DNA from: Candidatus Omnitrophota bacterium | GTDB taxonomy: Bacteria > Omnitrophota > Omnitrophia > Omnitrophales > Aquincolibacteriaceae | Assembly: GCA_043718225.1 (NCBI GenBank) | Contig: JAYSWD010000001.1 | Location: forward strand, 49,092-113,091 | Length of the DNA: 64,000 nucleotides | Direction: 5' to 3' | In this document: positions 1-64,000 of the stretch, piece by piece | Position numbering within the stretch: position 1 is the first letter of the stretch | How the letters are laid out: each line of letters opens with the position of its first letter | Notes under the pieces: generated by a model | Seen by the model: the letters and a program-made list of their open reading frames with translations, nothing else | Databases searched by the model: none | What the model was told of the DNA's origin: nothing | Translations under genes and position numbers: made by a program

Positions 1-1667
1 TGAGCTTTTGCTGGGAAAAGGAAAACGCCTGGTATGTGCCAGTTTCGGACGCAAGACATGCCGGCCCCGGAATTCCAGCCAATGTGGTTTTGGAAGCGAT
101 AAAACCCGTTTTGGAAGACGCGAAAATCGCCAAGTATGGACAAAATATTAAATATGACACGATTGTGATGAAGCGCGCGGGCGCGGAAGTCCGCGGGATT
201 ACTTTTGACACGATGATCGCGAGTTATTTAATTCAGCCGATCAAACGCAATCACAACCTTGATGACCTTGCGATGGAATATTTGTCGATGAAAAAAATTC
301 TCACAATGGCGCTTCTCGGCGAAGGCAAAAATCAAATCACGATGGATTTGGTGCCGCTCGCGCAAATCAAAGAATATGCCTGCGAAGATGCCGACGCGGT
401 TTGGCAGCTTGTGCCGGTTCTGAAACAGAAATTAAAAGAAAACAGTCTCGAAAAACTTTATGCCGATGTGGAGCTGCCACTCGCGGAAGTGCTGGCGCGC
501 TGCGAAATGAACGGCGTTAAAATCAATTCCGAATTTCTACGTGAACTGTCGATCCGCGCCAGCCGTGAAATCGAAGCGCTTGAAAAAAAAATATGGACGG
601 CTGCGGGCGGCGAATTCAATATCGGCTCGCCGAAACAGCTGGCCGAAATCCTTTTTGAAAAATTGAAATTACCGACGGTGCGTAAAACCAAAACCGGCTA
701 TTCGACGGATGCCGCCGTACTCGAAAAGCTGGCGGTTGAGCATCCGGTCGCGAGTGATGTTCTGGAATACCGCGAAAAAACGAAACTGCAGTCGACTTAT
801 CTCGATGCGCTGCCTGAAATCGTAAACCCCGAAACGGGTTTGATTCACACATCGTATAACCAGACGACCACCGATACCGGGCGTTTATCCAGCACGGAAC
901 CGAATCTGCAGAACATTCCGATAAAAACCGAAACCGGCCGACTGGTGCGCAAAGCTTTCATTTCCCGGTTTCCAAAAGGAAAAATTGTTTCGGCGGATTA
1001 TTCCCAGATTGAATTACGCGTGCTTGCGCATTATTCCGATGATCCAAATTTGAAAAAGGCTTTTGAGGAAGACCGCGACATTCACGCTTTTACGGCTACC
1101 GTGCTTTACGGTGTAAAAGAAAAAGATGTGACCCGCGAAATGCGCAATGCAGCGAAGACGATTAACTTTAGCGTGATTTACGGTAAGACGAGTTACGGCC
1201 TTTCCGGTAATCTGGGAATTTCAATAGCTGAGGCGGATTTGTTCATTAAAAATTATTTCAGTCGCTATCCGCGCGTGCATGATTTTATGGAAAGCCAGAA
1301 AGAAAAAGCAAAAGAACAGGGCTGGCTGACGACGATTCTCGGGCGGCGCTCTTATTTTCCTCAGATTCATGCGAAGAATATGATGCTGCGTAATTATGCC
1401 GAACGCGCCGCGATTAACGCGCCGCTGCAGGGTTCGGCCGCGGACCTGGTGAAAATCGCGATGATTCAGATTAATCAGGTGATGGAACAGGAAAAATATA
1501 AAAGCTTAATGATCATGCAGGTGCATGATGAACTTGTGTTTGACGTGCCTGCGGGCGAAGAAGACAAGCTGGCGAAAATGGTAAAAAAGGAAATGGAAGA
1601 AGCGTATGTCTTGCGAGTGCCTTTGAAAGCCGATGTCACGATCGGCGATTCCTGGTATAAGCAGTAA
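1..1667 (+). CDS. polA: DNA polymerase I, C-terminal part (3'-5' exo and polymerase domains); 5' end lies outside the window
   Basis: The ORF runs to the left edge. Pol A-family motifs are present (RNAAKTINFSVIYG, QVHDELVFDV) and the protein ends ..SWYKQ. Confidence 0.9.
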   Translation, partial: SFCWEKENAWYVPVSDARHAGPGIPANVVLEAIKPVLEDAKIAKYGQNIKYDTIVMKRAGAEVRGITFDTMIASYLIQPIKRNHNLDDLAMEYLSMKKILTMALLGEGKNQITMDLVPLAQIKEYACEDADAVWQLVPVLKQKLKENSLEKLYADVELPLAEVLARCEMNGVKINSEFLRELSIRASREIEALEKKIWTAAGGEFNIGSPKQLAEILFEKLKLPTVRKTKTGYSTDAAVLEKLAVEHPVASDVLEYREKTKLQSTYLDALPEIVNPETGLIHTSYNQTTTDTGRLSSTEPNLQNIPIKTETGRLVRKAFISRFPKGKIVSADYSQIELRVLAHYSDDPNLKKAFEEDRDIHAFTATVLYGVKEKDVTREMRNAAKTINFSVIYGKTSYGLSGNLGISIAEADLFIKNYFSRYPRVHDFMESQKEKAKEQGWLTTILGRRSYFPQIHAKNMMLRNYAERAAINAPLQGSAADLVKIAMIQINQVMEQEKYKSLMIMQVHDELVFDVPAGEEDKLAKMVKKEMEEAYVLRVPLKADVTIGDSWYKQ

Positions 1668-1695
1668 CATTTTGCGGCGCTCGAATAAAGAAGCA

Positions 1696-2292
1696 ATGAA
1701 AAAGCACAAAAGAAGGAAAAAATTAGTAGTCGGCATTACCGGCGGGTTCGGAACGGGGAAGAGCAAAGTCGCAGGACTTTTGCGCAAGCAGGGCTTTTTT
1801 GTTTTGGACGCGGACCGCGTAGCGCATGAAACTTTGCAGGCCACGAATCCTGTTTTTGAAAAAATCCGCGAAAAATTTTCCGACGCGTTTGTAAGCGGAT
1901 TTTTAGAGCGCCGCAAACTCGCGGAAATTGTTTTTAAAAACCCTTTGCGCTTGAAGCGCCTTGAGAAATTAATTCATCCTTATGTGCTGAAACGTCTGGT
2001 TAATGAAATCCGGAAATCAAAAAATAAAAGAATCGCCATCGAAGTTCCGCTGCTTTTTGAAGCTAAATTTCAAAAAATATTCGATTTCATCGTCACCGTT
2101 TTCGCGGGGACAAATGAAGCCGACGCCAGGCTTCAGGAACAGGGCTGGACGAAAACAGAAATCCGCCGCCGCCGCGCGGAGCAATGGCCGATTCACAAAA
2201 AAATGGCAAAGTCTGATTTTGTAATCAACAACTCGGGAACAAGAAAAGAAACAAGAAAACAAGTCCGCAAGCTTTTGAAAAAATTAACGTAA
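1696..2292 (+). CDS. coaE: dephospho-CoA kinase
   Basis: P-loop VVGITGGFGTGKS at the N-terminus and a size of ~199 aa. I chose the ATG at 1696, just after the polA stop, rather than the upstream in-frame Met that overlaps polA. Confidence 0.85.
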   Translation: MKKHKRRKKLVVGITGGFGTGKSKVAGLLRKQGFFVLDADRVAHETLQATNPVFEKIREKFSDAFVSGFLERRKLAEIVFKNPLRLKRLEKLIHPYVLKRLVNEIRKSKNKRIAIEVPLLFEAKFQKIFDFIVTVFAGTNEADARLQEQGWTKTEIRRRRAEQWPIHKKMAKSDFVINNSGTRKETRKQVRKLLKKLT

Positions 2293-2461
2293 AAAAATAA
2301 ATTTAAATCAATAAACTGATCAAAAAGTTTTAGACGCAAGGCTTGAGCGAGCGACCGCGGAGCCGTAGTAAAACCTACGGCGCACAAGGAAGCGAAGCTC
2401 GTAACGCAGCGGATAAGCTTTTTCATCGGTTTAAACAAAGAACAAAAAGGATCTAACTCAC

Positions 2462-3967
2462 ATGTCCACAAGAGAACGCCCCCCCCGCAACGATAATGGC
2501 GGTTCCCACCGCCGCCCATCTCATTCTGACCGCGACCGTCGTCCTTACGCCGGCGGAGGAGGCCAGGGCCAAGGAGGTTCTTCTTACAGTCAGGGAGGTT
2601 CCAACGGCGGTGACCGCCGTCCGCCCATGGCTCCGCGGCGCCCAAATTTCGACCGCGCAGAAGAAGGCGAAGATATGCAGCAAGTCGCTTTGAAACCCGG
2701 CGAAAAACCGCTTGATGTCGCAAGCTTGCGTAATCTTAAAGTTTTAGATTTGCAGGAACTCGCCGGAAAATTTAACATCGAAGGCATTACAGGGCTTAAA
2801 AAACAAGACCTCATGTTCAAGATTCTCGAAGCGCAAGCCAAACAATCAGGCATGATGTTCGGCGCAGGCGTGCTCGAAATTCTTGAAGACGGTTTCGGGT
2901 TTTTGCGTTCACCGGATTACAATTATCTTCCGTCACCGGATGATATTTATGTGTCTCCAAGCCAAATCCGCCGTTTTAGTTTGCGAACCGGTGATACCGT
3001 GAGCGGATTGATCCGTCCGCCGAAGGAAGGCGAAAGATATTTCGCTTTGCTCAAAGTCGAACTTGTGAACACGGAAGACCCCGAAAGTGTCCGTCACAAG
3101 ATTCCTTTCGACAATTTGACGCCGCTTTATCCGAACCGGCGCATTCAGCTTGAAACAAGCGCGGAAGATGTTTCGATGCGCGTCATGAATCTATTGACAC
3201 CGGCAGGTTTTGGCCAGCGCGGATTGATTGTGGCGCCGCCTTACAGCGGTAAAACAGTTTTGATGCAAAAAATAGCAAATAGCATTACAACGAACCATCC
3301 AGACGCATATTTAATCGTGCTTCTGATCGATGAACGCCCGGAAGAAGTTACTGACATGCAACGGTCTGTTAAGGGGGAAGTTGTGGCCTCAACCTTTGAC
3401 GAACCGGCTGAGCGCCATGTGCAGGTGGCCGAGATTGTATTGGAGAAAGCCAAGCGGCTGGTTGAGCATGGCAAAGACGTAATCATCCTTTTGGATAGCA
3501 TTACTCGTCTGGCCCGCGCTTATAACACCGTTGCACCTCACTCTGGCAAAATTTTGTCGGGTGGTGTAGACTCCAACGCTTTGCACAAGCCCAAACGCTT
3601 CTTCGGGGCCGCGCGCAACGTGGAAGAAGGCGGCAGTTTGACGATTATCGCGACTGCGCTTGTGGATACGGGATCGCGCATGGACGAAGTGATTTTTGAA
3701 GAGTTTAAGGGTACGGGCAATATGGAATTGCAGCTGGATCGCAATTTGTTCCAGCGCCGCATTTATCCGGCGATCGACGTGAAGAAGTCGAATACGCGCC
3801 GCGAAGAAGTCGTGGTGCCCGCGGACGAACTCAAACTGATGTGGATTTTGCGCAAGGTTTTGAACGAGTTGAATCCGACCGAAGCGATGGAGCTTTTGGT
3901 GGACCGCTTGAAGAAAACCAAATCCAACGCCGACTTTTTGGCGAGCATGAGCAAAGCGGATAAGTGA
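2462..3967 (+). CDS. rho: transcription termination factor Rho with an N-terminal Gly/Arg/Ser-rich low-complexity extension
   Basis: Rho N-terminal domain, RNA-binding domain and RecA-like ATPase ([24 protein letters not shown]). About 70 aa of RGG/GGS-rich sequence precede the conserved core. Confidence 0.9.
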
Positions 3968-4144
3968 CATGACGGCTTCATTTGCGGAGCGAAGCGAGCG
4001 CAAATGAAATTGCCGGAATGTCATCCCAGAAACGCGTAGCGTTATCTGGGATCCAGACAAATGAAAAATTGGATTCCCGCCGGAGTTTACCCTCGAGCGA
4101 CATCGGGGGCGGGAATGACAGAAAGATTTTACAGTATCATTTTT

Positions 4145-4168
4145 GCTCTGCGCCTTTGGCGCAACCGC
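4145..4168 (+). repeat. Family A short hairpin repeat (CTCTG-RGC-loop-GCY-CAACCGC)
   Basis: gctctgcgcctttggcgcaaccgc. Confidence 0.8.
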
Positions 4169-4245
4169 CGAAAGCAAAAAAGATTTTTTTGAAAACCGCA
4201 TGTTGAGTTTATCGAGACATGCAAAATGTGAACGAGGAAAAGAAA

Positions 4246-4614
4246 ATGAAAAAAGAAATTCACCCCGAATACCGCAAGGTCGTCTTTCGTGACGCCTCAA
4301 GCGATTTTATTCTGTTAACAAGCTCGACGGTTAAAACCACCGAAACGCATGTTTTGGACGGCGTCACTTATCCGTCATATTTGGTCGACATCACAAGCGC
4401 GTCGCACCCGTTTTTCACGGGCAAGCAGCGTATTATGGATACGGCCGGACGCATTGACCGCTTCAAGAAGAAGTTTCAGGACAAGGTCACCGTTGGCGCG
4501 AAAAGCTCTGTGGATGTGAAGGCCCAGAATGCCGCGAAGAAATCCAGCGTCGGATCGACGATCAGCGAAAAACTGAAGGCGCTTAAAGAAAAAGCCGCTG
4601 CTCAGAATTCTTAG
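4246..4614 (+). CDS. rpmE: 50S ribosomal protein L31, type B (no Cys zinc ribbon), with a Lys/Ala-rich C-terminal extension
   Basis: MKKEIHPEY...HPFFTGKQR signature with no CxxC pairs. GAGGAAAAG lies upstream of the ATG at 4246; the start could be 4219. Confidence 0.8.
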
Positions 4615-4623
4615 ACTGTTTCC

Positions 4624-4661
4624 AAAAAATCCCCGTTACTTTCGAGTAGCGGGGATTTTTC
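4624..4661 (+). terminator. Rho-independent terminator after rpmE
   Basis: aaaaaatccccgttactttcgagtagcggggattttt. Confidence 0.6.
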
Positions 4662-4668
4662 TATTTAG

Positions 4669-4692
4669 GCTCTGGGCGCTTCGCCCAACTGC
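4669..4692 (+). repeat. Family A repeat
   Basis: gctctgggcgcttcgcccaactgc. Confidence 0.8.
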
Positions 4693-4725
4693 TAACAATA
4701 ATTACATGCCGAGCTTTATCGAGGC

Positions 4726-5817
4726 GTGAAAGACATAACTGTGAAAATACGGGAAAGATTAGAAAAGCTGGTTTTAAGAAAAGGCGAGGTCGAGGCACAA
4801 TTGTCCGATCCCGTGACACTGCAGAATTCCACGCTGGTTCAAAAATTGACACGCGAACTTTCCTCAATCCGTCCGATCATTAAAAAATTCGCGGAATATA
4901 AAATGAGCGAAGCCCATCGCCACGCGCTTGACTCCGCATCCGATTCCGATCCCGAAATGGAAAAAATGATCCGCGAAGAAAAAGAAGCTCTCGACCAAAA
5001 ACTTGGAAGCCTTCAACTTGAGATGGAAGATTTATTTTTAAAGGGCAGTGAGCCCGACGCTTCGCGCGACGTGATCATGGAAATCCGCGCCGGAACAGGC
5101 GGAGAAGAAGCGGCGCTATTTGTTGGCGTGCTTGTGCGCATGTACGAATATTTCGCGGGCAAACACGGCCTTAAAACGGCGATGATGGAATCAAGCGAAA
5201 CCGAATTGGGCGGTTACAAAGAAGCTGTTTTTTCAATCGCCGGTGAAAACGCTTACAGCTACTTTCGATTTGAACGCGGCATTCATCGCGTTCAGCGGGT
5301 TCCCAAAACCGAATCCAGCGGACGCGTGCATACTTCCGCGGTTACCGTTGCGGTGCTTGCCGAAGTTTCCGAAGAAGAAGTCGAAATACTGCCGAAAGAT
5401 CTCAAAATTGACGTTTACCGTGCCGGCGGCAAAGGCGGACAGCATGTCAATAAAACCGAATCGGCTGTCCGTATTACGCATCTTCCGAGCGGTTTTGTCG
5501 TGACGTGTCAGGATGAAAGGTCCCAAATGAAGAATAAAGCCAGCGCAATGCGTGTATTGAGGGCGCGGCTTTTTGAATTCCAGCGCGCCAAGGAGCATGA
5601 CGCCCAGGCCAAGATTCGCAAAGAGCAGGTTGGAACCGGCGATAGATCGGGCAAAATACGCACCTATAACTATCCGGATCAACGGGTTACGGATCATCGA
5701 ATCGGTTTGACATTGCATAGTCTCGATGATATTCTCGACGGCTCTTTGGACCCTATTGTGGACGCCCTATGGCGCGCTGAAAGGGAAAAAAAGCTGACTC
5801 AGGCTAGCGATAGCTGA
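4726..5817 (+). CDS. prfA: peptide chain release factor 1
   Basis: GGQ motif (AGGKGGQHVNKTESAVRITHLPSG) and RF-1 domain architecture. The stop overlaps the start of prmC. Confidence 0.9.
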   Translation: MKDITVKIRERLEKLVLRKGEVEAQLSDPVTLQNSTLVQKLTRELSSIRPIIKKFAEYKMSEAHRHALDSASDSDPEMEKMIREEKEALDQKLGSLQLEMEDLFLKGSEPDASRDVIMEIRAGTGGEEAALFVGVLVRMYEYFAGKHGLKTAMMESSETELGGYKEAVFSIAGENAYSYFRFERGIHRVQRVPKTESSGRVHTSAVTVAVLAEVSEEEVEILPKDLKIDVYRAGGKGGQHVNKTESAVRITHLPSGFVVTCQDERSQMKNKASAMRVLRARLFEFQRAKEHDAQAKIRKEQVGTGDRSGKIRTYNYPDQRVTDHRIGLTLHSLDDILDGSLDPIVDALWRAEREKKLTQASDS

Positions 5818-6731
5818 TGCTGATCGGCGAAGCTTTATCTCTAGGAGAAAACCGGCTGAAACTTGCTGGCGTCCTTGAGGCTAGGACTGAATGCGAGCAT
5901 ATGTTGATGGAGCTGATGAACGCGAATCGTTCAGAAGTGCTGTTTTATATTAGCTCTGAGCAAAGCTCAACCGCGCCGTTTCATTTTGCCTCTGAGCCTT
6001 CGGCTCAAACGGCGAAGAGCAATTTGACGGCGCAGCAAGAGAAACAGTTTTTTGATTGGATTGCGAGCAGGGGAAAAAGAATTCCTTTGGCGTATTTGCT
6101 GGGCGATACGTTTTTTCATTCTTTGAAATTAAAAGTGGGACCGGGATGTTTGATTCCGCGGCCTGAAACAGAACGGTTGGTGGAAGCGGCGCTTAAGATT
6201 ATCCGCGAAGATAAATTGAATGCCCCGGTAATCATGGATATTGGAACGGGATCGGGCGCGATTGCGCTTGCGATTTTAGCCGCCGTGCCTGAGGCTAAAG
6301 CGGTGATGGTTGACTTTTCTGCGGAAGCTTTGAAGATTGCCCGTGAGAATACTGCGGAACTTGGATTTTTAGGCCGCGCTGAGTTAATTCACTCAGATTT
6401 ATATTTAAATATACCGTCTGATTTGAAAGTTAATTTGATTTTGTCGAATCCGCCCTATTTAACGGCCGAAGATTTGGCCGGCCTGCAGCCGGAAGTGGTT
6501 TTTGAGCCGCGAATGGCATTAGACGGCGGGAAAGACGGCTTGGATTTTTACCGGAAAATGATTCCGGATGCCGCAAAGTTTTTAAAGCCGCAAGGCTGGT
6601 TGGGATTTGAAGTCGGCGCCGGACAGGCCCAGGCAGTTAGCGCAGAGTTAAAGAGAAACGGTTATGAAGATCTGAGAATTATTAAAGATCATCAAGATAT
6701 AGAGCGCATAGTTTTAGCCCGAAAAGGTTGA
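5817..6731 (+). CDS. prmC: release factor glutamine N5-methyltransferase PrmC/HemK, carrying an in-frame ~20 aa insertion made of two Family A repeat copies
   Basis: NPPY motif (LSNPPYL), the SAM-binding MDIGTGSGAIA, and PLAYLLG..LIPRPETE. It aligns collinearly with E. coli PrmC except for the insertion SSTAPFHFASEPSAQTAKSN. Confidence 0.85.
   Translation: MLIGEALSLGENRLKLAGVLEARTECEHMLMELMNANRSEVLFYISSEQSSTAPFHFASEPSAQTAKSNLTAQQEKQFFDWIASRGKRIPLAYLLGDTFFHSLKLKVGPGCLIPRPETERLVEAALKIIREDKLNAPVIMDIGTGSGAIALAILAAVPEAKAVMVDFSAEALKIARENTAELGFLGRAELIHSDLYLNIPSDLKVNLILSNPPYLTAEDLAGLQPEVVFEPRMALDGGKDGLDFYRKMIPDAAKFLKPQGWLGFEVGAGQAQAVSAELKRNGYEDLRIIKDHQDIERIVLARKG
5943..5964 (+). repeat. Family A repeat, in-frame inside prmC
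   Basis: gctctgagcaaagctcaaccgc. Confidence 0.8.
5979..6004 (+). repeat. Family A repeat, in-frame inside prmC
   Basis: cctctgagccttcggctcaaacggcg. Confidence 0.75.
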
Positions 6732-6777
6732 AATGCATCGCCGGTCGGGCGTAAGCCCGGAGGCTTAAAAGATACCG

Positions 6778-8043
6778 ATGGACAAAATAATTGTAAAAGG
6801 CGGAGCCAAGTTAAAAGGCGAAGTCGAAATTTCAGGAGCAAAAAACTCCGCGCTGCCCTTGATGGCGGCGGCACTGCTTTCGCCGGATGAATCGATTTTT
6901 GAAAATGTGCCGAATCTGAGCGACATCATGACGATGTGCAAACTTTTGCGTTCGCTCGGCGCGCGTGTTACGTACGAAGACGGAACGCTTGCGATTAAGC
7001 CTGGCAAAAATTTAAAAGCATTCGCGCCTTATAAGTTAGTCAGCACGATGCGTGCTTCTGTTTGTGTTATGGGGCCATTGCTTGCACGGCTGGGTGAAAC
7101 AGAAGTTTCTTTGCCGGGCGGCTGTGTTATCGGGCCGCGTCCGATCGATTTACATTTAAAGGGCTTGGAAGCATTGGGCGCGAAGATTGAAATTCGCCAC
7201 GGTTATGTGCGTGCGAAAGCGGGACCGAAAATGCGCGGCGCGGAAATTTATCTCGGCGGGTCTTACGGCTCGTCTGTTTTGGCGACAGGCAATGTCATGA
7301 TGGCGGCGACATTGACGCCCGGTAAAACGATTATCGAAAGCGCCGCCTGCGAGCCTGAAGTTGTGGATCTCGCGAATTTTTTGAAAGCGATGGGCGCTAA
7401 AATTTCAGGTGAAGGTTCGCCGCGCATTGAAATCGAAGGCGTCAAAAAGTTGCACGGAGCCAATTATCGCGTCATACCGGATCGCATCGAAGCCGGAACT
7501 TTTATGTTTGCAGCGGCGATTACGGGCGGCGATTTGATGATTAAAAAAATGGAGCCGAGCCATCAGAACGCGGTGATTGATAAATTGCTGCAAACCGGTG
7601 TTAAAGTTGTGAAGTATAAAAACGCCGTGCGTGTTTCGCGCCGCGGAAAACTGAAAGCCGTCGATATGACGACATTGCCGTATCCGGCGTTTCCGACGGA
7701 TTTGCAGGCGCAAATGATGGCCTTGATGACAATTGCGCCGGGCATCAGCGTGATTACGGAAAAAATTTATCCGGATCGTTTCATGCATGTCAGCGAGCTC
7801 GGACGTATGGGCGCGAAGATCATTATGGAAGGCTCGACATCAGTTATTCATGGTGTAAAGAAATTGAGCGGCGCGCCGGTGATGGCATCTGATTTGCGCG
7901 CGAGCGCGGCGCTGGTTTTGGCGGGTTTGGTCGCGGACGGTGAAACGGAAATAAGCCGTGTTTATCATTTGGATCGCGGATATGACCGGTTGGAGCAGAA
8001 GCTTTTAAAAGTCGGCGCGTCTATAAGAAGAGTAAAAGAGTAA
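6778..8043 (+). CDS. murA: UDP-N-acetylglucosamine 1-carboxyvinyltransferase
   Basis: N-terminus MDKIIVKGGAKLKGEVEISGAKNSALP, EPSP-synthase-like fold, 421 aa. Confidence 0.9.
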   Translation: MDKIIVKGGAKLKGEVEISGAKNSALPLMAAALLSPDESIFENVPNLSDIMTMCKLLRSLGARVTYEDGTLAIKPGKNLKAFAPYKLVSTMRASVCVMGPLLARLGETEVSLPGGCVIGPRPIDLHLKGLEALGAKIEIRHGYVRAKAGPKMRGAEIYLGGSYGSSVLATGNVMMAATLTPGKTIIESAACEPEVVDLANFLKAMGAKISGEGSPRIEIEGVKKLHGANYRVIPDRIEAGTFMFAAAITGGDLMIKKMEPSHQNAVIDKLLQTGVKVVKYKNAVRVSRRGKLKAVDMTTLPYPAFPTDLQAQMMALMTIAPGISVITEKIYPDRFMHVSELGRMGAKIIMEGSTSVIHGVKKLSGAPVMASDLRASAALVLAGLVADGETEISRVYHLDRGYDRLEQKLLKVGASIRRVKE

Positions 8044-8067
8044 ACGCGAAGCGTTTTCTTTTACTCG

Positions 8068-8091
8068 GCTCTGCGCTTTTGGCGTAACCGC
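8068..8091 (+). repeat. Family A repeat
   Basis: gctctgcgcttttggcgtaaccgc. Confidence 0.75.
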
Positions 8092-8150
8092 GCAAAACTA
8101 GCAAATTGTAGATTAGTAGTTAGTAAGTAGTAATAAAGGGAGAAAAGAAA

Positions 8151-8408
8151 ATGGCAGTAAGAATTCGTATGAAGCGTTTTGGCGCGAAGAACCGTCCGCA
8201 ATGGCGCATTGTTGTCGCGGACGCAAAGTCACCGCGTGACGGCCGTTTCATCGAGGAAATCGGTTTTTATGACGCTCTTCCGAAAGAGGAAAAGTTTGTC
8301 TTGAAACAGGATCGTCTCGATCATTGGACCAAGGCCGGTGCTCAAGTTAGCATTTCGGTGAAAAGTCTGATTAAGAAGCAGCAGCGCAAGACCAAAGCGA
8401 AGGCGTAA
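8151..8408 (+). CDS. rpsP: 30S ribosomal protein S16
   Basis: MAVRIRMKRFGAKNRPQWRIVVAD signature. An RBS GGGAG lies upstream. Confidence 0.9.
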   Translation: MAVRIRMKRFGAKNRPQWRIVVADAKSPRDGRFIEEIGFYDALPKEEKFVLKQDRLDHWTKAGAQVSISVKSLIKKQQRKTKAKA

Positions 8409-8420
8409 CAGTTTTCTTTC

Positions 8421-8442
8421 GCTCTGGGCTTTGCCCAACCGC
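8421..8442 (+). repeat. Family A repeat
   Basis: gctctgggctttgcccaaccgc. Confidence 0.8.
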
Positions 8443-8475
8443 GACGCGGTTGTGGTGTATCCGCAGAGCAGCAAT

Positions 8476-9237
8476 ATGTTAGAAATTGATATCGTCACGT
8501 TGTTTCCGGATTTTTTCGAATCTCCGTTGAAACAGTCGCTTTTGAAGCGCGCGCAGGCCGACGGATTGATTAAAATCCGCGTGCATAATCTGCGCGATTG
8601 GGCGCGCGATAAGCATCACAAAACGGATGATTCGCCTTTTGGCGGCGGCCCCGGAATGGTGTTTAAGATCGAGCCAATGCATGAGTGCTTGAAAGAAATC
8701 GGTGCGGGAGCATGGAAAATTTTGCTCGATGCGCATGGCGAATTGCTGAAGCCAAAGTTGGCTGAAAGCCTCGCGCAGAAAAAGAAAATTGTTTTGATCG
8801 CGGGCCATTACGAAGGTATGGACTACCGCATTAAAGAACACCTGGTCGACCAAATGGTTTCGGTCGGTGACTTTATTACGATGGGCGGCGAAGCCCCGGC
8901 CTTGTGTTTGATTGAAGCGCTGACAAGGTTTGTTCCGGACGTGCTCGGAAACGAAGAATCGACGGCAGAAGAGAGTTTTAGCGGCGGGATGCTTGAATAT
9001 CCGCAGTATACGCGGCCGCGCGAATATAACGGTTGGGAAGTTCCCGAAGTTTTGTTTTCGGGAAATCATGCGAAGATAAAAAAGTGGCGTAATGAGACGG
9101 CGGAGAAATTGACGCGGAAGCACAGACCAGACTTACTACATTCTGCTTCTGCGCTGCCGGCGCAACCAGCGGATGAAGAGGGCAACAAAACCGTGAAGGT
9201 TAAGCTGAAAAGAGAAAGAGCTTCGAAAAAGAAATAA
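8476..9237 (+). CDS. trmD: tRNA (guanine37-N1)-methyltransferase
   Basis: SPOUT TrmD motifs (IVTLFPDFF, SPFGGGPGMV, LIAGHYEGMDYR). I chose the ATG at 8476 (MLEIDIV); the upstream in-frame stretch is Family A repeat sequence. The C-terminal tail contains a Family A copy in-frame. Confidence 0.85.
   Translation: MLEIDIVTLFPDFFESPLKQSLLKRAQADGLIKIRVHNLRDWARDKHHKTDDSPFGGGPGMVFKIEPMHECLKEIGAGAWKILLDAHGELLKPKLAESLAQKKKIVLIAGHYEGMDYRIKEHLVDQMVSVGDFITMGGEAPALCLIEALTRFVPDVLGNEESTAEESFSGGMLEYPQYTRPREYNGWEVPEVLFSGNHAKIKKWRNETAEKLTRKHRPDLLHSASALPAQPADEEGNKTVKVKLKRERASKKK
9147..9170 (+). repeat. Family A variant, in-frame in the trmD 3' end
   Basis: cttctgcgctgccggcgcaaccagc. Confidence 0.6.
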
Positions 9238-9250
9238 TAGTATTGTTTGG

Positions 9251-9275
9251 CCTTTGAGACGCTGTCTCAACCGGC
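9251..9275 (+). repeat. Family A-like variant
   Basis: ctttgagacgctgtctcaaccggca. Confidence 0.45.
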
Positions 9276-9313
9276 ATGCAGAGCAAAAATTTAAAGAAAT
9301 AATAATAGGAAAA

Positions 9314-9336
9314 TGCGGTTGGGCGAAAGCCCAGAG
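9314..9336 (-). repeat. Family A repeat, reverse orientation
   Basis: gcggttgggcgaaagcccagagc. Confidence 0.8.
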
Positions 9337-9354
9337 CAAAAAGGAGACAGGAAA

Positions 9355-9669
9355 ATGAATGTAATTCAAAAAATCGACGCAAAAACAAAAGCAAGCCGTC
9401 AAATCCCCGAGTTTCGCGTGGGCGACACTTTAAAAGTTCACTTGAAAGTGAAAGAGGGCAGCAAGACTCGCACGCAGATTTTCGAAGGCGTTTGTCTTCG
9501 CCGCCGCGGATCCGGTGCCGGAGCCAGCTTCGGTGTCATCAAGGATTCCCACGGCGACAAAGTGGAAAAGACTTTCCCGCTTTATACGCCCTCGATTGAA
9601 AAAATCGAAGTGACACGCACGGGTTCAGCCCGCCGCGCCAAGCTTTATTATTTGCGCGACCTGAAATAA
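9355..9669 (+). CDS. rplS: 50S ribosomal protein L19
   Basis: MNVIQKID...RVGDTLKVH signature with an RBS AAGGAGA upstream. The longer ORF start at 9313 would read through a reverse-oriented Family A repeat. Confidence 0.9.
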
Positions 9670-9690
9670 GAGCCAAGAGACTTCCTTTTT

Positions 9691-9713
9691 GCTCTGGGCT
9701 TTTGCCCAACCGC
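9691..9713 (+). repeat. Family A repeat
   Basis: gctctgggcttttgcccaaccgc. Confidence 0.8.
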
Positions 9714-9764
9714 ATGAGCTGAGCATGAGCAACTGCGGATCATTGGAAATGCTCGGATTAAGTT

Positions 9765-10508
9765 ATGGCCACAGTAGGGTCTTCCGAAACTCAAATTGAG
9801 TTATTTGATTTTGACAGGAAGGCCATTCTTTCCGGTGGTCAGGCCGAAGGCGATACTGTCGGTCGCTGGGCCGGAGTCGATGAGGCCGGCCGAGGACCGC
9901 TCGCGGGTCCTGTGGTTGCCGCCGCGGTCATTCTGATCTTTCCCGAAGGCCTTGAAGGCTTAAATGACTCCAAGAAGCTCACCGCTAAAAAACGAAAAAT
10001 GCTTTACAGCGAAATTATTTCGCGCCAGTTGGTGGGAATCGGCTTCGCCGACGAAAAAGAAATCGACACGATTAATATTCTGCGAGCGTCATTACTTGCC
10101 ATGAAGCGCGCCGTGCTTGATCTTTGCATTTCTCCGACCGGCCTTTTAATTGACGGAACTTATTCCACGGATTTACCTCTTCCGCAAAAAACAGTGATCG
10201 AAGGCGACGCCAAATCCGCGAGTATCGCCGCCGCCTCGGTCGTTGCGAAAGTCGTGCGGGACGCGTGGATGGAAAAATGTGATATCGAATATCCGCTTTA
10301 TGGTTTCGGGAAACACAAGGGCTATGGAACTAAGATTCATATGGATGCGCTAACGGAACATGGGCCATGCGCGATTCACCGCCGTAGCTTTGAGCCGGTG
10401 CGACGGCTACATTTAAGCTCTGAGCCAAGGCTCAACCGCACGGAAAATCCCAGCTCTGGAATTTTGCCCCTGTCTGCCGGCAGGCAGGCAACCACGCACA
10501 TGCCATGA
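9765..10508 (+). CDS. rnhB: ribonuclease HII with a ~35 aa C-terminal tail encoded by repeat elements
   Basis: AGVDEAGRGPLAGPVV and HRRSFEPV motifs. The tail after ..PVRRLHL is encoded by Family A copies plus a CTGCCGGCAGG palindrome. The start is uncertain, since an internal Met is possible. Confidence 0.8.
   Translation: MATVGSSETQIELFDFDRKAILSGGQAEGDTVGRWAGVDEAGRGPLAGPVVAAAVILIFPEGLEGLNDSKKLTAKKRKMLYSEIISRQLVGIGFADEKEIDTINILRASLLAMKRAVLDLCISPTGLLIDGTYSTDLPLPQKTVIEGDAKSASIAAASVVAKVVRDAWMEKCDIEYPLYGFGKHKGYGTKIHMDALTEHGPCAIHRRSFEPVRRLHLSSEPRLNRTENPSSGILPLSAGRQATTHMP
10417..10439 (+). repeat. Family A repeat, in the rnhB C-terminal tail
   Basis: gctctgagccaaggctcaaccgc. Confidence 0.8.
10469..10488. 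repeat. Family E GC palindrome (CTGYCYGCCGGCRGGCAGG)
   Basis: cctgtctgccggcaggcagg, in the rnhB tail, where it encodes ..AGRQA.. Confidence 0.55.
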
Positions 10509-10891
10509 AAATCAAACCGGTAGAGGCGGACTTTCATTTGTCGCTTGGAGACCGCGGTGAAATTATTGCCGCGGCATATCTGGTTGAAAGAGGATATAAG
10601 ATCCTGGAAAAAAAGGCGCGGACTCCTTACGGCGAACTGGACCTTATTGTGCGCACAAAGGACGCCGTGGTCTTTGTTGAGGTCAAAACAAGAAGCTCCC
10701 GGCAATTTGGCTTGCCCGAAGAAGCGGTTGAGGCTCAAAAGCAAAAGCAAATGATCCGGCTCGCGAATGGATACCTTCAAAAGAACGGCCTTTCCAAAAT
10801 GAAGGCGCGCTTTGATGTGATGTCTATACTTTATAATGGTGTCAATGAACCGCAAATCCGACACATTCAAAACGCTTTTGACGCGCAATAA
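10505..10891 (+). CDS. YraN-family (UPF0102) predicted endonuclease
   Basis: DLIVRTKDAVVFVEVKTRSS core typical of UPF0102. Its start overlaps the rnhB stop (ATGA). Confidence 0.75.
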   Translation: MKIKPVEADFHLSLGDRGEIIAAAYLVERGYKILEKKARTPYGELDLIVRTKDAVVFVEVKTRSSRQFGLPEEAVEAQKQKQMIRLANGYLQKNGLSKMKARFDVMSILYNGVNEPQIRHIQNAFDAQ

Positions 10892-10994
10892 CCTCTCAAG
10901 CGCTTAAAGGAGATGCCGATAGAAATATGCGCTGAATATGAGCAATTGCTTGAATGCGGCCTTTATTGTTCTTATAATCTGCGCCCAAGGAATT

Positions 10995-12320
10995 ATGTTT
11001 AATAAAATAAAACGTCAAAACACAGTTTGGGGAGCCGCCCTATTGGCCGTGCTTATTTTGCAGGCGGCACCGGCTTTTTCAGCCGCTCCCGACAAATATG
11101 CCCCGGTTTATGAAAAGCCGCTGAAGTCCTCGGCTTTGAAAGACCCGCTTTCTTATATTCTCGCGTTTCCTTTCGAACTCATCCGCTGGCCGATGAGCAA
11201 AAACCTTCTTTTCGTTGAGCAGCAGCATCTCGACCAAAAATTTAAATGGCTTTATACCTATCTCAAGAATCACGGTATTACGCCTTCTTTCGGTTATTCC
11301 GGAGGAACGGGATTTGAAACGGGATTGAAACTCGACCTTCCGCGGCTCACCGACTTAAAAACAAAATATCCTGATTTTATTTGGGATACGTGGATTAATT
11401 ACGGTCACGATGTTTATTTTCAAACCGGAACCGAAGTAGGCCTGGAGAAAATCGCCGGAACCGATTTTTTTGCTTCGGGCCTGGTTCAATATGAAAAACG
11501 TTTTCAGGAAGATTTTTACGGTATCGGTCCCGACACCAGCAAAGGTGAGGGAGTTTCCTACGAAATTGAAACGACAACTGTAGCCGGAAAAGCCGGATAT
11601 GAATTTTCGCCGAGTCTCAAGGCCATGACGCATATTAAGTACAGAAACATTAATGTCGGCGAAAGCGACGATGAAGGCAAAGGGCAGCTTGCCCAGTATG
11701 CCCCGGCTCGCCTGAATGGGTTTTCGGGCGACAGAATTTTGACCCTGGCGGGCGAGATCAAGCACGACACACGCGATTTTATTGACGCTCCGACCAAGGG
11801 CGGTTACCGGCAACTGTTTTTCGGCTATAACGAAGGGTTCGGAGATTCGCAGGCGCGCTATTTGACTTATCGCGCGGATATCGCGCAGTATCTAAAAGTG
11901 GGATCTGATCGCCGCATTCTCGCTTTGCGCGGATTAATGCAAATGCAGGATGAGTTTAACGGCGGTTATGTTCCTTTTTACGATTTATCTAAATTGGGCG
12001 GCTATGGAACGATGCCCCAGGTCAGCGAAACGTTGCGCAGTTACGGTGCCAACCGTTTTACCGGAAACAACCTTTTGCTTTTCAATATCGAATACCGTTT
12101 TGCGATTTGGGAGTATAAGGAATTACAGCTCGACGCCGTTCCGTTCTTGGATATCGGGCAGGTTTTCGGCGAGTGGAGCCGCTTCCAAATGAAGGATTTT
12201 AATGAGTCGTATGGTTTGGAATTCCGTGTCTATGTTGCGAGAACAGGCCTTTTAAATATTTCTGTCGCTCACGGCGACGAAGGCACGAACTTTTTTGTCC
12301 GCACCAAGAGAGCTTTTTAA
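10995..12320 (+). CDS. Omp85/surface-antigen-family outer membrane beta-barrel protein without POTRA repeats
   Basis: A signal peptide after the Met at 10995 (MFNKIKRQ..AAPAFSA), alternating beta-strand patterning, a C-terminal barrel signature and a terminal Phe (..FFVRTKRAF). Confidence 0.55.
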   Translation: MFNKIKRQNTVWGAALLAVLILQAAPAFSAAPDKYAPVYEKPLKSSALKDPLSYILAFPFELIRWPMSKNLLFVEQQHLDQKFKWLYTYLKNHGITPSFGYSGGTGFETGLKLDLPRLTDLKTKYPDFIWDTWINYGHDVYFQTGTEVGLEKIAGTDFFASGLVQYEKRFQEDFYGIGPDTSKGEGVSYEIETTTVAGKAGYEFSPSLKAMTHIKYRNINVGESDDEGKGQLAQYAPARLNGFSGDRILTLAGEIKHDTRDFIDAPTKGGYRQLFFGYNEGFGDSQARYLTYRADIAQYLKVGSDRRILALRGLMQMQDEFNGGYVPFYDLSKLGGYGTMPQVSETLRSYGANRFTGNNLLLFNIEYRFAIWEYKELQLDAVPFLDIGQVFGEWSRFQMKDFNESYGLEFRVYVARTGLLNISVAHGDEGTNFFVRTKRAF

Positions 12321-12321
12321 A

Positions 12322-13893
12322 ATGACAAGCATATTCAAAAAAATATTCGCGGCGATTCTGTTGGTTGCAGTCGCGCTGCCGTGCAATGCGCCGGCGGCAG
12401 AAACAGCCGATTACCGTAAACAGGAAACGCTGCCTTACAGAGATATTTACGAGCAAAATGTTCACAGTGAAATCGTCAATCAGCTCGACTTAAGCCGGCA
12501 GACGAGAAGGCTTTTTAACAAGCCTCTGCGCGCGGCCAATATTAATGCTTTTGATGAAGTTCCGGACTCCTCTTTTTTTACGAATCGCCACGCGCGCGCC
12601 GCTCTTTCCAAAGAGCAGCTCGCTAAAGGATTTGTTGAAAACAGCGGGCCTGATCTTGCGGGTGATTTAGCCGTGATAGGCGGAGAGATCGAAGGCGTGC
12701 ACCCAAGCTATTTTGTGAAGGATTCGCGCGGCGACCAGTATATTTTAAAATTTGATTCAGCCGAAAATCCGGAACTTTCTACCGCCGCGGAAATTATCGG
12801 CAGCCGCTTTTATCACGCGCTTGGTTATAACGTGCCGCAGTATACAATCGAGTTAATCTCGGCGGAAAAAGTAAAAGCGGCTGAAGGGTCTATGCTCCGC
12901 GATGACACGGGCTTCCGTAAACCGCTGACTCAGGAACGGCTCGATGAATATTTTCTTTTTTCGCCGCAAACCGCCGACGGATCCTACCGCGTTGCTGCAA
13001 GCAAAATTCTTACGGGAGAAAATAAAGGCTATTTCAGCCTTATCGGCCGCCGCAAAAACGACCCTGATGACATTATTAATCACCGTGACCGCAGGGAAAT
13101 CCGCGCTTTAGCCGTATTTGCCGCGTGGCTTAATAACAGCGGCGTCAGTGAAACCAATACGCTGGATGTTGTTGCGAATGAAAACGGGAAAATATTTTTA
13201 AAGCATTATTTGATTAATTTTAACGGCGTTCTCGGAAGCGCGGGACACGGGGCTAAGCCGCCGATGTACGGGCATGAATACATCGCCGATTTTAGCGACA
13301 TAGCCAAGGCCTTTTTTACATTGGGCTTTTGGGAAAAGCCCTGGCAAAAACGCTGGCGCGAAGCCGGCGAAAAACCGAATGACTCGACGGCGGTTGGATA
13401 TTTGGACAATCGCGAATTTAAGCCGGGTAAATATAAAAACCAATTACCTTACGAATCTTTTAAGCGCGTGACCCGCGCGGATGGATTTTGGGCGGCAAAG
13501 CAAATCGCCGCTTTCAGCGATGAAGATATTCGCACCATGGTCTCAGCCGGAAAATTAACTTCTTCCGAAGACGCCGAATTCATTTCAAAAAATCTTATAG
13601 AACGGCGCGATTTGATAACTCAATATTGGTTTTCGATGGCGGCGCCTTTGGATGACTTTAGCGTTGAATCCGGCAAACTCGTGTTTAAGGATTTAGCCAA
13701 GCCCGCAGCCTCTGTGTATTACGTCACAGCGTTAAATGAAAAAAATAAAGCTGTGAAGTCCTGGACGGTAAATGAACCGCGTATCAACGTAGACTCCAAT
13801 CAGACTTTAGAAGTCCGCACCTCCGAAAATGGCCCGTTTGTCCGCGTCGCTGTGAATGCGGACAATGTTCTCTCCGTTCGACACGAAGACTAA
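12322..13893 (+). CDS. hypothetical secreted protein (523 aa), signal peptide, translationally coupled to the upstream barrel gene
   Basis: The ATG at 12322 (MTSIFKKIFAAILLVAVALPCNA) comes 2 nt after the barrel gene's stop. I recognise no known family. Confidence 0.5.
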   Translation: MTSIFKKIFAAILLVAVALPCNAPAAETADYRKQETLPYRDIYEQNVHSEIVNQLDLSRQTRRLFNKPLRAANINAFDEVPDSSFFTNRHARAALSKEQLAKGFVENSGPDLAGDLAVIGGEIEGVHPSYFVKDSRGDQYILKFDSAENPELSTAAEIIGSRFYHALGYNVPQYTIELISAEKVKAAEGSMLRDDTGFRKPLTQERLDEYFLFSPQTADGSYRVAASKILTGENKGYFSLIGRRKNDPDDIINHRDRREIRALAVFAAWLNNSGVSETNTLDVVANENGKIFLKHYLINFNGVLGSAGHGAKPPMYGHEYIADFSDIAKAFFTLGFWEKPWQKRWREAGEKPNDSTAVGYLDNREFKPGKYKNQLPYESFKRVTRADGFWAAKQIAAFSDEDIRTMVSAGKLTSSEDAEFISKNLIERRDLITQYWFSMAAPLDDFSVESGKLVFKDLAKPAASVYYVTALNEKNKAVKSWTVNEPRINVDSNQTLEVRTSENGPFVRVAVNADNVLSVRHED

Positions 13894-13903
13894 GATCTCT
13901 CTA

Positions 13904-13925
13904 CTCTGAGCCTCAGCTCAACCGC
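13904..13925 (+). repeat. Family A repeat
   Basis: actctgagcctcagctcaaccgc. Confidence 0.8.
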
Positions 13926-13953
13926 AAAGTCTCATTCTAATATATAATTTGGC

Positions 13954-14979
13954 ATGACGAACTTTTCTGAAACAGTTAATTTAGCGGTAAAAAATTTACG
14001 TGATATTCTCACGTTGTCTTTTGATCACTCGGAAAATAAAGACGCGATTGTTGTCTTTGATAAAAACTGCGATTTGGCGAATTTGCTCACCGAAGCTTAC
14101 CGGCGTGTTTTGCCTCGGGCGCGGTTTATTGATTTTGAGACCATCAAACCCGAAGAAGCGTTGGCGCTTTTCGAAGTCCTCAAGCCGGGCGGCCTGGCAG
14201 TTTTAATTCAATCCACCAGCTTCCGTCTAAGTGCTTTTCGAATACGTATTGAGCTTTTCAATCTCTCGATTAAAGTGATTGAGCATCCGCATTTGAATAC
14301 CATGGAAGGCGACCAGATGCGCGTGTATGTCGATGCGCTGGCTTATGACGCGCCTTATTTCCGGAATACCGGCAATGCGCTGCGCACTCTGATTAACGGA
14401 GCTTCTTCGGGAGTTGTCGACAGCGGCGGCGATAAACTGGTTTTTGCCGCGGGTTTCGAGCCCGCAAAAATGAATGTCGGAGATTATTCAAGCATGAAAA
14501 ACATCGGCGGCCAATTTCCCATTGGCGAAGTTTTTACCGAATCAAAAAAACTGGAAGACGTCAACGGCCGCGTGCGCATTTTCGCTTTCGGCGATACGGG
14601 ATTCGTGGTGAACAAGCCGGAAAAACCGATCACACTTGTGATCGAAAATGGGCGCGTTACGGATGCGCTTGATTCGACGCCTGAATTTAATGAAGTGCTC
14701 GCGAATATTGTCGCGGATGAAAACGACGTTTGGGTGCGGGAATTGGGCTTTGGCTTAAACCGCGCATTTTCGCGCGACCGTATTGTAAGCGACATCGGAA
14801 GCTACGAGCGCATGTGCGGCGTCCATCTTTCGCTGGGCGCGAAACATTCTGTCTATGCTAAGCCCGACTTTGCTTTTTCACGCCGCACCGCACGGCATCA
14901 TGTCGATGTTTTTGCCGTAACGGAAGCGGTCATGCTTGATGAGAGGGTGATCTATAAGGACGGCGCTTGGTGTGTTTAA
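13954..14979 (+). CDS. hypothetical protein, possibly an aminopeptidase-like (M29-like) fold
   Basis: A long, well-supported ORF. The similarity to thermophilic aminopeptidases is weak and from memory only. Confidence 0.4.
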   Translation: MTNFSETVNLAVKNLRDILTLSFDHSENKDAIVVFDKNCDLANLLTEAYRRVLPRARFIDFETIKPEEALALFEVLKPGGLAVLIQSTSFRLSAFRIRIELFNLSIKVIEHPHLNTMEGDQMRVYVDALAYDAPYFRNTGNALRTLINGASSGVVDSGGDKLVFAAGFEPAKMNVGDYSSMKNIGGQFPIGEVFTESKKLEDVNGRVRIFAFGDTGFVVNKPEKPITLVIENGRVTDALDSTPEFNEVLANIVADENDVWVRELGFGLNRAFSRDRIVSDIGSYERMCGVHLSLGAKHSVYAKPDFAFSRRTARHHVDVFAVTEAVMLDERVIYKDGAWCV

Positions 14980-14991
14980 AGGGAGATTTAA

Positions 14992-15693
14992 ATGACGGAT
15001 AACAGCGAAGAAAATAAAAAAGTGGCGGCGGTATTAGGCGGTCTAGCGGATTCCGCAGGGCTAAAGGCTGAAGCGGAAAGAACGCTTTCCTCTCCGCGCC
15101 GGACCTATTCACTGTTTGGCAAAGTTCTTTTCTTTTGCATGGATTTTTTCTACGGCAAGCCGCGAACTTTTTCCAAGTTTAAAGTGCTTGAGGTGGTAGC
15201 ACGTGTGCCTTATCAGGCATGGGAGCATGTGGCCTATATTTCCATGACGCACACCTACGCATTGCCTGATTTTGCGCGCAGAATTTTTGATTTTATTCAG
15301 GAGGCGCGCCATCAGCAGGATAACGAGCAATGGCATCTGCTAATTCTTGAAGAATTAACCCAGAAAAAAGGAATCAAAGAAAATTTCTGGCTTTACCGGA
15401 TTCTCCCGCAATTCGGCGCGTTTTTTTATTACCATGTCAGCTGGCTGCTTTATGTGATTCAGCCGGCTTGGAGCTATGAACTGAACGCGGACTTTGAAGA
15501 CCATGCCGAACATGAGTACATGGAATTTGTGCGCGAAAACCCGGCTTTTGAAAACGAACCATTTGAAAGCACTTTCGAAAAAGATTACGGTTCTTTCAAA
15601 AGCTTAGCTGATTTATTGCGGCGAATCGGCTTGGATGAAAGGCAGCATAAGGAAGAAAGCATGCGAAGAATCGAAAAGGCGCGTTTCGCCTGA
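14992..15693 (+). CDS. alternative oxidase (AOX/PTOX-like) di-iron carboxylate ubiquinol oxidase
   Basis: Four AOX iron-ligand regions are present: LEVVARVP, NEQWH, EDHAEHEY and DERQH (the E...ExxH...E...ExxH pattern). The size is ~233 aa. Confidence 0.65.
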   Translation: MTDNSEENKKVAAVLGGLADSAGLKAEAERTLSSPRRTYSLFGKVLFFCMDFFYGKPRTFSKFKVLEVVARVPYQAWEHVAYISMTHTYALPDFARRIFDFIQEARHQQDNEQWHLLILEELTQKKGIKENFWLYRILPQFGAFFYYHVSWLLYVIQPAWSYELNADFEDHAEHEYMEFVRENPAFENEPFESTFEKDYGSFKSLADLLRRIGLDERQHKEESMRRIEKARFA

Positions 15694-15749
15694 CATCAAG
15701 GCTGTGAAGTTGCGCTTTAACCGGTGGATGTAGCCACAGGCCGAGGGCT

Positions 15750-15953
15750 TCATTTTTTTATTTTTAGTGACTTGAGATAAGCAAGCGCAAGATTGACGGC
15801 ATTTTTGAATGGCTTTGTATTGCGCTCCGCTTTTGCCATCCATAATCCACCTTGAGTGATAGTGTAACAAAAATCCACTAATGCCACTGCCGATGGATTT
15901 TTCTTGAGTCTGCCGACCGCCTGTTCTTTTCTGAAGAAATCAGCGAAAGCCAT
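15750..15953 (-). CDS. small hypothetical ORF (67 aa) in an otherwise empty 470 bp gap, with no clear RBS
   Basis: It is only the longest ORF in the 15694-16163 gap, and coding status is doubtful. Confidence 0.15.
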   Translation of the reverse strand: MAFADFFRKEQAVGRLKKNPSAVALVDFCYTITQGGLWMAKAERNTKPFKNAVNLALAYLKSLKIKK

Positions 15954-16163
15954 TTAAAGCCGTGCACACAGGAGAATTCGCTTTGGCTCAAGAAGGCGCT
16001 TCAGCCCGGATGACTTGGCGCATGTATGGAACAAATAATTTTATGAGTAAAGTTATCAATATTTTCATGAGTTGCGATAAAATGATAGGTGAACAATTCG
16101 AAAAAGGTCTTAATAGTTTAAAAACAATGCTTGAAAAAGCATAAACAATTTAAAAAGGAATCT

Positions 16164-16763
16164 ATGAAAAAACTAATTTTAACGCTTGGAATTTTAACGG
16201 TATTGAATGGCCAGGTTTCCTTTGCGGAAGAGGTGCCGACAGGAATGCCGCCGATGGACGAAAAAATGATTGAAGCTATGAAGCTCATGCAGCCGGGAGA
16301 AGATCATCGCAAATTGGATGTATTAGTCGGTAAGTTTAAAGCTAAGACGACAATGTGGATGAGCGCGGATGCGCCAGCTGAAATTTCGGAAGCAAGCAGC
16401 GAAACCAAATGGATTTTAGACGGACGGTTTATTCAACAGACTTTCAAAGGGCAATTTTTGGGCAGGCCCTTTGAGGGAATGGCGATCATAGGGTATGACA
16501 ATGTCGCGAAAGAATATACTTCAATTTGGATTGATAATATGGCCACAGGCGTGATGAAATCAACCGGGCAATATGATGCGGCCACGAAAACTTTCAAAGA
16601 AGAAGGTACTTTTTCTTGTCCTTTAACAGGCAAAAAAGATAATGCGCATAAGGGAATTACCAAAATTGTGGATGCTGACCATCACATTTTTGAAATGTGG
16701 CATGATGATGTGAAGACCGGTAAAAATTATAAAGCCATGGAAATCGTTTACGAGCGCGCATAA
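16164..16763 (+). CDS. secreted protein, DUF1579-like
   Basis: A signal peptide (MKKLILTLGILTVLNGQVSFA) and C-terminal similarity to DUF1579 proteins, from memory. Confidence 0.5.
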   Translation: MKKLILTLGILTVLNGQVSFAEEVPTGMPPMDEKMIEAMKLMQPGEDHRKLDVLVGKFKAKTTMWMSADAPAEISEASSETKWILDGRFIQQTFKGQFLGRPFEGMAIIGYDNVAKEYTSIWIDNMATGVMKSTGQYDAATKTFKEEGTFSCPLTGKKDNAHKGITKIVDADHHIFEMWHDDVKTGKNYKAMEIVYERA

Positions 16764-16796
16764 TTTCTCCGGCAATCAAAAATAAGGCGGTTCATA

Positions 16797-17225
16797 ATGT
16801 TTAAGAAGTTTTTCTCTGTATTGAATCATTCAACCTTCGGCGATATTGCGTTGCTTCTTTTGCGCCTCGTTACCGGTACCGCGTTTATTCTGCATGGCTG
16901 GGGCAAAATTCAGCATCCGCTTAATTGGATGGGGCCTGATGCGCCGGTTCCGGCCGTGCTGCAGTTTTTAGCGGCTTTTTCGGAATTCGGCGGGGGCATT
17001 GCGCTGATCCTCGGACTTTTGACGCCCCTTGCGGCGCTTGGACTCGCTTCCACGATGGCCGTGGCAGTGCATATGCATGCCATTGTCAGGAAAGATCCGT
17101 TTGTAAATCTGACGGGCGGCATGTCCTATGAACCCGCGCTCGGGTATTTGGCAATCGCGATTCTGATTATCGCGATGGGGCCAGGGAGATTCTCTCTCGA
17201 CTCGAAAATATTCGGTAAAAAGTAA
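16797..17225 (+). CDS. DoxX-family membrane protein
   Basis: LLLRLVTGTAFILHGWGKI and multiple TM segments, 142 aa. Confidence 0.7.
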   Translation: MFKKFFSVLNHSTFGDIALLLLRLVTGTAFILHGWGKIQHPLNWMGPDAPVPAVLQFLAAFSEFGGGIALILGLLTPLAALGLASTMAVAVHMHAIVRKDPFVNLTGGMSYEPALGYLAIAILIIAMGPGRFSLDSKIFGKK

Positions 17226-17244
17226 CAGCCTCCGTTCGGCTTTC

Positions 17245-17279
17245 GCAGCCTCAACCGGCTGTAAGACGGTTGAGGCTGC
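17245..17279 (+). terminator. 12 bp hairpin after doxX with no T-run, followed by TGCTATAAT
   Basis: gcagcctcaaccggctgtaagacggttgaggctgc. Confidence 0.4.
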
Positions 17280-17281
17280 TC

Positions 17282-17299
17282 TGCTATAATTCCACCATG
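17282..17299 (+). promoter_or_regulatory. Extended −10 box TGCTATAAT 6 nt upstream of the pabB ATG (leaderless-type arrangement)
   Basis: ctgctataattccaccATG. Confidence 0.35.
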
Positions 17300-18559
17300 A
17301 AACAGGATCGACTTTCTCCCTGGCAGGTTTATCAATCCATTTACGCCTCGCAAAAGGTGTCATTTTTTCTCGACAGCATCACTTATCAAAAGCCCAATCA
17401 GCGCTATTCTTTGATTGGCTGGAAGCCCGAAGCCGAGCTGATCCTGCATGAGAAAGATTTAAATGCCGCGGGATTAAAACGTCTGCGTGAATTTGTGCTG
17501 AAAAAAGGTTTTGTTTTCGGTTACTTCGGCTATGAAGCCGCTGCGCTATTTGATACGGTAAAGTTCAGGACTAAAAAATCTTCGGTGTATCCGGCTGTTT
17601 ATCTGGGTTGTTTTAAAAACCTCTGCCGTTATGACCATAAGCTGAAAAAATGGCATGGCCGAATTCCCACCAGTTTATCCGCGCCGCGCGAAAAACTCAA
17701 ATTCAATGGTTTTCGCCCTGAAATTTCAAAAGCCCGGTTTACGGCGAATGTGCGCCGCGCGAAAAAATATATCGAAGCGGGAGATATTTATCAGGCGAAC
17801 TTATCTCAAAAGTTTCTTTTTAATTATCAGGGCTCTCCGCTTGTGATTTATGACCGTCTGCGCCGAATCAACCCGTCGCCTTTTTCTTCATTCATTAAAA
17901 TTCGCGGGCTTGAAGTGGCGAGCTCGTCACCGGAACGGTTAGTACAAAAACGCGGAAGATTTTGTGAAACGCGCCCTATCGCAGGCACCTGTCCGCGACA
18001 TTTAAGCCTCCGCGCTAGCTGCGCGACCGGCGAACAAAAATTGGCAGAGTGGAGAGAAAAATTAATCGGCAGTAGCAAGGAACGCGCCGAACATTTAATG
18101 CTGGTTGATTTGGAAAGAAACGATTTGGGGCGTGTATGTGAATACCGCTCCGTGAAAGTGGAAGAGTTCATGACGCTTGAAAAGTATTCACATGTAGTGC
18201 ATTTGGTTTCGAGCGTCACCGGAAAACTGCGCAAAGACAAAGACGGCCTAAGCCTGCTTGCCGCGATGTTTCCCGGCGGCACGATTACGGGCTGCCCTAA
18301 AATCCGCTGCATGGAAATCATTGATGAGCTTGAGCCGTCGCGGCGGGGTCTTTATACCGGATCCATCGGCTATGTTATGCCGAACGGGGACATGGATTGG
18401 AATATTGTGATTCGCACTTTAGTTTTTAATGAGGGAAAGGGAAGCTTTCAAGTTGGAGCGGGGATTGTGCATGATTCGGAACCGGAAAAAGAATATTTAG
18501 AAACGCTCGCGAAGGGCGAAGCGATGATGCAGGCATTAGCCGAGGCAAGCGCAATCTGA
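17297..18559 (+). CDS. pabB: aminodeoxychorismate synthase component I (chorismate-binding enzyme, PabB/TrpE family)
   Basis: C-terminal chorismate-binding signature (FPGGTITGCPKIRCMEIIDELE, GLYTGSIGYV). It is adjacent to pabC and folC. Confidence 0.75.
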   Translation: MKQDRLSPWQVYQSIYASQKVSFFLDSITYQKPNQRYSLIGWKPEAELILHEKDLNAAGLKRLREFVLKKGFVFGYFGYEAAALFDTVKFRTKKSSVYPAVYLGCFKNLCRYDHKLKKWHGRIPTSLSAPREKLKFNGFRPEISKARFTANVRRAKKYIEAGDIYQANLSQKFLFNYQGSPLVIYDRLRRINPSPFSSFIKIRGLEVASSSPERLVQKRGRFCETRPIAGTCPRHLSLRASCATGEQKLAEWREKLIGSSKERAEHLMLVDLERNDLGRVCEYRSVKVEEFMTLEKYSHVVHLVSSVTGKLRKDKDGLSLLAAMFPGGTITGCPKIRCMEIIDELEPSRRGLYTGSIGYVMPNGDMDWNIVIRTLVFNEGKGSFQVGAGIVHDSEPEKEYLETLAKGEAMMQALAEASAI

Positions 18560-18562
18560 TGA

Positions 18563-18666
18563 AAAATGCTTGCTCACTGCGTTGCAAACAGCGCTCCCTT
18601 GTGCGACGTATTACCGCATACGCCTCCGCGGTCGCTTGTTTACGCCTTGTGCCCAAGCCTTTTTGA
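18563..18666 (+). repeat. Family B ~105 nt structured terminator-associated repeat (A5...CTGC.TCGTT...CCTTGTGCG...CCTCCGCGG...CGCCTTG...T5GA)
   Basis: Copy after pabB, with the conserved blocks tgcgttgcaaa, cccttgtgcg, gtattaccgcatacgcctccgcgg and cctttttga. Confidence 0.75.
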
Positions 18667-18703
18667 TCAGATTGTGTTATAAAATTATTATTTGGAGAAA
18701 TAA

Positions 18704-19564
18704 GTGAACTTTAAGTGTTATTTAGACGGAAAAGAAATTTTTGATCAGGGATTGATTTGCGCTTTTGACCAAAATGAAATTCCGGTTTTTGAATCACTGC
18801 GTGTTTATAACGGAGTTGTTTTTAGATTCGACGAGCATTTAAAACGCTTTGCCGAATCGTCAAAAGCTTGCGGATTAAATTTACCGCCTTCGGCGGTTTT
18901 GAAAACCGCGGTAGAAAAAGCTTTAAAGGCGCATAATGCGGCTGGCGGATTTATTCGCGTTAATTTCACGGATCAAAAAATTTTCATAATGATCGGGGAG
19001 CGAAAACACAAACCCGAAATTTACCGAACCGGCGTTGATCTTAAAACCTCTTCTTTCCGCATGCCGTCGCCAAGGGCCACCGATTCCCAGTCTAAAACGG
19101 GCAATTACCGTTTGCAGCTTTTAGCAACCAGAAGCGAACCACGAACCACGAGCCACGAACCACGTGGTGGCCAACAGCCACCGTACGAATGGCTTTTCCT
19201 CGATGAAAATCACTTTTTGACTGAATCGCGCGTGGGAAACTTTTTTATCGTAAAAAAAGGGGTGATTTTAACGCCCCCGGCCCGGTCGGTGCTGAATGGA
19301 ATCACTAGGGAAGTTGTGATAGAATGCGCCCGCGAATCGGGGCTTTTGGTGCAGGAAACTCCGCTGACCAGGCATGAAGCTTTCAATGCCGACGAAGCTT
19401 TCCTGACCAATACTTCGTGGGAAATTCTTCCGGTGCGTTCACTCGACGGCCGCGTGGTTCAACAAACGGTTCCCGGCCCGGTGACAAAAAAACTCACACA
19501 ATGTTTTCATAGAAAGGTGAGGGGTCGGAGGCCGACCCACTCATCCCCGCGCTGCGAAGCTTAG
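18704..19564 (+). CDS. pabC: aminodeoxychorismate lyase / class IV aminotransferase, with an in-frame heptanucleotide tandem repeat
   Basis: Class IV aminotransferase fold (ESLRVYNGVVFRFDEHLKRF..NFFIVKKGVILTP). The internal (CGAACCA)x4 repeat encodes PRTTSHEP. Confidence 0.7.
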   Translation: MNFKCYLDGKEIFDQGLICAFDQNEIPVFESLRVYNGVVFRFDEHLKRFAESSKACGLNLPPSAVLKTAVEKALKAHNAAGGFIRVNFTDQKIFIMIGERKHKPEIYRTGVDLKTSSFRMPSPRATDSQSKTGNYRLQLLATRSEPRTTSHEPRGGQQPPYEWLFLDENHFLTESRVGNFFIVKKGVILTPPARSVLNGITREVVIECARESGLLVQETPLTRHEAFNADEAFLTNTSWEILPVRSLDGRVVQQTVPGPVTKKLTQCFHRKVRGRRPTHSSPRCEA

Positions 19565-19679
19565 TCCCCGTGAAAGCGGGGAACGGGGATCTAGAAATGG
19601 ATCCCGGCTCTAGGGCCGGGATGACACTCCTGTTTATAAAAAGTAAAAATTACCGAGAGGTCAGAAAGGTTCAAATTGC

Positions 19680-21311
19680 ATGTCGTCAAAAAAAACTGCC
19701 AACCCACTGAAAAAAAATTCCGCGAAACTTTCGCGAGTTAAACGCGCGCTTATCTCTGTCTCGGATAAGGAGGGCTTAATTCCTTTCGCGAAAAATCTGC
19801 GCCGTTTCAAAGTCGAAATTATTTCCACAGGCGGCACACTCAAAGCCTTGAAAGAAGCCGGGATTCCCGCAATCGCGATTGACCAAGTTACCGGCTTTCC
19901 TGAAATGATGGACGGTCGCGTCAAAACTTTGCATCCCAAAATTCACGGCGGTCTTTTATATGTGCGCGGCAACAAGTCGCATGAAAAACAAGCCAAAGCC
20001 CACGGCATTACCGCGATTGATTTAGTGGTGGTGAATCTTTATCCGTTTGAAGCTGTTACTCAGGACCCGAACGTGGAGCTCGCGCATGCAATTGAGAATA
20101 TTGATATTGGCGGACCTTCCATGCTGCGTTCAGCCGCCAAAAATTTTAAATCAGTTACGGTCGTTACGGATCCAAATGACTATCACCGCGTACTGCTTGA
20201 GATGGACACTTATAAAGGCGCAACTTCATATGATTTGCGTTTCGAACTTGCGCGCAAAGTTTACGCACGTACATCCGCTTATGATGCGGCCATTGCGGCA
20301 CATTTGAATGCGGAAGTTTCTTCCAAAGAAGAAGTGCTGCCCGCATCGATTGTAGTAGGCCTAAAAAAAACTCAGGAATTACGCTACGGAGAAAACCCAC
20401 ATCAGCGTGCGGCATATTATTCAGTTTCCGGTTGCGCCGGAGGCGCAGAGGGAAAAAACAAGTTGGCATGGAAACAGCTGCACGGCAAAGAACTTTCTTA
20501 TAATAATTTGGTGGATATGGAAGCGGCGATCGAATGCTCCGCCGAATTTAAAGAACCCTCGATTTGCGTGATTAAACATACCAACCCATGCGGCCTGGCG
20601 CAAAATAAAAATCTCGTTCAGGCTGTGGATGAGGCGATTGATTCAGACCCCGTTTCCGCATTTGGCGGCATCGTTGGCATTAATCGCATTTGCACCGAAG
20701 AAGTCGCACAGCGGATTTTAGACCGCCTCGGTTTTTTTGAAATTATCGTTGCGCCCGGCTACAAACCGAAAGCGCTTGCAAAACTTCAGGCGCGTAAAAA
20801 TTTGCGCATTATGGAAGTTGCTGGGCTTGATAATCAATCCGGTTTTGAAATTAAATTGCTGCGCACAGGCGCATTGGTTCAGGAGAAGAATCATCCGATC
20901 CGTTTCCGGCTTGCGGAGTTCAAGAAAAACCTGAAATGGGTTACGAAACATAAACTCACTAAAGATAAATTGGATGAACTGGTTTTTGCCTATCAATGCG
21001 CGAAACTTGTGAAATCAAACGCGATTGTTTTGACACAAGGTTTTAAAACCGTCGGTGTGGGTGCGGGTCAAATGTCGCGGGTCGACTCGACAAAAATCGC
21101 CTGTGATAAAGCCGGCGCGAAAACACGCGGCGCTTTCGTCGGCAGTGATGCATTCTTTCCGATGCCTGACTCAATCGAATATGCCGCAAAGTTCGGCATT
21201 GAAGCTATCATCCAGCCGGGTGGATCGATCAAAGATCAAGATGCGATTGATACTTGCAATAAACTGGGAATAGCCATGGTCTTCACTGGCGAACGACACT
21301 TCAAACATTAA
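19680..21311 (+). CDS. purH: bifunctional AICAR transformylase / IMP cyclohydrolase
   Basis: MGS-like N-terminus (KRALISVSDKEGL) and AICARFT domain, 543 aa. Confidence 0.9.
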   Translation: MSSKKTANPLKKNSAKLSRVKRALISVSDKEGLIPFAKNLRRFKVEIISTGGTLKALKEAGIPAIAIDQVTGFPEMMDGRVKTLHPKIHGGLLYVRGNKSHEKQAKAHGITAIDLVVVNLYPFEAVTQDPNVELAHAIENIDIGGPSMLRSAAKNFKSVTVVTDPNDYHRVLLEMDTYKGATSYDLRFELARKVYARTSAYDAAIAAHLNAEVSSKEEVLPASIVVGLKKTQELRYGENPHQRAAYYSVSGCAGGAEGKNKLAWKQLHGKELSYNNLVDMEAAIECSAEFKEPSICVIKHTNPCGLAQNKNLVQAVDEAIDSDPVSAFGGIVGINRICTEEVAQRILDRLGFFEIIVAPGYKPKALAKLQARKNLRIMEVAGLDNQSGFEIKLLRTGALVQEKNHPIRFRLAEFKKNLKWVTKHKLTKDKLDELVFAYQCAKLVKSNAIVLTQGFKTVGVGAGQMSRVDSTKIACDKAGAKTRGAFVGSDAFFPMPDSIEYAAKFGIEAIIQPGGSIKDQDAIDTCNKLGIAMVFTGERHFKH

Positions 21312-21320
21312 GATTCGATG

Positions 21321-21426
21321 AAAAAACATCATCTGCTTCGTTCCAAACTTCGCAATCTGCGTGCTGCGTATTACCGCATACGCCTCCTTAATTGCTCGTT
21401 TGCGCCTTGCATCTAATGCTTTTTGA
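21321..21426 (+). repeat. Family B repeat
   Basis: Copy after purH: ctgcttcgttccaaa ... gcgtattaccgcatacgcctcc ... tgcgccttgca ... ctttttga. Confidence 0.75.
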
Positions 21427-21444
21427 TCGAATCTTCCACTCGAT

Positions 21445-22722
21445 ATGAATTATAAAGAATCGCTCCGTTACTTAAATTCTTTCATAAACTATGAGAAGAC
21501 TCCGCCGAAAAGCCATGCCGAGCTCAATCTTGAGCGCATGCGCCACGGTCTTGATGCTTTAAGCCACCCCGAGACAAATTTTTTTCCGGTTTTAATCGCG
21601 GGCACGGTCGGCAAAGGTTCAACCGGATTTTTTTTGGAGCAGATTCTTCAAAGCTCGAAAATATCTGCGGGCTTCTATCACTCTCCGCATATCGATGATA
21701 TTCGCGAGCGCATTCGTGTCCGCGGTGAAATGCTTTCAGAAAAAAAATGGGCTGAGGGCGTCACGCAAATTCAAAAACTTTTAAGGCAAAAACCTTTTCC
21801 AGAAAAATCGGGGACACCGACTTTCTTCGAAATGTTGACCTTGCTCGCGATTTGGATTTTTGCGGAACAAAAAATAAGAATCGGAATTTTCGAAATCGGT
21901 ATGGGCGGCAGGCTGGATGCGACCAATATTTTGGAAGCGCCGCTTTGTATTTTGACACGCATCGATTTTGACCATCAAGCTTTTTTAGGAAATACGCTGT
22001 CAAAAATCGCGCGGGAAAAAGCGGGCATTATTAAGTCAGCATCGGTTGTCGTTGCGGAGCCCCAGAATACCGACATATTGCAAATTTTTAGGAAGACTTT
22101 GTCAAAGCAAGGCCGCTTGATTATTTCCAAGCCCGTTTCTTTTCAACCCGGGTTGAACGGCGCATTTCAAAAGAAAAACGCCGGCAATGCTCAAGCGGCG
22201 GCAAAAATACTGGCGGAGCAATTTGATTTTTCGGTTAAAACGAAGGATATCAAAAAAGGCTTAAGCCAAAAAATATGGCCCGGAAGAATAGAAGTCTGCC
22301 GTTCCGGCAAACGCCAATTTTTAATGGATGCCGCGCACAATCCTGTGGGCTGCGAGGCTTTGGTGCAAACGCTCGCGGGCATGAAAAAGAAGCCGGCATA
22401 TATTCTTTTCAGCGTTTTACGGGATAAGGACAGCGTGGCCATGCTCAAGGCGTTGTCACAATTGAATATTCCCATTATTGTGGCGCCTTTGAAGCATGCG
22501 CGTTCCAAAAAACTGGCCGATTTGGCGGCGGAAGCGGAAGCCTATTTTGACCGGGTCATTCCATCGAAAAATAGTGCGCATGCGTTGGAAATTTTGAAGA
22601 AAATGGTCCGGCCGGCAGAAAGAGTTTTAGTCACCGGATCCTTTTATTTGTTAGGCGAAATTAGAAAAACCCTAAAAACCGCGCAGGTTCTTGAACCTGC
22701 GCGGTTAAAAGAGGGGCAATGA
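21445..22722 (+). CDS. folC: folylpolyglutamate synthase / dihydrofolate synthase
   Basis: Mur-ligase P-loop (IAGTVGKGST) and FolC architecture, within a folate gene neighbourhood. Confidence 0.85.
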   Translation: MNYKESLRYLNSFINYEKTPPKSHAELNLERMRHGLDALSHPETNFFPVLIAGTVGKGSTGFFLEQILQSSKISAGFYHSPHIDDIRERIRVRGEMLSEKKWAEGVTQIQKLLRQKPFPEKSGTPTFFEMLTLLAIWIFAEQKIRIGIFEIGMGGRLDATNILEAPLCILTRIDFDHQAFLGNTLSKIAREKAGIIKSASVVVAEPQNTDILQIFRKTLSKQGRLIISKPVSFQPGLNGAFQKKNAGNAQAAAKILAEQFDFSVKTKDIKKGLSQKIWPGRIEVCRSGKRQFLMDAAHNPVGCEALVQTLAGMKKKPAYILFSVLRDKDSVAMLKALSQLNIPIIVAPLKHARSKKLADLAAEAEAYFDRVIPSKNSAHALEILKKMVRPAERVLVTGSFYLLGEIRKTLKTAQVLEPARLKEGQ

Positions 22723-24095
22723 CAGAAAGTTTCGAAGATACAATCGCGGCCATCGCGACGCCGGTAGGCGAAGGCGGGATTGCGGTGATCCGCGTTAGCG
22801 GTGCCGCGTCTTTTTCTATTGTCCAAAAGATTTTTTACCCCGCAAAAGAGCAGGAGCTTAAAAATGCCGCGACGCATACGATCCACTTTGGTCAAATCGT
22901 CGGAAACGGCAAAACCGTGGATCAGGTTTTAGTTAGCCTTTTTAAAAATCCGCACAGTTATACCGGCGAAGAAACAGTCGAAATCAGCTGCCACGGCGGG
23001 TTAGTTGTGTCGCGTAAAATTTTGGAACTGCTTTATCAGTCCGGCGCGCGACCCGCGGAACCCGGTGAATTCACCAAGCGCGCATTTCTCAATGGCAAAA
23101 TTGATTTGACGCAGGCGGAAGCGGTGCTTGATTTGATTCGCGCCAAAAGCGATCGCGCACGCGAAATCGCAGTGCGGCAGCTTTCCGGCGCGCTTTCACG
23201 GCGCTTTAAAGACTTGCGTGACCGCATTATGAGCGTTTACGCGAATATGGAAGCATACTTGGACTTTCCTGATGAAGATTTAGAAATTGATATCCGCGAA
23301 GGCATGCAGAATCAGCTTACTGAAATAGAAAAAACGATGCGGACATTGATCAGCGGATTTTCGAAAAACAGTTTATTGCGCGAAGGCGCGTCAATTGTTC
23401 TGGCGGGAAAACCGAACGCGGGCAAGTCATCGCTTTTTAACGCGCTGCTTGAGCGTGACCGTGCGATTGTTTCCGATATTCCGAATACCACCCGTGATGT
23501 GATCGAAGAGCCGCTTGAAATCGGCGGATTTTGGCTGCGCCTTGCGGATACCGCGGGAATTGTTTCAACGCCCGAACATCCGCTGGATGAAATCAGCATG
23601 CGCCGCAGCCGCGAAGCGATCGAAAAATGTCATTTAGTTTTATTTATCGCGGATGGTTCGCGGCCTCTCGAAGAAGCGGATCGGACGGTGCTTTCTAGAA
23701 TTCCTGCCGGAAAGCCAAAATTTATTTTAACGAACAAGTCTGATTTACCGCAGCGACTTTCAAAGGAAAACCTCAAAGAGCTAGGCGAGACAATCGCGGT
23801 TTCAACCAAAACCGGACAAGGGCTGGATGTTTTGGAAGCACAGCTTGCTGCGTTTTTAGAAAAAAACACTTCCGATAACGGCGAGCAAATTACAAAGCTG
23901 CGCCATCAAAATGCATTAAACCAAGCGCTCGATGCGCTGGCGCGTGCGCGTATGGCCTATGATCAAAAGCTTTCATTGGAATTTGTGACGTTAGACCTGA
24001 AAGCGGCAATTGACGCGCTCGGAGAATTGATCGGCACTGTCTACTCGGAAGATTTATTGGATGTTATCTTTGCCCAATTCTGCATCGGTAAATAA
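22719..24095 (+). CDS. mnmE: tRNA modification GTPase MnmE
   Basis: GTPase motifs (GKPNAGKSSLFN, DTAG) and the C-terminal FCIGK signature. The start overlaps the folC stop. Confidence 0.9.
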   Translation: MTESFEDTIAAIATPVGEGGIAVIRVSGAASFSIVQKIFYPAKEQELKNAATHTIHFGQIVGNGKTVDQVLVSLFKNPHSYTGEETVEISCHGGLVVSRKILELLYQSGARPAEPGEFTKRAFLNGKIDLTQAEAVLDLIRAKSDRAREIAVRQLSGALSRRFKDLRDRIMSVYANMEAYLDFPDEDLEIDIREGMQNQLTEIEKTMRTLISGFSKNSLLREGASIVLAGKPNAGKSSLFNALLERDRAIVSDIPNTTRDVIEEPLEIGGFWLRLADTAGIVSTPEHPLDEISMRRSREAIEKCHLVLFIADGSRPLEEADRTVLSRIPAGKPKFILTNKSDLPQRLSKENLKELGETIAVSTKTGQGLDVLEAQLAAFLEKNTSDNGEQITKLRHQNALNQALDALARARMAYDQKLSLEFVTLDLKAAIDALGELIGTVYSEDLLDVIFAQFCIGK

Positions 24096-24210
24096 AAATT
24101 CATTGAAAACTTTCCGTCTGCGTTGTTGCGAACTGCGCTTTGTCGTGCGGCGTATTACCGCAGACGCCTCCTCCCGCACTTATTCGCGCCCAGCATCTAG
24201 GGATTTTTGA
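24096..24210 (+). repeat. Family B repeat
   Basis: First of two tandem copies after mnmE: tctgcgttgttgcgaa ... gcggcgtattaccgcagacgcctcc ... atttttga. Confidence 0.7.
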
Positions 24211-24225
24211 ATGAATCGCGAGTGA

Positions 24226-24330
24226 TTCGGCATTATCTGCGGTGTTGCGCCCATCGCTTCTTTACTCGGCGTATTGCCCCGATATGCCTCCGCAGAAGGT
24301 CGAGCGCGCCTTGCCGCTGAACTTTTTTGA
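24226..24330 (+). repeat. Family B repeat
   Basis: Second tandem copy after mnmE: tctgcggtgttgcgc ... ggcgtattgcccc ... cctccgc ... gcgcgccttgcc ... cttttttga. Confidence 0.65.
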
Positions 24331-24411
24331 GAAGAAATTAACAGACGAAGGTTTTCTCAAAAAAAGCCGAAAATCTAAAGTGGATTTTAAAATTAACAAG
24401 CCAAGCAAAGC

Positions 24412-26151
24412 ATGAACTCCGACGAACAAATTACAAAAGACCAGCTGTTTTCACGCATTAAGCAGCGGAAGCAGCTGCTTGTTAAAAGACAAATGGTTGT
24501 GGCGGTGCTAGCCCTTGTTTTTGGCGGCCTGTTTGCAATGAAGGTTTTTGAACCGCTCGAATTTTTTTTCCTGGATAGCTGGCTTTCGCGGGCGCAGTGG
24601 AAAACAGAAACGAGCGTTGTTTTGGTGCCGATTACGGAAAAAAGCATTCAGCTCATCGGTAAATTGCCCTGGCCTCCTTCCCAGTATTCCGCAGTCCTGG
24701 AACTTTTAGCTGCTTGGAATGCGCGTGCTGTTTATATTGACCGTCATTTTGCGGAAAATTGGCCTGCCGAAGAATGGCAGCCGCTTTTAAAAATATTGCT
24801 AAAACGCAAAATCCCTGTTTTTTTTGCTTCCGGTGAATCATCCGGAGGGAAGACGATGAACTATCGAAATCCGCTTTCAGATTCAAAACCAGACACGGTT
24901 GATCTGCCGAAACAAATCAGTAAATATGCATTTTTTGGACACCGGGAATTAATGTCAGGGAAAGATCATGTTTTTCGCTTTTGGCAGCCCTGGATTAAAG
25001 ACAGCCGGGGGTTGACCCATCATTTAGCAGCATTGACCATGCTTATGGATCTCCGTTTTAATTTCAAGGACCGGGCGCTCGTGCGGTCATCAAGAAAAGA
25101 AATGCGGTTAATTCCCTGGAACCGTGTTCGCTTCGAAACTTGGCCACGTGTCGAGTTTTCGGATTTAATGCAAAACTATGTTCCCGCGCGCGACGGAATT
25201 CCTTCGCTGCTACCCACCACTTTATTTAATGACAAAGTTATTTTTATCGGCCAGGTGGATGAACCGCACGCAGGCTCAGGGTTAACGCCATGGAGAGAAG
25301 CCGTTGCTCCGATTGAAACCATGGCTGCAATTTATGACGGCTTGGGACGGCCGGGGTGGAACCTGAGTGTGATGGCGCCTTTTTGGGGATGCATTGTGTT
25401 TTTTATTTTGGTTGCGGGCCTGTTGATTGCATGGGTCGGAGTTTGCGCCGGAATGCGCTTTTGGCTGGGTTGGTTTGGACTGCTTTTTCTCGTGGCTTTG
25501 ACATGGGGCAGTTTTGTATTTTTCAAAACATGGTTTCCTTTTGCCGGGGTATTTTTGTTTTTATTAATTGCGGGTGCGGTTCTTTTTGCTTTTGAATCGA
25601 TTTATGCAGCGGGCGAACGCTCGGCATTATTTCACTTTGCGACGCGCGACGGATTAACAAATATTTATTCCATCCGTCATTTTCGTTTGATAATGAATCA
25701 AGTTACCCGTGAAGCGGCGATGAGATCCGAAGCATTGGCGGTTATTTTAATCGACATCGATTATTTCAAAAAAATCAATGACAGCTACGGCCATGCGGCG
25801 GGAGATAGGGTGATAAAAAAAACGGCGGAAGTGATCGAGGCGTCAATCAGGCAAAAAAGGACCTTTAAAGACGTTGATTTTCTTGCGCGGTATGGTGGTG
25901 AAGAATTTATCATTTTAATGCGCCGATCTTCGCTTGAAAATGCGGGCTTGGTTGCTGAGCGGATTCGAAACGCAATCGGACAAACGCATTTTGAGTGGCA
26001 GCTTAAGCGCGTTTTTGTAACTGTAAGTTTGGGCGTCGCCGTATTACATGAAGGTGAAAATGTTCCCGACCCCATGGTGCATCGAGCCGACAAGGCGCTT
26101 TATCGCGCCAAAGAAGCCGGGCGTAATTGTGTTTGTGTCGAGGAAGTGTAA
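24412..26151 (+). CDS. membrane diguanylate cyclase: CHASE2-like periplasmic sensor, TM bundle and GGDEF domain
   Basis: The N-terminal TM and ~250 aa periplasmic region are followed by three or four TM segments and a GGDEF domain (RYGGEEFIIL). Confidence 0.75.
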   Translation: MNSDEQITKDQLFSRIKQRKQLLVKRQMVVAVLALVFGGLFAMKVFEPLEFFFLDSWLSRAQWKTETSVVLVPITEKSIQLIGKLPWPPSQYSAVLELLAAWNARAVYIDRHFAENWPAEEWQPLLKILLKRKIPVFFASGESSGGKTMNYRNPLSDSKPDTVDLPKQISKYAFFGHRELMSGKDHVFRFWQPWIKDSRGLTHHLAALTMLMDLRFNFKDRALVRSSRKEMRLIPWNRVRFETWPRVEFSDLMQNYVPARDGIPSLLPTTLFNDKVIFIGQVDEPHAGSGLTPWREAVAPIETMAAIYDGLGRPGWNLSVMAPFWGCIVFFILVAGLLIAWVGVCAGMRFWLGWFGLLFLVALTWGSFVFFKTWFPFAGVFLFLLIAGAVLFAFESIYAAGERSALFHFATRDGLTNIYSIRHFRLIMNQVTREAAMRSEALAVILIDIDYFKKINDSYGHAAGDRVIKKTAEVIEASIRQKRTFKDVDFLARYGGEEFIILMRRSSLENAGLVAERIRNAIGQTHFEWQLKRVFVTVSLGVAVLHEGENVPDPMVHRADKALYRAKEAGRNCVCVEEV

Positions 26152-26184
26152 AATAATTTTTTTTATAAACAAAAATAAAGCTCG

Positions 26185-27960
26185 ATGATCAATTTAGACG
26201 AGCCCCTTACAACCGACCAGCTCTTTAGCCGTACCAAGCAGCGTCAGAATCTTTTAATTAAACGCCAAATTTTAACGTCAGTTTGCGCGCTGGTTTTCGG
26301 TGTGTTGCTTTTTTCGCGAACACTTGAACCGTTAGAGACAGCGCTTCTCGATGGATGGCTTTCGCGCACGCAGACAGAGGGCGCGCCGAAAATTGTTCTC
26401 ATTTCTGTTTCCGGCAAAAGCATCAGTCAAATCGGCAAATGGCCCTGGCCGCCTTTTCAGCATGCCGTGATGCTTGAATTACTTCAGCGCTTTGGAGCGC
26501 GTTCGGTTTATATTGACCATCCTTTTTCTGAAGCGTGGCGGGAAGAAGAGCAAAAACCGCTTACAACCGTTCTTGCCCGGCATCAAATGCCGGTTTTTTT
26601 TGCCGCGAATTACAGTCCTCGTTTTGAAAACGCCGGTCCCGGCCTTACGATTTTAAAGCAAGAAGGCCCGGCAAAAATGGAATGGGTGCGGCCTGTTCCG
26701 GAAATCGCGGAACTTGCGGCCTTCGGACACCGGCAGCTCAAGCCCGAACAAGACAGGGTTTTTCGCTTTTGGCAGCCGTGGCTGGAAGGACAGGAAGTTT
26801 CTTACCCACTTGCCGCGGTTAAGATGAACATGGAAACGCAAGCGAACCTTCGCGACAGCTCGCTGCTCAATTCTAACGAAACAGGAAAGCGTTTAATTCC
26901 CTGGAACCAAGCGCGTTATAAAAGTTGGCTGCGAATTGAATTTTCAGATTTAGTGGAAAGTTACCTGGCGATGCGCGAAGGCATGCGCCCCGCGATAACA
27001 GCCGAGATCTTTAAAGGCCGCGATGCTTTTATCGGCCTCGCGGATGAAGCCCAAGCGTTTTCAGGTTTGACACCGTGGCATCAAACCGTTTTTCCTTTTG
27101 AAGTTATGGCGGCCATTTTTGACGGGTTAAATCATCCGGGCCACAACATACGCCGCGTGGCGGGCGCGTATGCTCCGCTTATTTTTCTGCTTGCCGCGGC
27201 CGGAGTGCTTATTTTTTGCACAGGCAGAGCGGTTGGCCCTTTTTTTTGGATGGTTTGGGCAGGATTACTTTTCGGCGTGGTTTTAGCCTGGGCTATTTTC
27301 GTTTTTTTATTGATTTGGCTGCCTTGCGCGGCAGTGCTTTTATTTCTTTTAGTTTCAGGCGCGGCTATTTTTGCTTTTGACGCTTTGCATGCAAGACAGC
27401 AGCATTCGGCTCTTTTTCACCTCGCCACGCGCGATGGATTAACCAATTTATATGTGATCCGGCATTTTCGCGTCATCATGAATCAACTGACGCGCGAGGC
27501 CTGTGCTCGCAAAGAGCCGATTGCGGTTATTCTCATGGACATCGATCATTTCAAAATAATCAACGACACTTATGGCCACCCCGCGGGGGACATGGTGTTG
27601 AAAAAAACCGCACAGGCGATACAGGCCGCGGTCCGTCAAAAACGAATGTTTAAAGACATCGATTTTGTCGCGCGTTATGGCGGAGAAGAATTTATTGTCC
27701 TTGTCCGGCGCAATTCGCTTGAAATGGTATCTTCTAGGATCGCGGAACGGATTCGAAAGGCGATTCAGGAAACTCATTATGAATGGGAAGGAGAGCGCAT
27801 TTTTGTGACCGCCAGTTTTGGTGTTGCGGTTTTAAATGAAGGTGAAAATATTCCCGATGCCATGGTTCACCGCGCGGATAAAGCGCTTTATCTCGCGAAG
27901 CAAAATGGCCGTAACCGGGTTTGCACTGAGAACGATGTCAGGGGTGTCAAGGAAGCCTGA
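26185..27960 (+). CDS. membrane diguanylate cyclase, tandem paralog of the preceding gene
   Basis: It has the same architecture and is collinear with 24412-26151 (DQLFSRTKQR.., RYGGEEFIVL). I judge roughly 45% identity by eye. Confidence 0.75.
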   Translation: MINLDEPLTTDQLFSRTKQRQNLLIKRQILTSVCALVFGVLLFSRTLEPLETALLDGWLSRTQTEGAPKIVLISVSGKSISQIGKWPWPPFQHAVMLELLQRFGARSVYIDHPFSEAWREEEQKPLTTVLARHQMPVFFAANYSPRFENAGPGLTILKQEGPAKMEWVRPVPEIAELAAFGHRQLKPEQDRVFRFWQPWLEGQEVSYPLAAVKMNMETQANLRDSSLLNSNETGKRLIPWNQARYKSWLRIEFSDLVESYLAMREGMRPAITAEIFKGRDAFIGLADEAQAFSGLTPWHQTVFPFEVMAAIFDGLNHPGHNIRRVAGAYAPLIFLLAAAGVLIFCTGRAVGPFFWMVWAGLLFGVVLAWAIFVFLLIWLPCAAVLLFLLVSGAAIFAFDALHARQQHSALFHLATRDGLTNLYVIRHFRVIMNQLTREACARKEPIAVILMDIDHFKIINDTYGHPAGDMVLKKTAQAIQAAVRQKRMFKDIDFVARYGGEEFIVLVRRNSLEMVSSRIAERIRKAIQETHYEWEGERIFVTASFGVAVLNEGENIPDAMVHRADKALYLAKQNGRNRVCTENDVRGVKEA

Positions 27961-28022
27961 AACTTTCGCGTGGGTGGACACTCTGATTTCTCTGCGCTAC
28001 CATATGCCTCTTGCACAACCGG

Positions 28023-28109
28023 GGAGAGGTGGCAGAGTGGTTGAATGCGCTAGTCTCGAAAACTGGTATGCCCGCAAGGGTATCGGGGGTTCGAATCCCC
28101 CCCTCTCCG
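28023..28109 (+). tRNA. tRNA-Ser (anticodon CGA), class II with a long variable arm
   Basis: Acceptor GGAGAGG/CCTCTCC, anticodon loop CTCGAAA, T-arm GGGGGTTCGAATCCCCC, discriminator G. CCA is not encoded. Confidence 0.85.
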
Positions 28110-28230
28110 GTTCTAAATATGCCCTTGCCTGCTGCGTTACGCTCCCTCAAATTTTCTCAACGTACATTTTAAGGTAAGCCTTAAAAATTTTCGGTCGCAA
28201 GCCTTGCATTCAAGGGCATCTTTAGAACCG
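28110..28230 (+). repeat. Family B-like variant directly after tRNA-Ser, enclosed by a 19 bp inverted repeat (ggttctaaatatgcccttg / caagggcatctttagaacc)
   Basis: cctgctgcgttacgctccct ... cgcaagccttgcattca, inside a long stem. Confidence 0.6.
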
Positions 28231-28236
28231 CTAAAT

Positions 28237-28407
28237 GGAGTGGGGATTCGAAGTGAGGAGCCCAAACCATCAAGTTGACCGAAGGAAAAATCTGACTTAA
28301 TGTCAGGTTTTGAAAGAGGGAAGACAAGGGGCGACGAGTGGCCGACCTGGAAAGAGTGCGGCGACTAGCCGACACGAATGGAGGGCGCCGTTAATCCCCC
28401 TCTCTCC
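28237..28407 (+). repeat. Family C ~170 nt tRNA-downstream element whose 3' end near-duplicates the tRNA-Ser T-arm and acceptor 3' half
   Basis: Shares aaatctgacttaatgtcag and agtgcggcgactagccgacacgaatgga with the copy at 34901-35068. It ends aatccccctctctccg, compared with aatcccccctctccg in the tRNA. Confidence 0.6.
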
Positions 28408-28508
28408 GTATCGATTCCGCTAATTGAAATCATGCTTGCTAGAACAGAGTGGCGTTAATTCCCTGGCAGATGCTTTTATTTTATTTGAAGAGGGAACGCT
28501 CTCACGTT

Positions 28509-30062
28509 ATGATTTCCCCAATGAATTTCACTGCGAAACGCTCGCCGTCCTTTATTTTAATTTTATTTTTTCCGCTTATTTTGCTTTCTGCATGCTCCAA
28601 GAAAAATGAAGTTTCACCTGCCGTAGATACGCTTATTTTAAAAAACGGCGGAAAAATTCAATGCGAAATTATTAAAGAAGATGAAACAAAAATAACCGTT
28701 CAATATCAGGGCGGGCTGGTCGATTTCACGCGCGCGGAAATTCAAACGATTTTGCATGATCAGCAAACCGTGAAAACGGAAGATGGTATTGAGACCTCAG
28801 TTGATCGCGGCGAGACCCGGCTTGCGAAGAATTATCCTTATGTGCGCACAACGGATGGCAAGGCGCATTATGGCAAGAAGCTTCGCAAGGAAGGCGCCAA
28901 TTTTATTTTTGAAAGCGCGGATGAAGCGTCTGAAACGATTCCTCAAGATAAAATCGAAAAAATACTGCTTTGGCCCGCCGCGGATCAAAAAACTTTAAGT
29001 AAAGATTTTCAAAAAATGATCGAGAAAAATCCAAAAAAAATTTACCATTTAGACCCTTACGTTATTTATTCGGATGTGGAATCCTCGGATTTTGTCTTAT
29101 ATCGCAATGCCGTTGAGGGTGCTTATCATCGTTTCATGACTTATTTTTTTGAATTGGTGGATACCGAGCACGCGCCAGATTGGGGGCTGGGCGTAATTCT
29201 CTACGGTAAGTACGAGGATTATCTTAAAAGCGGAGGGCCGCCTAAAACGGCGGGATATTATCGGTCCGATGATCACGTTTTGCGGCTTTACAATGTCCGC
29301 GAAATGGAAATGGTCAAATGGGTTTTGGGAGTGGAAGAAAAATTTGGATCCGAGGTCGGAAAAAAATTAACCAATATCGAGGCTTCAAACAGCGGGGCTG
29401 AAACCGGTAAATGGCGGGCTTATGACTTTTATGAGAAGCTTCAACACGCGGTTGAAAAAGACCGGCTGCGCATCGAACAAACCGCCCGCTCGGAAACCAT
29501 GGAAACAATTCGGCATGAAGGCACGCATCAGATTTTAAATTTATTTGGAATTGACCGGGATTTTCGTGGAGTTTGGTTTTCTGAAGGAATGGCGGATTAT
29601 CTTTCTCCCTCCGAGCCGAATGGGATTGTGCTCAGCCGCATGATGTCGCTTAAATCGGAATTGGAAGATGGGCATAAACTTCTTCCGTTGGATTACATGA
29701 TGAGCATGCCTTCCGGCGGACATATTTATAATTTCAAAGATTTTCATCTTACGGGCCAGTTTTATTCTCAGAGCTGGGCGTTTGTCCACATGTTGATGAA
29801 TCATTATCGCGTGCCTTTTATAGCCTATATGGCGGAGCTCAAGGTGCAGGATAAAAAATTTGATGTGACGCAAGACAAGGCTCTTTTCCAGAAACATATC
29901 GGTAAAAAGCTTTCCGAGCTGGATGAAGAGCTTGAGGCTTATGTCGCTGAACTTGGCAGTCAAATGGATGAAGAGGAGTATCTCTTTTTCAAACATGCGG
30001 GGCTTAGGGGCCAGCAGCAAAAAAAAGACTTTGAGGACTCGATTCAAAACCTGCGGCATTGA
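28509..30062 (+). CDS. lipoprotein with an HExxH zinc-metallopeptidase motif (DUF1570-like)
   Basis: Lipobox LLSAC after the Met at 28509, and IRHEGTHQ as an HExxH motif. The nearest family match is uncertain. Confidence 0.5.
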   Translation: MISPMNFTAKRSPSFILILFFPLILLSACSKKNEVSPAVDTLILKNGGKIQCEIIKEDETKITVQYQGGLVDFTRAEIQTILHDQQTVKTEDGIETSVDRGETRLAKNYPYVRTTDGKAHYGKKLRKEGANFIFESADEASETIPQDKIEKILLWPAADQKTLSKDFQKMIEKNPKKIYHLDPYVIYSDVESSDFVLYRNAVEGAYHRFMTYFFELVDTEHAPDWGLGVILYGKYEDYLKSGGPPKTAGYYRSDDHVLRLYNVREMEMVKWVLGVEEKFGSEVGKKLTNIEASNSGAETGKWRAYDFYEKLQHAVEKDRLRIEQTARSETMETIRHEGTHQILNLFGIDRDFRGVWFSEGMADYLSPSEPNGIVLSRMMSLKSELEDGHKLLPLDYMMSMPSGGHIYNFKDFHLTGQFYSQSWAFVHMLMNHYRVPFIAYMAELKVQDKKFDVTQDKALFQKHIGKKLSELDEELEAYVAELGSQMDEEEYLFFKHAGLRGQQQKKDFEDSIQNLRH

Positions 30063-30140
30063 GTCTGATGCATTTTCGAATCTATAAGACTTTCTTTTTA
30101 TTCAGAAATTAATTTGGTCTTCAAAAAACTTGATTTGAGT

Positions 30141-30178
30141 TTGCTCGGACAGTCCTCGCTTCGCTGCGGAACTCGCAA
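30141..30178 (+). repeat. Family D 35 nt motif (GCTCRRACAGTCCTCG.CTTCGC.TGCGGAACTCGC), left end of a ~410 bp element
   Basis: ttgctcggacagtcctcgcttcgctgcggaactcgcaa, enclosed by the ACTTGATT / AATCAAGT stem. Confidence 0.6.
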
Positions 30179-30513
30179 CTCCCAATCAAGTTTTCTGAAA
30201 ATATCCTCGCAAGTGGGGGTGTAGGCTGTAAGCAGAGAAAAAAGGCTGAGCCACGCTCTTCGTCAAAATGCGATAGAGTTAAATAAAAACGATATCCCTC
30301 GAACTTCAAAGAATTTTCCCATGATCTTTTTTCATGGCGCTGCTGAGCCGCGCCATGAAAAAGTATTATTGGAAACTTCACCAGCTGGTTCGAGGTATTT
30401 AATTAGCAAAAGAACGCGGAGCTTTCGAGTAAGTTGATATGCGCAACTTGTTTCTCCTTTCATAGCCCACATCCCCATCTTTGTTGCTATGTCGTCAGGG
30501 CAGAGGCTTAGCA

Positions 30514-30551
30514 TGCGAGTTCCGCAGGCCAAAGGCCGAGGACTGTTTGAG
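30514..30551 (-). repeat. Family D motif, inverted copy at the right end of the element
   Basis: The reverse complement reads gctcaaacagtcctcggcctttggcctgcggaactcgc. Confidence 0.6.
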
Positions 30552-30651
30552 CAGGCGAAGCTTCTGCTCGGGCGACCAAGCTATTTTATAAAAGAGATTA
30601 TTTTTTGAATACAAGAGCTAGTTACCATTCACTATCCACGAGTCACAATTC

Positions 30652-30672
30652 GCTGCTATAATGACCCCCATG
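30652..30672 (+). promoter_or_regulatory. Extended −10 box TGCTATAAT 7 nt upstream of the second dnaX ATG (leaderless-type arrangement)
   Basis: gctgctataatgacccccATG. Confidence 0.35.
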
Positions 30673-32436
30673 GCAGCCAAAGAATCTCCCAAACCCTCAG
30701 GTTATCTTGTTTTCGCGCGTAAATACCGCCCTCAGACTTTTGACGAAGTCGTCGGGCAGCAATCCACGCTGACAACGCTTAAAAACGCGCTGGCTTCGGG
30801 ACGTATCCCGCAAAGTTTTATTTTCTCAGGTTCCCGCGGCGTCGGAAAGACATCCGTCGCGCGTATTCTCGCGAAAGCTTTGAACGCGTCCGGCGGAGCA
30901 AACCCCGATTTTGACCGTAAAGACGCGGCTGCCCGTGAAATTGAAGAAGGCCGCTCCATGGATGTGCTTGAAATTGACGGCGCATCCAATCGCGGCATCG
31001 AAGAAATCCGTTCCTTGCGCGAAACCGTTAAATTCAAACCCGCATCCGGCGCGTATAAAATTTATATTATCGATGAAGTCCATATGCTCACAACCGAAGC
31101 GTTCAATGCTTTGCTCAAAACGCTTGAAGAGCCGCCACCGCATGTAAAATTTATTTTCGCGACAACTGAAATTCACAAAGTGCCGCTGACGATTCTTTCG
31201 CGCTGTCAGCGTTTTCATTTTCGCCGGCTCACCGCGGATGAAATTGTTGAGAAACTGGTCGATATCGCGAAAATTGAAAAAATCAAATGCGACAAAGACG
31301 CACTTTATTTAATCGCGCGCGCGAGTGACGGAGCGCTGCGTGACGCTGAAAGCCTGCTGGATCAAATTTCCAGTTTTTCCGACGGTGAAATTAAAGAAGA
31401 ATCCGTTCTGACATTGCTCGGAATTGCCTCCGACAAAATCAATGAAACTCTGATCGAAGCGGTGAAGGCGCGCAGCGGCCAGGATATTTTGGCCGTGATT
31501 CAATCTTTTTATGAAAGTGGCGGCGACTTGCTTCAGCTTTCGCGCGGATTTTTTGAAATTTTAAGGCATTTGCTTGTGCTGCAGCATGTCAAAGACACAC
31601 AGGGTTTAATCGAAGCGGGACCCGCGATGCTTGAAATGTTGAAAAAACATAAAGCCTCTTTTAGCGAAGCCGAAATTTTACTCGGCCTTGCCATCTTCCA
31701 AAACCTGCAGGCTGATTTGCGCCGGCCCGTAACCGCGCCGCGCTTCATGGTTGAAGCCGCTTTTTTAAAATTGATTTATGCCGACGGCATGCGTTCCGTA
31801 AACGAACTGATTTCTAATTTCTCCCTGCCTGCCGCCCGGCCGGTGAGCGAGCCGCAACCGGCAATACCAAAACGAAATATTTCTTCTGCTCCGGCTCAGC
31901 AAAACGTTCCACAGCCGCCGATTAAATCTCAGTCTGTCGCTCCGGTAAAACCTTCAACATACAATGAACCCAAAGCGCAGATCCAACCTAGGGTTGGTGG
32001 CTCGGGAACAGAGACGCTGGTTGCGCCTTTGGCGCAGAAGCAAAATGAAATAGCAATTGAACAGGTTAAGACGGCTTGGCCGAACGTGATTGAATCCGTC
32101 AAACAAAAGCGCATGTCCACCGGCATTTTTCTTTCCGAGGCCGAACCTGTCGAAGTAGATGACACTGTGATTATTTTAGGGCTTCCCGAAGAGTTTAAAT
32201 TTCATAAGGAGAGCCTTGAAAAAGATAACAATAAAAAACTGGTCGAAGATTGTTTTTCAGAAAGTATCGGAACCAAAGTCCGCGTGCGTTTTGTCGTGAC
32301 ACAGCAAGCTGCCGTCGAAAGACCGGCACCCCGGCCCGTGACGCTTCCTTCGGAGTCCGAAAAACGGGAGCTGCCAGATATTATTACGAAAGCGCTGGAT
32401 GTTTTTGACGGCGCTAAAATCGTTCGTGCTGAATAA
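30661..32436 (+). CDS. dnaX: DNA polymerase III subunit gamma/tau
   Basis: AAA+ clamp-loader motifs (GSRGVGKTS, DEVHMLT, SRCQRF). The start may be the second ATG at 30670. Confidence 0.9.
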   Translation: MTPMAAKESPKPSGYLVFARKYRPQTFDEVVGQQSTLTTLKNALASGRIPQSFIFSGSRGVGKTSVARILAKALNASGGANPDFDRKDAAAREIEEGRSMDVLEIDGASNRGIEEIRSLRETVKFKPASGAYKIYIIDEVHMLTTEAFNALLKTLEEPPPHVKFIFATTEIHKVPLTILSRCQRFHFRRLTADEIVEKLVDIAKIEKIKCDKDALYLIARASDGALRDAESLLDQISSFSDGEIKEESVLTLLGIASDKINETLIEAVKARSGQDILAVIQSFYESGGDLLQLSRGFFEILRHLLVLQHVKDTQGLIEAGPAMLEMLKKHKASFSEAEILLGLAIFQNLQADLRRPVTAPRFMVEAAFLKLIYADGMRSVNELISNFSLPAARPVSEPQPAIPKRNISSAPAQQNVPQPPIKSQSVAPVKPSTYNEPKAQIQPRVGGSGTETLVAPLAQKQNEIAIEQVKTAWPNVIESVKQKRMSTGIFLSEAEPVEVDDTVIILGLPEEFKFHKESLEKDNNKKLVEDCFSESIGTKVRVRFVVTQQAAVERPAPRPVTLPSESEKRELPDIITKALDVFDGAKIVRAE

Positions 32437-32437
32437 C

Positions 32438-32525
32438 GGTGACAAGGTGACATGTGACAAGTGACCGAAATAAAAAATCGAGCGATATCTTTTATCCGTC
32501 ACCCGTCATCCGTCACCCGTCACTT
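32438..32525. promoter_or_regulatory. Mirrored arrays of four GTGAC(A) direct repeats at 8 bp period filling the dnaX-recR spacer
   Basis: ggtgacaaggtgacatgtgacaagtgacc, then a central ATAAAA..gatatc..TTTTAT palindrome, then ccgtcacccgtcatccgtcacccgtcac. Confidence 0.5.
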
Positions 32526-32530
32526 CTCTT

Positions 32531-33130
32531 ATGAAGGCATATCACGATACTTTAAATGAACTGATCGAAGCCATTGCCGAACTGCCCGGCCTCGGGAAGC
32601 GTTCGGCCGAGCGTATCGCGATGTATCTGTTGAAAGCGGAGAAAAGCGAATGCCTGCGCCTTTCCGAATTAATTATACAGCTGCGCGACAAAACTCAATT
32701 TTGCAAAATCTGCAATCATTACAGCGACGGCGAGATTTGTCCGGTTTGCGCTGACCCGAGCCGCGACACAGGCCTGATTTGTGTTGTGGAAGATCCGCGT
32801 GATTTAATCGCGCTTGAAAAGACCGGAACTTATTCGGGGCAGTACCATGTTTTGCTCGGCGTGATTTCGGCTTTGGACGGTATCGGACCCGAAGAGATTC
32901 AGCTCGCGGGGCTTTTAGAGCGCGTCAAGAAAGGTAAAATCCGCGAAGTCATTCTAGCGACGAATCCCAACACCGAAGGCGACACGACCGCTTTCTATAT
33001 CACAAAGATTTTAAAACCGCTCGGCATTAAAACTACGCGCATCGCCCGCGGAGTGCCGGTGGGCAATCATCTCGAATATACCGATGCCGCGACTTTATCC
33101 CGCGCCCTCGAAGGCCGAGTGACAGCTTGA
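32531..33130 (+). CDS. recR: recombination protein RecR
   Basis: C4 zinc finger (CKICNHYSDGEICPVC) plus Toprim domain. No ybaB-like gene lies between dnaX and recR. Confidence 0.9.
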   Translation: MKAYHDTLNELIEAIAELPGLGKRSAERIAMYLLKAEKSECLRLSELIIQLRDKTQFCKICNHYSDGEICPVCADPSRDTGLICVVEDPRDLIALEKTGTYSGQYHVLLGVISALDGIGPEEIQLAGLLERVKKGKIREVILATNPNTEGDTTAFYITKILKPLGIKTTRIARGVPVGNHLEYTDAATLSRALEGRVTA

Positions 33131-33139
33131 AGACCGCTG

Positions 33140-33245
33140 AAAAAAGTCATTTGCCGCGTTGCAAACCTCGCTTCCTCCCGCGATGTATTACCGAATACAC
33201 CTTGGTCGGGCGCTTGTTTGCGCCTTGCAACTGATCTTTTTTGAT
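33140..33245 (+). repeat. Family B repeat
   Basis: Copy after recR: ttgccgcgttgcaaa ... cttcctcccgcgatgtattaccgaatacacc ... tgcgccttgca ... cttttttga. Confidence 0.75.
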
Positions 33246-33282
33246 CAGTCTTTCCAAAATGAGGTTTTAAAAAGGAGATTTT

Positions 33283-33837
33283 GTGAAAAAAACAGCGGTT
33301 TTTATTTTAATGGTAATCGCTGGCATGTCTTTGGCATGGGCGCAAGAAACAACAGAAGAGTGGACCGCGGCAAGAATGGAATATGCCAAATCAAAAAACT
33401 ATAATTCACTTATCCAGAGCAGCTCAGAGAGAAAGGCAGTGATGGAGGCCTTTAAAGCCGAAGATTATGAAAAAACAATTAATTTAGGGTTGAAATGGCT
33501 GGAAAAAAATCCGACAGATATTAGAGGGCTGCATGTTGTCGGAGTTTCATACGATAAATTGGGAAAAATAGAAGAAGCTAAAAAATATTTGAATAACCGC
33601 AACAAAATCTGCGATTCAATCGCCGCTTCAGGTGACGGGCGTACGCTCGAAACCGCTTTTTTAATGTTATCAACTGCAGAAGTCCATGATTTTATAAATA
33701 TTCTTGGCGCTCAAAACTGTAAATACGTTTTGCAGCCAGGCGGCGGTGATCGGGCTGATTGTAATACTCCCGAGGGCCGTGAGATTTCTATCTATTTCAA
33801 ATATATTTCCGAATATTGGTCGGGCTTACTGAGATAA
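33283..33837 (+). CDS. hypothetical secreted protein (184 aa)
   Basis: Signal peptide MKKTAVFILMVIAGMSLAWA, a TPR-like helical region and a Cys-containing C-terminus. Confidence 0.5.
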   Translation: MKKTAVFILMVIAGMSLAWAQETTEEWTAARMEYAKSKNYNSLIQSSSERKAVMEAFKAEDYEKTINLGLKWLEKNPTDIRGLHVVGVSYDKLGKIEEAKKYLNNRNKICDSIAASGDGRTLETAFLMLSTAEVHDFINILGAQNCKYVLQPGGGDRADCNTPEGREISIYFKYISEYWSGLLR

Positions 33838-33855
33838 TTCAAATTAAGGAAAAGA

Positions 33856-34650
33856 ATGAAGTCTTTTGAAGGTAAGACAGTTTTAATTACGGGCGCGTCT
33901 TCGGGTATCGGAAAAGTTTTCGCGGAAAAGTTCGCGGCATCCAAAGCCAAAATTTTATTGACTGCGCGCCGCGAAGACAGGCTCCATCAATTATCCAAAG
34001 ATTTATCCGCGCGTTACGGTGTTGAAGTTCATTATTTAAAAGCTGATTTGTGCGCCGCGGACGCGCCGCGGCAGATTTATGAATGGTCGAAATCCGGAAA
34101 TTTTAAAGTGGACCTGCTCGTGAATAACGCGGGCTTCGGACGTTACGGCCGCTTTGACGAAATGCCGGCGGAGGAACTGCAGGCGATGATGCAGGTGAAT
34201 ATTCAGTCGCTTGTCTGGCTGACGCGCCTTTATTTGCCCGAAATTAAATCACGCAAGGGCGGTATTATTCAAATTGCTTCTACAGCAGCCTTTCAGCCGC
34301 TGCCGTATCTCGCGCTGTATGCTGCGACGAAATCATTCGTTAAAAGTTTTTCCGAAGCGATTTGGTCCGAAAACCGCGACGTGCGGATTTTCTGTTTATG
34401 TCCCGGCAACACGCAGTCGGAGTTTCACGATCTTGCGGGAATTCATCAGAAAAAAGTTTTTTTGCGCGCTTCGACTGAAGACCTTGTCCAGTACGGGCTC
34501 AATAAATTTTTAAATTCAAACAACCCCACAGGAGTTCACGGATGGGCCAATGCCGGCGTGGCCTTTTCCAACCGCTTGATTCATACGCGGCTTGGGCTTT
34601 GGGTTGCGCGTAAAATCTATGAAATCCGCACGGAAAATAAGCAGAAATAG
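33856..34650 (+). CDS. short-chain dehydrogenase/reductase (SDR)
   Basis: TGASSGIG Rossmann motif, NNAG and a YxxxK-type catalytic region. Confidence 0.85.
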   Translation: MKSFEGKTVLITGASSGIGKVFAEKFAASKAKILLTARREDRLHQLSKDLSARYGVEVHYLKADLCAADAPRQIYEWSKSGNFKVDLLVNNAGFGRYGRFDEMPAEELQAMMQVNIQSLVWLTRLYLPEIKSRKGGIIQIASTAAFQPLPYLALYAATKSFVKSFSEAIWSENRDVRIFCLCPGNTQSEFHDLAGIHQKKVFLRASTEDLVQYGLNKFLNSNNPTGVHGWANAGVAFSNRLIHTRLGLWVARKIYEIRTENKQK

Positions 34651-34702
34651 AGCTTAAACATTGATTCTGAGACTCGTCTTGATTAGAATACCGCTCTCTT
34701 GC

Positions 34703-34773
34703 GCGGGTATTGCTTAATGGTAAAGCGCTAGCCTTCCAAGCTAGTTATGAGGGTTCGATTCCCTCTACCCGCT
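34703..34773 (+). tRNA. tRNA-Gly (anticodon TCC)
   Basis: Acceptor GCGGGTA/TACCCGC, anticodon loop CTTCCAA, T-arm GAGGGTTCGATTCCCTC. Confidence 0.8.
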
Positions 34774-34897
34774 CTCGGTTTCTAAAAAGAACCGTCTGCT
34801 GCGTTATCACCTTCGCTCCCTTGTGCGGAGTAATTAGCATTACACCTCCGCGATCGCTCGGCGACGCCTTGCATTCAGGCTCTTTTGAGAAACCGAG
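34774..34897 (+). repeat. Family B repeat directly after tRNA-Gly, enclosed by a 20 bp inverted repeat (ctcggtttctaaaaagaaccg / ggctcttttgagaaaccgag)
   Basis: tctgctgcgttatcaccttcgctcccttgtgcgg ... cacctccgcg ... cgccttgcattca. Confidence 0.7.
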
Positions 34898-34900
34898 CGG

Positions 34901-35068
34901 ATAACGGGGGAATCGAACGGGAGGCGCGATTAGTTTTAATGATTTAGTATGAAAAAATCTGACTTAATGTCAGATTTTTTTGTGATAAATGCGTTATGAG
35001 CGCCGGGAGGCGAGTCGAAGTAAGTGCGGCGACTAGCCGGCACGAATGAAGACCGCTCGATTCCTTGT
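34901..35068 (+). repeat. Family C element downstream of tRNA-Gly
   Basis: Blocks gggggaatcgaac, aaaatctgacttaatgtcagatttttt and agtgcggcgactagccggcacgaatgaag. It ends ..cgattcc. Confidence 0.6.
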
Positions 35069-35151
35069 GTTTTTAATCACTTAAAAAATGATCTAACCCA
35101 TTCATATTAAATGACTTCCAGCTTGAATACAAGGCCTGCCTGAGCCATTCT

Positions 35152-35179
35152 TTGACTTTTGACCTGAAAAACCTATAAT
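35152..35179 (+). promoter_or_regulatory. Sigma70-like promoter of the nusA-infB operon (TTGACT-16-TATAAT)
   Basis: TTGACT at 35152 and TATAAT at 35174. Confidence 0.45.
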
Positions 35180-35246
35180 AACCCCGTTTTGACGCCCGAA
35201 AACTACTAGGGCGAACGCAGTCATTTTAATGTTTTAGATTTTGATA

Positions 35247-35278
35247 AGAAGTGGGCTTTGACCCACTTCTTTTTTTTC
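35247..35278 (+). terminator. Leader hairpin plus T-run between the promoter and nusA (attenuator-like)
   Basis: agaagtgggctttgacccacttcttttttttt: a 9 bp stem followed by T8, 43 nt before the nusA ATG. Confidence 0.5.
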
Positions 35279-35320
35279 CGCTGAAAGTGTTTTGTTCGCT
35301 TTGCGAACCGGGGAGCATGT

Positions 35321-36586
35321 ATGTCGCAGGAGCTTTTGTCATCGTTGGAATATATCGAAAAAGAAAAGGGCGTTTCGCGCGAAGTCCTTTTTGACGCGAT
35401 TCGTCACGCCTTAATTTCCGCTTTACGTAAATCTTTTCCACAGTACGGCGAAGATTTTGACGTGCAAATCGATCCTCAAACGATGCGCATTCAATTATTG
35501 CGCGCCGGAAAACCTTTTCAAGATCCGCATTTCGGGCGCATCGCCGCACAAACCGCGAAGCAGGTCATCATTCAGAAAATCCGCGAAGCACAGCGGGATT
35601 CTATTTTTGATGAATTTACCGCGAAGCAAGGCGATATCGTGAACGGTACCGTTCATCGCGTGGACGCGCGCGCCATTGTTGTGGACTTCGGAAAAACTGA
35701 AGGAATTCTGCCTGCCCGTGAAATGTCCCCGGCGGATCAATACCGCCAAGGCAATGTCATCCGCGCTTTTGTGCTCGAAGTGAATCGTACGCCGCGCGGC
35801 CCGGAAATCATTCTTTCTCGCACGCATCCTGATTTCGTAAAAAAACTTTTTGAGCTCGAAGTTCCCGAAATCGCGGACAAACTTGTTTTGATTAAGGGCG
35901 TCGCGCGTGAGGCGGGCTCGCGCAGCAAGGTCGCCGTTGTTTCTTCGGATCCCAAAATCGACTGCGTTGGTTCCTGTGTGGGCGTACGCGGGCAGCGCGT
36001 GAAGAATATCGTGCGCGAACTGGAAGGCGAAAAAATTGATATTGTTCCGTACTCCGAAAAAATCGAAGAATTTATTAAAAGCGCGATGTCGCCGGCGGAA
36101 ATTTTTGAAATGAAACTTGACCGTCAGCGGCTAGTTGCCGACTTGCTTGTTAAAGATGACCAGCTTTCGCTGGCGATTGGAAAGCGGGGACAAAATGTGC
36201 GCCTTGCTTCCAAACTTGTGGGATGGACGATTGATGTTCGCAGCGAAGGCCAGCGCGCGGCTCTGGACGTGCTGCCCGGAATTGATGCCGCGGTGATTCA
36301 AACATTGAAGGCCGGCGGAATTTTATCTATCAAAGATGTTTTGAAGTCATCTCCCGAACAGCTGTCGCAGATTGCCGGGCTCGACTTGGCAACCGCGCAA
36401 AAAATTTTACAAGCCGCGGAAGCAACCAAGGCCGTAAAAGTTGAACCGGAAAAAGAAATACCAGTCGCAACTGAAAATATTGATGCGGTATCCGAAAATG
36501 AAAGTCCCGCTGTGGACAGTCAGCCCGAAGCAGAGAAGCCGTCTCATTCTTCCTCTGAGCCCTTGGCTCAACCGGATAAGGACTAA
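35321..36586 (+). CDS. nusA: transcription termination/antitermination factor NusA, C-terminal tail ending in a Family A repeat
   Basis: NusA N-terminal, S1 and two KH domains. The tail ..SSEPLAQPDKD is encoded by the CTCTGAGC..GCTCAACCGG element. Confidence 0.9.
   Translation: MSQELLSSLEYIEKEKGVSREVLFDAIRHALISALRKSFPQYGEDFDVQIDPQTMRIQLLRAGKPFQDPHFGRIAAQTAKQVIIQKIREAQRDSIFDEFTAKQGDIVNGTVHRVDARAIVVDFGKTEGILPAREMSPADQYRQGNVIRAFVLEVNRTPRGPEIILSRTHPDFVKKLFELEVPEIADKLVLIKGVAREAGSRSKVAVVSSDPKIDCVGSCVGVRGQRVKNIVRELEGEKIDIVPYSEKIEEFIKSAMSPAEIFEMKLDRQRLVADLLVKDDQLSLAIGKRGQNVRLASKLVGWTIDVRSEGQRAALDVLPGIDAAVIQTLKAGGILSIKDVLKSSPEQLSQIAGLDLATAQKILQAAEATKAVKVEPEKEIPVATENIDAVSENESPAVDSQPEAEKPSHSSSEPLAQPDKD
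36553..36576 (+). repeat. Family A repeat, in the nusA C-terminal tail
   Basis: cctctgagcccttggctcaaccgg. Confidence 0.75.
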
Positions 36587-36591
36587 TTATT

Positions 36592-38856
36592 ATGCGCGTT
36601 CATGAGCTTGCGAAGCAAATTGATAAAACGAGCAAAGAGATTATCGCTGAATTTGAAAAAATCGGCGTTTCCTTAAAGAGCCATATGTCTGTTATTCCCG
36701 ACGGAGCACTGCATCAATTAGCCTCTGCGTCTGCGACGAAACCGGCGGCAACAGCACCACAGTCCGTTCCAAAAAATGAAGAAGCAAAACAAAAAACAGC
36801 AGCCGGTAAAGCTTCTGCCCCCGCGCCAAAAGCGCAGCCGGCAGCAGCCAAACAAAAAGAAACCCCTAAAAAAGAAATCGCGCCCGCTCCGACGGTTGCC
36901 GCTCCTGTTGTTAAAAAAGAAGAGATAAAGCCCGTGGCGGAAGTAAAAGCGCCTGCGCCCGCAGCCGCTTCCATTGCCGCAGCCGTGCCGAAAGCAGCGT
37001 CTGCGCCGGCACCTGTTCCGTCTCGCTCTGCCTCTGGGCCTGCAGCCCAACCGACAAAAACGCCATATGAACGGCCGCGCGTGGAAGAAGTTCTGCCTCA
37101 AAAAGTGACATTGGCATTCCCGATTACGGTCGGAAATTTTTCTCAAGCCACTGGCCGCAAGGTCGCGGAAATTATTAAAACTCTGATGAAAATCGGCGTT
37201 ATGGCAAATGTGAACCAGCTCCTCAACGAAGAAATCGGAATGGGGCTCGCTTCCGCGTTAAGCATTGAAATTGAAAAAGAACAGGATGAAATCGAAGCTT
37301 TGCTGCGTGACTCGGCTCAGAGCGAAGACCCTACAAAATTAAAATTCCGTCCTCCCGTTGTAACAATGATGGGCCATGTTGATCACGGCAAAACATCACT
37401 TTTAGATGCGATCCGCAAAACGAGCGTCGCTTCCCGTGAAAAAGGATTTATTACGCAGCATATCGGCGCTTATGGCGTAGATGTTCCGGGCAAAGGGCAT
37501 GTGACTTTTCTTGATACACCGGGCCACGAAGCTTTTACCGCCATGCGTGCGCGCGGCGCGAACGTGACGGACATTGTGGTGCTTGTGGTTGCGGCGGATG
37601 ACGGCATTATGCCCCAAACAGTGGAGGCGATCGCGCATGCGCGCGAAGCCGGTTGTCCTATTATCGTCGCGATCAATAAAATTGATTTACCCGCGTCGAA
37701 TCTTGAAAAAGTAATGGGCGGCTTACAGAAAGCTGATTTAACTCCCGAAGAATGGGGCGGAAAAACGATTTGCGTGAAAGTCTCCGCGAAAACCGGTGCC
37801 GGAATCGACGAGCTTTTGGATATGCTTTTGCTGCAAGCGGAAGTTTTGGAATTAAAAGCTAACCCCGACCGTTTTGCAGTGGGAACTATTATTGAAGGCC
37901 ACTTGTCAAAAGGCAGCGGCCCCGCGGCAACCGTGATCGTTCAGAACGGAACTTTGAAAACAGGCGATATTATCGTCGCAGGCCCGAACATGGGCCGCGT
38001 ACGCGCGCTGCGTGATGATTTGGGTAAACATATGAAAGAAGCGGGACCGTCTTATGCCGCGGAAGTCATGGGGCTTGACGGCGTACCCGCCGCGGGCGAA
38101 ATTTTTCACGTTGCGCCGGATGAAAAAATCGCGCGCCGTTTCGCGGAAAAGAAAAGACTCGAATTGCGCGAAAAAGAGATGCATTCGGCCAGCAAACATA
38201 TGTCGCTTGAAAGTGTTTACGAAAAAATTTCCGAAGGTAATTTTAAAGAACTTAAATTAATTGTTAAAGCGGACGTGCAGGGTTCGATCGAAGCTTTGCG
38301 CGACGCTCTCGAGCGCCTTTCAACCGAAATGTGCCGTGTCCATATTATTCACAGCGTTGCCGGCGGCATCAATGAATCCGACGTCATGCTTGCGGCGGCG
38401 AGTGACGCCATCATTATCGGTTTTCATGTGCGCGCGGACGCGAAAGCCAAAGTGCTTGCGGACCGCGAAGGCGTGGATTTACGCTATTATGGAATTATTT
38501 ATGAAGCCGTAGAGAACGTAAAAATGGCCATGGAAGGAATTCTATCACCGACGCTTACGGAAAAAATAGTCGGGACGATTGAAGTTCGCCAGATTTTCAA
38601 ATCTTCAAAAGTAGGCACAATCGGCGGCGCTAAAGTTAAAAAAGGCACGGTCACACGCTCCAATCAAATCCGCGTACTGCGCGACAATGTGGTGTTGTTT
38701 GAAGGTAAGCTGGCATCGCTTAAGCGTTTCAAGGATGACGTTCGTGAGGTCAAAGAAGGCTTCGAATGCGGCGTTGCGGTGGAAGGCTTTAATGATTTGC
38801 AGCCCGGAGATCTTATAGAAGCTTTCCATATTGAAAAAACTGCGACCAAACTTTAA
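36592..38856 (+). CDS. infB: translation initiation factor IF-2
   Basis: Ala/Pro-rich N-terminal region, a G-domain (GHVDHGKTSLLD, DTPGHEAF, NKID) and C-terminal domains. Confidence 0.9.
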   Translation: MRVHELAKQIDKTSKEIIAEFEKIGVSLKSHMSVIPDGALHQLASASATKPAATAPQSVPKNEEAKQKTAAGKASAPAPKAQPAAAKQKETPKKEIAPAPTVAAPVVKKEEIKPVAEVKAPAPAAASIAAAVPKAASAPAPVPSRSASGPAAQPTKTPYERPRVEEVLPQKVTLAFPITVGNFSQATGRKVAEIIKTLMKIGVMANVNQLLNEEIGMGLASALSIEIEKEQDEIEALLRDSAQSEDPTKLKFRPPVVTMMGHVDHGKTSLLDAIRKTSVASREKGFITQHIGAYGVDVPGKGHVTFLDTPGHEAFTAMRARGANVTDIVVLVVAADDGIMPQTVEAIAHAREAGCPIIVAINKIDLPASNLEKVMGGLQKADLTPEEWGGKTICVKVSAKTGAGIDELLDMLLLQAEVLELKANPDRFAVGTIIEGHLSKGSGPAATVIVQNGTLKTGDIIVAGPNMGRVRALRDDLGKHMKEAGPSYAAEVMGLDGVPAAGEIFHVAPDEKIARRFAEKKRLELREKEMHSASKHMSLESVYEKISEGNFKELKLIVKADVQGSIEALRDALERLSTEMCRVHIIHSVAGGINESDVMLAAASDAIIIGFHVRADAKAKVLADREGVDLRYYGIIYEAVENVKMAMEGILSPTLTEKIVGTIEVRQIFKSSKVGTIGGAKVKKGTVTRSNQIRVLRDNVVLFEGKLASLKRFKDDVREVKEGFECGVAVEGFNDLQPGDLIEAFHIEKTATKL

Positions 38857-38957
38857 TTCGCTGAAAAATGTTCATCTGCTTCGTCAGTCGCTTCGCTTCC
38901 TTGTGCGGGTATTGCCGCATACGCCTCCGCGGGCGCTCGCGACTTCCTCGCGTCTAA
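38854..38957 (+). repeat. Family B repeat
   Basis: Copy after infB: atctgcttcgtcag ... cttccttgtgcgggtattgccgcatacgcctccgcggg ... tttttttga. Confidence 0.75.
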
Positions 38958-39002
38958 ATTTTTTTGAGCGAATTTAATATTTTTTGAATTTAGGAATTAT
39001 TT

Positions 39003-39398
39003 ATGCAGGGAAAAAGAGTTGATCGCGTGGGCCAGCTGGTTCAACAGGAAATGAGCAAGCTGATTTTAGGGCGCACCAAAGACCCCCGGATTGGATTTAC
39101 AACCGTGACGCATGTAAAAATGACGGCTGATTTAAAATCGGCGGTTGTGTTTGTCAGCGTCATGGGCACTGAAAAAATAAAACAAAATACGATCGCGGGA
39201 CTTGAACATGCGCGCGGTTTTTTTCAGCATGAAATCGGCGAAGCTCTTAAGCTGCGGTTTACTCCTAAAATCCAATTTGAACTTGACCGCTCCATTGACC
39301 GCAGTTTGGAAATCGATCAAATCTTAAAGAAAGTGACCCCGGCCAATTTGCCGGCGGAATCATCGGCTGAATTATCACAAGAAGAGGACGCTTCATGA
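39003..39398 (+). CDS. rbfA: ribosome-binding factor A
   Basis: RbfA KH-like core (RVGQLVQQEMSKLI, LRFTPKIQFELD). Confidence 0.85.
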   Translation: MQGKRVDRVGQLVQQEMSKLILGRTKDPRIGFTTVTHVKMTADLKSAVVFVSVMGTEKIKQNTIAGLEHARGFFQHEIGEALKLRFTPKIQFELDRSIDRSLEIDQILKKVTPANLPAESSAELSQEEDAS

Positions 39399-40138
39399 GC
39401 ACGCCCGTGCCACTTTCCGTGTCAGCGGATATTAACGGTATTTTGCTGGTTGATAAGCCTACCGGATGGACTTCGCATGATGTCTGTGCTTTTGTGCGCG
39501 GACGTTTTAGGATTCCGAAAGTTGGGCATGCCGGAACGCTTGATCCCAATGCAACCGGGCTTTTAGTATTGCTTTTGGGCCGGTTTACGCGCCAGTCCGC
39601 AGATTGGAGTTCTTGCGACAAAGATTATGAAGGGGCCATGGAACTTGGCGTCGAAACAGACAGCCACGACCGCCAGGGCAAGGTCACGAGAGAAGCTCCT
39701 GCGGATCACATCACTGAAGCGGCCGTCAAAGACGGAATGAAAAAATTTGTCGGAGAAATCATGCAGATTCCGCCGATGGTCTCGGCTGTAAAGCACCAGG
39801 GCAAACGTTTGTATGAACTCGCGCGCAAAGGACAAGTGGTCGAACGCGAAAGCCGTCCCGCGATTGTGTATGGCTGGGATTTTCTGGAAAAGAACGGCAA
39901 TTTCATCAAATTTAAATGTTCCGTTTCCAAAGGAACTTATGTGCGTACGCTTGCCGATGATTTGGGCCATCAATTAGGCTGCGGCGCGGTACTCGCTGAA
40001 TTGCGGCGCACGCGTTGCGGCCCTTTCAAAATTGAAAACAGCGTCCGCGTGGATCAGCTCAAAGAAATGCTCAGCGAAGATTTTCCCGCGCGTGTGCTGA
40101 TTCCTTCCGCCGCTGCAGCGAAGCCGCCGATTCAATAA
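39395..40138 (+). CDS. truB: tRNA pseudouridine(55) synthase
   Basis: Catalytic motif GHAGTLDPNATGLLVL. The start overlaps the rbfA stop. Confidence 0.9.
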   Translation: MSTPVPLSVSADINGILLVDKPTGWTSHDVCAFVRGRFRIPKVGHAGTLDPNATGLLVLLLGRFTRQSADWSSCDKDYEGAMELGVETDSHDRQGKVTREAPADHITEAAVKDGMKKFVGEIMQIPPMVSAVKHQGKRLYELARKGQVVERESRPAIVYGWDFLEKNGNFIKFKCSVSKGTYVRTLADDLGHQLGCGAVLAELRRTRCGPFKIENSVRVDQLKEMLSEDFPARVLIPSAAAAKPPIQ

Positions 40139-40142
40139 AAGC

Positions 40143-41132
40143 ATGCGGATTTTTAAGGTAACGGCGTCATTTAAAAAAATTACCAAACGGCCGCTTGTTC
40201 TTGCGCTCGGAAATTTTGACGGTATTCACCGGGGGCATCAAAAGCTTTTAGATTATGTTGTCAGCCAGGCAAAGAAACTGCATGGTTGCGCGGCAGTGTT
40301 TACTTTTCAAGAGCATCCGCAAGCGATTTTGCATCCGGAACATGCGCCCGAAAGCCTGCAAGCGCTTGAGCAAAAACTGGCGCTTTTCCGAGCGCGCGGA
40401 ATCGAGATTTCTTTTTTACAGAATTTTGATTCGCGTTTTTCGATGCTTTCGGCGGAAGAGTTTGTAAAAAAAATTCTTGTTAAGCAGCTTGGCATTCGCG
40501 AGATTTGCCTCGGTTATAACGCGCGTTTTGGCCGCGGGCGGGAAGGCGATGCAGATCTTCTCCGTAAGCTGGGCAAAGAATGCGGTTTTAAGGTTTTTCA
40601 GGCGCGGCCTGTCGCTTGGCGGGGAGTGCCGGTTTCAAGTACGGCGGTCAGAAAAGCCGTACATGCGGGGAAAATGAACCTCGCGGCGCAATTATTGGGG
40701 CGGCCGTGGAGCGTAGCGGGTATCATCAAGCGCGGAAGTGCGCGCGGGGAAAAACTGGGGTTTGCTACGGCGAACATGGATTTAAATAAATATGCACGCC
40801 CGGCTTTTGGAGTTTATGCCGTCCATGTGCTGCTACATAATATTGCCTCTGCGCCTAAGGCGCAACCGGCGCAGCGTCGTTCAGCCTCTGGGCTCACCCA
40901 ACCGGCATTTTGCAACGGTGTGGCGAATTTTGGATTGAGGCCTACTTTTGGAGGAACGGTAAAGCCTGTTTTGGAAACCCATCTTTTTAATTTTAAGAAA
41001 AACATTTACGGAAAAAAAATAGAAGTATTTTTTGTGAAGCGCCTGAGAAATGAAAAAAAATTTACCTCCAAAGAAGAGCTCGCGAAACAAATTCAAAAAG
41101 ATATTCGTGCCGCGAAGGTCGCGTTGAAATAA
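40143..41132 (+). CDS. ribF: bifunctional riboflavin kinase / FMN adenylyltransferase, with a ~20 aa in-frame insertion made of two Family A repeats
   Basis: N-terminal FMNAT (GNFDGIHRGHQ) and C-terminal riboflavin kinase (GVYAV..GVANFGLRPTF). The insertion ASAPKAQPAQRRSASGLTQPA sits in a loop that is absent from E. coli RibF. Confidence 0.85.
   Translation: MRIFKVTASFKKITKRPLVLALGNFDGIHRGHQKLLDYVVSQAKKLHGCAAVFTFQEHPQAILHPEHAPESLQALEQKLALFRARGIEISFLQNFDSRFSMLSAEEFVKKILVKQLGIREICLGYNARFGRGREGDADLLRKLGKECGFKVFQARPVAWRGVPVSSTAVRKAVHAGKMNLAAQLLGRPWSVAGIIKRGSARGEKLGFATANMDLNKYARPAFGVYAVHVLLHNIASAPKAQPAQRRSASGLTQPAFCNGVANFGLRPTFGGTVKPVLETHLFNFKKNIYGKKIEVFFVKRLRNEKKFTSKEELAKQIQKDIRAAKVALK
40846..40870 (+). 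repeat. Family A repeat, in-frame inside ribF
   Basis: gcctctgcgcctaaggcgcaaccggc. Confidence 0.75.
40884..40906 (+). repeat. Family A repeat, in-frame inside ribF
   Basis: gcctctgggctcacccaaccggc. Confidence 0.75.
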
Positions 41133-41134
41133 AA

Positions 41135-41791
41135 ATGAATCAAAAAAAAAGTTCTTACAAGCTTCCGGTTGATAGACGCGCGTTCCCCGGTGTTGTTTTG
41201 CTTATTATTTTAAGTGGAATCAGTTTATTTTTGGTTCCGGCGAACATTGTTTTTTTTGCGACGTTGTTTTGCCTGTTTTTGCACGTTTCTTTTTTTCGTG
41301 ATCCTTGCCGCAAACCGGCGGGTGAGGGCGTCCTGTCGCCGGCGGACGGCAAAATTATCGAAATCAGCATATGCGATGAACCGCGTTTTATAGGCGCTAA
41401 AGCGGTCAAAATCGGAATTTTCCTTTCCGTTTTGAATGTGCATGTGAACCGCATGCCCTGGAACGGTACTTTGGAGTGGCAGGAACATGTCCCCGGAAAA
41501 TTTCTCGACGCGCGTGACCCGGAATCGTCCAAGCAGAATGAAAGCAATTGGATGGGCTATTATGATGGCAGCCGAAAGTTTATTGTGAGGCAGATTTCCG
41601 GGATGATCGCGCGGCATATTCACTGGGATGTTAAAAAGGGCGAAACGCTTGCGCGGGGCGCTAAAATAGGTATGATTTGCTATGGATCCCGGGCGGAACT
41701 TTATCTTCCGGCGGAAGAATTTGAAACCTCGGTTCATCTGGGGGATGATGTGAAATCAGCCGAAACGGTCGTGGGAGTATGGAAAAAATAA
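41135..41791 (+). CDS. psd: phosphatidylserine decarboxylase (short/archaeal-type proenzyme)
   Basis: SPADGKI, VHVNRMP and the C-terminal GSR self-cleavage-like region, with pssA adjacent. Confidence 0.75.
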   Translation: MNQKKSSYKLPVDRRAFPGVVLLIILSGISLFLVPANIVFFATLFCLFLHVSFFRDPCRKPAGEGVLSPADGKIIEISICDEPRFIGAKAVKIGIFLSVLNVHVNRMPWNGTLEWQEHVPGKFLDARDPESSKQNESNWMGYYDGSRKFIVRQISGMIARHIHWDVKKGETLARGAKIGMICYGSRAELYLPAEEFETSVHLGDDVKSAETVVGVWKK

Positions 41792-42516
41792 ACGAACGCA
41801 CAAAACGGAAAATGAGATTCGCGCCGGCTGATGCCGCGACATCCATGAACTTGGTTTGCGGACTGCTGTCGATGGTGATGGCGGCGCATGATCAGCCGTA
41901 TCATGCGATTTGGCTGATTGTGATGGCGATGGTGTTTGATTCGGTGGACGGCAATCTTGCCAAGATGTTCAACACCGTTTCGGAATTTGGCCGTGAGCTC
42001 GATTCGCTCGCCGATATGGTTTCATTCGGAACCGCGCCCGCTTTTCTATTCGCGGAATTATTTATTCAGCCGGAATTTTCATTTATCGCTTTTTTAGCGC
42101 CGGCAACTTATACAGTTTGTGCCGCAATAAGGCTTGCGCGCTTTAATCTTCGTCCGCCAATGAAGGGCTATTTTCAGGGGTTGCCGTCGCCTTCCGCGGC
42201 TTTGGGAGTAGTCATGTTTGCGCTCGCGGGACTTCATAATGGCTGGTTCGGTTACCCGCTTTTCTCAGGAATTTCACTTTTGTTCATGGGCAGCCTGGCA
42301 GTTTTAATGGTGAGCTATATTCCTTATCCTAAACCCTTCGGTGAATCCTATGAGATTTGGAAACCTTTTATGGCATTGGCTGGAACAGCTTTTCTTTTAT
42401 CTTGGGCGGTGTTTGACCGCGAGATTGGGTTTTTGACTTTGATGCTGGTCTACATAATTGGCTCACCCTTTTACGGTCTTTCGCTTAGCAAAAAGGCACA
42501 AACCGCACTTAATTGA
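41779..42516 (+). CDS. pssA: CDP-alcohol phosphatidyltransferase (phosphatidylserine synthase-like)
   Basis: CDP-OH P-transferase motif D..DG..AK...G...D...D and multiple TM segments. The start overlaps the psd 3' end. Confidence 0.75.
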   Translation: MEKINERTKRKMRFAPADAATSMNLVCGLLSMVMAAHDQPYHAIWLIVMAMVFDSVDGNLAKMFNTVSEFGRELDSLADMVSFGTAPAFLFAELFIQPEFSFIAFLAPATYTVCAAIRLARFNLRPPMKGYFQGLPSPSAALGVVMFALAGLHNGWFGYPLFSGISLLFMGSLAVLMVSYIPYPKPFGESYEIWKPFMALAGTAFLLSWAVFDREIGFLTLMLVYIIGSPFYGLSLSKKAQTALN

Positions 42517-42531
42517 TTGCCGGTTTGTTTT

Positions 42532-42553
42532 GCTCTGACCCCTGGCTTAGCCG
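42532..42553 (+). repeat. Family A-like variant
   Basis: gctctgacccctggcttagccg. Confidence 0.4.
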
Positions 42554-42730
42554 AATACCTGAGACATAACCATTGATATAGAATATAGTTACATTAACTT
42601 AGCATAAGTGTACTTCGAAAGATTAACGGCTGAGCCTTCCAATATAAATCTTTACAATTTTAAACCGCCTAGAGTACAATCCTCGGCTCAAAGAAGAAGA
42701 ATCAAGACAGACGAAGAGGAATAAAAAAAC

Positions 42731-43000
42731 ATGGCATTGACGAAAGAAAAAAAGAAAGAAACGATCGACAAATTTAAGATCAACAAGAACGATGCCGGCT
42801 CTGCTGCCGTTCAGGTTGCCATTTTAACCGAAAGAATTAATGGTCTTTCCGGTCATTTTGAAAAAAATAAAAAAGATAATCATTCCCGTCGCGGACTTTT
42901 GACGATGGTTGCCCGCCGTAAGACACTTTTGACTTACGTGATGCGGCAAGATCCGAAGAAACATGCGGATCTCCTCGAAAAGCTGAATCTGCGCAAGTAA
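42731..43000 (+). CDS. rpsO: 30S ribosomal protein S15
   Basis: GSAAVQVAILTERINGLSGHF signature, 89 aa. Confidence 0.9.
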   Translation: MALTKEKKKETIDKFKINKNDAGSAAVQVAILTERINGLSGHFEKNKKDNHSRRGLLTMVARRKTLLTYVMRQDPKKHADLLEKLNLRK

Positions 43001-43016
43001 GCACTGTTTTGTTTTT

Positions 43017-43039
43017 GCTCTGCGTTGAATACAACCGCA
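43017..43039 (+). repeat. Family A degenerate copy in the rpsO-pnp spacer
   Basis: gctctgcgttgaatacaaccgc. Confidence 0.55.
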
Positions 43040-43089
43040 CTGCGATACACTTCAAATTATTAACAACTAACACAAACGGAATTTAATTT

Positions 43090-45279
43090 ATGTTGAACCC
43101 TAAGCAAGTGTCTTTCAATCTCGGCGGACGCGAATATATTCTTGAAACAGGTAAAGTTGCCCGTCAGGCCAGCGGGTCAGTGCTCGTAAAATGTGGCGAC
43201 AGCGTTGTGCTTGTCGCGGTTGTCGGCGCTCCGGAATCGGAAACTCCACGCGATTTTTTTCCTTTAACCGTGGATTTTCGTGAACGCGCTTATGCCGCAG
43301 GCCGTTTTCCGGGCGGATATTTCAAGCGTGAAGGCAAAGCATCCGAGCGCGAAGTTTTAGTTTCGCGTTTGATTGACCGCCCGATCCGCGCGCTTTTCCC
43401 TAAGAATTACCGCAGCGAAGTCAGCGTTTCGATCATGGTGCTTTCATCTGATCCCGATGCACAGACCGATATCATGGCGATGATCGGAGCTTCGGCTGCG
43501 ATTCACATCTCAGACATTCCTTTTGCCGAACCGATGGGTTCGGTGCGTGTCGGACTCATTGACGGTAACTTTGTCATTAATCCATCCGCCGCGGAACTTG
43601 AAACCAGCGATTTGGATCTTGTTATGGCCGGCACTAAAAATGCCGTCGGCATGCTTGAAGCGGGCGCAAATGAAATTTCCGAAGAAAAAGTTTTCGAAGC
43701 GATTCAATTCGGCCATAAAGCCATTCAGGAAGTTATTGCCGCGCAGCAAAAACTTTTTGACTTGGTGAAACCGATTAAGCGTGTTGTTAAAGGCGTTCAG
43801 ATCAACGAAGAATACGTGAATAAAATCACCGAAAGCCTCGGCTCTGAATTTAAGAATGTTTTCGGCAAGAAAACAAAAGTTGAGCAGGATGCAGTTTTAG
43901 GCGCGATTAAAGAAAAAGCGCTCGCGCTTTTTGACACTACAAGCGCCGATTTTAAGAAAGCCGATTTCATCGAAGCTTTCGCTAAAGTTGAAAAGAAAAA
44001 AGTCCGCGAAGGATATATTAAGGACAACAAGCGCGTCGACGGCCGCGGTTTCTACGATATTCGCCAAATTGTATGCGAAGTCGGAATGCTGCCCCGCACA
44101 CACGGTTCCTCGCTTTTTACACGCGGTCAAACGCAGAGTTTGGGCGTTGCGACGCTTGGCACAGGCCAGGACGAGCAGACGGTTGATTTGCTGCATGGGC
44201 CGACTTCCAAGAGTTTCCTTTTGCATTACAACTTTCCTTCATTTAGCGTGAATGAATCCAAGCCGGATCGCGGGCCGGGCCGCCGCGAAGTAGGGCATGG
44301 CGCATTGGCAGAACGGGCTTTATCGCCTGTGATTCCTTCGCCTGAAGATTTTCCGTACACCATTCGCGTTGTTTCCGATATTTTGGAATCAAACGGTTCA
44401 AGTTCAATGGCGAGTGTTTGCGCCGGAACTTTGGCTTTGATGGATGCAGGCGTACCGATTAAGTCGCCAGTTTCCGGAATCGCGATGGGCCTTGTTACCG
44501 ACGGCGATGAATTCCGTGTATTAACGGACATTGCCGGTATCGAAGACCATCTGGGCGATATGGATTTCAAAGCCGCCGGAACAATCAACGGTCTTACGGC
44601 AATTCAAATGGATTTGAAGCTTTCGGGAATCAGTGAAAAAATTCTCAAAACAGCTTTTGATGATTCGAAAAAAGCGCGCCTCACGATCATGAAACTTTTG
44701 ACGGATTGCATCTCTGAGCCGAAAAAAGAAGTTTCCGAATTCGCTCCGCGTATTACGACCATCCAGGTTGATCCCGAGAAAATCGGCGAAATCATCGGCC
44801 CTGGCGGAAAGAATATCCGTAAGCTTGTCGAAGAAACCGGCGCCAAGATTGATATTTCCGATGACGGCAGCATCAATATTTCCGCGGTTAATAAAACCAG
44901 CGTCGATGCCGCAATCGCCAAAATTCAATCGATTACCGAAGAACCCGAAGTCGGCAAAACCTATGACGCGGAAGTGAAGAAGCTGACATCGTTCGGCGCA
45001 TTCTGCGAAATTATTCCGGGCAAAGACGGATTGTTGCACGTTTCTGAAATGGCCGACGGCTTTGTGAAAAGCCCCGGTGATTATTTGAAAGTGGGCGACA
45101 AAGTTACCGTTCAGGTTGTCGGTGTTGATGACCGCGGCAAAGTTTCTTTGAGTGTGAAAGCGATTAATCCTGCGGGACTTCCGCTTTTGCCTGAAAGCGA
45201 ACGCGTTATGATCGAAGCTGAAGCTCCGCGCGGTGACCGCGGCGGACGCGGCGGCGGTTTTCGCGGCGGTAGACGCTGA
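43090..45279 (+). CDS. pnp: polyribonucleotide nucleotidyltransferase (PNPase)
   Basis: Two RNase PH domains, a KH and an S1 domain, and an RGG-rich C-terminus, downstream of rpsO. Confidence 0.9.
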   Translation: MLNPKQVSFNLGGREYILETGKVARQASGSVLVKCGDSVVLVAVVGAPESETPRDFFPLTVDFRERAYAAGRFPGGYFKREGKASEREVLVSRLIDRPIRALFPKNYRSEVSVSIMVLSSDPDAQTDIMAMIGASAAIHISDIPFAEPMGSVRVGLIDGNFVINPSAAELETSDLDLVMAGTKNAVGMLEAGANEISEEKVFEAIQFGHKAIQEVIAAQQKLFDLVKPIKRVVKGVQINEEYVNKITESLGSEFKNVFGKKTKVEQDAVLGAIKEKALALFDTTSADFKKADFIEAFAKVEKKKVREGYIKDNKRVDGRGFYDIRQIVCEVGMLPRTHGSSLFTRGQTQSLGVATLGTGQDEQTVDLLHGPTSKSFLLHYNFPSFSVNESKPDRGPGRREVGHGALAERALSPVIPSPEDFPYTIRVVSDILESNGSSSMASVCAGTLALMDAGVPIKSPVSGIAMGLVTDGDEFRVLTDIAGIEDHLGDMDFKAAGTINGLTAIQMDLKLSGISEKILKTAFDDSKKARLTIMKLLTDCISEPKKEVSEFAPRITTIQVDPEKIGEIIGPGGKNIRKLVEETGAKIDISDDGSINISAVNKTSVDAAIAKIQSITEEPEVGKTYDAEVKKLTSFGAFCEIIPGKDGLLHVSEMADGFVKSPGDYLKVGDKVTVQVVGVDDRGKVSLSVKAINPAGLPLLPESERVMIEAEAPRGDRGGRGGGFRGGRR

Positions 45280-45287
45280 TTCGTTTT

Positions 45288-45310
45288 GCCTCTGCGCAAA
45301 GCGCAACCGA
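45288..45310 (+). repeat. Family A repeat
   Basis: gcctctgcgcaaagcgcaaccga. Confidence 0.75.
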
Positions 45311-45326
45311 CGACAATTATATTTTT

Positions 45327-45358
45327 GCTCTGAGCTGCGCTCAACCGCGGCTCAGAGC
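45327..45358 (+). repeat. Family A repeat with a head-to-head partial inverted copy
   Basis: gctctgagctgcgctcaaccgcggctcagagc. Confidence 0.8.
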
Positions 45359-45390
45359 AAACTTTTTTTAGGGAAACTGTTTTTATTTAG

Positions 45391-45412
45391 TTCTGGGCTT
45401 CGCCCAACCACA
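45391..45412 (+). repeat. Family A repeat
   Basis: ttctgggcttcgcccaaccaca. Confidence 0.7.
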
Positions 45413-45423
45413 GGAAGAGAAAT

Positions 45424-45870
45424 ATGAGCATGCAAATCTCCGTTAAAACATTGCCGCATTTTGAGGGTTTGGAGCTTCCTAAATATCAGACCGAGGGGTC
45501 AGCCGGTTTAGATCTTACGGCGGCATGCCGCGAGGATATTATTATTCGCTGCGGAGAACGCAAGCTTGTCCCTACGGGAATGTGCATCTCCATTCCGCAA
45601 AATTACGAAGTTCAAATCCGTCCGCGCAGCGGCCTCGCCTTGAAAAATGGCATCACATTGCCTAACTCACCGGGCACGATTGATTCGGATTACCGCGGCG
45701 AGCTGCAGGTGATTTTAATGAATCTTGGAAATGAACCCTTTACGGTCAAACGCGGTATGCGTATCGCTCAAATGATTGCCGCGCCTGTTGTCAAAGCCAA
45801 TTTGGTGTCTGTCGACAACTTGGAAGACACGGTTAGAGCCGCGGGCGGCTTTGGCAGCACAGGACATTAA
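45424..45870 (+). CDS. dut: dUTP diphosphatase
   Basis: dUTPase motifs (GSAGLDL, RPRSGLA, GTIDSDYRGE). Confidence 0.9.
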   Translation: MSMQISVKTLPHFEGLELPKYQTEGSAGLDLTAACREDIIIRCGERKLVPTGMCISIPQNYEVQIRPRSGLALKNGITLPNSPGTIDSDYRGELQVILMNLGNEPFTVKRGMRIAQMIAAPVVKANLVSVDNLEDTVRAAGGFGSTGH

Positions 45871-45963
45871 GCAAGTTTCTGCGCATAATAAACTGCGTTT
45901 AGTGCTTAGGAATTTCAAGCATCTTTCCGATAATATGAGAGCTCTATCTCAATTGTTGTTTTG

Positions 45964-45989
45964 GTTCTGCGCTTTTGGCGCAACCACGG
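45964..45989 (+). repeat. Family A repeat
   Basis: gttctgcgcttttggcgcaaccacgg. Confidence 0.7.
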
Positions 45990-46022
45990 TAAAATTTCTA
46001 AAATAACTTTATATTGGCTTAA

Positions 46023-46046
46023 GCGGTTGAGCCTTCAGCTCAGAGC
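46023..46046 (-). repeat. Family A repeat, reverse orientation
   Basis: gcggttgagccttcagctcagagc. Confidence 0.8.
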
Positions 46047-46056
46047 AAAAAATATC

Positions 46057-48450
46057 ATGCGAAAAGAACGAATCAATGAAATCTGGGGCGTGTTTTTTTT
46101 GCTGTTGGGCCTTTTTGCTCTTTGCAGTCTGATCGGTTTCAACCGGCTTGATATTCCTTTTTATACCTCGCATCCGAATAATCCCGTCAAAAATTACACG
46201 GGCATTATCGGAGCCTACACTTCGTTCGGACTTTATCTCAGTTTTGGCTGGAGCGCATTTGTTGTTCCTATTCTTTTTTTAATTTGGGCTTGGAGTTTTC
46301 TTAAGCAGCGTGTTCCGGATAAACGTTTTTTAAAATTTCTCGGCCTTTTCGCGGCGATAGCGGCGAGCGCCACTCTTTTTTCGGTTTTAGCTTCCGACGA
46401 AAATCGTATTACCGCGGGCGGCTGCCTCGGGCATGTGACGGCAACTTATCTGCTGAAATATTTCGGATTTGCGGGAAGTCTGATCGTTTCTTTTTGCACA
46501 TTGATGCTCGCGCTTATTTTAGCGACGGACTATCTGCTTTTCCCGCTTATTGAAGCGGTGGCACAGCTTGCCGCTCATGCGCTTATGGGTGTGTGGCCTT
46601 ATTTTTCGCGCGCCGGCGAAGCTTTTGCGGGCATTTTTTCTTTTTTGAGTAAAACCGATGAACGCCCGAAGAAAAGCCGCGAGCCGCATGTCAAAGCTGA
46701 AAAAGAAAAGCCCCTGCCCGGCCGGCAGGCAGGCAAGAAAGAAACGGAAGTACCAAGGCCCGCTTTGGACGCAAAAATTCTCAACCAGCCGATTAAAGTA
46801 AAAGCTTACCGTCCGGAAGCCGGTGCCGAAGAATTAAAACAGAAAGAAATGTTAGCTGCCGCGGAAACAGCGAGATCCGCGAGTAAGCCCGCCATTCTCA
46901 AAGCAAAATTAGACCAGCCTAAAGCCGAGGCTCCTGTGTCCGAAGATTCTTTTAAAGGCGTGATCGGATCCGCGGCAAAGAAAAAATATGTTCTGCCGCC
47001 GCCGAGCCTTTTAACACGCCCGCCCGCGGCGAAAGCTTCGAATGATAATCTCGAAGCGAATTCAAAAATTATTGAGCAAACCTTGTCTGAGTTCGGCATC
47101 GAGGTGAAGGTCACCGAAGTTGAGCAGGGCCCCGTCATCACCCGTTATGAACTCTTGCCCGCGCCCGGTGTGAAGCTGAATTCAATTTCCAATCTCGCGG
47201 ACAACCTGGCTTTGGCGCTAAAAGCGTCGAGCGTGCGCATGATTATTCCGATTCCGGGTAAATCGGCGGTGGGGATTGAAATTCCGAACTCCGTAACCAA
47301 CATGGTTTATTTGCGCGAGCTTGTGGAAACGCCCGAATTTAATGCCGGCAAGCATCCGCTGCCGCTTATCTTAGGCAAAGACACAAGCGGACGGCCTTTG
47401 CTATCCGATTTAAGCGGAATGCCGCATATGCTGGTTGCGGGAACCACGGGCAGCGGAAAAACAGTTTGCGTGAACGCGATTATCGGCGGCTTGCTTTTTT
47501 CAAAAACACCCGATGAGCTTAAATTTGTGATGGTTGATCCGAAGATGGTGGAAATGGCGGTTTACAATAAAATTCCGCATATGTTGACGCCGGTTGTGAC
47601 TGATGTCAGAAAAGCCGCGCACGCGATCAATTGGGTGGTGCAAGAAATGGAAAAGAGATACCGGCTTTTATCGACTGTCGGCGTAAGAAACATCAGCGCG
47701 TTCAACGCGCGCGTGATCAGCGAAGAAGATCAGCTGCAGCTTGATATCGCGGACGCGAAGACTTCAGAAAATCTTATTCCGGCAAAGCTGCCTTACATTG
47801 TGGTGATCATCGACGAGCTTGCGGATTTGATGATGACGATGCGTGATAAAGTCGAAGGACCGATTTGCCGCCTGGCGCAGCTTTCGCGTGCGGTCGGGAT
47901 TCATTTGATTCTCGCCACACAGCGCCCGTCGGTGGATGTTATCACGGGTGTAATCAAGGCGAATTTTCCGGCGCGTATTTCATTTAAGGTTTCTTCCAAA
48001 GTGGATTCACGCACGGTTTTGGACGGAAATGGCGCGGATCAACTGCTCGGCAAAGGTGACCTGTTGTTTTTAAAGCCGGGAGAAGCGAAGTTAATTCGCG
48101 GCCAGGCGCCGTTTGTTTCGGATGAAGAAATACGTGACGTTGTCGACTACTGGGCAAAGCAGGGCAATCCGGAATTTCTTCAGGAATTAATCGCGCCGGT
48201 TGAAAAAAAAGCGGGCGAGGGCAGCGGTGAAAAAGATGAGCTTTACGACGAAGCCCTGCGGGTAGTCGTCGAAACGCGAGTTGCTTCCACATCCAATCTG
48301 CAGCGCCGCATGGGGCTTGGCTATACGCGCGCCGCGCGAATTATGGACCAGCTTGAATCTCAGGGCGTAATAGGCCCTTCGCAGGGCGCCAAAGCGCGCG
48401 AAGTCTATATGCCCAATCCCAATGCCGAAACTCCTGCCACCACCGAATAA
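46057..48450 (+). CDS. ftsK: DNA translocase FtsK
   Basis: N-terminal TM segments, a Pro/Ala/Lys-rich linker, a motor domain (GTTGSGKT Walker A) and a gamma winged-helix C-terminus. I chose the start at 46057 (MRKERINEIW). Confidence 0.85.
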   Translation: MRKERINEIWGVFFLLLGLFALCSLIGFNRLDIPFYTSHPNNPVKNYTGIIGAYTSFGLYLSFGWSAFVVPILFLIWAWSFLKQRVPDKRFLKFLGLFAAIAASATLFSVLASDENRITAGGCLGHVTATYLLKYFGFAGSLIVSFCTLMLALILATDYLLFPLIEAVAQLAAHALMGVWPYFSRAGEAFAGIFSFLSKTDERPKKSREPHVKAEKEKPLPGRQAGKKETEVPRPALDAKILNQPIKVKAYRPEAGAEELKQKEMLAAAETARSASKPAILKAKLDQPKAEAPVSEDSFKGVIGSAAKKKYVLPPPSLLTRPPAAKASNDNLEANSKIIEQTLSEFGIEVKVTEVEQGPVITRYELLPAPGVKLNSISNLADNLALALKASSVRMIIPIPGKSAVGIEIPNSVTNMVYLRELVETPEFNAGKHPLPLILGKDTSGRPLLSDLSGMPHMLVAGTTGSGKTVCVNAIIGGLLFSKTPDELKFVMVDPKMVEMAVYNKIPHMLTPVVTDVRKAAHAINWVVQEMEKRYRLLSTVGVRNISAFNARVISEEDQLQLDIADAKTSENLIPAKLPYIVVIIDELADLMMTMRDKVEGPICRLAQLSRAVGIHLILATQRPSVDVITGVIKANFPARISFKVSSKVDSRTVLDGNGADQLLGKGDLLFLKPGEAKLIRGQAPFVSDEEIRDVVDYWAKQGNPEFLQELIAPVEKKAGEGSGEKDELYDEALRVVVETRVASTSNLQRRMGLGYTRAARIMDQLESQGVIGPSQGAKAREVYMPNPNAETPATTE
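46713..46733. repeat. Family E-like GC palindrome inside the ftsK linker
   Basis: cctgcccggccggcaggcagg, encoding LPGRQAGK. Confidence 0.4.
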
Positions 48451-48456
48451 ACCATT

Positions 48457-48564
48457 GAAAAAGGGCTTCTGCGTCGTTGCAAAAATCTCACTTCCTTGTG
48501 CGGCGCACGTTTCTAGTACGCCTCCGCGGGCGTTCGTTGGCGCCTTGCATAACCACCTTTTTGA
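48457..48564 (+). repeat. Family B repeat
   Basis: Copy after ftsK: ttctgcgtcgttgcaaaa ... cttccttgtgcgg ... tacgcctccgcggg ... gcgccttgca ... cctttttga. Confidence 0.75.
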
Positions 48565-48603
48565 ATGCCTTTTGTGTTTTGAGATTCTGCAAATGAGGCA
48601 TTT

Positions 48604-48624
48604 GCGGTTGAGCTTGCTCAGAGC
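48604..48624 (-). repeat. Family A repeat, reverse orientation
   Basis: gcggttgagcttgctcagagc. Confidence 0.8.
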
Positions 48625-48686
48625 CAAATATAGAAGGGGAGCGCTGGTTTTCGGGGATGTCAAACCAACGCTCCCGGGGTTGATCA

Positions 48687-48706
48687 CCTGCCCGCCGGCG
48701 GGCAGG
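48687..48706. repeat. Family E GC palindrome, perfect over 20 nt
   Basis: cctgcccgccggcgggcagg. Confidence 0.55.
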
Positions 48707-48829
48707 GAAGGTTAACAAAATAATTAAAGCAATCCTCGTGCCATGTTTTTTCTCAAGAGAGCGGGTGCATGGAATAGGTTTTTTTGAACATTTATGTGTT
48801 TTTGGTGATAGTTTTTGTGGGCTTGAAAA

Positions 48830-48990
48830 GCAACAATGTCCCGTCCAACTTGTTTTTAAGCCCGACACAGCACCGAGGTATATTCTTATATCGCCTATAG
48901 CGATTTAAATTTTAACGAAGGGCCAGGTCCGTCCGACTTGTTTTTAAACCGGACACGGCACGGAGCATTGTTTTCAAATGGCTTTAAGCC
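48830..48990 (+). promoter_or_regulatory. Two ~40 nt direct repeats plus short palindromes, ~200-330 bp upstream of phoB
   Basis: Repeat 1 (48838-48877) is gtcccgtccaacttgtttttaagcccgacacagcaccgagg. Repeat 2 (48926-48966) is gtccgtccgacttgtttttaaaccggacacggcacggagc. The palindromes atcgcctatagcgat and aatggctttaagccatt lie alongside, and the pair is flanked by caacaatg / cattgtt. Confidence 0.4.
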
Positions 48991-49162
48991 ATTTGAATTA
49001 AAAGGAAGCGCCAGTGTCAAGAACGTGTAAATTCATTTTCCGCCTCTCGCAATCAAAGGCGCACTTGTGTATGATTCACCGAGGAAGAAGCCGGTTTTAA
49101 GAAATTAAGTGATAGTAATAAAGCTTAAACCTTATCACTTATAACTTATTACCAAAGGACCC

Positions 49163-49864
49163 ATGCCTAAAAAAATTCTGATTGTTGAAGACGAGCCGGC
49201 CATTCACGAGCTTGTAAAATATAACCTTCAAAAAGAAGGTTATACGGTTCTATCCGCTTATGACGGGAGCGCGGGCGCTGATGTAGCCCGCGATCAAAAG
49301 CCGGATTTGATTTTACTCGATATTATGCTGCCTAAAATGGATGGTATCGAAGTTTGCAAAATGCTTAAAAGCAATACGCGCACCTCTGGCATTCCGATTA
49401 TTATGGTGACCGCAAAATCTGAGGAAGCCGATAAGGTTTTAGGCCTTGAAATCGGAGCGGACGATTACCTAGCTAAGCCATTCGGAGTCCGCGAGCTTTT
49501 GGCGCGCATCAAAGCTGTTTTGCGCCGGCAAAAGAAAAGCGGGAGTTCAGGCGGAAAAGAGTTGTTTGAGCTGGGCGAACTTATTTTGGATGACGGAAGG
49601 CATGAGGCGACTTTAAAGGGCAAGCCTCTTTACCTGACCTCAAAAGAATATGATTTGCTTAAAGCCTTGCTTGAGGCAGACGGACGTGTTCTAAGCCGCG
49701 ACCAGCTGCTTGACCAGGTATGGGGTTATGAGCACTCCGAAAACATCGAAACCCGCACCATCGATATGCATGTCGGGCAATTACGCAAGAAACTAAAAAC
49801 CGAATCCGAACGGATTATTACGGTTAAAAATGTCGGCTACCGGATCGAACCTGATTCCCGATGA
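49163..49864 (+). CDS. phoB: OmpR/PhoB-family response regulator
   Basis: The receiver domain aligns closely with E. coli PhoB (ILIVEDE, LILLDIMLP, GADDYLAKPF). A winged-helix C-terminus follows. Confidence 0.8.
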   Translation: MPKKILIVEDEPAIHELVKYNLQKEGYTVLSAYDGSAGADVARDQKPDLILLDIMLPKMDGIEVCKMLKSNTRTSGIPIIMVTAKSEEADKVLGLEIGADDYLAKPFGVRELLARIKAVLRRQKKSGSSGGKELFELGELILDDGRHEATLKGKPLYLTSKEYDLLKALLEADGRVLSRDQLLDQVWGYEHSENIETRTIDMHVGQLRKKLKTESERIITVKNVGYRIEPDSR

Positions 49865-51135
49865 GTTTGTCCGCCGTTAGTTTTCTTCTCGGCCTCTTAA
49901 TCGTTTCATTCGTTTCCTTGCTTTTGCTCGGGAGAAAGGCGGGGCAAGACCGCAAAACTCTGGATGCGTGCTCCGAGCTTCTTCAAGATATTTTTAAAAT
50001 GATGGGCGAGCCTTCCACGGTGACGCGCATTCTTTCCCAGGAAACGCCCGATCAGGAATTAACGCGCCTCAAATATCTACTCGAAAAAAAAGTTCACGCA
50101 GCCCTTTTAGAAAACACCGCGTTGAAATTTATCTTGAGCGGGTTACCGGACGGGTTAATCGCGGTGGACGCAGCGCGGAATGTTCTTTTTTGTAATCGCG
50201 AGTATTGCGAATTAGCGGCGCTGCCTGTCGAAACGCATGAAGGAAAAAAACTGTTTGAGATTTTACGGTATCACATTGCGCTGACCGAGGCCGAAAAATT
50301 TCTGAATAAAACACAAAACAACTTTTTTGAAACCGAACTTTTAACGGGCGCGGGCAAAACATTGCGCATGCGCATTGTGCGGCTGCAGCAAGAGTCATCG
50401 CTCACGGCTATTTTTGTTTTTTCCGATATTTCAGACCTGAAAAAACTAGAAACGATGCGGCGTGATTTTGTGGCAAATGTGTCGCATGAGTTACGCACCC
50501 CTTTGACCTCAATACATGGGTTCATCGAAACGCTTCTGGACGGCGCGGGAGAAGAGGCGGTAACGCGCAAGAAATTTTTAAATTTAATGAAAACCGATTC
50601 GGAGCGGCTGCGCCGGCTGATCGAAGATTTATTGACCCTTTCGCGCGTAGAAAGCCAGACTCGCGATTTTGAAAAACGACCGCTTAATGCAGAAGCTGAA
50701 ATACACGCAGTTCTTGAGCTTTTTGAGCTTCGTTTGCGGCAAAAAAAGCTGATTCTAAAAAAACAAACTGAACCTAATTTGACTTTAACGGCAAATCAAG
50801 ACCAGTTTCGCCAGGTGCTTATTAACTTATTGGACAACGCCGTTAAATTTACTCCCGAAGACGGGGTGATTTCAATTTCAGCTGCCTCTTCCACGAATGA
50901 ACAAATCGAAATTCGGGTCGCGGATTCAGGTCCGGGAATTCATCCCGATAATCACGAAAAAGTATTTCAAAGATTTTTCCGAGAAGACAAAGCGCGTTCA
51001 CGTGAGACAGGCGGTACCGGGCTTGGGCTTGCGATTGTGAAACATATCATGGAAGCCCATCGAGGGCGGGCGCGTTGTGAAGCTGCGCCTGATAAACGCG
51101 GTTCGGTTTTTATTCTTTCATTTCCTTCCAATTAA
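49861..51135 (+). CDS. phoR: sensor histidine kinase (PhoR-like)
   Basis: N-terminal TM, a PAS-like region, HisKA (SHELRTPL) and HATPase_c (GGTGLGLAIV). It overlaps the phoB stop. Confidence 0.75.
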   Translation: MSLSAVSFLLGLLIVSFVSLLLLGRKAGQDRKTLDACSELLQDIFKMMGEPSTVTRILSQETPDQELTRLKYLLEKKVHAALLENTALKFILSGLPDGLIAVDAARNVLFCNREYCELAALPVETHEGKKLFEILRYHIALTEAEKFLNKTQNNFFETELLTGAGKTLRMRIVRLQQESSLTAIFVFSDISDLKKLETMRRDFVANVSHELRTPLTSIHGFIETLLDGAGEEAVTRKKFLNLMKTDSERLRRLIEDLLTLSRVESQTRDFEKRPLNAEAEIHAVLELFELRLRQKKLILKKQTEPNLTLTANQDQFRQVLINLLDNAVKFTPEDGVISISAASSTNEQIEIRVADSGPGIHPDNHEKVFQRFFREDKARSRETGGTGLGLAIVKHIMEAHRGRARCEAAPDKRGSVFILSFPSN

Positions 51136-51187
51136 GATCCTGCAAAGCTCTTTGCATTAAATAAAATTGGGATGTGCTCATAAAAGG

Positions 51188-51238
51188 AATACAAATTTAC
51201 TCAAAAGTTGCCTTTTTAGGAAAAACTCGTAAATTCGT
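51188..51238. terminator. Long AT-rich hairpin between the convergent phoR and membrane-transporter genes
   Basis: ggaatacaaatttac ... gtaaattcgtattcc: a 14/15 bp stem with a 28 nt loop. Confidence 0.4.
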
Positions 51239-51247
51239 ATTCCTTAT

Positions 51248-52306
51248 TTAAAACCCATAAGCAAGCGCAAGTCCGCCGATCAAAAGCCCTAATGCTAGCT
51301 TAATAACCTTAATCACAATGACATCGCGCTTGGGATAAGGCAAGAGAGGCAGAATTCCGTGGCCTTCCTGAACGATCGAATTTGCGAGTAAAATCGAAAA
51401 GGGAATTGCGCCTTGCGAAAAAAGAACCGCGAAAGTTAAATGCGGGCCCGAAACGGGAAGCAGACCGATTAGCAAAGCAAAAACCAGCGTCTGCCAGAGG
51501 TTTTGGCTCAGCCAGGAATGCAGCCCCACATATTGCCCGCCCACTTTTAAAAGCAGTAGGGTTCCGGCTGTCCAAAGAGCGAATTTTGGTAAATGATGTT
51601 TGATGATATGCTCCCAAACATGTTCCTCAAGATAATGTCCGGAAGTTTTTAGGAAAATCCAAAGTGAAGAAAGCAGCGCGAAAGCGGTGAACCATGTTTC
51701 GCCGCGCTCATGTTGGCCGTGGCTTTCATGCGCATGGCCTATAAATTCAGGGTGATGGATCCAGCCGAGAATCAGCGCGGCAGAGAGGCTCAGCATAATG
51801 GCGGAAAGAATCCAGCGCAGGTTCGCGGCTGAAATTGAATAACCGGATTTTTCATGATGATGGGAATGGTCACTGTCTTCGCCGTGCATCGGTAATTCAT
51901 GGAAAAGAGGAGAAGTTTTTTCAAAATTTGGAAAGAAACGGTCAAAAAGCGCGCCTACAGAAAAACCGAGAATGATCAGCAGGGCAAAAAGAAAAAGCGC
52001 CTTTTGAGGAAAAAGCGCGAGCATAAAAAACCCCTCATCGCCGGTTGCCGCGATCATTCCCGCCAAAAGCGCACCGAATGAGTAAAGACGATGAGTGTAA
52101 AGCGAAACGTTGATAAAAGAGCCAAAACAGCCTGGAAGCCCCCCCAGAACCGTTGCTGAAACATATTGGTGATGAGGATGTTTCTTCAGGTGTTCCGCCG
52201 CGCGGCCATGCGTTAAAGTATTAAGATAGTCCGCCCAAAGCAGCATCACAAAAGCGAGCGCGAGAAACCAAATGGTGTCGTTCAGTAAATCCATTAGAAA
52301 AACCAT
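51248..52306 (-). CDS. polytopic membrane protein with His-rich loops (putative heavy-metal transporter)
   Basis: About ten predicted TM segments and the loops EDSDHSHHHEKSG and GHAHESHGQHERGE. Confidence 0.45.
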   Translation of the reverse strand: MVFLMDLLNDTIWFLALAFVMLLWADYLNTLTHGRAAEHLKKHPHHQYVSATVLGGLPGCFGSFINVSLYTHRLYSFGALLAGMIAATGDEGFFMLALFPQKALFLFALLIILGFSVGALFDRFFPNFEKTSPLFHELPMHGEDSDHSHHHEKSGYSISAANLRWILSAIMLSLSAALILGWIHHPEFIGHAHESHGQHERGETWFTAFALLSSLWIFLKTSGHYLEEHVWEHIIKHHLPKFALWTAGTLLLLKVGGQYVGLHSWLSQNLWQTLVFALLIGLLPVSGPHLTFAVLFSQGAIPFSILLANSIVQEGHGILPLLPYPKRDVIVIKVIKLALGLLIGGLALAYGF

Positions 52307-52409
52307 ATTTGTATTGTAGCAGGATCACTGGGGTCAGAGCAGCTGTTTCACTTGTTTGCGTAGCAAAACTTTCTGTCCCCAGCGAGTGATGCAGTATAAT
52401 TCCAAGTAT

Positions 52410-53117
52410 ATGAAGCAAGATTTACAGGAAAGACAAATCGGCTCGCCCTTGGTTCCGCCGCATGGCGAAAAGAAAGTGCTGCTGCATTCCTGCTGCGCGC
52501 CTTGTTCGGGCTCAGTAATCGAAGATATGCATAAAGCGGGGATTGAGCTCACGGTTTATTTTTATAATCCCAACATTCATCCCATCGAAGAATACCTTTT
52601 GCGCAAAGATGAAAATATCCGCTATGCCGAAAAATTAGGAATTCCTTTTATTGACGCGGATTACGATGACAAACGCTGGTTTGAAACGATGAAAGGCCAT
52701 GAGCGTGACCCGGAGCGAGGTGAGCGCTGTTCCATGTGTTTTGAAATGCGTTTCGTCAAAACCGCGGAATACGCGGCGCAAAATGATTTTAAAGTGATTA
52801 CAAGCTGTCTGGGCATTTCACGCTGGAAAGATTTTAATCAAGTGACGAATGCCGGTATCAAAGCCGCGTCGCTTTATCCCGGTGTTAAGTATTGGGATTA
52901 TAATTGGCGCAAAGAAAATGGTTCGTCACGCATGATTGAAATATCTAAGAAAGAAGAATTTTATCAACAGCAGTATTGCGGTTGCGCGTACTCTCTGCGC
53001 GATACCAACGCATGGCGTGTTTCGAAGGGGCGCGACAAAGTCGAATTAGGCAAAGATTATTATAAGGCCGCTGAAAAATCCGCCGAAATTTGCCGCAATC
53101 CTATCGGATTAAAATAA
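52410..53117 (+). CDS. queH: epoxyqueuosine reductase QueH (DUF208)
   Basis: Conserved Cys pattern HSCCAPCS...CSMCFEMR...CGCAYS. Confidence 0.7.
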
Positions 53118-53147
53118 AAAACCCCGGGCCGAAGCCCGGGGTTTTTG
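53115..53147. terminator. Bidirectional intrinsic terminator between queH (+) and the small minus-strand ORF
   Basis: aaaaaaccccgggccgaagcccggggttttt. Confidence 0.8.
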
Positions 53148-53163
53148 AATTTCTTAGATTCGA

Positions 53164-53448
53164 TTAAATTTTCCCGTCCCACCGGCCGCCTTTACGGTCA
53201 ATGAGAGCATCCCAACCCGACCAAAGCTGGAATATGCCTGTTAAGCCGAGTGCGGCATGAGTCCAATTTTTCTTTGGAGGATTTCCGTTGATGTATTGTC
53301 CAATGCCTGGCCACACAAGAAGTGATAATAAACCAGTAACTACGGTTTTTCCTCTAATTTCTCCATGAGTTGCGGTGTTAACAGCCCAAGCACTGGGAGA
53401 AGCGAGTAATGTGAACGCGATCAAGAGCACGGCGAATATTTTCTTCAT
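53164..53448 (-). CDS. small exported/membrane protein (94 aa)
   Basis: A signal or anchor MKKIFAVLLIAFTLLASPSAWA plus a second hydrophobic segment. It shares a bidirectional terminator with queH. Confidence 0.45.
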   Translation of the reverse strand: MKKIFAVLLIAFTLLASPSAWAVNTATHGEIRGKTVVTGLLSLLVWPGIGQYINGNPPKKNWTHAALGLTGIFQLWSGWDALIDRKGGRWDGKI

Positions 53449-53569
53449 AGAGGCTCCCTTATTTGTGTTATTTATTGCAAATCGATTCATTGAATGCGCT
53501 TCCATCATAGGATTCAGAAACGCGATTTACAATCTATTTAAAAAAAAGGCATCGAGTATAATAAGCTGC

Positions 53570-54526
53570 ATGAAAAACAACTTTGACCACGTCCTTTTGA
53601 TCGGTTTTGGCGGGCCTGAAAAGACCGAAGATGTCATGCCTTTTCTGCGCCAGGTGACCGCGGGCCGCGATGTTCCGGATGAGCGTCTGCAATCCGTAGC
53701 AAAGCATTATGAAATGATTGGCGGCAAATCGCCTTACAACGCATGGGCTTCGCGGCTGCAAAAGGATCTCGCCAAACTGCTCGGCACCGAACGGCCCGTT
53801 TTTTTGAGCTATCGTAATACCGCGCCGTTTTTAAAAGATGTGTTGCTTGATATTCATGACCGCGGCCTGAAAAAAGGAGTCGGGGTTATTCTCGCGCCTT
53901 TCCGCAGTCCCGTGAGCTGCCGGCGTTATAAAGAAAACATCCATGAGGCGCTGCATCAAAACGGCATCATGGATTTAAATTATATTTATCTGCCCGCCTG
54001 GTATCACCACCCGGAGCTTATTAAAATCATTTCCGACGCCGTTAAGGGTGCGGTACAAAAAATTCCTTCCGGTATCCGGCAGGGGACGGAAGTTATTTTT
54101 ACATGCCACTCCATTCCGTTGATGATGGAAAAGGACTGCCACATTTGTATTTTTAGTGCTGAATATGAAGCGGCGAGCAGATTAGTCGCGGATAGCGCGG
54201 GTTTGTTTGATTGGAAACATGTTTATCAGTCTCGGAGCGGCAATCCCGAACAGCCGTGGCTTGAACCGGATATTCTTGCGACGATTAAGGCCGCCGCGGC
54301 TTCAGGCAAGAAAGCTGTTCTGGTCATTCCGATGGGCTTTTTGAGCGATAACGCGGAAGTTTTATATGATCTTGATATTGAAGCTAAAAAATTAGCGGAA
54401 GAATTGGGCCTTCAATTTTACCGCGTTCCAACGCCCGGTAATCATAAAGCGCTTACGGAGCTTTTCGCGGACCTAATTCAGGATGTTTTAAAAAGCGGCC
54501 GCAATAAAAATACCTGTTCGGTTTAA
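53570..54526 (+). CDS. hemH: ferrochelatase
   Basis: LLIGFGGPE N-terminus and chelatase fold, ~318 aa. It could be a coproporphyrin-type enzyme. Confidence 0.7.
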   Translation: MKNNFDHVLLIGFGGPEKTEDVMPFLRQVTAGRDVPDERLQSVAKHYEMIGGKSPYNAWASRLQKDLAKLLGTERPVFLSYRNTAPFLKDVLLDIHDRGLKKGVGVILAPFRSPVSCRRYKENIHEALHQNGIMDLNYIYLPAWYHHPELIKIISDAVKGAVQKIPSGIRQGTEVIFTCHSIPLMMEKDCHICIFSAEYEAASRLVADSAGLFDWKHVYQSRSGNPEQPWLEPDILATIKAAAASGKKAVLVIPMGFLSDNAEVLYDLDIEAKKLAEELGLQFYRVPTPGNHKALTELFADLIQDVLKSGRNKNTCSV

Positions 54527-54531
54527 TTTTT

Positions 54532-54553
54532 GCTCTGAGCTACGCTCAGCCGC
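54532..54553 (+). repeat. Family A repeat
   Basis: gctctgagctacgctcagccgc. Confidence 0.75.
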
Positions 54554-54585
54554 GATTTAATTTGCTTTGGGGCGCAATTGCGTTT

Positions 54586-55797
54586 TTAATCTTTGAATTC
54601 TTCTTCCATCAGTTCGGGCAAAAAGGAAAGCGAATCTTCCTGTCGGACATCCGGCAGGCCTTTTTGTTTGTGAAGTGATTCAATTTTCTTCAGCGGCTTT
54701 TCCAGTTTGTTTTGGCGTGTCGTCGTCAGCAAATCAAACTCTTCCTTTGCCTTTTCAAGTTTGTCGCCCAGGCTTTCCATTTTCTTGGTGTATTCGCCCC
54801 ATTGTTTTTTGAATTCAACCAGCAGGGAGAGAATTTCATTCGAGGTTTTTTCGAGAGAAAAATTATCGACCGCCTGGCGAATGACGGCAAGCACGGCGAA
54901 TAACGTTAGCGGAGAACAGAACACAACTTTGTTTTTCAGGCCTTCTTCCAGAAGGTTTTGATTTTTTTCATGAATAAAAGAATAAATCGTTTCATTAGGT
55001 ATAAACAATAAAACGTAATCCAGCGTGCTTTGATCCGGATCAATGTAATCGCGCGTCGTCACTTCTTTAATACGCGCCTTCACGTCCCTGAAAAAACTGT
55101 TCAAACAACTTTCTTTTTCGACTTCGCCCGCGGCTTCCAAGTATTTGCTGTAATTCGCCGCCGGAAATTTGACGTCCATGTTCAATTTTAAATTTTTAGG
55201 CAAAAGAAAAGTAAAGTCGGGCCGCGAGCCGGCGGATTCAATCGTTTTTTGCTTGAGGTAATTGATGTTTTCGATAAATCCGGCGATACGGAGAATGTCT
55301 TCCGCGATTCTTTCGCCCCATTGTCCGCGGGCTTTGTTGTTTGACAGCGCTTCATTCAGAGTTTGTGTGGTGCGGATCAGGTCGGAGGTTCTTTCGTTCG
55401 TTGTTTTTAGCTGATTCGTCAATTCTCCAAATTTTTGTTCGCGGTCTTTTTCAAGCGCGCTGACAAGCTTTGTAACGTCTTCTAATTTTTTAGAAACCTG
55501 GGAAATATCTTTCTCGATCAGCTGCTTTTTTTTATCGAGTTCAGCGGAATTGGTGCCAGTCTGGCTTTCCAATTTTTCTTTCGCGAGCTTTAAAAATTCC
55601 GAAGAGTTCTGAGAAAGTGCTTCGAGCGATAGTTTGCCGAAACTGTTTTGGAGCTGAATTTGGGACTCCTGGAACATTTCTGAAGCGAGGTCTTTGGCGG
55701 TTTGATGGCGATACAGTTTTAAAATGTATGCCAGCCCCAAACCCAAAACAAGCCCGGCTCCGAACACCAAAACAAAAGTCAATAAAGAGGTCGTCAT
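54586..55797 (-). CDS. rmuC: DNA recombination protein RmuC
   Basis: N-terminal TM, a long coiled coil and a C-terminal RmuC nuclease-like domain (DYVLLFIPNETIYSF). Confidence 0.75.
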   Translation of the reverse strand: MTTSLLTFVLVFGAGLVLGLGLAYILKLYRHQTAKDLASEMFQESQIQLQNSFGKLSLEALSQNSSEFLKLAKEKLESQTGTNSAELDKKKQLIEKDISQVSKKLEDVTKLVSALEKDREQKFGELTNQLKTTNERTSDLIRTTQTLNEALSNNKARGQWGERIAEDILRIAGFIENINYLKQKTIESAGSRPDFTFLLPKNLKLNMDVKFPAANYSKYLEAAGEVEKESCLNSFFRDVKARIKEVTTRDYIDPDQSTLDYVLLFIPNETIYSFIHEKNQNLLEEGLKNKVVFCSPLTLFAVLAVIRQAVDNFSLEKTSNEILSLLVEFKKQWGEYTKKMESLGDKLEKAKEEFDLLTTTRQNKLEKPLKKIESLHKQKGLPDVRQEDSLSFLPELMEEEFKD

Positions 55798-55858
55798 AGC
55801 CGAAATTATACAACAGAGGCCCGCGAGGGGATGCTATACTTTTTTTAAGAGGTTATTC

Positions 55859-56485
55859 ATGGATTTTGCGATTCTTTGTTTTTCATCTTTGATGGCGATA
55901 GTCGATCCGATCGGGTTAATACCCGCTTTTTTGGCGATTACCCCGGGAAAGTCCGCCGCCGACCGGGTGCGTATTTCCGCAATGGCCTGCACATTAACCT
56001 TTCTTGTTCTCTCCGTTTTTGCCTTTTTTGGAAAGGTGATTCTCAAGCTGCTTTCGGTTACTTTGCCGGCCTTCCAAATCGCGGGGGGAATACTGCTTTT
56101 TTTCATCGCGATTGATATGTTGAACGCCCGGATGACGGGTGTCAGACAGACCCAGGAAGAACAGGATGAAGGCGCGGATAAAACCGATATTGCCGTCACG
56201 CCGCTGGCGATACCCATGCTCGCCGGGCCCGGTGCGATCACCACGGTCATGATTTTAGCGAATCATGTTACTAGCTGGATGGACGGGATGGTGATGCTGC
56301 TTGCGATTCTATCCGTATCGCTCATTTCATTTTTTGTTTTCTATATGGTTTCGATGCGGGCGACGCTTATAAGCGGCATTGTCCAAAAGATTTTTACTCG
56401 CCTGATGGGGCTTTTGCTGGCCGCCATGTCGGTTCAATTTATCCTGAATGGCTTGGCCGAATCCGGTTTGTTAAGCTCCTTTTAG
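55859..56485 (+). CDS. MarC-family (UPF0056) membrane protein
   Basis: MDFAILCFSSLMAIVDPIGLIPAFLAIT, six TM segments. Confidence 0.75.
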   Translation: MDFAILCFSSLMAIVDPIGLIPAFLAITPGKSAADRVRISAMACTLTFLVLSVFAFFGKVILKLLSVTLPAFQIAGGILLFFIAIDMLNARMTGVRQTQEEQDEGADKTDIAVTPLAIPMLAGPGAITTVMILANHVTSWMDGMVMLLAILSVSLISFFVFYMVSMRATLISGIVQKIFTRLMGLLLAAMSVQFILNGLAESGLLSSF

Positions 56486-56574
56486 TCCGCAATTTACTTT
56501 TACCCCCCTCCCATGTAATATAGCGCTCCCGTTTCGGGCGATTGACGCTTTTATTGTTAGTTAAGGAGGACATT

Positions 56575-57195
56575 ATGATTGAATTATATTATGCCGCGCC
56601 GTCGATTTATGGCCGCAAAGTTTTGGCTGTTTTGGATGAAAAGAACCTGGATTACACAATTAAAAATATCGCTTGGGGCGACAATAAAAAAGAAGAATAT
56701 TTGAAGCTTAATCCCAACGGTGAGTTTCCGACAATGACCGATGACGGGGAGACTATCTATGAGTCAACCGCGATCATTGAGTATCTGAACGATGAATATC
56801 CCGAGCCCGCGCTTTTGCCGGAAGCTTCCGCGGAACGCGCCCGCGTCCGTATCGTCAGTGCTTATTGCGATTTGCATTTTTACAAGGCGGTCATTAAATG
56901 CGTCCTCAAAAAACGCGCGAACGAAGAAATCACGGAAGAATTAATCGCGGGCGTTGCCGAAGGCGTGAAGCGTCTTGATACTTATCTCGGCAAGCAAGAA
57001 TATATCGCCGGAAAATTTTCTTTAGCGGATTGCACCGTCATGGCGGGGCTGGCTTCTTTGGAGGGGCTCGCAATAGCCGACAAAGTCGGTATCACGCCTA
57101 AGCTTCGCCAATATTGGGATCGTCTGAAAAGACGCCCCGGCTATAAAGGCGCTAGTCTTTTTACCGTCAAAGAAGAAACTGTCGTATCACAATAA
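56575..57195 (+). CDS. glutathione S-transferase family protein
   Basis: A GST N-terminal thioredoxin-like fold (IELYYAAPSIYGRKV) and C-terminal helical domain. The Met at 56575 follows an RBS AAGGAGGA. Confidence 0.7.
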   Translation: MIELYYAAPSIYGRKVLAVLDEKNLDYTIKNIAWGDNKKEEYLKLNPNGEFPTMTDDGETIYESTAIIEYLNDEYPEPALLPEASAERARVRIVSAYCDLHFYKAVIKCVLKKRANEEITEELIAGVAEGVKRLDTYLGKQEYIAGKFSLADCTVMAGLASLEGLAIADKVGITPKLRQYWDRLKRRPGYKGASLFTVKEETVVSQ

Positions 57196-57257
57196 AAAGC
57201 AGGCTCTTTATGTCAAGAGCTGTTCATTCCAACACAATAACTGGAAGGATATAGCAG

Positions 57258-57677
57258 ATGAAAGTTTTGAAGGAATTTAAAGACTTCGCGATGAAGGGCA
57301 ATGTGGTCGATATGGCTGTCGGTGTCATTATCGGCGGCGCGTTCGGAAAAATCGTAAGTTCGCTCGTCAATGACATCATCATGCCGCCTATCGGCAAGCT
57401 TCTAGGCGGTGTGGATTTCACCAGCTTGTTTATCGATATGAGCGGTGTCGGATACGCTTCATTGGCCGAGGCCCAGAAGGCCGGCGCCGCGACGATTAAT
57501 TACGGTGTGTTCTTGAACACGATTATTAATTTCGTTATTGTCGCCTTCTGTTTGTTCCTTGTGATCAAAGGCATGAATGCGCTGAAGAAAAAAGAAGAGG
57601 CCAAACCCGGAGTTCCGGTTGCGGCGCCGCGTAATGAAATCTTGCTTGAAGAAATCCGCGACCTGTTACGTAAATAA
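57258..57677 (+). CDS. mscL: large-conductance mechanosensitive channel
   Basis: [33 protein letters not shown] signature. Confidence 0.9.
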
Positions 57678-57681
57678 TTAA

Positions 57682-57701
57682 CTCTGCGCTACGCGCAACC
57701 G
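57682..57701 (+). repeat. Family A repeat
   Basis: ctctgcgctacgcgcaaccg. Confidence 0.7.
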
Positions 57702-57710
57702 TAAATTACT

Positions 57711-57741
57711 AGGGCGGCGCTAATAGCGCCGCCCTTTTTTA
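57711..57741 (+). terminator. Rho-independent terminator after mscL
   Basis: agggcggcgctaatagcgccgcccttttttt: an 11 bp GC stem plus T6. Confidence 0.85.
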
Positions 57742-57757
57742 TTTAACCTAAGAAAAA

Positions 57758-57793
57758 CTCCCGGGGTTAGGAGTGATCTCCTAACCCCGGGAG
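57758..57793. promoter_or_regulatory. Perfect 14 bp inverted repeat upstream of the MFS transporter gene
   Basis: ctcccggggttagg agtgatct cctaaccccgggag, with no T-run. Confidence 0.4.
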
Positions 57794-57823
57794 TTGAGAT
57801 GGTTCAGAATGAAATTATTTTCG

Positions 57824-57845
57824 TGGTTGAGCCATAGGCTCAGAA
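57824..57845 (-). repeat. Family A repeat, reverse orientation
   Basis: tggttgagccataggctcagaa. Confidence 0.7.
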
Positions 57846-57865
57846 CAAAAGCAACACTGATCTGG

Positions 57866-59170
57866 ATGCCGGAAAAACACCGTAAAAGCCTCGAGGCTTC
57901 CTGGAAGGAAGGCATTCCCGGCAATATCATGCTGACCTTGACGGAGTTCTATCTTACGCCTTACGCGCTTTTCCTCGGCGCGCCGCATGCCGCGATCGGT
58001 ATGCTCGTGGCATGGCCCAGCCTGTTAGGGTCTTTTTTCCAATTATTCGCGGCGGAAAGAGTTCGGCACGCCAAGAGCCGGCTGAAATTTTTGATTACCA
58101 TGGCCCGCGTTCAGGGATTTTTACTGATAGCGTCCGCGGGACTTTGTTTTTGGAAAGGCATGATTCCGGTTTTTATTTTAACGCTGATTACGGTTTTATT
58201 TAAAATCGTCGGCAACTGGATCGCCGCCGCCTGGGGCAGTTTGATGAGCGATTATCTTGAACCGCATGAACGCGGGCGCTATATGGGCGACCGCCAATTG
58301 ATTGTCGGGCTGGCTGGAATGGCGGCTTTATTTACCGCGGGAATTTTTCTGGATTGGGTTCGCCCTTATTCCGCACGGCTTGGATTCGGCCTGCTTTTTC
58401 TTTTGACCGGAATAGCAAGGCTGATTTCAGCGCATCTTTTTCGCCATATGGAAGATATTCCTTATGAAGAAAAACCCGAAAGCCGGTTTACGTTTTGGAT
58501 GTTTATCAAACGTTTTCGGCAAAGCAACTTCGTCAGGTTCGTCATGTTTTCGGCGGGAATTATGTTCGCGACGCAGATTTCCGCGCCCTACTTCGGTGTT
58601 TATATGCTGGAAGATTTAAAATTTAATTATTTCCAGTACATGTCTATTTACCTGGTGGTTATCATCGCCGTTCTGGCCGGCTCGCCGTTATGGGGCCGCA
58701 TTGCCGATCGTGTGGGCAATGCGCGCGTGCTTAAATTAACGGGCGGATTGATTCCGCTTATTCCGCTTCTCTGGTGCCTTTCGACGAACTGGTATTTTTT
58801 GCTCGCCGTCCAGATGTTCGGCGGATTTATTTGGGGCGGTTACAACCTTTGCTCCGCCAATTTTATTTTGGACAGCGTCCGGCCCGAAAAGCGCGTGCGC
58901 TGTTTAAGTTATTTCAATCTGATCAGCGGCACGGCACTTTTTTTAGGCGCGTCTTTGGGAGGCTTTCTCGCGGAACGGCTTCCACCGCTGAACGGGTACT
59001 CGATGATCACTTTATTTTTGGTTTCAGGTATATTGCGGCTTTTTTTCTATGCGCTTCCGCTGAACCGTTTTAAGGAAGTACGCGCGCATGTGCAGAAGGT
59101 TTCAAGCCGGGAATTATTTTTCAGCGTGCTCGGAATTCAGGTAACGCCTTCGGCCCAAGAGCAGGATTAA
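57866..59170 (+). CDS. MFS-family transporter
   Basis: Twelve predicted TM segments and an MFS-like loop motif. The start at 57866 is downstream of a reverse Family A repeat. Confidence 0.65.
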   Translation: MPEKHRKSLEASWKEGIPGNIMLTLTEFYLTPYALFLGAPHAAIGMLVAWPSLLGSFFQLFAAERVRHAKSRLKFLITMARVQGFLLIASAGLCFWKGMIPVFILTLITVLFKIVGNWIAAAWGSLMSDYLEPHERGRYMGDRQLIVGLAGMAALFTAGIFLDWVRPYSARLGFGLLFLLTGIARLISAHLFRHMEDIPYEEKPESRFTFWMFIKRFRQSNFVRFVMFSAGIMFATQISAPYFGVYMLEDLKFNYFQYMSIYLVVIIAVLAGSPLWGRIADRVGNARVLKLTGGLIPLIPLLWCLSTNWYFLLAVQMFGGFIWGGYNLCSANFILDSVRPEKRVRCLSYFNLISGTALFLGASLGGFLAERLPPLNGYSMITLFLVSGILRLFFYALPLNRFKEVRAHVQKVSSRELFFSVLGIQVTPSAQEQD

Positions 59171-59181
59171 CAGCAGTGGAA

Positions 59182-60123
59182 TTAAAAGGAACCGGGCCGC
59201 GGGTCATGGGGTTCGCCGGGCTTTTTATGCAATATCGAAACAAGAATTGACACCCCGATCAGCCCCGCCACGACCCCAAGCGAAATGCCGATCGGAATAT
59301 GATAGTAATGCGAAATCAGCATTTTGACGCCGATGAAAGCCAGTACCGCGGAAAGCCCGAATTTTAAATATTCGAACATTTTAATGACGCCTGCCAAAGC
59401 GAAATAAAGCGACCGCAGTCCAAGAATCGCAAAAATATTCGAAGTGTAAACAATAAAAGAATCTTTGCTGATCGCAAGCACCGCCGGAATCGAATCCATG
59501 GCAAAAACAAGATCGGTGAGCTCAACGCAGATCAAAGCGACAAACAGCGGCGTGATGAATGTCTTGCCGTCGATTTTTAGAATAAACCGCCCGTTCTCGG
59601 CGTTAGGCGCGACCGGAAACATTTTCGTGACGAGTTTCAAGACGGGGTTTTTTTCGGGATGCATTTCCTTTTCTTTTTCAAAAGCCATTTTCAGGCCGGT
59701 ATAAAGCAGGAAAGCGCCAAAAATATAAATAATAAAATGGAATTTATTGATGAGAAAAAGGCCGGCTGTAATAAAGAAAGCGCGCATTACTAGCGCGCCG
59801 AGAATGCCCCAGAATAAAATTTTATGCTGATATTGGTCCGGTACGCGGAAATATTGAAAAATGAGAATGAAAACAAAGAGATTGTCTACGGACAAGGATT
59901 CTTCAATCAAGTACGCGGCAAAAAACTCCAAGGCGGATTGCTGGCCTTTAACAAAAAAGACACCGATTCCGAAAAGAACGGCCAGCGAAATCCAAAAGGC
60001 GCTTTGCCATAAAGCCTCTTTAACTTTTATGGCATGCGGCCGCTTATGCATAAGGGTTAGATCCAGCGTCAAAAGTGTAATGACGGCGGCATTAAATAAA
60101 ATCCAAGGCCAAAGGGTATTCAT
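59182..60123 (-). CDS. TerC-family integral membrane protein
   Basis: TerC signature (ESLSVDNLFVF, DLVFAMDSIPAVLAI). Confidence 0.75.
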   Translation of the reverse strand: MNTLWPWILFNAAVITLLTLDLTLMHKRPHAIKVKEALWQSAFWISLAVLFGIGVFFVKGQQSALEFFAAYLIEESLSVDNLFVFILIFQYFRVPDQYQHKILFWGILGALVMRAFFITAGLFLINKFHFIIYIFGAFLLYTGLKMAFEKEKEMHPEKNPVLKLVTKMFPVAPNAENGRFILKIDGKTFITPLFVALICVELTDLVFAMDSIPAVLAISKDSFIVYTSNIFAILGLRSLYFALAGVIKMFEYLKFGLSAVLAFIGVKMLISHYYHIPIGISLGVVAGLIGVSILVSILHKKPGEPHDPRPGSF

Positions 60124-60207
60124 GGGGAGAGATCATAACTGCCGTTTGACTTCCAATCAAGTGAGAATAGAATAAGCCCTGTTATAAACAAGTTTTTGGG
60201 AGGAATT

Positions 60208-60675
60208 ATGAAGATTGATATCGGAATTGAAAAAAAGGACCGCAAAGAAATCGCCGACGGGCTTTCGAAGCTGCTGGCAGACACTTACACGCTTTATCTT
60301 AAAACGCATAATTTTCATTGGAATGTAACGGGGCCGATGTTCCAAACATTACATCTTATGTTTGAAACGCAATACAACGAACTTGCGCTTGCGGTTGATT
60401 TAATCGCGGAACGAATCCGTGCTTTGGGTTTTCCCGCGCCGGGAAGCTATAAAGAGTTTTCCAAGCTGGCCTCGATTAAAGAAGCGAGCGGTGTTCCCAA
60501 AGCCACCGATATGATCCGTCAGCTGGTTGACGGGCAGGAAGCGGTTGTTCGAACCGCGCGCGCGGTATTTCCCGCGGTGGAACGGGTGAGCGATGAACCG
60601 ACGGCGGATCTTTTAACGCAGCGCATGCAGATACACGAAAAAACGGCTTGGATGCTGAGAAGTTTAATAAGCTGA
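60208..60675 (+). CDS. dps: Dps (DNA protection during starvation) ferritin-like protein
   Basis: [23 protein letters not shown] ferroxidase-centre motifs. Confidence 0.85.
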
Positions 60676-60736
60676 TTTTTTCCTGTCATTTCCAGCTTAG
60701 TCGAGAGTCTATAAGGCTCAAAAAAATTCTATCGCT

Positions 60737-60772
60737 GGCTCAAACAGTCCTCGGCTTCGCCTGCGGAACTCG
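60737..60772 (+). repeat. Family D motif, third copy between dps and the R-M island
   Basis: gctcaaacagtcctcggcttcgcctgcggaactcgc, enclosed by the ctcaaaaaaattctatc / gataggatttttttgag stem. Confidence 0.6.
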
Positions 60773-61068
60773 CCATTGATAGGATTTTTTTGAGTTCATC
60801 GCTCAAGGGGTGGAGGCTTAAAAAGGAGAAACAAGGCGAAGAATGCCGAGTTGCTCGAAGGCGCTTTTATTTTATCTGCGGATACCTGCCTCGAATCTTT
60901 GAATAGTTTCCCATCATACGGTCTTTCCTCGATTCCACGCGAATCGCGGAAAGACGGACGTATCTCCGTCCTTTGGCGGAGGCGCTAAAGGAGGCGGGGA
61001 TTGACTCACATGCTGCGCAGTGGTATCAAAATAGTAGTTAGTATTTTTTATTTAAGCCGATAACTCTT

Positions 61069-61680
61069 TTGATGAAAATCATAAAAATAACCACGCTTAT
61101 TGAATCTGGGCCTTTTTCCAAATCAGATATCTTGGAAAAAATTCTTAAAGAAATTTATTCCTCCATCGAGAAAATTGAACACCCAAAAGGATCTGGTAAA
61201 TTTATTTTACATGACCAATGCGGAAAGAAGCGGGGCGAAGGTAATGGCGTTAAACCCATTAAGCTATTGTGCATGAAATTTTTAAAGCAGGCGGGATGGG
61301 AGTTGGAAACCAGAGAGCCGGTATCCTCTGAAAAGCACCCTGGCCCTATCGATGCCGCACTGAAAGTGGCGGGAAGATTATTTTGTTTTGAATGGGAAAC
61401 TGGAAATATTTCGTCTAGCCATAGAGCCTTAAATAAAATGGCAATAGGCATTTTGAAAGGGCGACTTATAGGTGGAGTATTAGTTTTGCCATCAAGGGCA
61501 ATGTATCATTACCTTACCGATCGAGTTGGAAATTTTCAAGAAATAGAGCCTTACTTTCTTTTGTGGAAATCGTTATCTGTTAAAGAGGGTTATCTCGCGG
61601 TAATTGAAATTGAACATGACGGAGTGAGTAAAAAAGTAAAACGAATACCCAAAGGGACAGATGGGCGAGCGTTAAATTAA
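61069..61680 (+). CDS. Type II restriction endonuclease, BamHI-like
   Basis: Collinear similarity to R.BamHI as I remember it, including PID...FEWETGNISSSHRALNKM (the D/E.E catalytic triad), YLTDRVGNFQEIEPYF and IPKGTDG. GC is about 35% against roughly 50% for the window. Confidence 0.7.
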   Translation: MMKIIKITTLIESGPFSKSDILEKILKEIYSSIEKIEHPKGSGKFILHDQCGKKRGEGNGVKPIKLLCMKFLKQAGWELETREPVSSEKHPGPIDAALKVAGRLFCFEWETGNISSSHRALNKMAIGILKGRLIGGVLVLPSRAMYHYLTDRVGNFQEIEPYFLLWKSLSVKEGYLAVIEIEHDGVSKKVKRIPKGTDGRALN

Positions 61681-62829
61681 AAGCAAATTTTCTTTTTTGT
61701 TTTGTTCTATTCGTCTAATGATGGGGAAGCAGTCTTCGATTTCGCACCCAATCCACCGACGCTTTAGTCTTTCTGCTGCATAGTAAGTGGTCCCACCGCC
61801 ACCAAATGGATCAAAAACCAAATCATTTTCCTGAGTCGCAATTTTTAAGACGCGCTCAAGCAATTTGACAGATAATTCATTTGCTGGACGAGCTTTGTTT
61901 TTTTTGTGACGCACAGGAGGAATATCATCCCACACATCTGTAAGATTTAATCCCAACGGATTTAAAAATTTTCTATGCCCGCCATAATCTTTTATATCGC
62001 CACCGCAATGTCTGCATTTTGGAATGGGGACGCGCAGATGATTAAAAGTTTGAGGCTTGCCCTTGGTGAAATAGAGCAAACTGTAGTGCGAGGGGTACAA
62101 ACGGCCCGGAATGGGAAGGGAAAGCTTGATGTTGACGGCGATCCAGTGGCGAAATGTTAATTGTTTAATGAGAAACGAAGAGTAGTAAACATTCCATTTT
62201 GGGATGTTGTATACAAAAAGACTTCCTCCTGGCTTTAATATGCGAACGCATTCTTCCAGCCACTGATATGACCACTGTAAATATTTTTCTTCCGCTAGAT
62301 TGTCGTTAACTTTCGCACCATAGTTTTTATTTAAATTAAATGGCGGGTCAGCAAAAATGCAGTCGATGGATTCAGTGTCAATTTTAGGGAGCAGGTCTAA
62401 ACAGTCGGCTTTATACAATTTTCCCAAAGAGCTTTCATAGATAGGTTGCAATGACTTCTCTTCTTGGATTTCTCTTTCATAGTTATAGACAGAGAAACTT
62501 TCCCGCAAAACAGAGGCAGCTTCTGATGGGTGCTCGTGAAAAATTTTGTAAATATCTTTTGGTAATTTTCCAGTAGCCAGGCGCAGACGATCGATGTCTT
62601 GTTTGAAGTATTTAGATACTTTTTTAAGAAGTTTGTCTGAAGGCGGAACAGAGCCCTTTTCAACTCGGCTTAGATAAGCGTGGTCGACTTGAATTTTTTC
62701 TGAAAACTTTCGAATGCTGAGCTTTTGATTCAATCTAATTTTTTTGATTACATTTTGAGGAGCCAAGATTTCTCCAGGTGTTGACTTGATTTGTCCACAC
62801 ATTGTTGCATTTTTAAGACGACCTTGCAA
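61672..62829 (-). CDS. DNA methyltransferase (beta-class amino-MTase, N4-cytosine or N6-adenine) with an N-terminal XRE-type HTH
   Basis: Motif IV DPPF (IFADPPFNLN) precedes motif I FDPFGGGGTT, which marks the beta class. The N-terminal IKKIRLNQKLSIRKFSEKIQVDHAYLSRVEKG is an HTH. The gene is convergent with the R gene and overlaps it. Confidence 0.75.
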   Translation of the reverse strand: MQGRLKNATMCGQIKSTPGEILAPQNVIKKIRLNQKLSIRKFSEKIQVDHAYLSRVEKGSVPPSDKLLKKVSKYFKQDIDRLRLATGKLPKDIYKIFHEHPSEAASVLRESFSVYNYEREIQEEKSLQPIYESSLGKLYKADCLDLLPKIDTESIDCIFADPPFNLNKNYGAKVNDNLAEEKYLQWSYQWLEECVRILKPGGSLFVYNIPKWNVYYSSFLIKQLTFRHWIAVNIKLSLPIPGRLYPSHYSLLYFTKGKPQTFNHLRVPIPKCRHCGGDIKDYGGHRKFLNPLGLNLTDVWDDIPPVRHKKNKARPANELSVKLLERVLKIATQENDLVFDPFGGGGTTYYAAERLKRRWIGCEIEDCFPIIRRIEQNKKENLLLI

Positions 62830-62870
62830 ATACTTTTCTTAAGAGATCGGCAAAATTTGGAGTATTTTCC

Positions 62871-62946
62871 TGACTGCCGGTCGGCAGACAAAAGTATTTC
62901 GAATTAGTCTTTGGTCGTTGGTCCCTTCCCTGCCGGCAGGCAAGGG
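62871..62946. repeat. Two Family E GC palindromes at the right border of the R-M island
   Basis: tgactgccggtcggcagaca and cccttccctgccggcaggcaaggg. Confidence 0.5.
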
Positions 62947-62958
62947 ATAATCGTGAGT

Positions 62959-64000
62959 CTAGCTGACTTGCAGCAGCAGGCCTTTGAGGTATTCGCCTTC
63001 GGGGTGATAAATCGAAACTGGATGGTCGAGAGCATGGCCGGTTTTGGTGAGGATTTTCACCGCGCGCTTCGCGTCTTTTGCGGCACCGAAGATAATCTTT
63101 TGAAATAAATCCGGGCTAATAAATGAAGAGCAAGATGCCGTATAAAGAAAACCACCAGACGCAATCTTCTTCATAGCTTCCAAATTAATATCTTTGTAGC
63201 CGCGCGCGGCCTGTTGAATTTGGTTTTTGTTTTTACAGAAAGCCGGAGGATCCAAAATAATCAGGTCGGGTTCAAAAACATTTTCCCTTAAAAACTCAAA
63301 GACGTCTCTTTTTTCAATAAAGTGCGGAATCTTTGGAAAGTTAAGGCGCATATTCTCTTCGGCGGCTTCTGTGGCGAATTCAGAAATATCGACGGACATA
63401 ATTTCTTTGGCATGGCCGGCGGCCGCGGCGACCGAGAACCCGCCGCTATAACAAAAACAATCGAGAACTTTTCTGTCTTTCGCGATGCCGCGGATCAAAT
63501 TTCTGTTTTCGCGTTGATCTAAAAAGAAGCCCGTTTTCTGAGTCGTTTTCCAGTCAATCAAAAAATGCAGCGCATTTTCTGAAATTTCTGTTTGATCGGG
63601 AAGCGTTCCCGCCAAAATAGTATTTTCATTTTTTAAGCCTTCCAATTCACGTTCTTTCATGCCTTTTTCAAAAACGGCGCGGAGCGGAAAAAGATTTTTA
63701 AAAACTGAGAGAATTTCCTTTTTGTATTTATCTATGCCCGCGGTTGAAAATTGCAATACAAGAACATCGCAATAAAGGTCGGCGGTTAACCCGGGCAATC
63801 CGTCGCCCTCGGAATTAATTAACCGGCAGGCGTTTGTTTGATTATTTAAAATTTGGATTTTGCGCAGCGAAACCGCGGACTCAATTTTATTTTTTAAAAA
63901 ATCCGTGTTAATTTCGGTTTTTTCGAATGCCAGCATGCGGACCGTGATTTGAGATTTGGGATTAAAGTAGCCGATTCCTAAAAAGTCGCCCGAAGCCGAT
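62959..64000 (-). CDS. rlmI: 23S rRNA m5C methyltransferase RlmI-like (PUA plus SAM-MTase); the 5' end continues beyond the window
   Basis: LDCFCYSGGFSVAAA, DLIILDPPAFCK, a PUA-like N-terminal region. The reading frame stays open past 64000 and aligns with E. coli RlmI. Confidence 0.75.
   Translation of the reverse strand, partial: SASGDFLGIGYFNPKSQITVRMLAFEKTEINTDFLKNKIESAVSLRKIQILNNQTNACRLINSEGDGLPGLTADLYCDVLVLQFSTAGIDKYKKEILSVFKNLFPLRAVFEKGMKERELEGLKNENTILAGTLPDQTEISENALHFLIDWKTTQKTGFFLDQRENRNLIRGIAKDRKVLDCFCYSGGFSVAAAAGHAKEIMSVDISEFATEAAEENMRLNFPKIPHFIEKRDVFEFLRENVFEPDLIILDPPAFCKNKNQIQQAARGYKDINLEAMKKIASGGFLYTASCSSFISPDLFQKIIFGAAKDAKRAVKILTKTGHALDHPVSIYHPEGEYLKGLLLQVS

What the first reader, a model, noticed from the sequence alone, without database searches (positions are those of the whole stretch)
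32437..32530. dnaX-recR spacer is entirely a mirrored array of GTGAC repeats around an AT palindrome
Four GTGACA units at 8 bp spacing (ggtgacaaggtgacatgtgacaagtgacc) sit on one side. Four GTCAC units at the same period sit on the other (ccgtcacccgtcatccgtcacccgtcac). Between them is ATAAAAaatcgagcGATATCttTTTTAT. Regularly phased half-site repeats in inverted arrays look like an iteron-type or multimeric-regulator binding site, or a cruciform-prone locus. The usual ybaB gene is missing between dnaX and recR here.
Basis: seen in the sequence. Interest (0 to 1): 0.55.

Follow-up and report, generated by a model that had tools for sequence, protein, structure and literature searches.

The report
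Hairpin of inverted 7-base repeats
The 94-base gap between two DNA-replication/repair genes (dnaX and recR) of an uncultured Omnitrophota bacterium is filled by a fast-evolving hairpin built from mirrored 7-base repeats, which looks like a replication-origin or regulator site but is absent from the available relatives.

Summary
Four GTGAC units after the dnaX stop codon face four GTCAC/GTCAT units that end 7 nt before the recR ATG, around a 32-nt AT-rich centre. The period is 7, not 8, with one 8-nt step.

The spacer folds into one long "ladder" hairpin. It is the only such array in the 64 kb.

It is not conserved. The nearest available relatives (recR about 72-80% nt identical) have spacers of 9-145 nt. 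These hold nothing, other hairpin families, or heptamer hairpins with different units.

Period-7 arrays are the dominant short tandem repeat in this lineage, and the literature reports heptamer excess across bacteria. My best reading is a lineage-specific inverted heptanucleotide repeat grown by 7-nt slippage. It would be transcribed as an intercistronic stem-loop and tolerated because it folds away.

The iteron reading is not dead. Phage contigs carry the same GTGAC-repeat / AT-rich / GTCAC-repeat layout just downstream of primase-helicase genes, which is a SaPI-type origin layout. The window has no such gene and no GC-skew switch.

Verdict: new member of a known, poorly understood kind. Interest is moderate.

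The parts
30661..32436 (+). dnaX (DNA polymerase III tau/gamma, 591 aa); stop codon TAA at 32434-32436
   Evidence: ORF list. Pfam hits DNA_pol3_delta2, DnaX_C and DNAX_ATPase_lid.
32438..32465 (+). Left arm: GGTGACAA GGTGACAT GTGACAA GTGAC. The four GTGAC cores start at 32439, 32447, 32454 and 32461 (steps 8, 7, 7).
   Evidence: Sequence; TRF period 7, 3.7 copies; regex positions.
32466..32497 (+). AT-rich centre (69% A+T). Inner stem ATAAAA (32470-32475) pairs with TTTTAT (32490-32495). It also holds the GATATC palindrome (32484-32489) and a 3-bp AUC/GAU mini-hairpin that forms the apical loop.
   Evidence: Sequence; RNA fold; composition.
32496..32523 (+). Right arm: CCGTCAC CCGTCAT CCGTCAC CCGTCAC. 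This is an exact 7-nt period. Cores start at 32498, 32505, 32512 and 32519.
   Evidence: TRF: 4.0 copies, 90% matches, score 49; the repeat finder D1.
32524..32530 (+). TTCTCTT linker between the base of the hairpin and the recR start codon. It contains no Shine-Dalgarno-like motif.
   Evidence: Sequence; survey of upstream regions.
32531..33130 (+). recR (199 aa)
   Evidence: Pfam RecR_HhH, RecR_ZnF, Toprim_4 and RecR_C; homologues.
33131..33255 (+). Context, not part of the element: a copy of a different dispersed hairpin of about 125 nt ('family A'), directly after recR.
   Evidence: Folds; alignment and covariation.

Best explanation
The spacer is a lineage-specific, hairpin-forming pair of inverted heptanucleotide tandem arrays, which I call a 'ladder hairpin'.

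Shown:
- It exists, and chance does not explain it.
- It folds as one stem-loop of about 32 bp, in which 5-6-bp helices are interrupted every 7 nt.
- It is missing from the nearest available relatives.
- Period 7 is the dominant short tandem-repeat period in this lineage.
- The same spacer in other Omnitrophota is empty or holds other hairpin elements, several of them heptamer hairpins with unrelated units.

Inferred:
- A short seed hairpin (GTGAC-NN / NN-GTCAC) grew by replication slippage in 7-nt steps in each arm separately. This would explain why the right arm is homogeneous (CC linkers) and why the A/C linker mismatches recur at every step.
- The element is transcribed within the dnaX-recR mRNA. 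It is tolerated because it folds on itself, which keeps the dnaX stop codon and the recR AUG within about 10 nt of each other at the base of the stem.
- Its likely effects are generic rather than sequence-specific. It could act as a barrier to 3'->5' decay or as a partial pause. It could also make translation of the SD-less recR depend on ribosomes finishing dnaX, which would unwind the basal helices.
- No dedicated binding protein is required.
For: - Arrays and statistics.
- Folds.
- Only periods 6-9 were tested in the window. Period 7 gave 5 arrays and periods 6, 8 and 9 gave 0.
- In the Omnitrophota set of 170 kb, periods 5-12 were tested. Period 7 gave 17 rows and period 5 gave 6. Periods 6 and 8-12 gave none.
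- dnaX-recR spacers in relatives: 9 nt (L174), 13 (L172), 16 (L169), 32 (L162), 81 (L171, GCGTAC heptamers), 105 (L165, a hairpin with a 13-bp perfect stem), 118 (L175, CTAAAT-type heptamer hairpin), about 145 (L002, family-A hairpin) and L004 (ACAGACC x4 facing GGTCTGT x9).
- A 7-nt unit indel separates two copies of a related heptamer hairpin, in L172 and L173 (read by eye, because the aligner did not place the gap).
- The same ladder geometry appears in 8 or more other elements.
- The same CCGTCAC unit occurs as a plain direct heptamer repeat on Xanthomonas and Streptomyces plasmids.
- Literature: heptamer repeats are the most abundant long simple-sequence repeats in most bacterial genomes, and polymerase slippage has been proposed as the cause (Mrazek 2007, as summarised in PMC4692102 and PMC4679880).
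- Literature: Geobacter metallireducens has eight pairs of five tandem heptanucleotides on opposite strands, one pair between proB and proA (PMC2700814).
- recR has no SD-like motif upstream.
- No Rfam family, promoter or terminator consensus was found.
Against: - The left-arm linkers differ in sequence and length (AAG, AT, AA, C). Recent slippage alone would not give that. The constant GTGAC core could instead reflect selection for a binding motif.
- The - strand RNA folds better than the mRNA strand, so the mRNA structure is not optimised.
- The nearest relatives are only about 72-80% identical in recR DNA. 'Not conserved' therefore cannot date the gain.
- About 60% of the window's longest-ORF starts also lack an SD-like motif, so recR's lack of one is weak support for translational coupling.
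- No transcript or expression data exist.
Confidence: 0.5

Rival explanations
1. Iteron-type protein-binding array on double-stranded DNA. Each GTGAC core would bind a subunit of a multimeric protein on both sides of an easily melted AT-rich centre. This could be an orphan or cryptic SaPI/P4-type origin recognised by a phage or satellite primase-helicase. It could also be an operator or roadblock for a host multimeric regulator, in the way ribbon-helix-helix proteins bind 7-bp heptads (own knowledge: omega protein of pSM19035).
For: - Layout here: eight pentanucleotide cores, four on each side of an AT-rich stretch, pointing in opposite directions.
- This matches the published SaPI origin definition: 6-12 penta- or hexanucleotide iterons, half on each side of an AT-rich region, at least two per side in opposite directions (PMC9371898).
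- Viral contigs carry the same units. L244 has GTGACAA x3, then an AT-rich stretch, then GTCACTC x3. L196 has GGTGACG x3, then an AT-rich stretch, then CGTCACC x3.
- I checked the neighbours of 23 such viral loci. Ten have a replication helicase/primase-type gene within about 1.6 kb: VapE-like, DUF5906, PriCT, Prim-Pol, Toprim_3, DUF3987 or AAA_25 (the last a generic AAA domain that I take to be a replicative helicase). In eight of them the arrays lie roughly 90-550 nt downstream of that ORF.
- The GTGAC core is constant while the linkers vary.
Against: - No primase-helicase or Rep homologue is in the 64 kb (tblastn; phmmer with 10 viral replication proteins).
- The element lies inside a housekeeping operon and there is no GC-skew switch.
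- It is unique in the window and absent from relatives.
- At the same spacer, other lineages carry heptamer hairpins with unrelated units (ACAGACC, CTAAAT, GCGTAC). Each would need its own binding protein.
- The AT-rich centre is only 32 bp.
- The viral search was seeded with GTGAC, so sharing that core is partly built in.
Confidence: 0.2
2. A non-autonomous mobile 'foldback' element (MITE- or REPIN-like) whose arms are made of short tandem repeats. It would have inserted into a formerly short dnaX-recR spacer.
For: - Presence/absence differs among relatives.
- Relatives carry a dispersed heptamer-armed hairpin family (CTAAAT type). Copies lie both up- and downstream of recR and in the infB-rbfA spacer.
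- The right arm of that family is 97.6% identical between L173 and L175, although their recR genes are only 75.7% identical.
- Two other dispersed hairpin families occupy the same kinds of spacers: family A and the 105-nt family in L165.
Against: - There is only one copy in 64 kb, and none in any other fetched locus.
- No target-site duplication or terminal motif beyond the arrays is visible.
- There is no sequence similarity to the CTAAAT family or to family A.
- No transposase candidate was identified.
Confidence: 0.15
3. A dedicated RNA signal between the two cistrons. It would be either an intrinsic terminator or attenuator, or an RNase III processing site, uncoupling recR from dnaX.
For: - The hairpin is long and stable. 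It is followed by UUCUCUU, with 5 U in 7 nt.
- Many intergenic spacers of this window are strongly structured.
Against: - No terminator-like site was found by the consensus scan.
- The basal helix is short and interrupted.
- Analogous hairpins in relatives are followed by no U-tract and end 0-3 nt from the start codon.
- Relatives with spacers of 9-32 nt do without any such signal.
Confidence: 0.08
4. The functional strand is the minus strand. The element would be an antisense small RNA, or a structure used as single-stranded DNA of the template strand.
For: - The minus-strand RNA folds at -42.8 kcal/mol (z = -6.1), against -31.9 kcal/mol for the plus strand. The A/C linker mismatches become G-U pairs on the minus strand.
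Against: - The three A/C mismatches are probably one event copied by unit duplication, not three independent events.
- One plus-strand G-U pair (at the GTCAT unit) argues the other way.
- There is no promoter-like site on the minus strand at the element.
- Across 11 comparable elements there is no consistent sense or antisense advantage.
Confidence: 0.05

Closest known systems
Intergenic heptanucleotide simple-sequence repeats. Examples: cyanobacterial STRR; GGGAATC in Xanthomonas; TAACTGA in Beggiatoaceae; heptamers at the recF and recO starts in Nostoc.
   Same: - Tandem 7-nt units, about 3-5 copies, in intergenic DNA and often ending within a few nt of a start codon.
- Rapid length and sequence turnover between related genomes.
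- Occasional inverted pairs.
- Sources: PMC4692102, PMC4679880, bioRxiv 10.1101/2022.06.06.494920.
   Different: - Those families reuse one unit at tens to hundreds of sites per genome. Here the unit is seen once in 64 kb.
- Here the two arrays are always paired into a hairpin.
Paired 'class 3' sites of Geobacter metallireducens. There are eight pairs of five tandem heptanucleotides (MTYCTGA) on opposite strands, one pair between proB and proA (PMC2700814).
   Same: - Inverted arrays of tandem heptamers separated by a variable spacer.
- They sit between genes of one operon.
- Function is unknown.
   Different: - The Geobacter sites are a multicopy family with a shared unit.
- Their authors guessed at binding of a global regulator or IHF/HU.
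- Neither multicopy status nor binding is shown here.
SaPI / P4-type replication origins: iterons on both sides of an AT-rich region, next to a primase-helicase gene.
   Same: - Short cores of 5-6 nt, at least two on each side of an AT-rich centre, in opposite orientation (PMC9371898).
- The same GTGAC/GTCAC layout lies downstream of VapE, DUF5906 or Prim-Pol genes in viral contigs.
   Different: - There is no rep gene here.
- The setting is a chromosomal housekeeping operon.
- The centre is only 32 bp.
- The element is not conserved.
- Its units are contiguous at a 7-nt period.
REP/BIME- and REPIN-type intercistronic hairpins (own knowledge; PMC3333891 and PMC3116915 were only listed by the searches, and I did not read them).
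   Same: - Imperfect palindromes that fill gaps between co-directional genes.
- Variable presence between relatives.
- Probably transcribed as mRNA stem-loops.
   Different: - REPs are high-copy, with a conserved sequence and a cognate RAYT transposase.
- This element is single-copy in the window and is built of tandem subrepeats.

Membership tests
Heptanucleotide simple-sequence repeat | At least 3 head-to-tail copies of a 7-nt unit | tested here: met
   TRF finds CCGTCAC x4.0 (90% matches) and GTGACAA x3.7.
Heptanucleotide simple-sequence repeat | Unit-number variation between strains (slippage) | tested here: inconclusive
   The only other copy of this element (L001) is identical. A 7-nt indel is seen in a related heptamer hairpin between L172 and L173.
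Paired inverted heptanucleotide arrays (G. metallireducens class 3 type) | Two tandem arrays of the same unit on opposite strands, a short distance apart | tested here: met
   The consensus units are reverse complements with one mismatch.
Paired inverted heptanucleotide arrays (G. metallireducens class 3 type) | Multicopy family within the genome | tested here: inconclusive
   There are no other copies in the 64-kb window. The rest of the genome is not available; look-ups beyond the window ends failed.
SaPI/P4-type origin of replication | At least two short iterons on each side of an AT-rich region, in opposite orientation | tested here: met
   Four plus four GTGAC cores lie around a 32-nt centre of 69% A+T.
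SaPI/P4-type origin of replication | Located next to (just downstream of) the cognate rep / primase-helicase gene | tested here: not met
   The upstream gene is dnaX. No homologue of 10 viral replication proteins is in the window.
SaPI/P4-type origin of replication | Initiator binds the iterons and melts the AT-rich centre | not testable with these tools
   This needs EMSA, footprinting or replication assays.
Chromosomal origin or terminus | GC-skew switch at the site | tested here: not met
   GC skew is positive across the whole window.
Intrinsic terminator | G+C-rich uninterrupted stem with a short loop, followed by a U-run | tested here: not met
   No terminator-like site lies in 31900-33400. 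The tail is UUCUCUU.
Any Rfam RNA family | Covariance-model score at or above the gathering threshold | tested here: not met
   Only two tRNAs are found in the window. At the element there are only chance-level miRNA-precursor hits, E about 1.
Dispersed hairpin repeat (REP/REPIN/MITE) | Several similar copies in one genome, with defined ends or a target-site duplication | tested here: not met
   There is a single copy in the window and none in the other loci. No flanking direct repeat is visible. The whole genome was not tested.
Conserved cis-regulatory site of the dnaX-recR operon | Conservation of sequence or spacing in relatives | tested here: not met
   Spacers range from 9 to about 145 nt with unrelated content in 10 or more related lineages.

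The most novel reading that the evidence does not exclude
The array is an orphan SaPI/P4-type origin-like site planted in a housekeeping operon directly behind dnaX. A primase-helicase encoded by a phage or satellite, with GTGAC specificity, would load there. Alternatively the site titrates that initiator, acting as an iteron decoy that interferes with the invader's replication.

More broadly, Omnitrophota 'ladder hairpins' could be a class of foldback elements derived from such origins, which colonise stop-start junctions.
Probability: 0.08. Interest if true: 0.75.

Novelty: new member of a known kind. Interest (0 to 1): 0.38.

Why it matters
As a single locus it matters little. The closest relatives do without it, so it is not a conserved control element of dnaX-recR.

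Two wider points are worth keeping.

First, in this Omnitrophota lineage the gaps between housekeeping cistrons are repeatedly occupied by long hairpins of several unrelated families. Some of these have arms built from 7-nt repeats. That makes the old, unexplained excess of heptamer repeats in bacteria approachable through presence/absence and unit-number comparisons.

Second, the scan turned up many phage contigs in which inverted GTGAC arrays around an AT-rich centre lie just downstream of primase-helicase genes. These are candidate replication origins that could be annotated from sequence alone.

Tried and rejected
- Rfam: nothing at gathering score or at E-value thresholds.
- Promoter and terminator consensus scan: nothing at the element.
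- Chromosomal origin or terminus: rejected, because there is no GC-skew switch.
- YbaB elsewhere in the window: not found. This is a weak test, since the query sequences came from memory.
- Genome contigs and metagenome-contig scans with RecR: these gave only one close relative (L002/L082), and the rest were distant phyla. Close relatives had to be fetched one at a time by exact-protein look-up.
- Reaching beyond the window ends to look for more copies: failed, because the proteins are not on record.
- Strand test (sense against antisense RNA stability) across 11 elements: no consistent bias.
- SD-mimic idea (GGUGA as SD-like, GUCACC as anti-SD-like): considered and dropped. The motifs are more than 65 nt from the AUG, and only about 40% of the window's longest-ORF starts have an SD-like motif upstream.
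- Control viral scan with GACTG: not independent, because rotated GTGACTG arrays match both patterns.
- blastn of the element against annotated phages: no match.
- blastn against plasmids: only direct CCGTCAC repeats, with no informative annotation.
- Enrichment of heptamer arrays next to recR in particular: the numbers are too small and every locus was chosen through recR, so I make no claim.

Full report
**1. What is there**

The window comes from an uncultured Candidatus Omnitrophota bacterium. RecR homologues named by their sources are Omnitrophota/Omnitrophica, and the best genome hit is UBA2337 at 83% amino-acid identity.

dnaX (30661-32436) and recR (32531-33130) lie on the + strand. 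Pfam confirms both.

The 94-nt spacer reads:

cg GTGACaag GTGACat GTGACaa GTGAC / cgaaATAAAAaatcgagcGATATCTTTTATcc / GTCACcc GTCATcc GTCACcc GTCAC / ttctctt ATG

- The GTGAC cores start at 32439, 32447, 32454 and 32461.
- The GTCAC/GTCAT cores start at 32498, 32505, 32512 and 32519.
- Tandem Repeats Finder calls both arms as period 7: 3.7 and 4.0 copies.
- The arrangement is far beyond chance. All four GTGAC-N2/3-GTGAC matches of the 64-kb window are here, against 0.03-0.05 expected.
- An independent Logan contig (L001) carries the identical sequence, so it is not an assembly artefact of this window.

**2. Structure**

As RNA the spacer folds into one long hairpin. It has four 5-6-bp GUGAC/GUCAC helices separated by 2x2 A/C or A-U/C-C internal loops. 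An inner AUAAA/UUUAU helix follows, topped by a small apical hairpin.
- On the mRNA strand the energy is -31.9 kcal/mol, z = -4.4.
- The minus strand folds better, at -42.8 kcal/mol, z = -6.1. The AA/CC linkers become GG/UU wobble pairs there.
- These three mismatches are most simply one event copied with the unit. One GTCAT unit gives a G-U pair on the plus strand instead.
- Across 11 comparable elements neither strand is consistently favoured.
- As DNA the fold is weak, at -15.5 kcal/mol, z = -2.9. With helices of 5-6 bp, a cruciform is unlikely.
- The stem base sits 2 nt after the dnaX stop codon and 7 nt before the recR AUG.

**3. Conservation**

The closest relatives I could fetch are only 72-80% identical to the window in recR DNA.

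| Locus | dnaX-recR spacer | Content |
|---|---|---|
| L174 | 9 nt | nothing |
| L172 | 13 nt | nothing |
| L169 | 16 nt | nothing |
| L162 | 32 nt | nothing |
| L171 | 81 nt | GCGTACT GCGTACA ... GCGTACG |
| L165 | 105 nt | 13-bp perfect stem spanning the whole spacer |
| L175, L173 | 118 nt (L175; L173 copy is cut by the contig end) | hairpin with heptamer arms, ACTCTAA... facing ...TAGGATT |
| L002/L082 | about 145 nt | copy of a 125-nt hairpin family also present five times in the window |

More distant Omnitrophota-like genomes have 3-20 nt. L004 has a 170-nt hairpin of ACAGACC x4 facing GGTCTGT x9.

The GTGAC array itself occurs in no other fetched locus. What recurs is the architecture, not the sequence.

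**4. The class it belongs to**

A simple scan for arrays of at least 3 copies gave these counts.
- In the window, only periods 6-9 were tested. Period 7 gave five arrays and periods 6, 8 and 9 gave none.
- In 170 kb of Omnitrophota loci, periods 5-12 were tested. Period 7 gave 17 rows and period 5 gave six. Periods 6 and 8-12 gave none.
- In 1.27 Mb of RecR loci from other phyla, period 7 gave 23, against 2 for period 8.

Inverted heptamer pairs were found in L004, L006, L172, L175 (twice) and the window. By eye they also occur in L054, L087, L114 and L169.

All of them fold as 'ladder' hairpins, with helices of 5-7 bp interrupted every 7 nt. The regular mismatches mean that each arm is homogenised on its own, which is what unit duplication and loss within an arm would produce.

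A 7-nt unit difference separates the L172 and L173 copies of one such hairpin. I read this by eye, because the aligner did not place the gap.

The literature already records several related observations:
- Heptamers are the most abundant long simple-sequence repeats in most bacterial genomes, with polymerase slippage proposed as the cause.
- Such repeats vary strongly between related Xanthomonas genomes and occasionally form inverted pairs.
- They often end next to start codons.
- Geobacter metallireducens has eight pairs of five tandem heptanucleotides on opposite strands, one pair between proB and proA.
- The very unit CCGTCAC occurs as a plain direct repeat on Xanthomonas and Streptomyces plasmids.

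**5. Context in this lineage**

Nine of about 38 intergenic spacers in the window are strongly structured, with z <= -4 on the + strand. At least two dispersed families are visible.
- Family A is a hairpin of about 125 nt. Six copies were aligned, and 21 of 41 pairs show compensatory changes.
- The second is a 25-nt REP-like hairpin.

In L165 two 79%-identical copies of a third 105-nt hairpin flank recR.

The CTAAAT-type heptamer hairpin is itself dispersed. Copies lie up- and downstream of recR and in the infB-rbfA spacer. Its right arm is 97.6% identical between genomes whose recR genes are 75.7% identical.

So short stop-start gaps in this lineage are repeatedly filled by foldable elements. 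Any insertion into a gap of 9-16 nt will look as if it 'fills the spacer', so that geometry is not independent evidence of function.

**6. The iteron lead**

Among the loci returned, 15 of 136 (N2) and 24 of 125 (N3) arrays have an inverted partner within 250 nt, usually around an AT-rich stretch. Some use the same units as here. L244 has GTGACAA x3 facing GTCACTC x3, and L196 has GGTGACG x3 facing CGTCACC x3.

I checked the neighbours of 23 such loci.
- Ten have a replication helicase/primase-type gene within about 1.6 kb: VapE-like, DUF5906, PriCT, Prim-Pol, Toprim_3, DUF3987 or AAA_25.
- In eight the arrays lie roughly 90-550 nt downstream of that ORF.

That is the published SaPI origin layout.

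Against applying it here:
- No such gene is in the window.
- There is no skew switch.
- The element is not conserved.
- Unrelated heptamer units sit at the same spacer in other lineages.
- The search was seeded with GTGAC, and my control pattern was not independent.

**7. Mechanism I commit to (confidence about 0.5)**

I read this as a lineage-specific inverted heptanucleotide repeat. It grew by 7-nt slippage in both arms of a seed hairpin. It is transcribed within the dnaX-recR mRNA as a stem-loop and is tolerated because it folds away. Folding keeps the dnaX stop codon and the SD-less recR start codon adjacent.

Its likely effects are generic:
- a barrier to decay, or a pause;
- recR initiation that depends on ribosomes terminating at dnaX, which would unwind the basal helices.

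The anatomy, the fold, the non-conservation and the class membership are shown. The origin by slippage, the transcription and the coupling are inferred.

Rivals are a dsDNA iteron or regulator site (0.2), a mobile foldback element (0.15), a terminator or processing site (0.08) and a minus-strand RNA (0.05).

**8. Verdict**

This is a new member of a known but unexplained kind. It is not a conserved regulatory site, and interest is moderate.

Noticed in passing
window 2305-2430 (-), 18548-18680, 21306-21440, 33131-33255, 38855-38980 (+); L002 3855-3995: 'Family A' is a dispersed imperfect hairpin of about 125 nt. Its ends read GATGAAAAA...TTTTTGATC and its core reads CCTTGTGCG.GTATT.CCGCATACGCCTCCGCGG. 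It occurs in both orientations in intercistronic gaps, and in UBA2337 it fills the dnaX-recR spacer. In six aligned copies, 21 of 41 pairs show compensatory changes. There is no Rfam match.
   Followed up: partly
window ~4140-4165, ~4667-4691, ~8065-8090, ~9689-9713, three copies in 45280-45423, ~57681-57701: A short REP-like hairpin, YTCTG[CG]GC-N3-5-GC[CG]CAACCRC, is repeated in many intergenic spacers (seen by eye).
   Followed up: no
window 19134-19164: CGAACCA x4.3 is a 30-nt in-frame heptamer repeat inside a class IV aminotransferase gene (18704-19564). It is followed by the hairpin GTGGTGGCcaacaGCCACC and encodes ...SEPRTTSHEPRGG....
   Followed up: partly
window 8113-8133 and 49101-49152: Two further heptamer arrays lie just upstream of start codons. 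TTAGTAG TTAGTAA GTAGTAA lies before the rpsP-like ORF (ATG 8153). CTTATCA CTTATAA CTTATTA lies before the OmpR-type response regulator (ATG 49163) and pairs with GTGATAGTAATAA.
   Followed up: partly
L175 1986-2103 and 2704-2842; L172 863-987; L173 1-66 and 667-803; L169 7762-7925: This is a dispersed 'CTAAAT-type' hairpin family with heptamer arms in relatives. It starts right after stop codons and ends 3 nt before start codons. Its right arm is 97.6% identical between genomes whose recR genes are 75.7% identical. One 7-nt unit indel separates the L172 and L173 copies.
   Followed up: partly
L165 9896-10000 and 10601-10705: Two copies of a 105-nt hairpin element (79% identical, same length) flank recR. 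Each ends exactly at the downstream ATG and carries GAGGAG 13 nt upstream of it.
   Followed up: partly
viral loci L244, L429, L443, L449, L471, L506, L242, L415, L457, L467: Inverted GTGAC-N2/3 arrays around AT-rich centres lie within about 1.6 kb of replication helicase/primase-type genes (VapE, DUF5906, PriCT, Prim-Pol, Toprim_3, DUF3987, AAA_25). Mostly they lie just downstream of those ORFs. They are candidate phage or satellite replication origins.
   Followed up: partly
window element and L004, L006, L054, L172, L175 (x2), L169 elements: In 8 of 8 Omnitrophota heptamer hairpins, the half that is 5' on the recR strand is the A-richer half. In 7 of the 8 the 3' half is T-rich; L175u is the exception, at 25 A against 22 T. 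Four of the eight belong to one family. The bias is unexplained.
   Followed up: no
window 33283-33837: A DUF4919 gene with a signal-peptide-like N-terminus sits between recR and the short-chain dehydrogenase gene. In the relatives checked (L162, L165, L169, L171, L174, L175) the dehydrogenase gene directly follows recR.
   Followed up: no
window 34753-34793 / 34878-34918: A 41-nt inverted repeat (76% complementary) has a left arm that overlaps the 3' end of tRNA-Gly(TCC) by about 21 nt (34753-34773) and then runs into the downstream flank. It may be a remnant of an integration event.
   Followed up: no
window 48841-49014: Two tandem copies of an 88-nt unit (74% matches) lie in the long gap upstream of the response-regulator operon.
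   Followed up: no
L171 3181-3249: Two adjacent heptamer arrays (GAACAAR x3-4, then GAGACMR x4-5) lie inside the dnaX coding region of a relative.
   Followed up: no

Follow-up and report, generated by a model that had tools for sequence, protein, structure and literature searches.

A small, gene-less module behind tRNA genes of Candidatus Omnitrophota, possibly the core of a non-autonomous integrative element

Genomic islands and prophages that depend on tyrosine integrases are said to have been sorted by Williams, in 2002, into classes according to their sublocation within tRNA genes, among them a class with crossover in the T loop. Integrase-less derivatives of islands are known as CIMEs, and hot spots of the tycheposon type are also found at tRNA genes. 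Islands and prophages at tRNA genes, like the element described here, are joined on one side to an intact tRNA and on the other to a displaced part of its 3' end, have a repeat that starts in the T loop, accumulate in tandem and leave empty sites in relatives. Unlike them, this element is only ~300 nt long and gene-less, has a covarying fold and a T-loop copy in inverted orientation, and is located behind at least six tRNA species. It was detected in a 64-kb window (the whole stretch of DNA that was analysed), which the NusA protein encoded just downstream places in Candidatus Omnitrophota; its known copies belong to one sub-clade of these uncultured bacteria.

The window contains two tRNA genes, those for tRNA-Ser(CGA) and tRNA-Gly(UCC), both on the plus strand, and one copy of the element lies 3' of each on that same strand (Table 1). 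Both copies have the same organisation: the tRNA, encoded up to its discriminator base and without CCA, is followed by a hairpin of ~125 nt (domain 1), its own T loop and 3' T-stem strand in inverted form, a module named D2, and a direct repeat of the tRNA. The unit measures ~300 nt, of which ~160 nt correspond to D2, the conserved core, which is equivalent to the 'Family C' of the initial annotation of this DNA; no credible gene exists inside the unit. In each unit, the direct repeat runs over tRNA positions from about C56 to 73, and the last base of the inverted copy is the complement of T54. An exact match of 11 nt to the tRNA, in inverted orientation, is found at +133 from the tRNA end in the Ser unit and at +134 in the Gly unit, where domain 1, the 3' end of the tRNA and the inverted copy constitute a single inverted repeat with arms of 41 nt. 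The direct repeat of the window's Gly unit is degenerate, and orthologous Gly copies keep a longer one (22-25 nt in L005, 19 nt in L025; L numbers designate the loci compared).

Table 1. Features of the two copies in the window, other repeats related to them, and tRNA genes followed by D2.
Feature	Position	Strand	Evidence or remark
tRNA-Ser(CGA), target of copy 1	28023..28109	+	ARAGORN; Rfam tRNA, 59.4 bits; no CCA; ends ...CTCTCCG, element directly after
Domain 1 of copy 1, long hairpin, X2 subtype of the X repeat	28110..28236	+	Long inverted repeat in minus-strand alignment
Outer arms of domain 1, copy 1	28109-28127 with 28211-28229	+	
CTGCTGCGTTA inside domain 1, copy 1	28129-28139	+	
GCCTTGCATTCAAG inside domain 1, copy 1	28201-28214	+	
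Inverted copy of tRNA-Ser 3' end, GGAG-T-GGGGATTCGAA, reverse complement of TTCGAATCCCC..CTCC	28237..28252	+	5' arm of P1; ends at T54 of the T loop
D2, copy 1, three-way junction	28242..28403	+	Covariance model R1, 150.9 bits, E 1e-32
Elements of D2, copy 1	H1 28287-28311; P2 28340-28348 with 28383-28389; P3 with bulged A 28356-28375	+	
Direct repeat of tRNA-Ser 3' end, AATCCCCCTCTCTCCG	28393..28408	+	15/16 identical to tRNA positions 58-73; 3' arm of P1
tRNA-Gly(UCC), target of copy 2	34703..34774	+	ARAGORN, Rfam; no CCA (...CCCGCT, then CTCGG)
Domain 1 of copy 2, member of the X hairpin repeat	34775..34895	+	
Arms of the inverted repeat in copy 2	34753-34793 with 34878-34918		
Inverted copy of tRNA-Gly T loop and T stem, GGGGGAATCGAAC, reverse complement of GTTCGATTCCCcC	34906..34918	+	5' arm of P1
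D2, copy 2	34908..35069	+	R1, 140.5 bits, E 3e-30
Elements of D2, copy 2	P1; H1 34954-34978; P2 35009-35016 with 35051-35057; P3 with bulged residue 35024-35043	+	
Degenerate direct repeat of tRNA-Gly T loop and T stem, TCGATTCC	35057..35064	+	3' arm of P1
Shared block AAAATCTGACTTAATGTCAGRTTTT (hairpin)	28287-28311 and 34954-34978		Exact; 0 matches in dinucleotide-preserving shuffles
Shared block AGTGCGGCGACTAGCCGRCACGAATGRAG	28355-28383 and 35023-35051		Exact; 0 matches in dinucleotide-preserving shuffles
X hairpins behind protein genes	18581, 21341, 24125, 33156, 38909, 48517		
X repeat, inverted	2293-2423		
D2 behind tRNA-Ser			Ser-CGA: window, L009; Ser-GGA: L016
D2 behind tRNA-Gly			Gly-UCC: window, L005-8, L021, L023 (twice), L025/26
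D2 behind tRNA-Pro and tRNA-Lys			Pro-UGG: L002; Pro-CGG: L015; Lys-CUU: L012, L018

The initial annotation had started from sequence blocks common to the regions behind the two tRNAs. Two of them are indeed exact, lie where it had placed them and, within the 64-kb window, are confined to those two sites. A third, GGGGAWTCGAA, had also been considered a family block and is not family-wide: what stands at 28242-28252 and at 34906-34918 is, in reverse complement, the T loop and 3' T stem of the adjacent tRNA. That annotation did not contain the feature that defines the unit, namely the copies, one inverted and one direct, of the T loop and 3' end of the tRNA concerned. The sequence between the blocks had been called unrelated; it does differ, but base-paired helices are kept there via compensatory changes.

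Similarity between the two copies begins before position 34901, right behind the tRNA (CTGCTGCGTTA and GCCTTGCATTCARG), and the similar stretch upstream of 34901 belongs to a separate hairpin repeat, X, dispersed over the window. Domain 1 is a member of X and distinct from D2. X hairpins also lie 3' of the stop codons of many protein genes of the window, one copy of the repeat is inverted, and the repeat is polymorphic between relatives. In L009, L016 and L025, hairpins of the X2 subtype, to which domain 1 of copy 1 belongs, also stand behind tRNA 3' ends that have been displaced.

The fold of D2 was derived from 11 distinct copies, by RNAalifold and a model-based alignment. The structure and covariation analysis that had been suggested as a check leads to a Y-shaped three-way junction, composed of P1, a long arm that ends in the hairpin H1, and an arm formed by P2, a 2-bp helix and P3. 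P1, in which the inverted copy pairs with the direct repeat, is paired in 92% of cells. H1 has the form AAAAUCUGAC-UUAAU-GUCAGAUUUU, and P3 that of GUGCGGC-GACUA-GCCG-A-CAC, with a conserved bulged A. In this alignment, which was fitted to the model, standard pairs occupy 95.2% of cells, compared with 35-44% after a shift of the partners by 1-3 columns, and double-sided changes appear in 24/34 pairs. Since both arms copy the same tRNA, the covariation of P1 is trivial and carries no weight; compensatory pairs are present at 6/7 positions of P2 and 5/7 of P3. Thus, P3 becomes CACGC-GACCA-GCGU-A-G behind tRNA-Lys and GCCGC-GACUA-GCGG-A-C in the Ser copy of L009, and H1 becomes GCGGAC-CCAU-GUCCGC in L025. 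H1 and P3 are identical in sequence between the two window copies, though their orthologues differ. The Gly copy folds at -63.5 kcal/mol (z = -5.5), and the Ser copy has z = -2.4. G-U cells number 13 and A-C cells 1, which indicates that the folding strand is the tRNA-sense strand, as RNA or as single-stranded DNA alike.

Further copies were collected from contigs of relatives that are syntenic with the window and have 79-90% NusA identity, compared together with outgroups of 61-63%, and from two scans, one of genomes and one of metagenomes, with degenerate patterns of the blocks. The covariance model R1 recovers full-length D2, at 114-151 bits, behind at least six tRNA species, and finds no D2 other than those tRNA-linked copies in ~350 kb of related sequence. 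In all copies D2 lies on the strand of the tRNA, and the adjacent tRNA genes are called intact by ARAGORN. Among the full-length copies that reach far enough, an inverted copy of 9-18 nt, exact, is located at +131 to +155 from the tRNA end, and a direct repeat of 8-22 nt, also exact, at +283 to +306, both matching the local tRNA; the exception is L012, with a short domain 1 and the inverted copy at +45, a locus cut off ahead of the repeat. Seven tRNAs of the same loci that lack D2 served as controls and gave only scattered chance matches of 8-9 nt. The genome scan with GTGCGGCGACTAGCCGRCAC provided one true match (L002) and a chance one inside a gene (L001). A first metagenome scan returned no matches and a second returned 10, of which L014, L017 and L019 are unrelated and L020, at a tRNA-Val, has a loosely similar layout with a score of only 24 bits.

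The strand of P2 proximal to the junction varies with the type of tRNA, being GGGCGCC in Ser copies, GGGCGGT or GACCGCT in Gly, GGGAACC in Lys, and GGGAGCC or GGAGACC in Pro. The Ser-CGA and Ser-GGA copies, whose tRNAs differ at 1/24 of the last positions, have this strand in common as well as an unusual TT/AAT junction. The mid region of the Gly copy of L025 is 92% identical to that of the Lys copy of L018. In 10/11 copies the two A's that are complementary to T54-T55 are kept, although once the element is inserted P1 offers them nothing to pair with.

Occupied and empty sites coexist among the relatives. At the syntenic position in L005, the tRNA-Ser(CGA) gene has no element and ends in ...CCGCCA (...CTCTCCGCCA), and the outgroups L027 and L028, which share the synteny and possess both tRNAs, lack D2. 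Two full D2 units follow each other behind tRNA-Gly in L023; in L009-Ser, L016 and L015, a full unit and its repeat are followed by a further set of hairpin, inverted copy and D2, the last of them truncated. Decay is also evident at the orthologous Gly locus, since H1 is missing in L009, the 3' half in L003, and nearly all of D2 in L022. The Gly copy has been retained at this one locus across lineages with 79-100% NusA identity.

The presence of CCA changes along with these insertions. It is encoded by the tRNA-Gly orthologues of L005, L009 and L022, and not by those of L003, L023 and L025. In L025 the gene reads ...CCCGCT/AAAAC, without CCA, and the displaced repeat, ...CCCGCTCCAGTC, keeps CCA and trailer and is followed by an older hairpin; the reverse is observed in L016 and L009, with CCA in the gene and none in the displaced repeat. 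This turnover at 73/74 fits what would be expected if each event swapped the 3' segment of the gene and pushed the old one downstream. Perfect repeats of 19-25 nt run into trailer sequence that is not part of the tRNA, and the 25-nt direct repeat of L005 includes CCA plus GTC.

No gene that could move the element was found in its surroundings. Pfam detected no integrase, transposase or reverse transcriptase among ~50 ORFs around the copies in the relatives examined and in the window, where the large ORFs were covered, and the precomputed Pfam tables for the fetched loci of relatives list no recombinase. An autonomous parent element did not appear in the collections scanned or in the loci fetched; the collection scans relied on exact patterns, which such a parent or divergent members may escape. 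With Rfam 15 at the gathering threshold, the only matches in the window are the two tRNAs, and no match over D2 exceeds chance at E up to 10. Neither blastn against phage and plasmid collections nor the IMG/VR scans gave any match, and no description of such an element was found in the literature searched.

Several known kinds of RNA or element were considered and discarded. A tmRNA or permuted tmRNA does not account for D2, because the GGAUUCGA-like motif at its 5' side is the inverted T loop, ARAGORN finds no tmRNA, and a genome contains several copies. Group I and II introns are rejected on account of the intact tRNA and the absence of intron cores, the sole match being a 13.9-bit chance D5 on H1. 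A retron-like non-coding RNA was suggested by the closing inverted repeat followed by G, but no reverse transcriptase is encoded nearby. H1 is not an intrinsic terminator either: the variant of L025 resembles one, but the U-run measures 2-7 nt and is not conserved. An origin of the inverted copy by palindrome extension does not agree with L005, in which only the 10 nt adjoining D2 match and the part on the side of the hairpin does not.

The initial annotation had left two possibilities for this family, one of them a non-autonomous mobile element that targets tRNAs. In favour of that proposal are a module present at no fewer than six tRNA species, repeats that copy the local tRNA, empty sites, tandem arrays, decayed copies and the lack of a recombinase gene near the copies examined. 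It is considered probable here, on a rather narrow balance, that D2 constitutes the core of a gene-less, non-autonomous integrative element that occupies tRNA genes between the T loop and their 3' end and would be mobilised by a putative enzyme acting in trans. Entry would occur by site-specific recombination with crossover in the T loop. The element would carry its own tRNA 3' segment, leaving the gene intact, and the previous 3' end, pushed downstream, would become the direct repeat. The recombinase would act in trans, encoded by a parent element or at another place in the genome. The inverted T-loop copy of an excised or single-stranded form may pair with the repeat as P1, producing a duplex mimic of the T-arm region that would sit beside a conserved, putatively protein-binding fold (P2/P3 and H1). 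The recombining form would probably be folded, in the manner of integron attC and CTX-phage attP, because a plain double-strand integrase reaction would explain neither a strand-specific covarying fold nor an inverted copy. A P2 strand that is specific to the tRNA type and common to both Ser types would fit targeting that depends on homology, as in att sites.

Some observations stand against this att-type interpretation. An element that brings its own tRNA segment should be tRNA-specific, yet interior modules are common to different tRNAs, as in the Gly copy of L025 and the Lys copy of L018, a pattern that implies either that elements recombine with one another or that insertion follows a different chemistry. 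Moreover, the Gly copy could be an old and partly host-retained feature, since it is kept at one locus over the whole range of NusA identities given above. Finally, classical double-strand integrases need neither the inverted T-loop copy nor the covarying fold.

It has to be contemplated, with a low though appreciable probability, that D2 is the cis-acting core of an undescribed kind of mobile element, which would recognise its target by nucleic-acid mimicry or pairing and be inserted at T55/C56 by an enzyme acting in trans. The folded strand, DNA or RNA, would then show a copy-specific complement of the T loop beside a conserved, putatively protein-binding scaffold (P2/P3 and H1), and the 300-nt element that is inserted, possibly circular and largely self-paired, could change its specificity via ~10 nt.

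The main rival to att-type integration, which we regard as rather improbable, is a target-guided insertion in which the element has no tRNA segment of its own and the 10-nt inverted copy would be a guide, of RNA or single-stranded DNA, able to pair with any T loop. An enzyme acting in trans would make cuts staggered by ~18 nt (55/56 and 73/74), in the manner of a casposase or Cas1, with the repeat as a long target-site duplication; alternatively, the guide would work as in IS200/IS605 and in the bridge RNAs of IS110. Such a process would account for repeat endpoints that are fixed by tRNA structure, at about C56 and position 73, in L025, L016, L009 and the Ser copy of the window, and for an inverted copy that always stops at the complement of T54 with the unpaired A's opposite T54-T55 maintained in nearly every copy. 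The fit of the inverted copy in Ser copies, which is better to the tRNA than to the degenerate repeat, the interior modules common to different targets and the defined folding strand point in the same direction. However, the length of the repeat ranges from 8 to 25 nt, the longest being that of L005 with its CCA plus GTC, and the junction-proximal P2 strand tracks the tRNA type, contrary to what free hopping predicts. This process would also demand that the guide mutate with each change of target, and no candidate enzyme is known for it.

Another proposal, to which an equally small chance is given, makes D2 a host sRNA that comes from the 3' trailer of the tRNA. Transcribed together with the tRNA, it would be set free by the enzymes that process tRNAs; its tRNA-like ends would have a role in processing or in regulation, and the way in which it arose would have left the repeats as by-products. 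The invariable location of D2 on the tRNA strand, its covarying fold with the G-U bias typical of RNA, the fact that both tRNAs of the window carry it and the identity of H1 and P3 in these two copies in the face of different orthologues would agree with such a function. D2 has no promoter match of its own, and no obvious source of transcription other than read-through from the promoter of the tRNA; in L002 and L012, however, a strong terminator hairpin separates the tRNA from D2. The orthologous copies deleted or truncated in L003, L009 and L022, the same tRNAs devoid of D2 in L005 and the outgroups, and the truncated older units of the tandem arrays are also difficult to reconcile with a host sRNA. 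Furthermore, the perfect 19-25-nt repeats reach into non-tRNA trailer sequence, and this indicates duplication of DNA instead of selection at the RNA level.

That the units are scars of large islands or prophages, namely attL and attR arms left after internal deletion of an integrase-bearing element, is very improbable: partial tRNA 3'-end repeats downstream of a tRNA are the classic mark of island integration, and similar repeats flank unrelated small inserts at tRNA-Gly in the distant Omnitrophota contig L027, but independent deletions would not yield one unit of 285-305 nt at six tRNAs nor keep helices via compensatory changes, and the phage, plasmid and IMG/VR collections contain nothing similar.

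If integration mediated in trans is the right reading, these units would be, as far as we know, among the smallest integrative elements, and tRNA 3' ends would be colonised, besides large islands, by miniature parasites devoid of enzyme. The host phylum has no cultured model, and the element offers a covariation-supported fold together with a segment that matches its target. The succession of T-loop complement, Y-shaped module and T-loop repeat provides a searchable signature for the missing recombinase in complete genomes. Were the folded strand or the guide to be real, a new and easily reprogrammable way of choosing an integration site would have been found. With respect to annotation, the units change CCA encoding, tRNA trailers and local gene orientation.

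When D2 is compared with the remaining systems, the sRNAs from tRNA 3' external transcribed spacers resemble it in their position directly downstream of the tRNA and on the same strand; unlike them, D2 is accompanied by direct and inverted tRNA repeats, shows presence/absence and tandem polymorphism, and in some copies is separated from the tRNA by a terminator. Hairpin repeats of the REPIN/REP and MITE types are, like D2, non-autonomous, short, hairpin-forming, multi-copy and placed after genes, and the X family of the window behaves as a repeat of this kind. D2, unlike REPINs and MITEs, is present only behind tRNA genes, is not a simple hairpin and has terminal repeats that copy the target and not the element: its terminal inverted repeat, P1, varies with the tRNA, and the duplication, of 8-25 nt, is tRNA-derived.

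The bridge RNA of IS110 and the guides of IS200/IS605 have in common with D2 an internal segment complementary to the target across the insertion point and an adjacent structured non-coding part. The differences lie in the lack, in D2, of a DEDD or HUH transposase gene, or of any ORF, of a two-loop bridge and of Rfam matches, in a three-way junction with a single target-complementary segment, and in a long direct repeat that those families do not make.

D2 can also be compared with the attC sites of integrons and the attP(+) of CTX phage. In those sites as in D2, one strand folds, an imperfect inverted repeat forms a stem, predicted in D2 to contain the crossover as theirs does, structure is conserved beyond sequence, and an extrahelical base exists, represented here by the bulged A of P3; after integration both arms adjoin one junction, as the inverted copy, D2 and repeat do here. 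Unlike those sites, D2 has a stem that mimics the tRNA T arm instead of dif or a GTTRRRY core and a 'loop' that is a three-way junction of ~140 nt, and showed no link with IntI or Xer in the loci examined.

As regards the islands that target tRNA genes, the insert is bounded by a repeat of the tRNA 3' end with the tRNA intact, sites are occupied or empty, and arrays are in tandem, as in att-flanked elements. The autonomous forms of these carry an internal integrase gene; the unit has none, and so only a non-autonomous derivative is possible. As such a derivative, the membership of D2 and its unit in the tRNA-targeting integrative islands is plausible.

The whole tRNA-Gly cassette (window 34660-35092), made up of promoter, tRNA, hairpin, D2 (a folded module of about 160 nt located behind tRNA genes) and repeat, is found in opposite orientations among the relatives, always between the SDR gene and nusA. 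The window, L025/L026 and the outgroup contigs L027 and L028 have it on the plus strand; L003, L005-L011, L022 and L023, which represent five lineages, the window's closest relative among them, have it on the minus strand. At least two inversions of the cassette are needed to account for these orientations. No clear inverted repeat flanking the cassette was found. On the nusA side lies a promoter close to the consensus (TTGACT-16-TATAAT, 35152-35179); downstream of it, just 5' of the nusA start (35321), there is a strong terminator hairpin that carries a T-run (35246-35271). This promoter-then-terminator layout is kept in all relatives and resembles a leader/attenuator for the nusA-infB operon.

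Two families of hairpin repeats are scattered through the window. The first, termed X, is about 110 nt long and is placed directly 3' of stop codons and of tRNAs. Its conserved internal blocks are CTGCTKCGTT..., GCGTATTACCGCATACGCCTCCGCGG... and GCCTTGCAT...CTTTTTGA, and its outer arms, which extend up to the stop codon, vary from copy to copy with their complementarity kept. The spacer between the IF2 gene and rbfA is filled in the window and in L003 but empty in L005 and L009, and therefore X looks MITE- or REPIN-like. It has also been observed that recR and the SDR gene overlap in L005, whereas the window carries an X hairpin and a DUF4919 gene between them (33156-33837). The second family is shorter (about 23-34 nt with a small hairpin, ...CTCTGMGC-NNNN-GCKCAACCGC...), is present in at least 11 copies in both orientations and is REP-like.

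Positions of repeat copies, partial tRNA 3' ends and the region upstream of nusA
Feature	Contig	Positions	Remark
X	window	18581-18666, 21341-21426, 24125-24210, 33156-33244, 34796-34895, 38909-38974, 48517-48564	
X	window	2293-2423	inverted
Short hairpin repeat	window	4140-4173, 5984-6017, 8063-8096, 9141-9174, 36547-36580, 40841-40874, 45959-45992	others exist
Partial tRNA-Gly 3'-end copy	L027	about 8654-8669	ATTCCCGCTGCCCGCT
Partial tRNA-Gly 3'-end copy	L027	about 8739-8757	GCTGCCCGCTCCATTGAT
Promoter and terminator upstream of nusA	window	35152-35279	

Tandem duplications are also present in the window. Two paralogous CHASE2-GGDEF genes (24412-26151 and 26185-27960) lie in tandem and show 71-74% DNA identity over several stretches; the relatives have a single such gene. 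Between ftsK and a response-regulator gene, an 86-nt sequence occurs in two tandem copies (48841-49014; 74% identical, 88-nt period), each containing an internal palindrome and with no Rfam match at the gathering threshold.

Further pieces of tRNA 3' ends have been detected. Two bases past the direct repeat of the tRNA-Ser 3' end, at 28411-28419, lies TCGATTCCG, a T-loop/T-stem piece of Gly or Phe type, which may be what is left of a further displaced tRNA 3' end. In the distant Omnitrophota contig L027 (region 8552-8760; NusA identity 61%), which lacks D2, tRNA-Gly(UCC) is followed by two more partial copies of its own 3' end; these copies flank inserts, 70-100 nt long, of unrelated sequence. 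Across the phylum, tRNA 3' ends may commonly carry small insertions. Behind tRNA-Val(UAC) in an unrelated metagenome contig, L020 (3372-3610), come a terminator, an inverted piece of the T arm (GCTCGAACTCCCG), a CTGAC/GTCAG hairpin and a direct repeat that copies 15 nt of the tRNA-Val 3' end, CCA included. This unit scores only 24 bits with R1, the covariance model of D2; it resembles the D2 family in layout, although it is half the size and lacks the P2 helix and P3 hairpin.

What the first reader, a model, noticed from the sequence alone, without database searches (positions are those of the whole stretch)
40835..40910. Two repeat copies inserted in-frame in the riboflavin-kinase domain of RibF
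E. coli RibF reads GVYAVEVLGLGEKPLPGVANIGTRPT. Here the equivalent loop reads GVYAVHVLLHNIASAPKAQPAQRRSASGLTQPAFCNGVANFGLRPT. The roughly 20 extra residues are encoded by two adjacent Family A elements (cctctgcgcctaaggcgcaaccggcg and cctctgggctcacccaaccggca). This is a second, independent case of the repeat being domesticated as a protein loop.
Basis: partly seen in the sequence, partly recalled or inferred. Interest (0 to 1): 0.75.

Follow-up and report, generated by a model that had tools for sequence, protein, structure and literature searches.

The report
Small hairpin repeats translated inside RibF

Summary
ribF (40143-41132, +) is an intact 329-aa FAD_syn + Flavokinase gene. Its beta-hairpin loop carries two adjacent units of a real repeat family, "Family A": unit 1 at 40832-40873 is canonical, and unit 2 at 40871-40909 is degenerate.

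Family A has a T-rich leader, then an outer helix, a conserved UCU/AACC internal loop and a GC inner hairpin. Both helices covary. The window holds about 30 copies in 64 kb. The family also occurs in related genomes and in 38 metagenome contigs, and it is absent from 321 kb of outgroup loci.

Most copies sit 4-27 nt after a stop codon, oriented with the upstream gene. About 12 window copies lie inside ORFs (prmC, trmD, rnhB, nusA, infB, ribF; antisense in purH and dnaX). Every sense copy is read in one frame, giving S-x-P...Q-P-A peptides.

Unit 1 is shared only with the closest orthologue (73% identity), and there its stem differs by a compensatory change. Unit 2 looks older. The loop is the L3c position and is predicted to be disordered.

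"Inserted in-frame" is supported. "Domesticated" is not shown. The closest analogues are Rickettsia RPEs and REP elements, and I rate this a new variant of a known kind. No transposase was found.

The parts
40143..41132 (+). ribF, the host gene: a bifunctional riboflavin kinase / FMN adenylyltransferase, 329 aa, with an intact reading frame.
   Evidence: ORF. All homologues carry PF06574 + PF01687. E = 2e-38 to C. ammoniagenes FADS 2x0k. AlphaFold mean pLDDT is 88.
40832..40873 (+). Family A unit 1. Leader 40832-40847, core TCTG-CGCC-TAA-GGCG-CAACC at 40848-40867, outer helix GCC/GGC. It encodes (L)LHNI-ASAPKAQPA.
   Evidence: 39.0 bits, E = 9e-9. The fold shows inner and outer helices, -14.2 kcal/mol. 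An orthologous copy lies in L001 at 6099-6140 (31.4 bits) with stem TGCC/GGCA.
40871..40909 (+). Family A unit 2, degenerate. Leader gcagcgtcgttcagcc, core TCTG-GGC-TC-ACC-CAACC at 40887-40903 with a 3-nt deletion. It encodes QRRS-ASGLTQPA.
   Evidence: 18.3 bits, E = 0.005. The leader and core closely resemble the infB copy at 37017-37058. The fold keeps only GGG(G)/CCC(A) plus the outer GCC/GGC helix.
40845..40895 (+). Codons for residues 235-251, the part of the loop that AlphaFold cannot place (pLDDT < 50). It lies between strands 223-231 and 255-264.
   Evidence: It aligns to CaFADS residues 231-246, which is loop L3c (PMC5428420).
36708..36749 (+). Family A copy in the infB N-terminal linker (ASASATKPAA), in frame 0.
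   Evidence: The orthologous copy in L028 at 654-695 has a compensatory T-A to G-C change.
36811..36843 (+). Degenerate Family A-like copy in infB (ASAPAPKAQPA). It is not detected by the covariance model.
   Evidence: Sequence read. It is the only [ATSV]QP[ATS] motif in the window that lies outside a model hit.
37017..37058 (+). Family A copy in infB (PSRSASGPAAQPT), in frame 0.
   Evidence: The orthologue in L001 at 2297-2338 has a G-C to C-G change.
36538..36579 (+). Family A copy that forms the last 10 codons of nusA.
   Evidence: It is orthologous in L001, L028 and L030, where stem pair 23/29 reads C-G, U-A, U.G and U-A.
5939..6016 (+). Direct tandem pair of Family A copies in the prmC N-terminal domain (residues 47-65), in frame 0.
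   Evidence: The copy at 5975-6016 has an identical core in metagenome locus L048 at 3696-3737, residue 50 of 304.
9132..9173 (+). Family A copy in the C-terminal tail of trmD, in frame 0.
10403..10443 (+). Family A copy in the C-terminal tail of rnhB, with its 5' part in frame 0.
20424..20465 (-). Family A copy lying antisense inside purH, in a loop 4 residues longer than in the solved PurH.
32013..32054 (-). Family A copy lying antisense in the dnaX linker between domain III and DnaX_C.
45275..45415 (+). Three intergenic Family A copies directly after the pnp stop codon. This is a typical extragenic setting.

Best explanation
Family A is a lineage-specific, REP-like structured repeat about 38-42 nt long. 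It consists of a T-rich leader, a 3-bp outer helix, a conserved UCU/AACC internal loop and a 4-5-bp GC hairpin. It has multiplied to about one copy per 2 kb.

Its normal home is immediately downstream of a stop codon, oriented with the upstream gene. Copies that land inside an ORF, or are read into, survive only when three conditions hold: they are a multiple of three in length, they lie in the one frame that gives small, polar, Pro-rich residues (TCT|GNG|CC. ... CAA|CCG = S-[AEGV]-P ... Q-P-A), and they fall in a permissive region such as a tail, a linker or a loop tip.

In ribF two such units arrived in succession at the tip of the beta-hairpin that corresponds to loop L3c of the riboflavin-kinase module. 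Unit 2 came first and now survives as a KTQPA remnant in relatives. Unit 1 came later, in the common ancestor of this genome and its closest known relative. Together they add about 13-19 disordered residues and leave the catalytic core intact.

Shown: the family and its structure, the in-frame placement, the phyletic pattern of unit 1, and the disordered-loop location. Inferred: the order of the two insertions, the neutrality of the loop, and the way the element spreads. The mobilising activity is unknown.
For: - **Family is real.** 32 structural hits against 1-6 in shuffles. 30 model hits in the window.
- **Covariation.** Both helices are 87% paired against 68% in shuffles (0 of 500 reach the observed value) and 28-40% when the partners are slid. 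Pair 21/31 reads AU 12, CG 10, GC 7. Pair 16/37 reads CG 25, UA 5.
- **Clade-specific.** Copies occur in syntenic relatives L001, L028, L030, L027, L029 and L003 and in 38 metagenome contigs. None occur in 321 kb of outgroup loci, and there is no Rfam match.
- **Position and orientation.** TCTG lies 6-27 nt after the stop codon in the window. In 16 of 20 placed metagenome copies it lies 4-17 nt after the stop of a same-orientation ORF, against 3 copies that lie near an opposite-strand gene end only. In the convergent pair at L063 797(+)/921(-), each copy follows its own gene.
- **Single reading frame.** All 19 sense in-ORF copies in the window and syntenic relatives are in frame 0. So are all 6 from multi-copy metagenome loci.
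- **Phyletic pattern in ribF.** Unit 1 is present in the window and in L001 only. It is absent from L003, L005, L027, L028, L029 and L030. P0001 and P0002 fall in one small group of the NJ tree together with P0005 (L028), which lacks unit 1.
- **Unit 2 is older.** [ATSV]QP[ATS] occurs 5 times in 19,159 window residues, always in Family A copies, yet the RibF loops of L001 and L003 read SKTQPA at the homologous place.
- **Structure.** Residues 235-251 have pLDDT < 50 between two confident strands. All 51 invariant columns of the orthologue alignment are retained.
- **Permissive site.** The site aligns with CaFADS L3c, residues 231-246. Loop length ranges from 10 to 31 residues among homologues.
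- **Turnover between genomes.** For example, the site after the pnp stop is filled in the window and L028 but empty in L001.
Against: - No transposase or RAYT was found in the window (58 ORFs scanned) or next to any Family A copy. Mobility is therefore inferred only from presence/absence patterns.
- No target-site duplication or clean empty site can be read, because the nearest relative is only 73% identical in RibF.
- Orthologous copies keep their hairpins through compensatory changes in ribF, in infB (twice) and in nusA. A purely selfish, decaying insertion would not do this. It points to a function for the hairpin or to gene conversion among copies.
- Unit 2 is a weak family member and was part of the model's training set.
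- The PTAN motif of the kinase reads ATAN here, so full activity of the enzyme is assumed and not shown.
Confidence: 0.7

Rival explanations
1. The ribF copies, and Family A in general, are functional cis-acting nucleic-acid structures kept by selection even inside ORFs. On this reading a clade-specific RNA (or single-stranded DNA) motif is recognised by a protein at cistron ends to affect mRNA 3'-end stability, processing or translation termination. The ribF, infB and prmC copies would then be true dual-coding segments and not merely tolerated junk.
For: - Orthologous in-ORF copies differ by compensatory double changes. ribF unit 1 has CGCC/GGCG against TGCC/GGCA. infB 37033 against L001 2313 changes G-C to C-G. 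infB 36724 against L028 670 changes U-A to G-C. The nusA tail shows C-G, U.G and U-A.
- These changes cost amino-acid replacements (A to V, G to A, P...A to S...T).
- The internal loop UCU/AACC is invariant while both helices covary.
- There is a strict positional rule, 4-17 nt after stop codons, and the orientation follows transcription even at a convergent gene pair.
- Several intergenic copies are conserved at orthologous sites across genomes (after pssA, rpsO and pnp).
Against: - No binding protein, transcript end or phenotype is known.
- Copies are gained and lost between close genomes.
- Unit 2 in ribF has a damaged hairpin, and the relatives' remnants have lost theirs.
- Gene conversion among copies could mimic compensatory evolution.
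- In frame 0 the partner of stem position 21 is a synonymous third codon position, so pairing is cheap to keep.
Confidence: 0.2
2. The loop arose locally, through slippage or duplication of low-complexity Ala/Pro/Gln codons, or through duplication of unit 1 to give unit 2. On this reading its resemblance to the dispersed repeat is convergent.
For: The loop varies in length in many RibF proteins. The IF2 linker is Ala/Pro/Lys-rich in all relatives.
Against: - Unit 1 matches the family over leader, TCTG, a perfect 5-bp hairpin, CAACC and the outer helix (E about 9e-9). The same DNA motif is mostly intergenic, so the peptide cannot be what is selected.
- Unit 2 differs from unit 1 in stem type (GGC against CGCC) and in leader. 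It resembles the infB copy at 37017-37058 more closely.
Confidence: 0.03
3. Family A is a DNA-uptake-signal-like motif, or another word enriched by molecular drive. It would accumulate in place through biased uptake and recombination, not by insertion, and it would constrain the proteins it overlaps.
For: The density is about one copy per 2 kb. Copies occur inside genes in one preferred frame and in poorly conserved protein segments, as is reported for Haemophilus and Neisseria uptake sequences (my own knowledge).
Against: - The motif is a covarying hairpin with variable stem sequence and not a fixed word.
- The filled and empty sites differ by a unit-length indel (ribF in L001 against L003; after pnp).
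- Orientation tracks the upstream gene and the position tracks stop codons. Uptake signals do not need either.
Confidence: 0.04
4. The feature is an assembly or binning artefact, in which repeat-induced mis-joining created a chimeric ribF.
For: The source is a metagenome-assembled contig, and short repeats can mislead assemblers.
Against: - The ORF is continuous with both domains in the usual order, and synteny nusA-infB-rbfA-truB-ribF-psd-pssA is conserved in seven independent assemblies.
- An independent assembly of a different species (GCA_043732705.1 and a Logan assembly) carries unit 1 at the same codon.
- The repeat is only about 40 nt, which is shorter than a sequencing read.
Confidence: 0.01

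Closest known systems
Rickettsia palindromic elements (RPEs; Ogata et al. 2000, 2002, as summarised in PMC10969869)
   Same: Both are dispersed palindromic repeats inserted in-frame into unrelated housekeeping genes. Both are always read in a frame that gives a conserved, tolerated peptide, and both lie at sites compatible with the protein fold. Both also occur in non-coding DNA.
   Different: RPEs are about 100-150 bp, fall into ten families and are restricted to Rickettsia. Family A is about 40 nt, has a single stem / internal loop / stem, and occurs in an Omnitrophota-like lineage. Its main location is directly after stop codons, and orthologous copies show structure-preserving changes. No sequence relationship was tested.
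REP / REPIN elements mobilised by RAYT (Y1) transposases (PMC3116915)
   Same: Both are 20-40-nt imperfect palindromes with conserved bases beside a variable stem. Both are present in hundreds of copies, mostly at gene 3' ends, as singlets, tandem clusters and some inverted doublets. In Family A the convergent inverted pairs are spaced 59-75 nt, for example 9253/9317 and 45966/46025. REP sequences are known to act as mRNA 3' stabilisers, and a REP close to a stop codon affects translation (my own knowledge: Newbury 1987; Liang 2015).
   Different: REPs are extragenic by definition, whereas about 40% of the window's Family A copies are inside ORFs. The conserved flank is TCTG...CAACC and not GTAG. 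Most copies are co-oriented singlets and not inverted REPIN doublets. No RAYT gene was found near any copy. RAYT-like ORFs were seen only in outgroup Omnitrophota loci that lack Family A.
Small dispersed repeats (SDR) of heterocystous cyanobacteria (Elhai et al. 2008; the paper is not held, and is cited through PMC2884548 and PMC3116915)
   Same: Both are very small (about 20-nt scale) dispersed elements that appear mobile, with no identified transposase. They are found inside otherwise conserved sequences.
   Different: The lineage and the sequence differ. I could not read the primary paper, so features such as a frame rule, a stop-codon association or stem covariation could not be compared.
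Loop L3c of Corynebacterium ammoniagenes FAD synthetase (residues 231-246)
   Same: Both are extensions of the same beta-hairpin loop in the riboflavin-kinase module (alignment). The lengths are similar.
   Different: CaFADS L3c is an ordered determinant of the dimer-of-trimers assembly and was thought to be limited to Corynebacterium and Mycobacterium. Here the extension is repeat-derived, predicted to be disordered and unrelated in sequence.

Membership tests
Type I bifunctional FAD synthetase (RibF), the host gene | An N-terminal FMN adenylyltransferase domain (PF06574) followed by a C-terminal riboflavin kinase domain (PF01687). | tested here: met
   All 120 listed homologues carry both domains and the query is covered 94-100%. 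Residues 19-326 align to CaFADS 2x0k, E = 2e-38. The AlphaFold model has pLDDT 88.
Type I bifunctional FAD synthetase (RibF), the host gene | The conserved kinase motifs: PTAN and the catalytic Glu, which is E268 in CaFADS. | tested here: inconclusive
   T209, N211 and E278 are invariant and present. The Pro of PTAN is Ala here (GFATAN), whereas at least 90% of aligned homologues have Pro.
Family A repeat (defined here) | T-rich leader, outer helix, UCU, a G-N-G-C(C) hairpin, then CAACC and the outer helix partner. | tested here: met
   Unit 1 scores 39.0 bits. Unit 2 scores 18.3 bits with a shortened hairpin.
Rickettsia palindromic elements | In-frame insertion of a palindromic repeat into ORFs, giving a conserved peptide. 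| tested here: met
   All 19 sense in-ORF copies in the window and syntenic relatives are in one frame and encode S-x-P...Q-P-A.
Rickettsia palindromic elements | Element length of about 100-150 bp and occurrence in Rickettsia. | tested here: not met
   The unit is about 38-42 nt. The host's RibF is nearest to Omnitrophota proteins.
REP / REPIN-RAYT | A short imperfect palindrome, highly repeated, mainly at gene 3' ends. | tested here: met
REP / REPIN-RAYT | Strictly extragenic location. | tested here: not met
   About 12 of 30 window copies lie inside ORFs.
REP / REPIN-RAYT | Organisation mainly as inverted doublets (REPINs) of near-identical REPs. | tested here: not met
   Most copies are co-oriented singlets or direct tandems spaced 36-39 nt. 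The few convergent pairs have different stems. One 97%-identical inverted pair flanks rplS, but the arms are 337 nt apart.
REP / REPIN-RAYT | A cognate RAYT (Y1 transposase) gene flanked by the repeats. | tested here: inconclusive
   None was found among 58 window ORFs or in any Family A-bearing locus by motif screen. Only a fraction of any genome was available.
MITE | Terminal inverted repeats and target-site duplications. | tested here: inconclusive
   No terminal inverted repeats exist beyond the hairpin itself. No duplication is visible at the filled and empty sites compared, but divergence is too high to be sure.
Described RNA families (Rfam 15) | A match to a curated covariance model. 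| tested here: not met
   The only gathering-threshold hits in the window are two tRNAs. Permissive scans over Family A copies gave nothing better than E = 0.23.

The most novel reading that the evidence does not exclude
Family A is not junk but a previously undescribed, clade-specific structured cis-element marking cistron ends. It would be recognised as RNA, or as single-stranded DNA, by a dedicated protein. Its hairpin is under purifying selection even where it is translated. On this reading ribF, infB, prmC and nusA contain true dual-coding segments, in which the protein sequence (A/V, G/A, P..A/S..T) drifts so as to preserve base pairs, and the internal copies may create regulated pause or processing sites inside essential mRNAs.
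Probability: 0.22. Interest if true: 0.75.

Novelty: new variant of a known kind. Interest (0 to 1): 0.55.

Why it matters
This shows that translated selfish or structured repeats in essential genes, best known from the obligate intracellular Rickettsia, also occur in an uncultured Omnitrophota-like lineage. Here the element is about four times smaller, and its rules can be read directly: one reading frame, permissive loops and tails, and a home position just after stop codons.

It also provides a natural experiment on how protein loops grow. In this clade the RibF L3c loop was lengthened in repeat-sized steps.

Finally, the compensatory changes in orthologous in-ORF copies make one question directly testable: can a nucleic-acid structure be selected through a coding sequence? 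For annotation, the S-x-P...Q-P-A peptides and the C-terminal tails they create are repeat-derived. They should not be read as functional motifs.

Tried and rejected
- **Flap I recollection.** I first recalled the insertion site as the "L1c-Flap I" loop. The literature shows that Flap I is CaFADS residues ~197-206 and that the aligned segment 231-246 is loop L3c. Corrected.
- **Decayed copies in other RibF loops.** I looked for them in L028, L029, L030, L027 and L005 with the covariance model, filters off. None was detected at E <= 1. The idea that all intermediate-length loops are ancient copies therefore stays speculative. Only the KTQPA remnant in L001 and L003 has statistical support.
- **Fixed frame for after-stop copies.** I tested whether copies after a stop codon are in a fixed frame with the upstream ORF. 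The result was 11 of 20 in the metagenome set but only 2 of 10 in the window, so this is not a general rule. Dropped.
- **boxA resemblance.** The similarity to boxA (GCUCUUUAACAA) was considered and dismissed as a coincidence, given the copy number.
- **Terminator reading.** The T-run precedes the hairpin and an A-run follows it on the other strand, so neither orientation looks like an intrinsic terminator.
- **Closer genomes.** The genome-contig scan returned only relatives that were at most 40% identical. Two attempts to extend beyond the window through the look-up of encoding contigs failed, because my ORF starts did not match the called genes.
- **Search for a RAYT.** Pfam scans of 58 window ORFs and a motif screen of 1,506 ORFs in all loci found RAYT-like genes only in outgroup loci L021 and L022, which lack Family A.
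- **Primary papers.** The RPE and cyanobacterial SDR papers are not held.
Full report
**1. The observation.**
It is a bona fide bifunctional RibF. Every close homologue carries PF06574 (FAD_syn) and PF01687 (Flavokinase). Residues 19-326 align to the Corynebacterium ammoniagenes FAD synthetase structure 2x0k (E = 2e-38). BLASTP leaves a 19-residue gap in E. coli opposite NIASAPKAQPAQRRSASGL. The two quoted DNA strings are at 40846-40871 and 40885-40907.

**2. "Family A" is a real repeat family.**
- A simple structural scan (TCTG, a 3-4-nt stem, a loop, the complementary stem, then CAACC) gives 32 hits in the window, against 1-6 in shuffled sequence.
- An alignment of 30 copies shows a T-rich leader (consensus nCnGTTTnnTTTTnGC), an invariant TCTG, a GC-rich hairpin, and CAACC followed by G.
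- Folding individual copies revealed a second, outer helix that joins the last three leader bases to the three bases after CAACC.
- Counting pairs on the alignment supports both helices. 87% of cells are paired, against 68% in column shuffles (0 of 500 shuffles reach the observed value) and 28-40% when partners are slid by 1-3 columns.
- Inner pair 21/31 reads AU 12, CG 10, GC 7. Outer pair 16/37 reads CG 25, UA 5, with no unpaired case.
- The element is therefore a stem / internal loop / stem, in which the internal loop (UCU on one side, AACC on the other) is conserved and the helices covary.
- No Rfam family matches it.

**3. Distribution of the family.**
- A covariance model built from the alignment finds 30 copies in the window.
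- It also finds copies in the syntenic loci of related genomes, which were independent of the training set: L001 has 12 copies at E <= 0.005, L028 has 6, L030 has 3, and L027, L029 and L003 have one each. L005 has none.
- It finds none in 321 kb from 21 more distant genomes, mostly Omnitrophota.
- An exact-pattern scan of public metagenomes returned 38 contigs, and the model finds 69 copies on them.
- The family is thus specific to one clade. The clade's RibF proteins are 57-73% identical to each other and 39-49% identical to the other proteins listed, several of which are named Omnitrophota.

**4. Where the copies sit.**
- In the window the intergenic copies start 6-27 nt after the stop codon of the upstream gene (murA/aroA-like, rpsP, trmD, rplS, pssA, rpsO, pnp, hemH, mscL). 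All of these are on the gene's strand.
- In the independent metagenome set, 20 copies could be placed within 60 nt after a same-orientation ORF. For 16 of them TCTG lies 4-17 nt after the stop. Only 3 copies lie next to the end of an opposite-strand gene alone.
- In the convergent gene pair on L063, each gene has its own copy in its own orientation.
- Orientation therefore follows transcription and not replication, although the window alone could not show this: GC skew is positive throughout and nearly all genes are on the + strand.
- Copies also form direct tandems spaced 36-39 nt (5955/5991, 45291/45329, 40848/40887) and convergent pairs spaced 59-75 nt.

**5. Copies inside genes.**
- Pfam and PDB comparisons place about a dozen window copies inside ORFs.
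- Two are in the N-terminal domain of PrmC. One each is in the C-terminal tails of TrmD, RNase HII and NusA. Two, plus one degenerate copy, are in the Ala/Pro-rich linker of IF2. Two are in RibF. One each lies antisense in a PurH loop and in the DnaX linker.
- Every sense copy has TCT as a codon: 9 of 9 in the window, 19 of 19 when the syntenic relatives are included, and 6 of 6 in multi-copy metagenome loci.
- That frame yields S-[AEGV]-[PS]-x-[AT]-Q-P-[AT]. The motif [ATSV]QP[ATS] occurs five times in the window's 19,159 ORF residues, and all five are in Family A copies.

**6. The two ribF units.**
- Unit 1 (40832-40873) is canonical: TCTG-CGCC-TAA-GGCG-CAACC with outer helix GCC/GGC, 39 bits.
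- Unit 2 (40871-40909) has a full leader (gcagcgtcgttcagcc, compared with ccgtctcgctctgcc in the infB copy), TCTG and CAACCGGC. A 3-nt deletion leaves only a GGG/CCC stem. It is the weakest member, at 18.3 bits and E about 0.005.

**7. Comparative DNA.**
- I retrieved ribF DNA from seven relatives. L001 is the closest (GCA_043732705.1, RibF 73% identical). It has unit 1 at the same codon: ttg gcc TCT GTG CCA AAG GCA CAA CCG gcg.
- Its stem is TGCC/GGCA where the window has CGCC/GGCG. That is a compensatory double change which costs an Ala to Val replacement.
- The other six (L003, L005, L027, L028, L029, L030) lack unit 1. An NJ tree made with the loop masked places P0001 and P0002 in one small group with P0005 (L028), which lacks unit 1. 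Unit 1 is therefore a derived insertion in the common ancestor of P0001 and P0002.
- At the place of unit 2, L001 and L003 read S-K-T-Q-P-A (tct aaa aca cag cca gct; tca aaa acc cag cct gcg). Because the QP motif is essentially diagnostic of Family A, I read this as the remnant of an older copy. That copy is still nearly intact, or has been refreshed, in the window.
- The model does not detect these remnants, so this step is an inference.

**8. Where the loop sits in the protein.**
- An AlphaFold model built from 29 homologues has mean pLDDT 88. Residues 235-251 (ASAPKAQPAQRRSASGL) are below 50 and connect two confident strands, 223-231 and 255-264.
- In the alignment to CaFADS the insertion falls on residues 231-246. 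The literature names this segment loop L3c. It is a determinant of the dimer-of-trimers assembly and was thought to be confined to Corynebacterium and Mycobacterium (PMC5428420). It is not Flap I, as I first recalled.
- Among the homologues aligned here this loop ranges from 10 to 31 residues, so the site is a permissive hot spot.
- All 51 invariant columns are intact. One caveat is that the PTAN motif reads ATAN.

**9. What the element is and how it works.**
- The combination of features fits a REP-like repeat that has been amplified and that survives inside genes only where selection permits. Those features are high copy number, clade specificity, gain and loss between related genomes (for example, the site after the pnp stop is filled in the window and L028 but empty in L001), tandem and inverted clustering, and unit-length indels.
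- The way the in-ORF copies are filtered parallels the Rickettsia palindromic elements, which insert in-frame into many housekeeping genes (PMC10969869).
- Family A differs from RPEs in size and lineage. It differs from classical REP/REPIN elements in being frequently intragenic, in being mostly co-oriented singlets, and in having no identified RAYT (PMC3116915).
- I found no transposase in the window. RAYT-like ORFs appear only in outgroup loci that lack Family A. The mobilising mechanism is therefore unknown.

**10. What does not fit a purely selfish reading.**
- Four orthologous in-ORF copies keep their hairpin through compensatory changes: ribF unit 1; infB 37033 against L001 2313 (G-C to C-G); infB 36724 against L028 670 (U-A to G-C); and the nusA tail, which reads C-G, U.G and U-A across four genomes.
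- Several intergenic copies are conserved at orthologous sites.
- Either the hairpin is functional, or the copies are homogenised by gene conversion. Possible functions, known for E. coli REP sequences from my own knowledge, are protection of the mRNA 3' end and modulation of translation termination.
- I give the functional, dual-coding reading about 0.2.

**11. Verdict.**
- "Domestication" of the peptide is not shown.
- The feature is a new variant of a known kind of phenomenon.
- It is moderately interesting in itself, and more interesting as an entry point to a previously undescribed structured repeat family.

Noticed in passing
window 18555-18700, 21315-21445, 24098-24225, 24215-24340, 33132-33260, 34776-34905, 38857-38985, 48440-48575 (+) and 2285-2435 (-): A second, larger intergenic repeat family ("Family B", about 110-130 nt), bounded by GAAAAA...TTTTTGA. 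It has an internal GCGTAT...ATACGC hairpin. RNAalifold predicts 36 pairs, and 16 of them show compensatory changes. It has no Rfam match. It could be a small RNA family or a MITE.
   Followed up: partly
window 5939-6016, 9132-9173, 10403-10443, 20424-20465(-), 32013-32054(-), 36538-36579, 36708-36749, 36811-36843, 37017-37058: Further Family A copies are translated inside prmC (two copies), the trmD tail, the rnhB tail, purH (antisense), the dnaX linker (antisense), the nusA tail and infB (2-3 copies). All sense copies are in the same frame. The truB C-terminal tail (about 40100-40138, SAAAAKPP) looks like a decayed copy.
   Followed up: partly
window 9313-9345 and 9683-9715: A 33-nt, 97%-complementary inverted pair of Family A copies brackets rplS, with 337 nt between the arms. 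It is the most similar pair of copies in the window and may reflect recent copying or conversion.
   Followed up: no
window 40758-40769 (RibF residues 206-209): The kinase PTAN motif reads ATAN (GFATANM). At least 90% of the aligned homologues have Pro at this position.
   Followed up: no
window 24412-26151 and 26185-27960: Two tandem paralogous CHASE2-GGDEF diguanylate cyclase genes, with segments about 72-74% identical at the DNA level.
   Followed up: no
window 48841-48926 and 48929-49014: An 86-nt direct tandem repeat (74% identity) in the long ftsK to response-regulator spacer. Each unit contains a small palindrome. The same spacer holds minus-oriented Family A copies here and in L001.
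   Followed up: no
window 28286-28311 / 34953-34978 and 28355-28388 / 35023-35056: Two short repeats (96% and 88% identity), the first a hairpin. Each lies about 180-250 nt downstream of one of the two tRNA genes (28023-28109 and 34703-34773).
   Followed up: no
window 61069-62829: A BamHI-like restriction endonuclease gene overlaps, on the opposite strand, an HTH-fused N6/N4 DNA methyltransferase gene. They lie in the lowest-GC part of the window (0.425).
   Followed up: no
L021 2687-3382 and L022 1-501: RAYT-like Y1 transposase ORFs (HFHLL ... YIEKNPVRAGVV) occur in two outgroup Omnitrophota genomes that have no Family A copies. REP-type systems therefore exist in the phylum but are not linked to Family A in the data at hand.
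   Followed up: no
alignment A1, columns about 250-292: Long extensions at the L3c position of RibF are common among Omnitrophota-type homologues (up to 31 residues). The literature describes L3c as restricted to Corynebacterium and Mycobacterium.
   Followed up: partly
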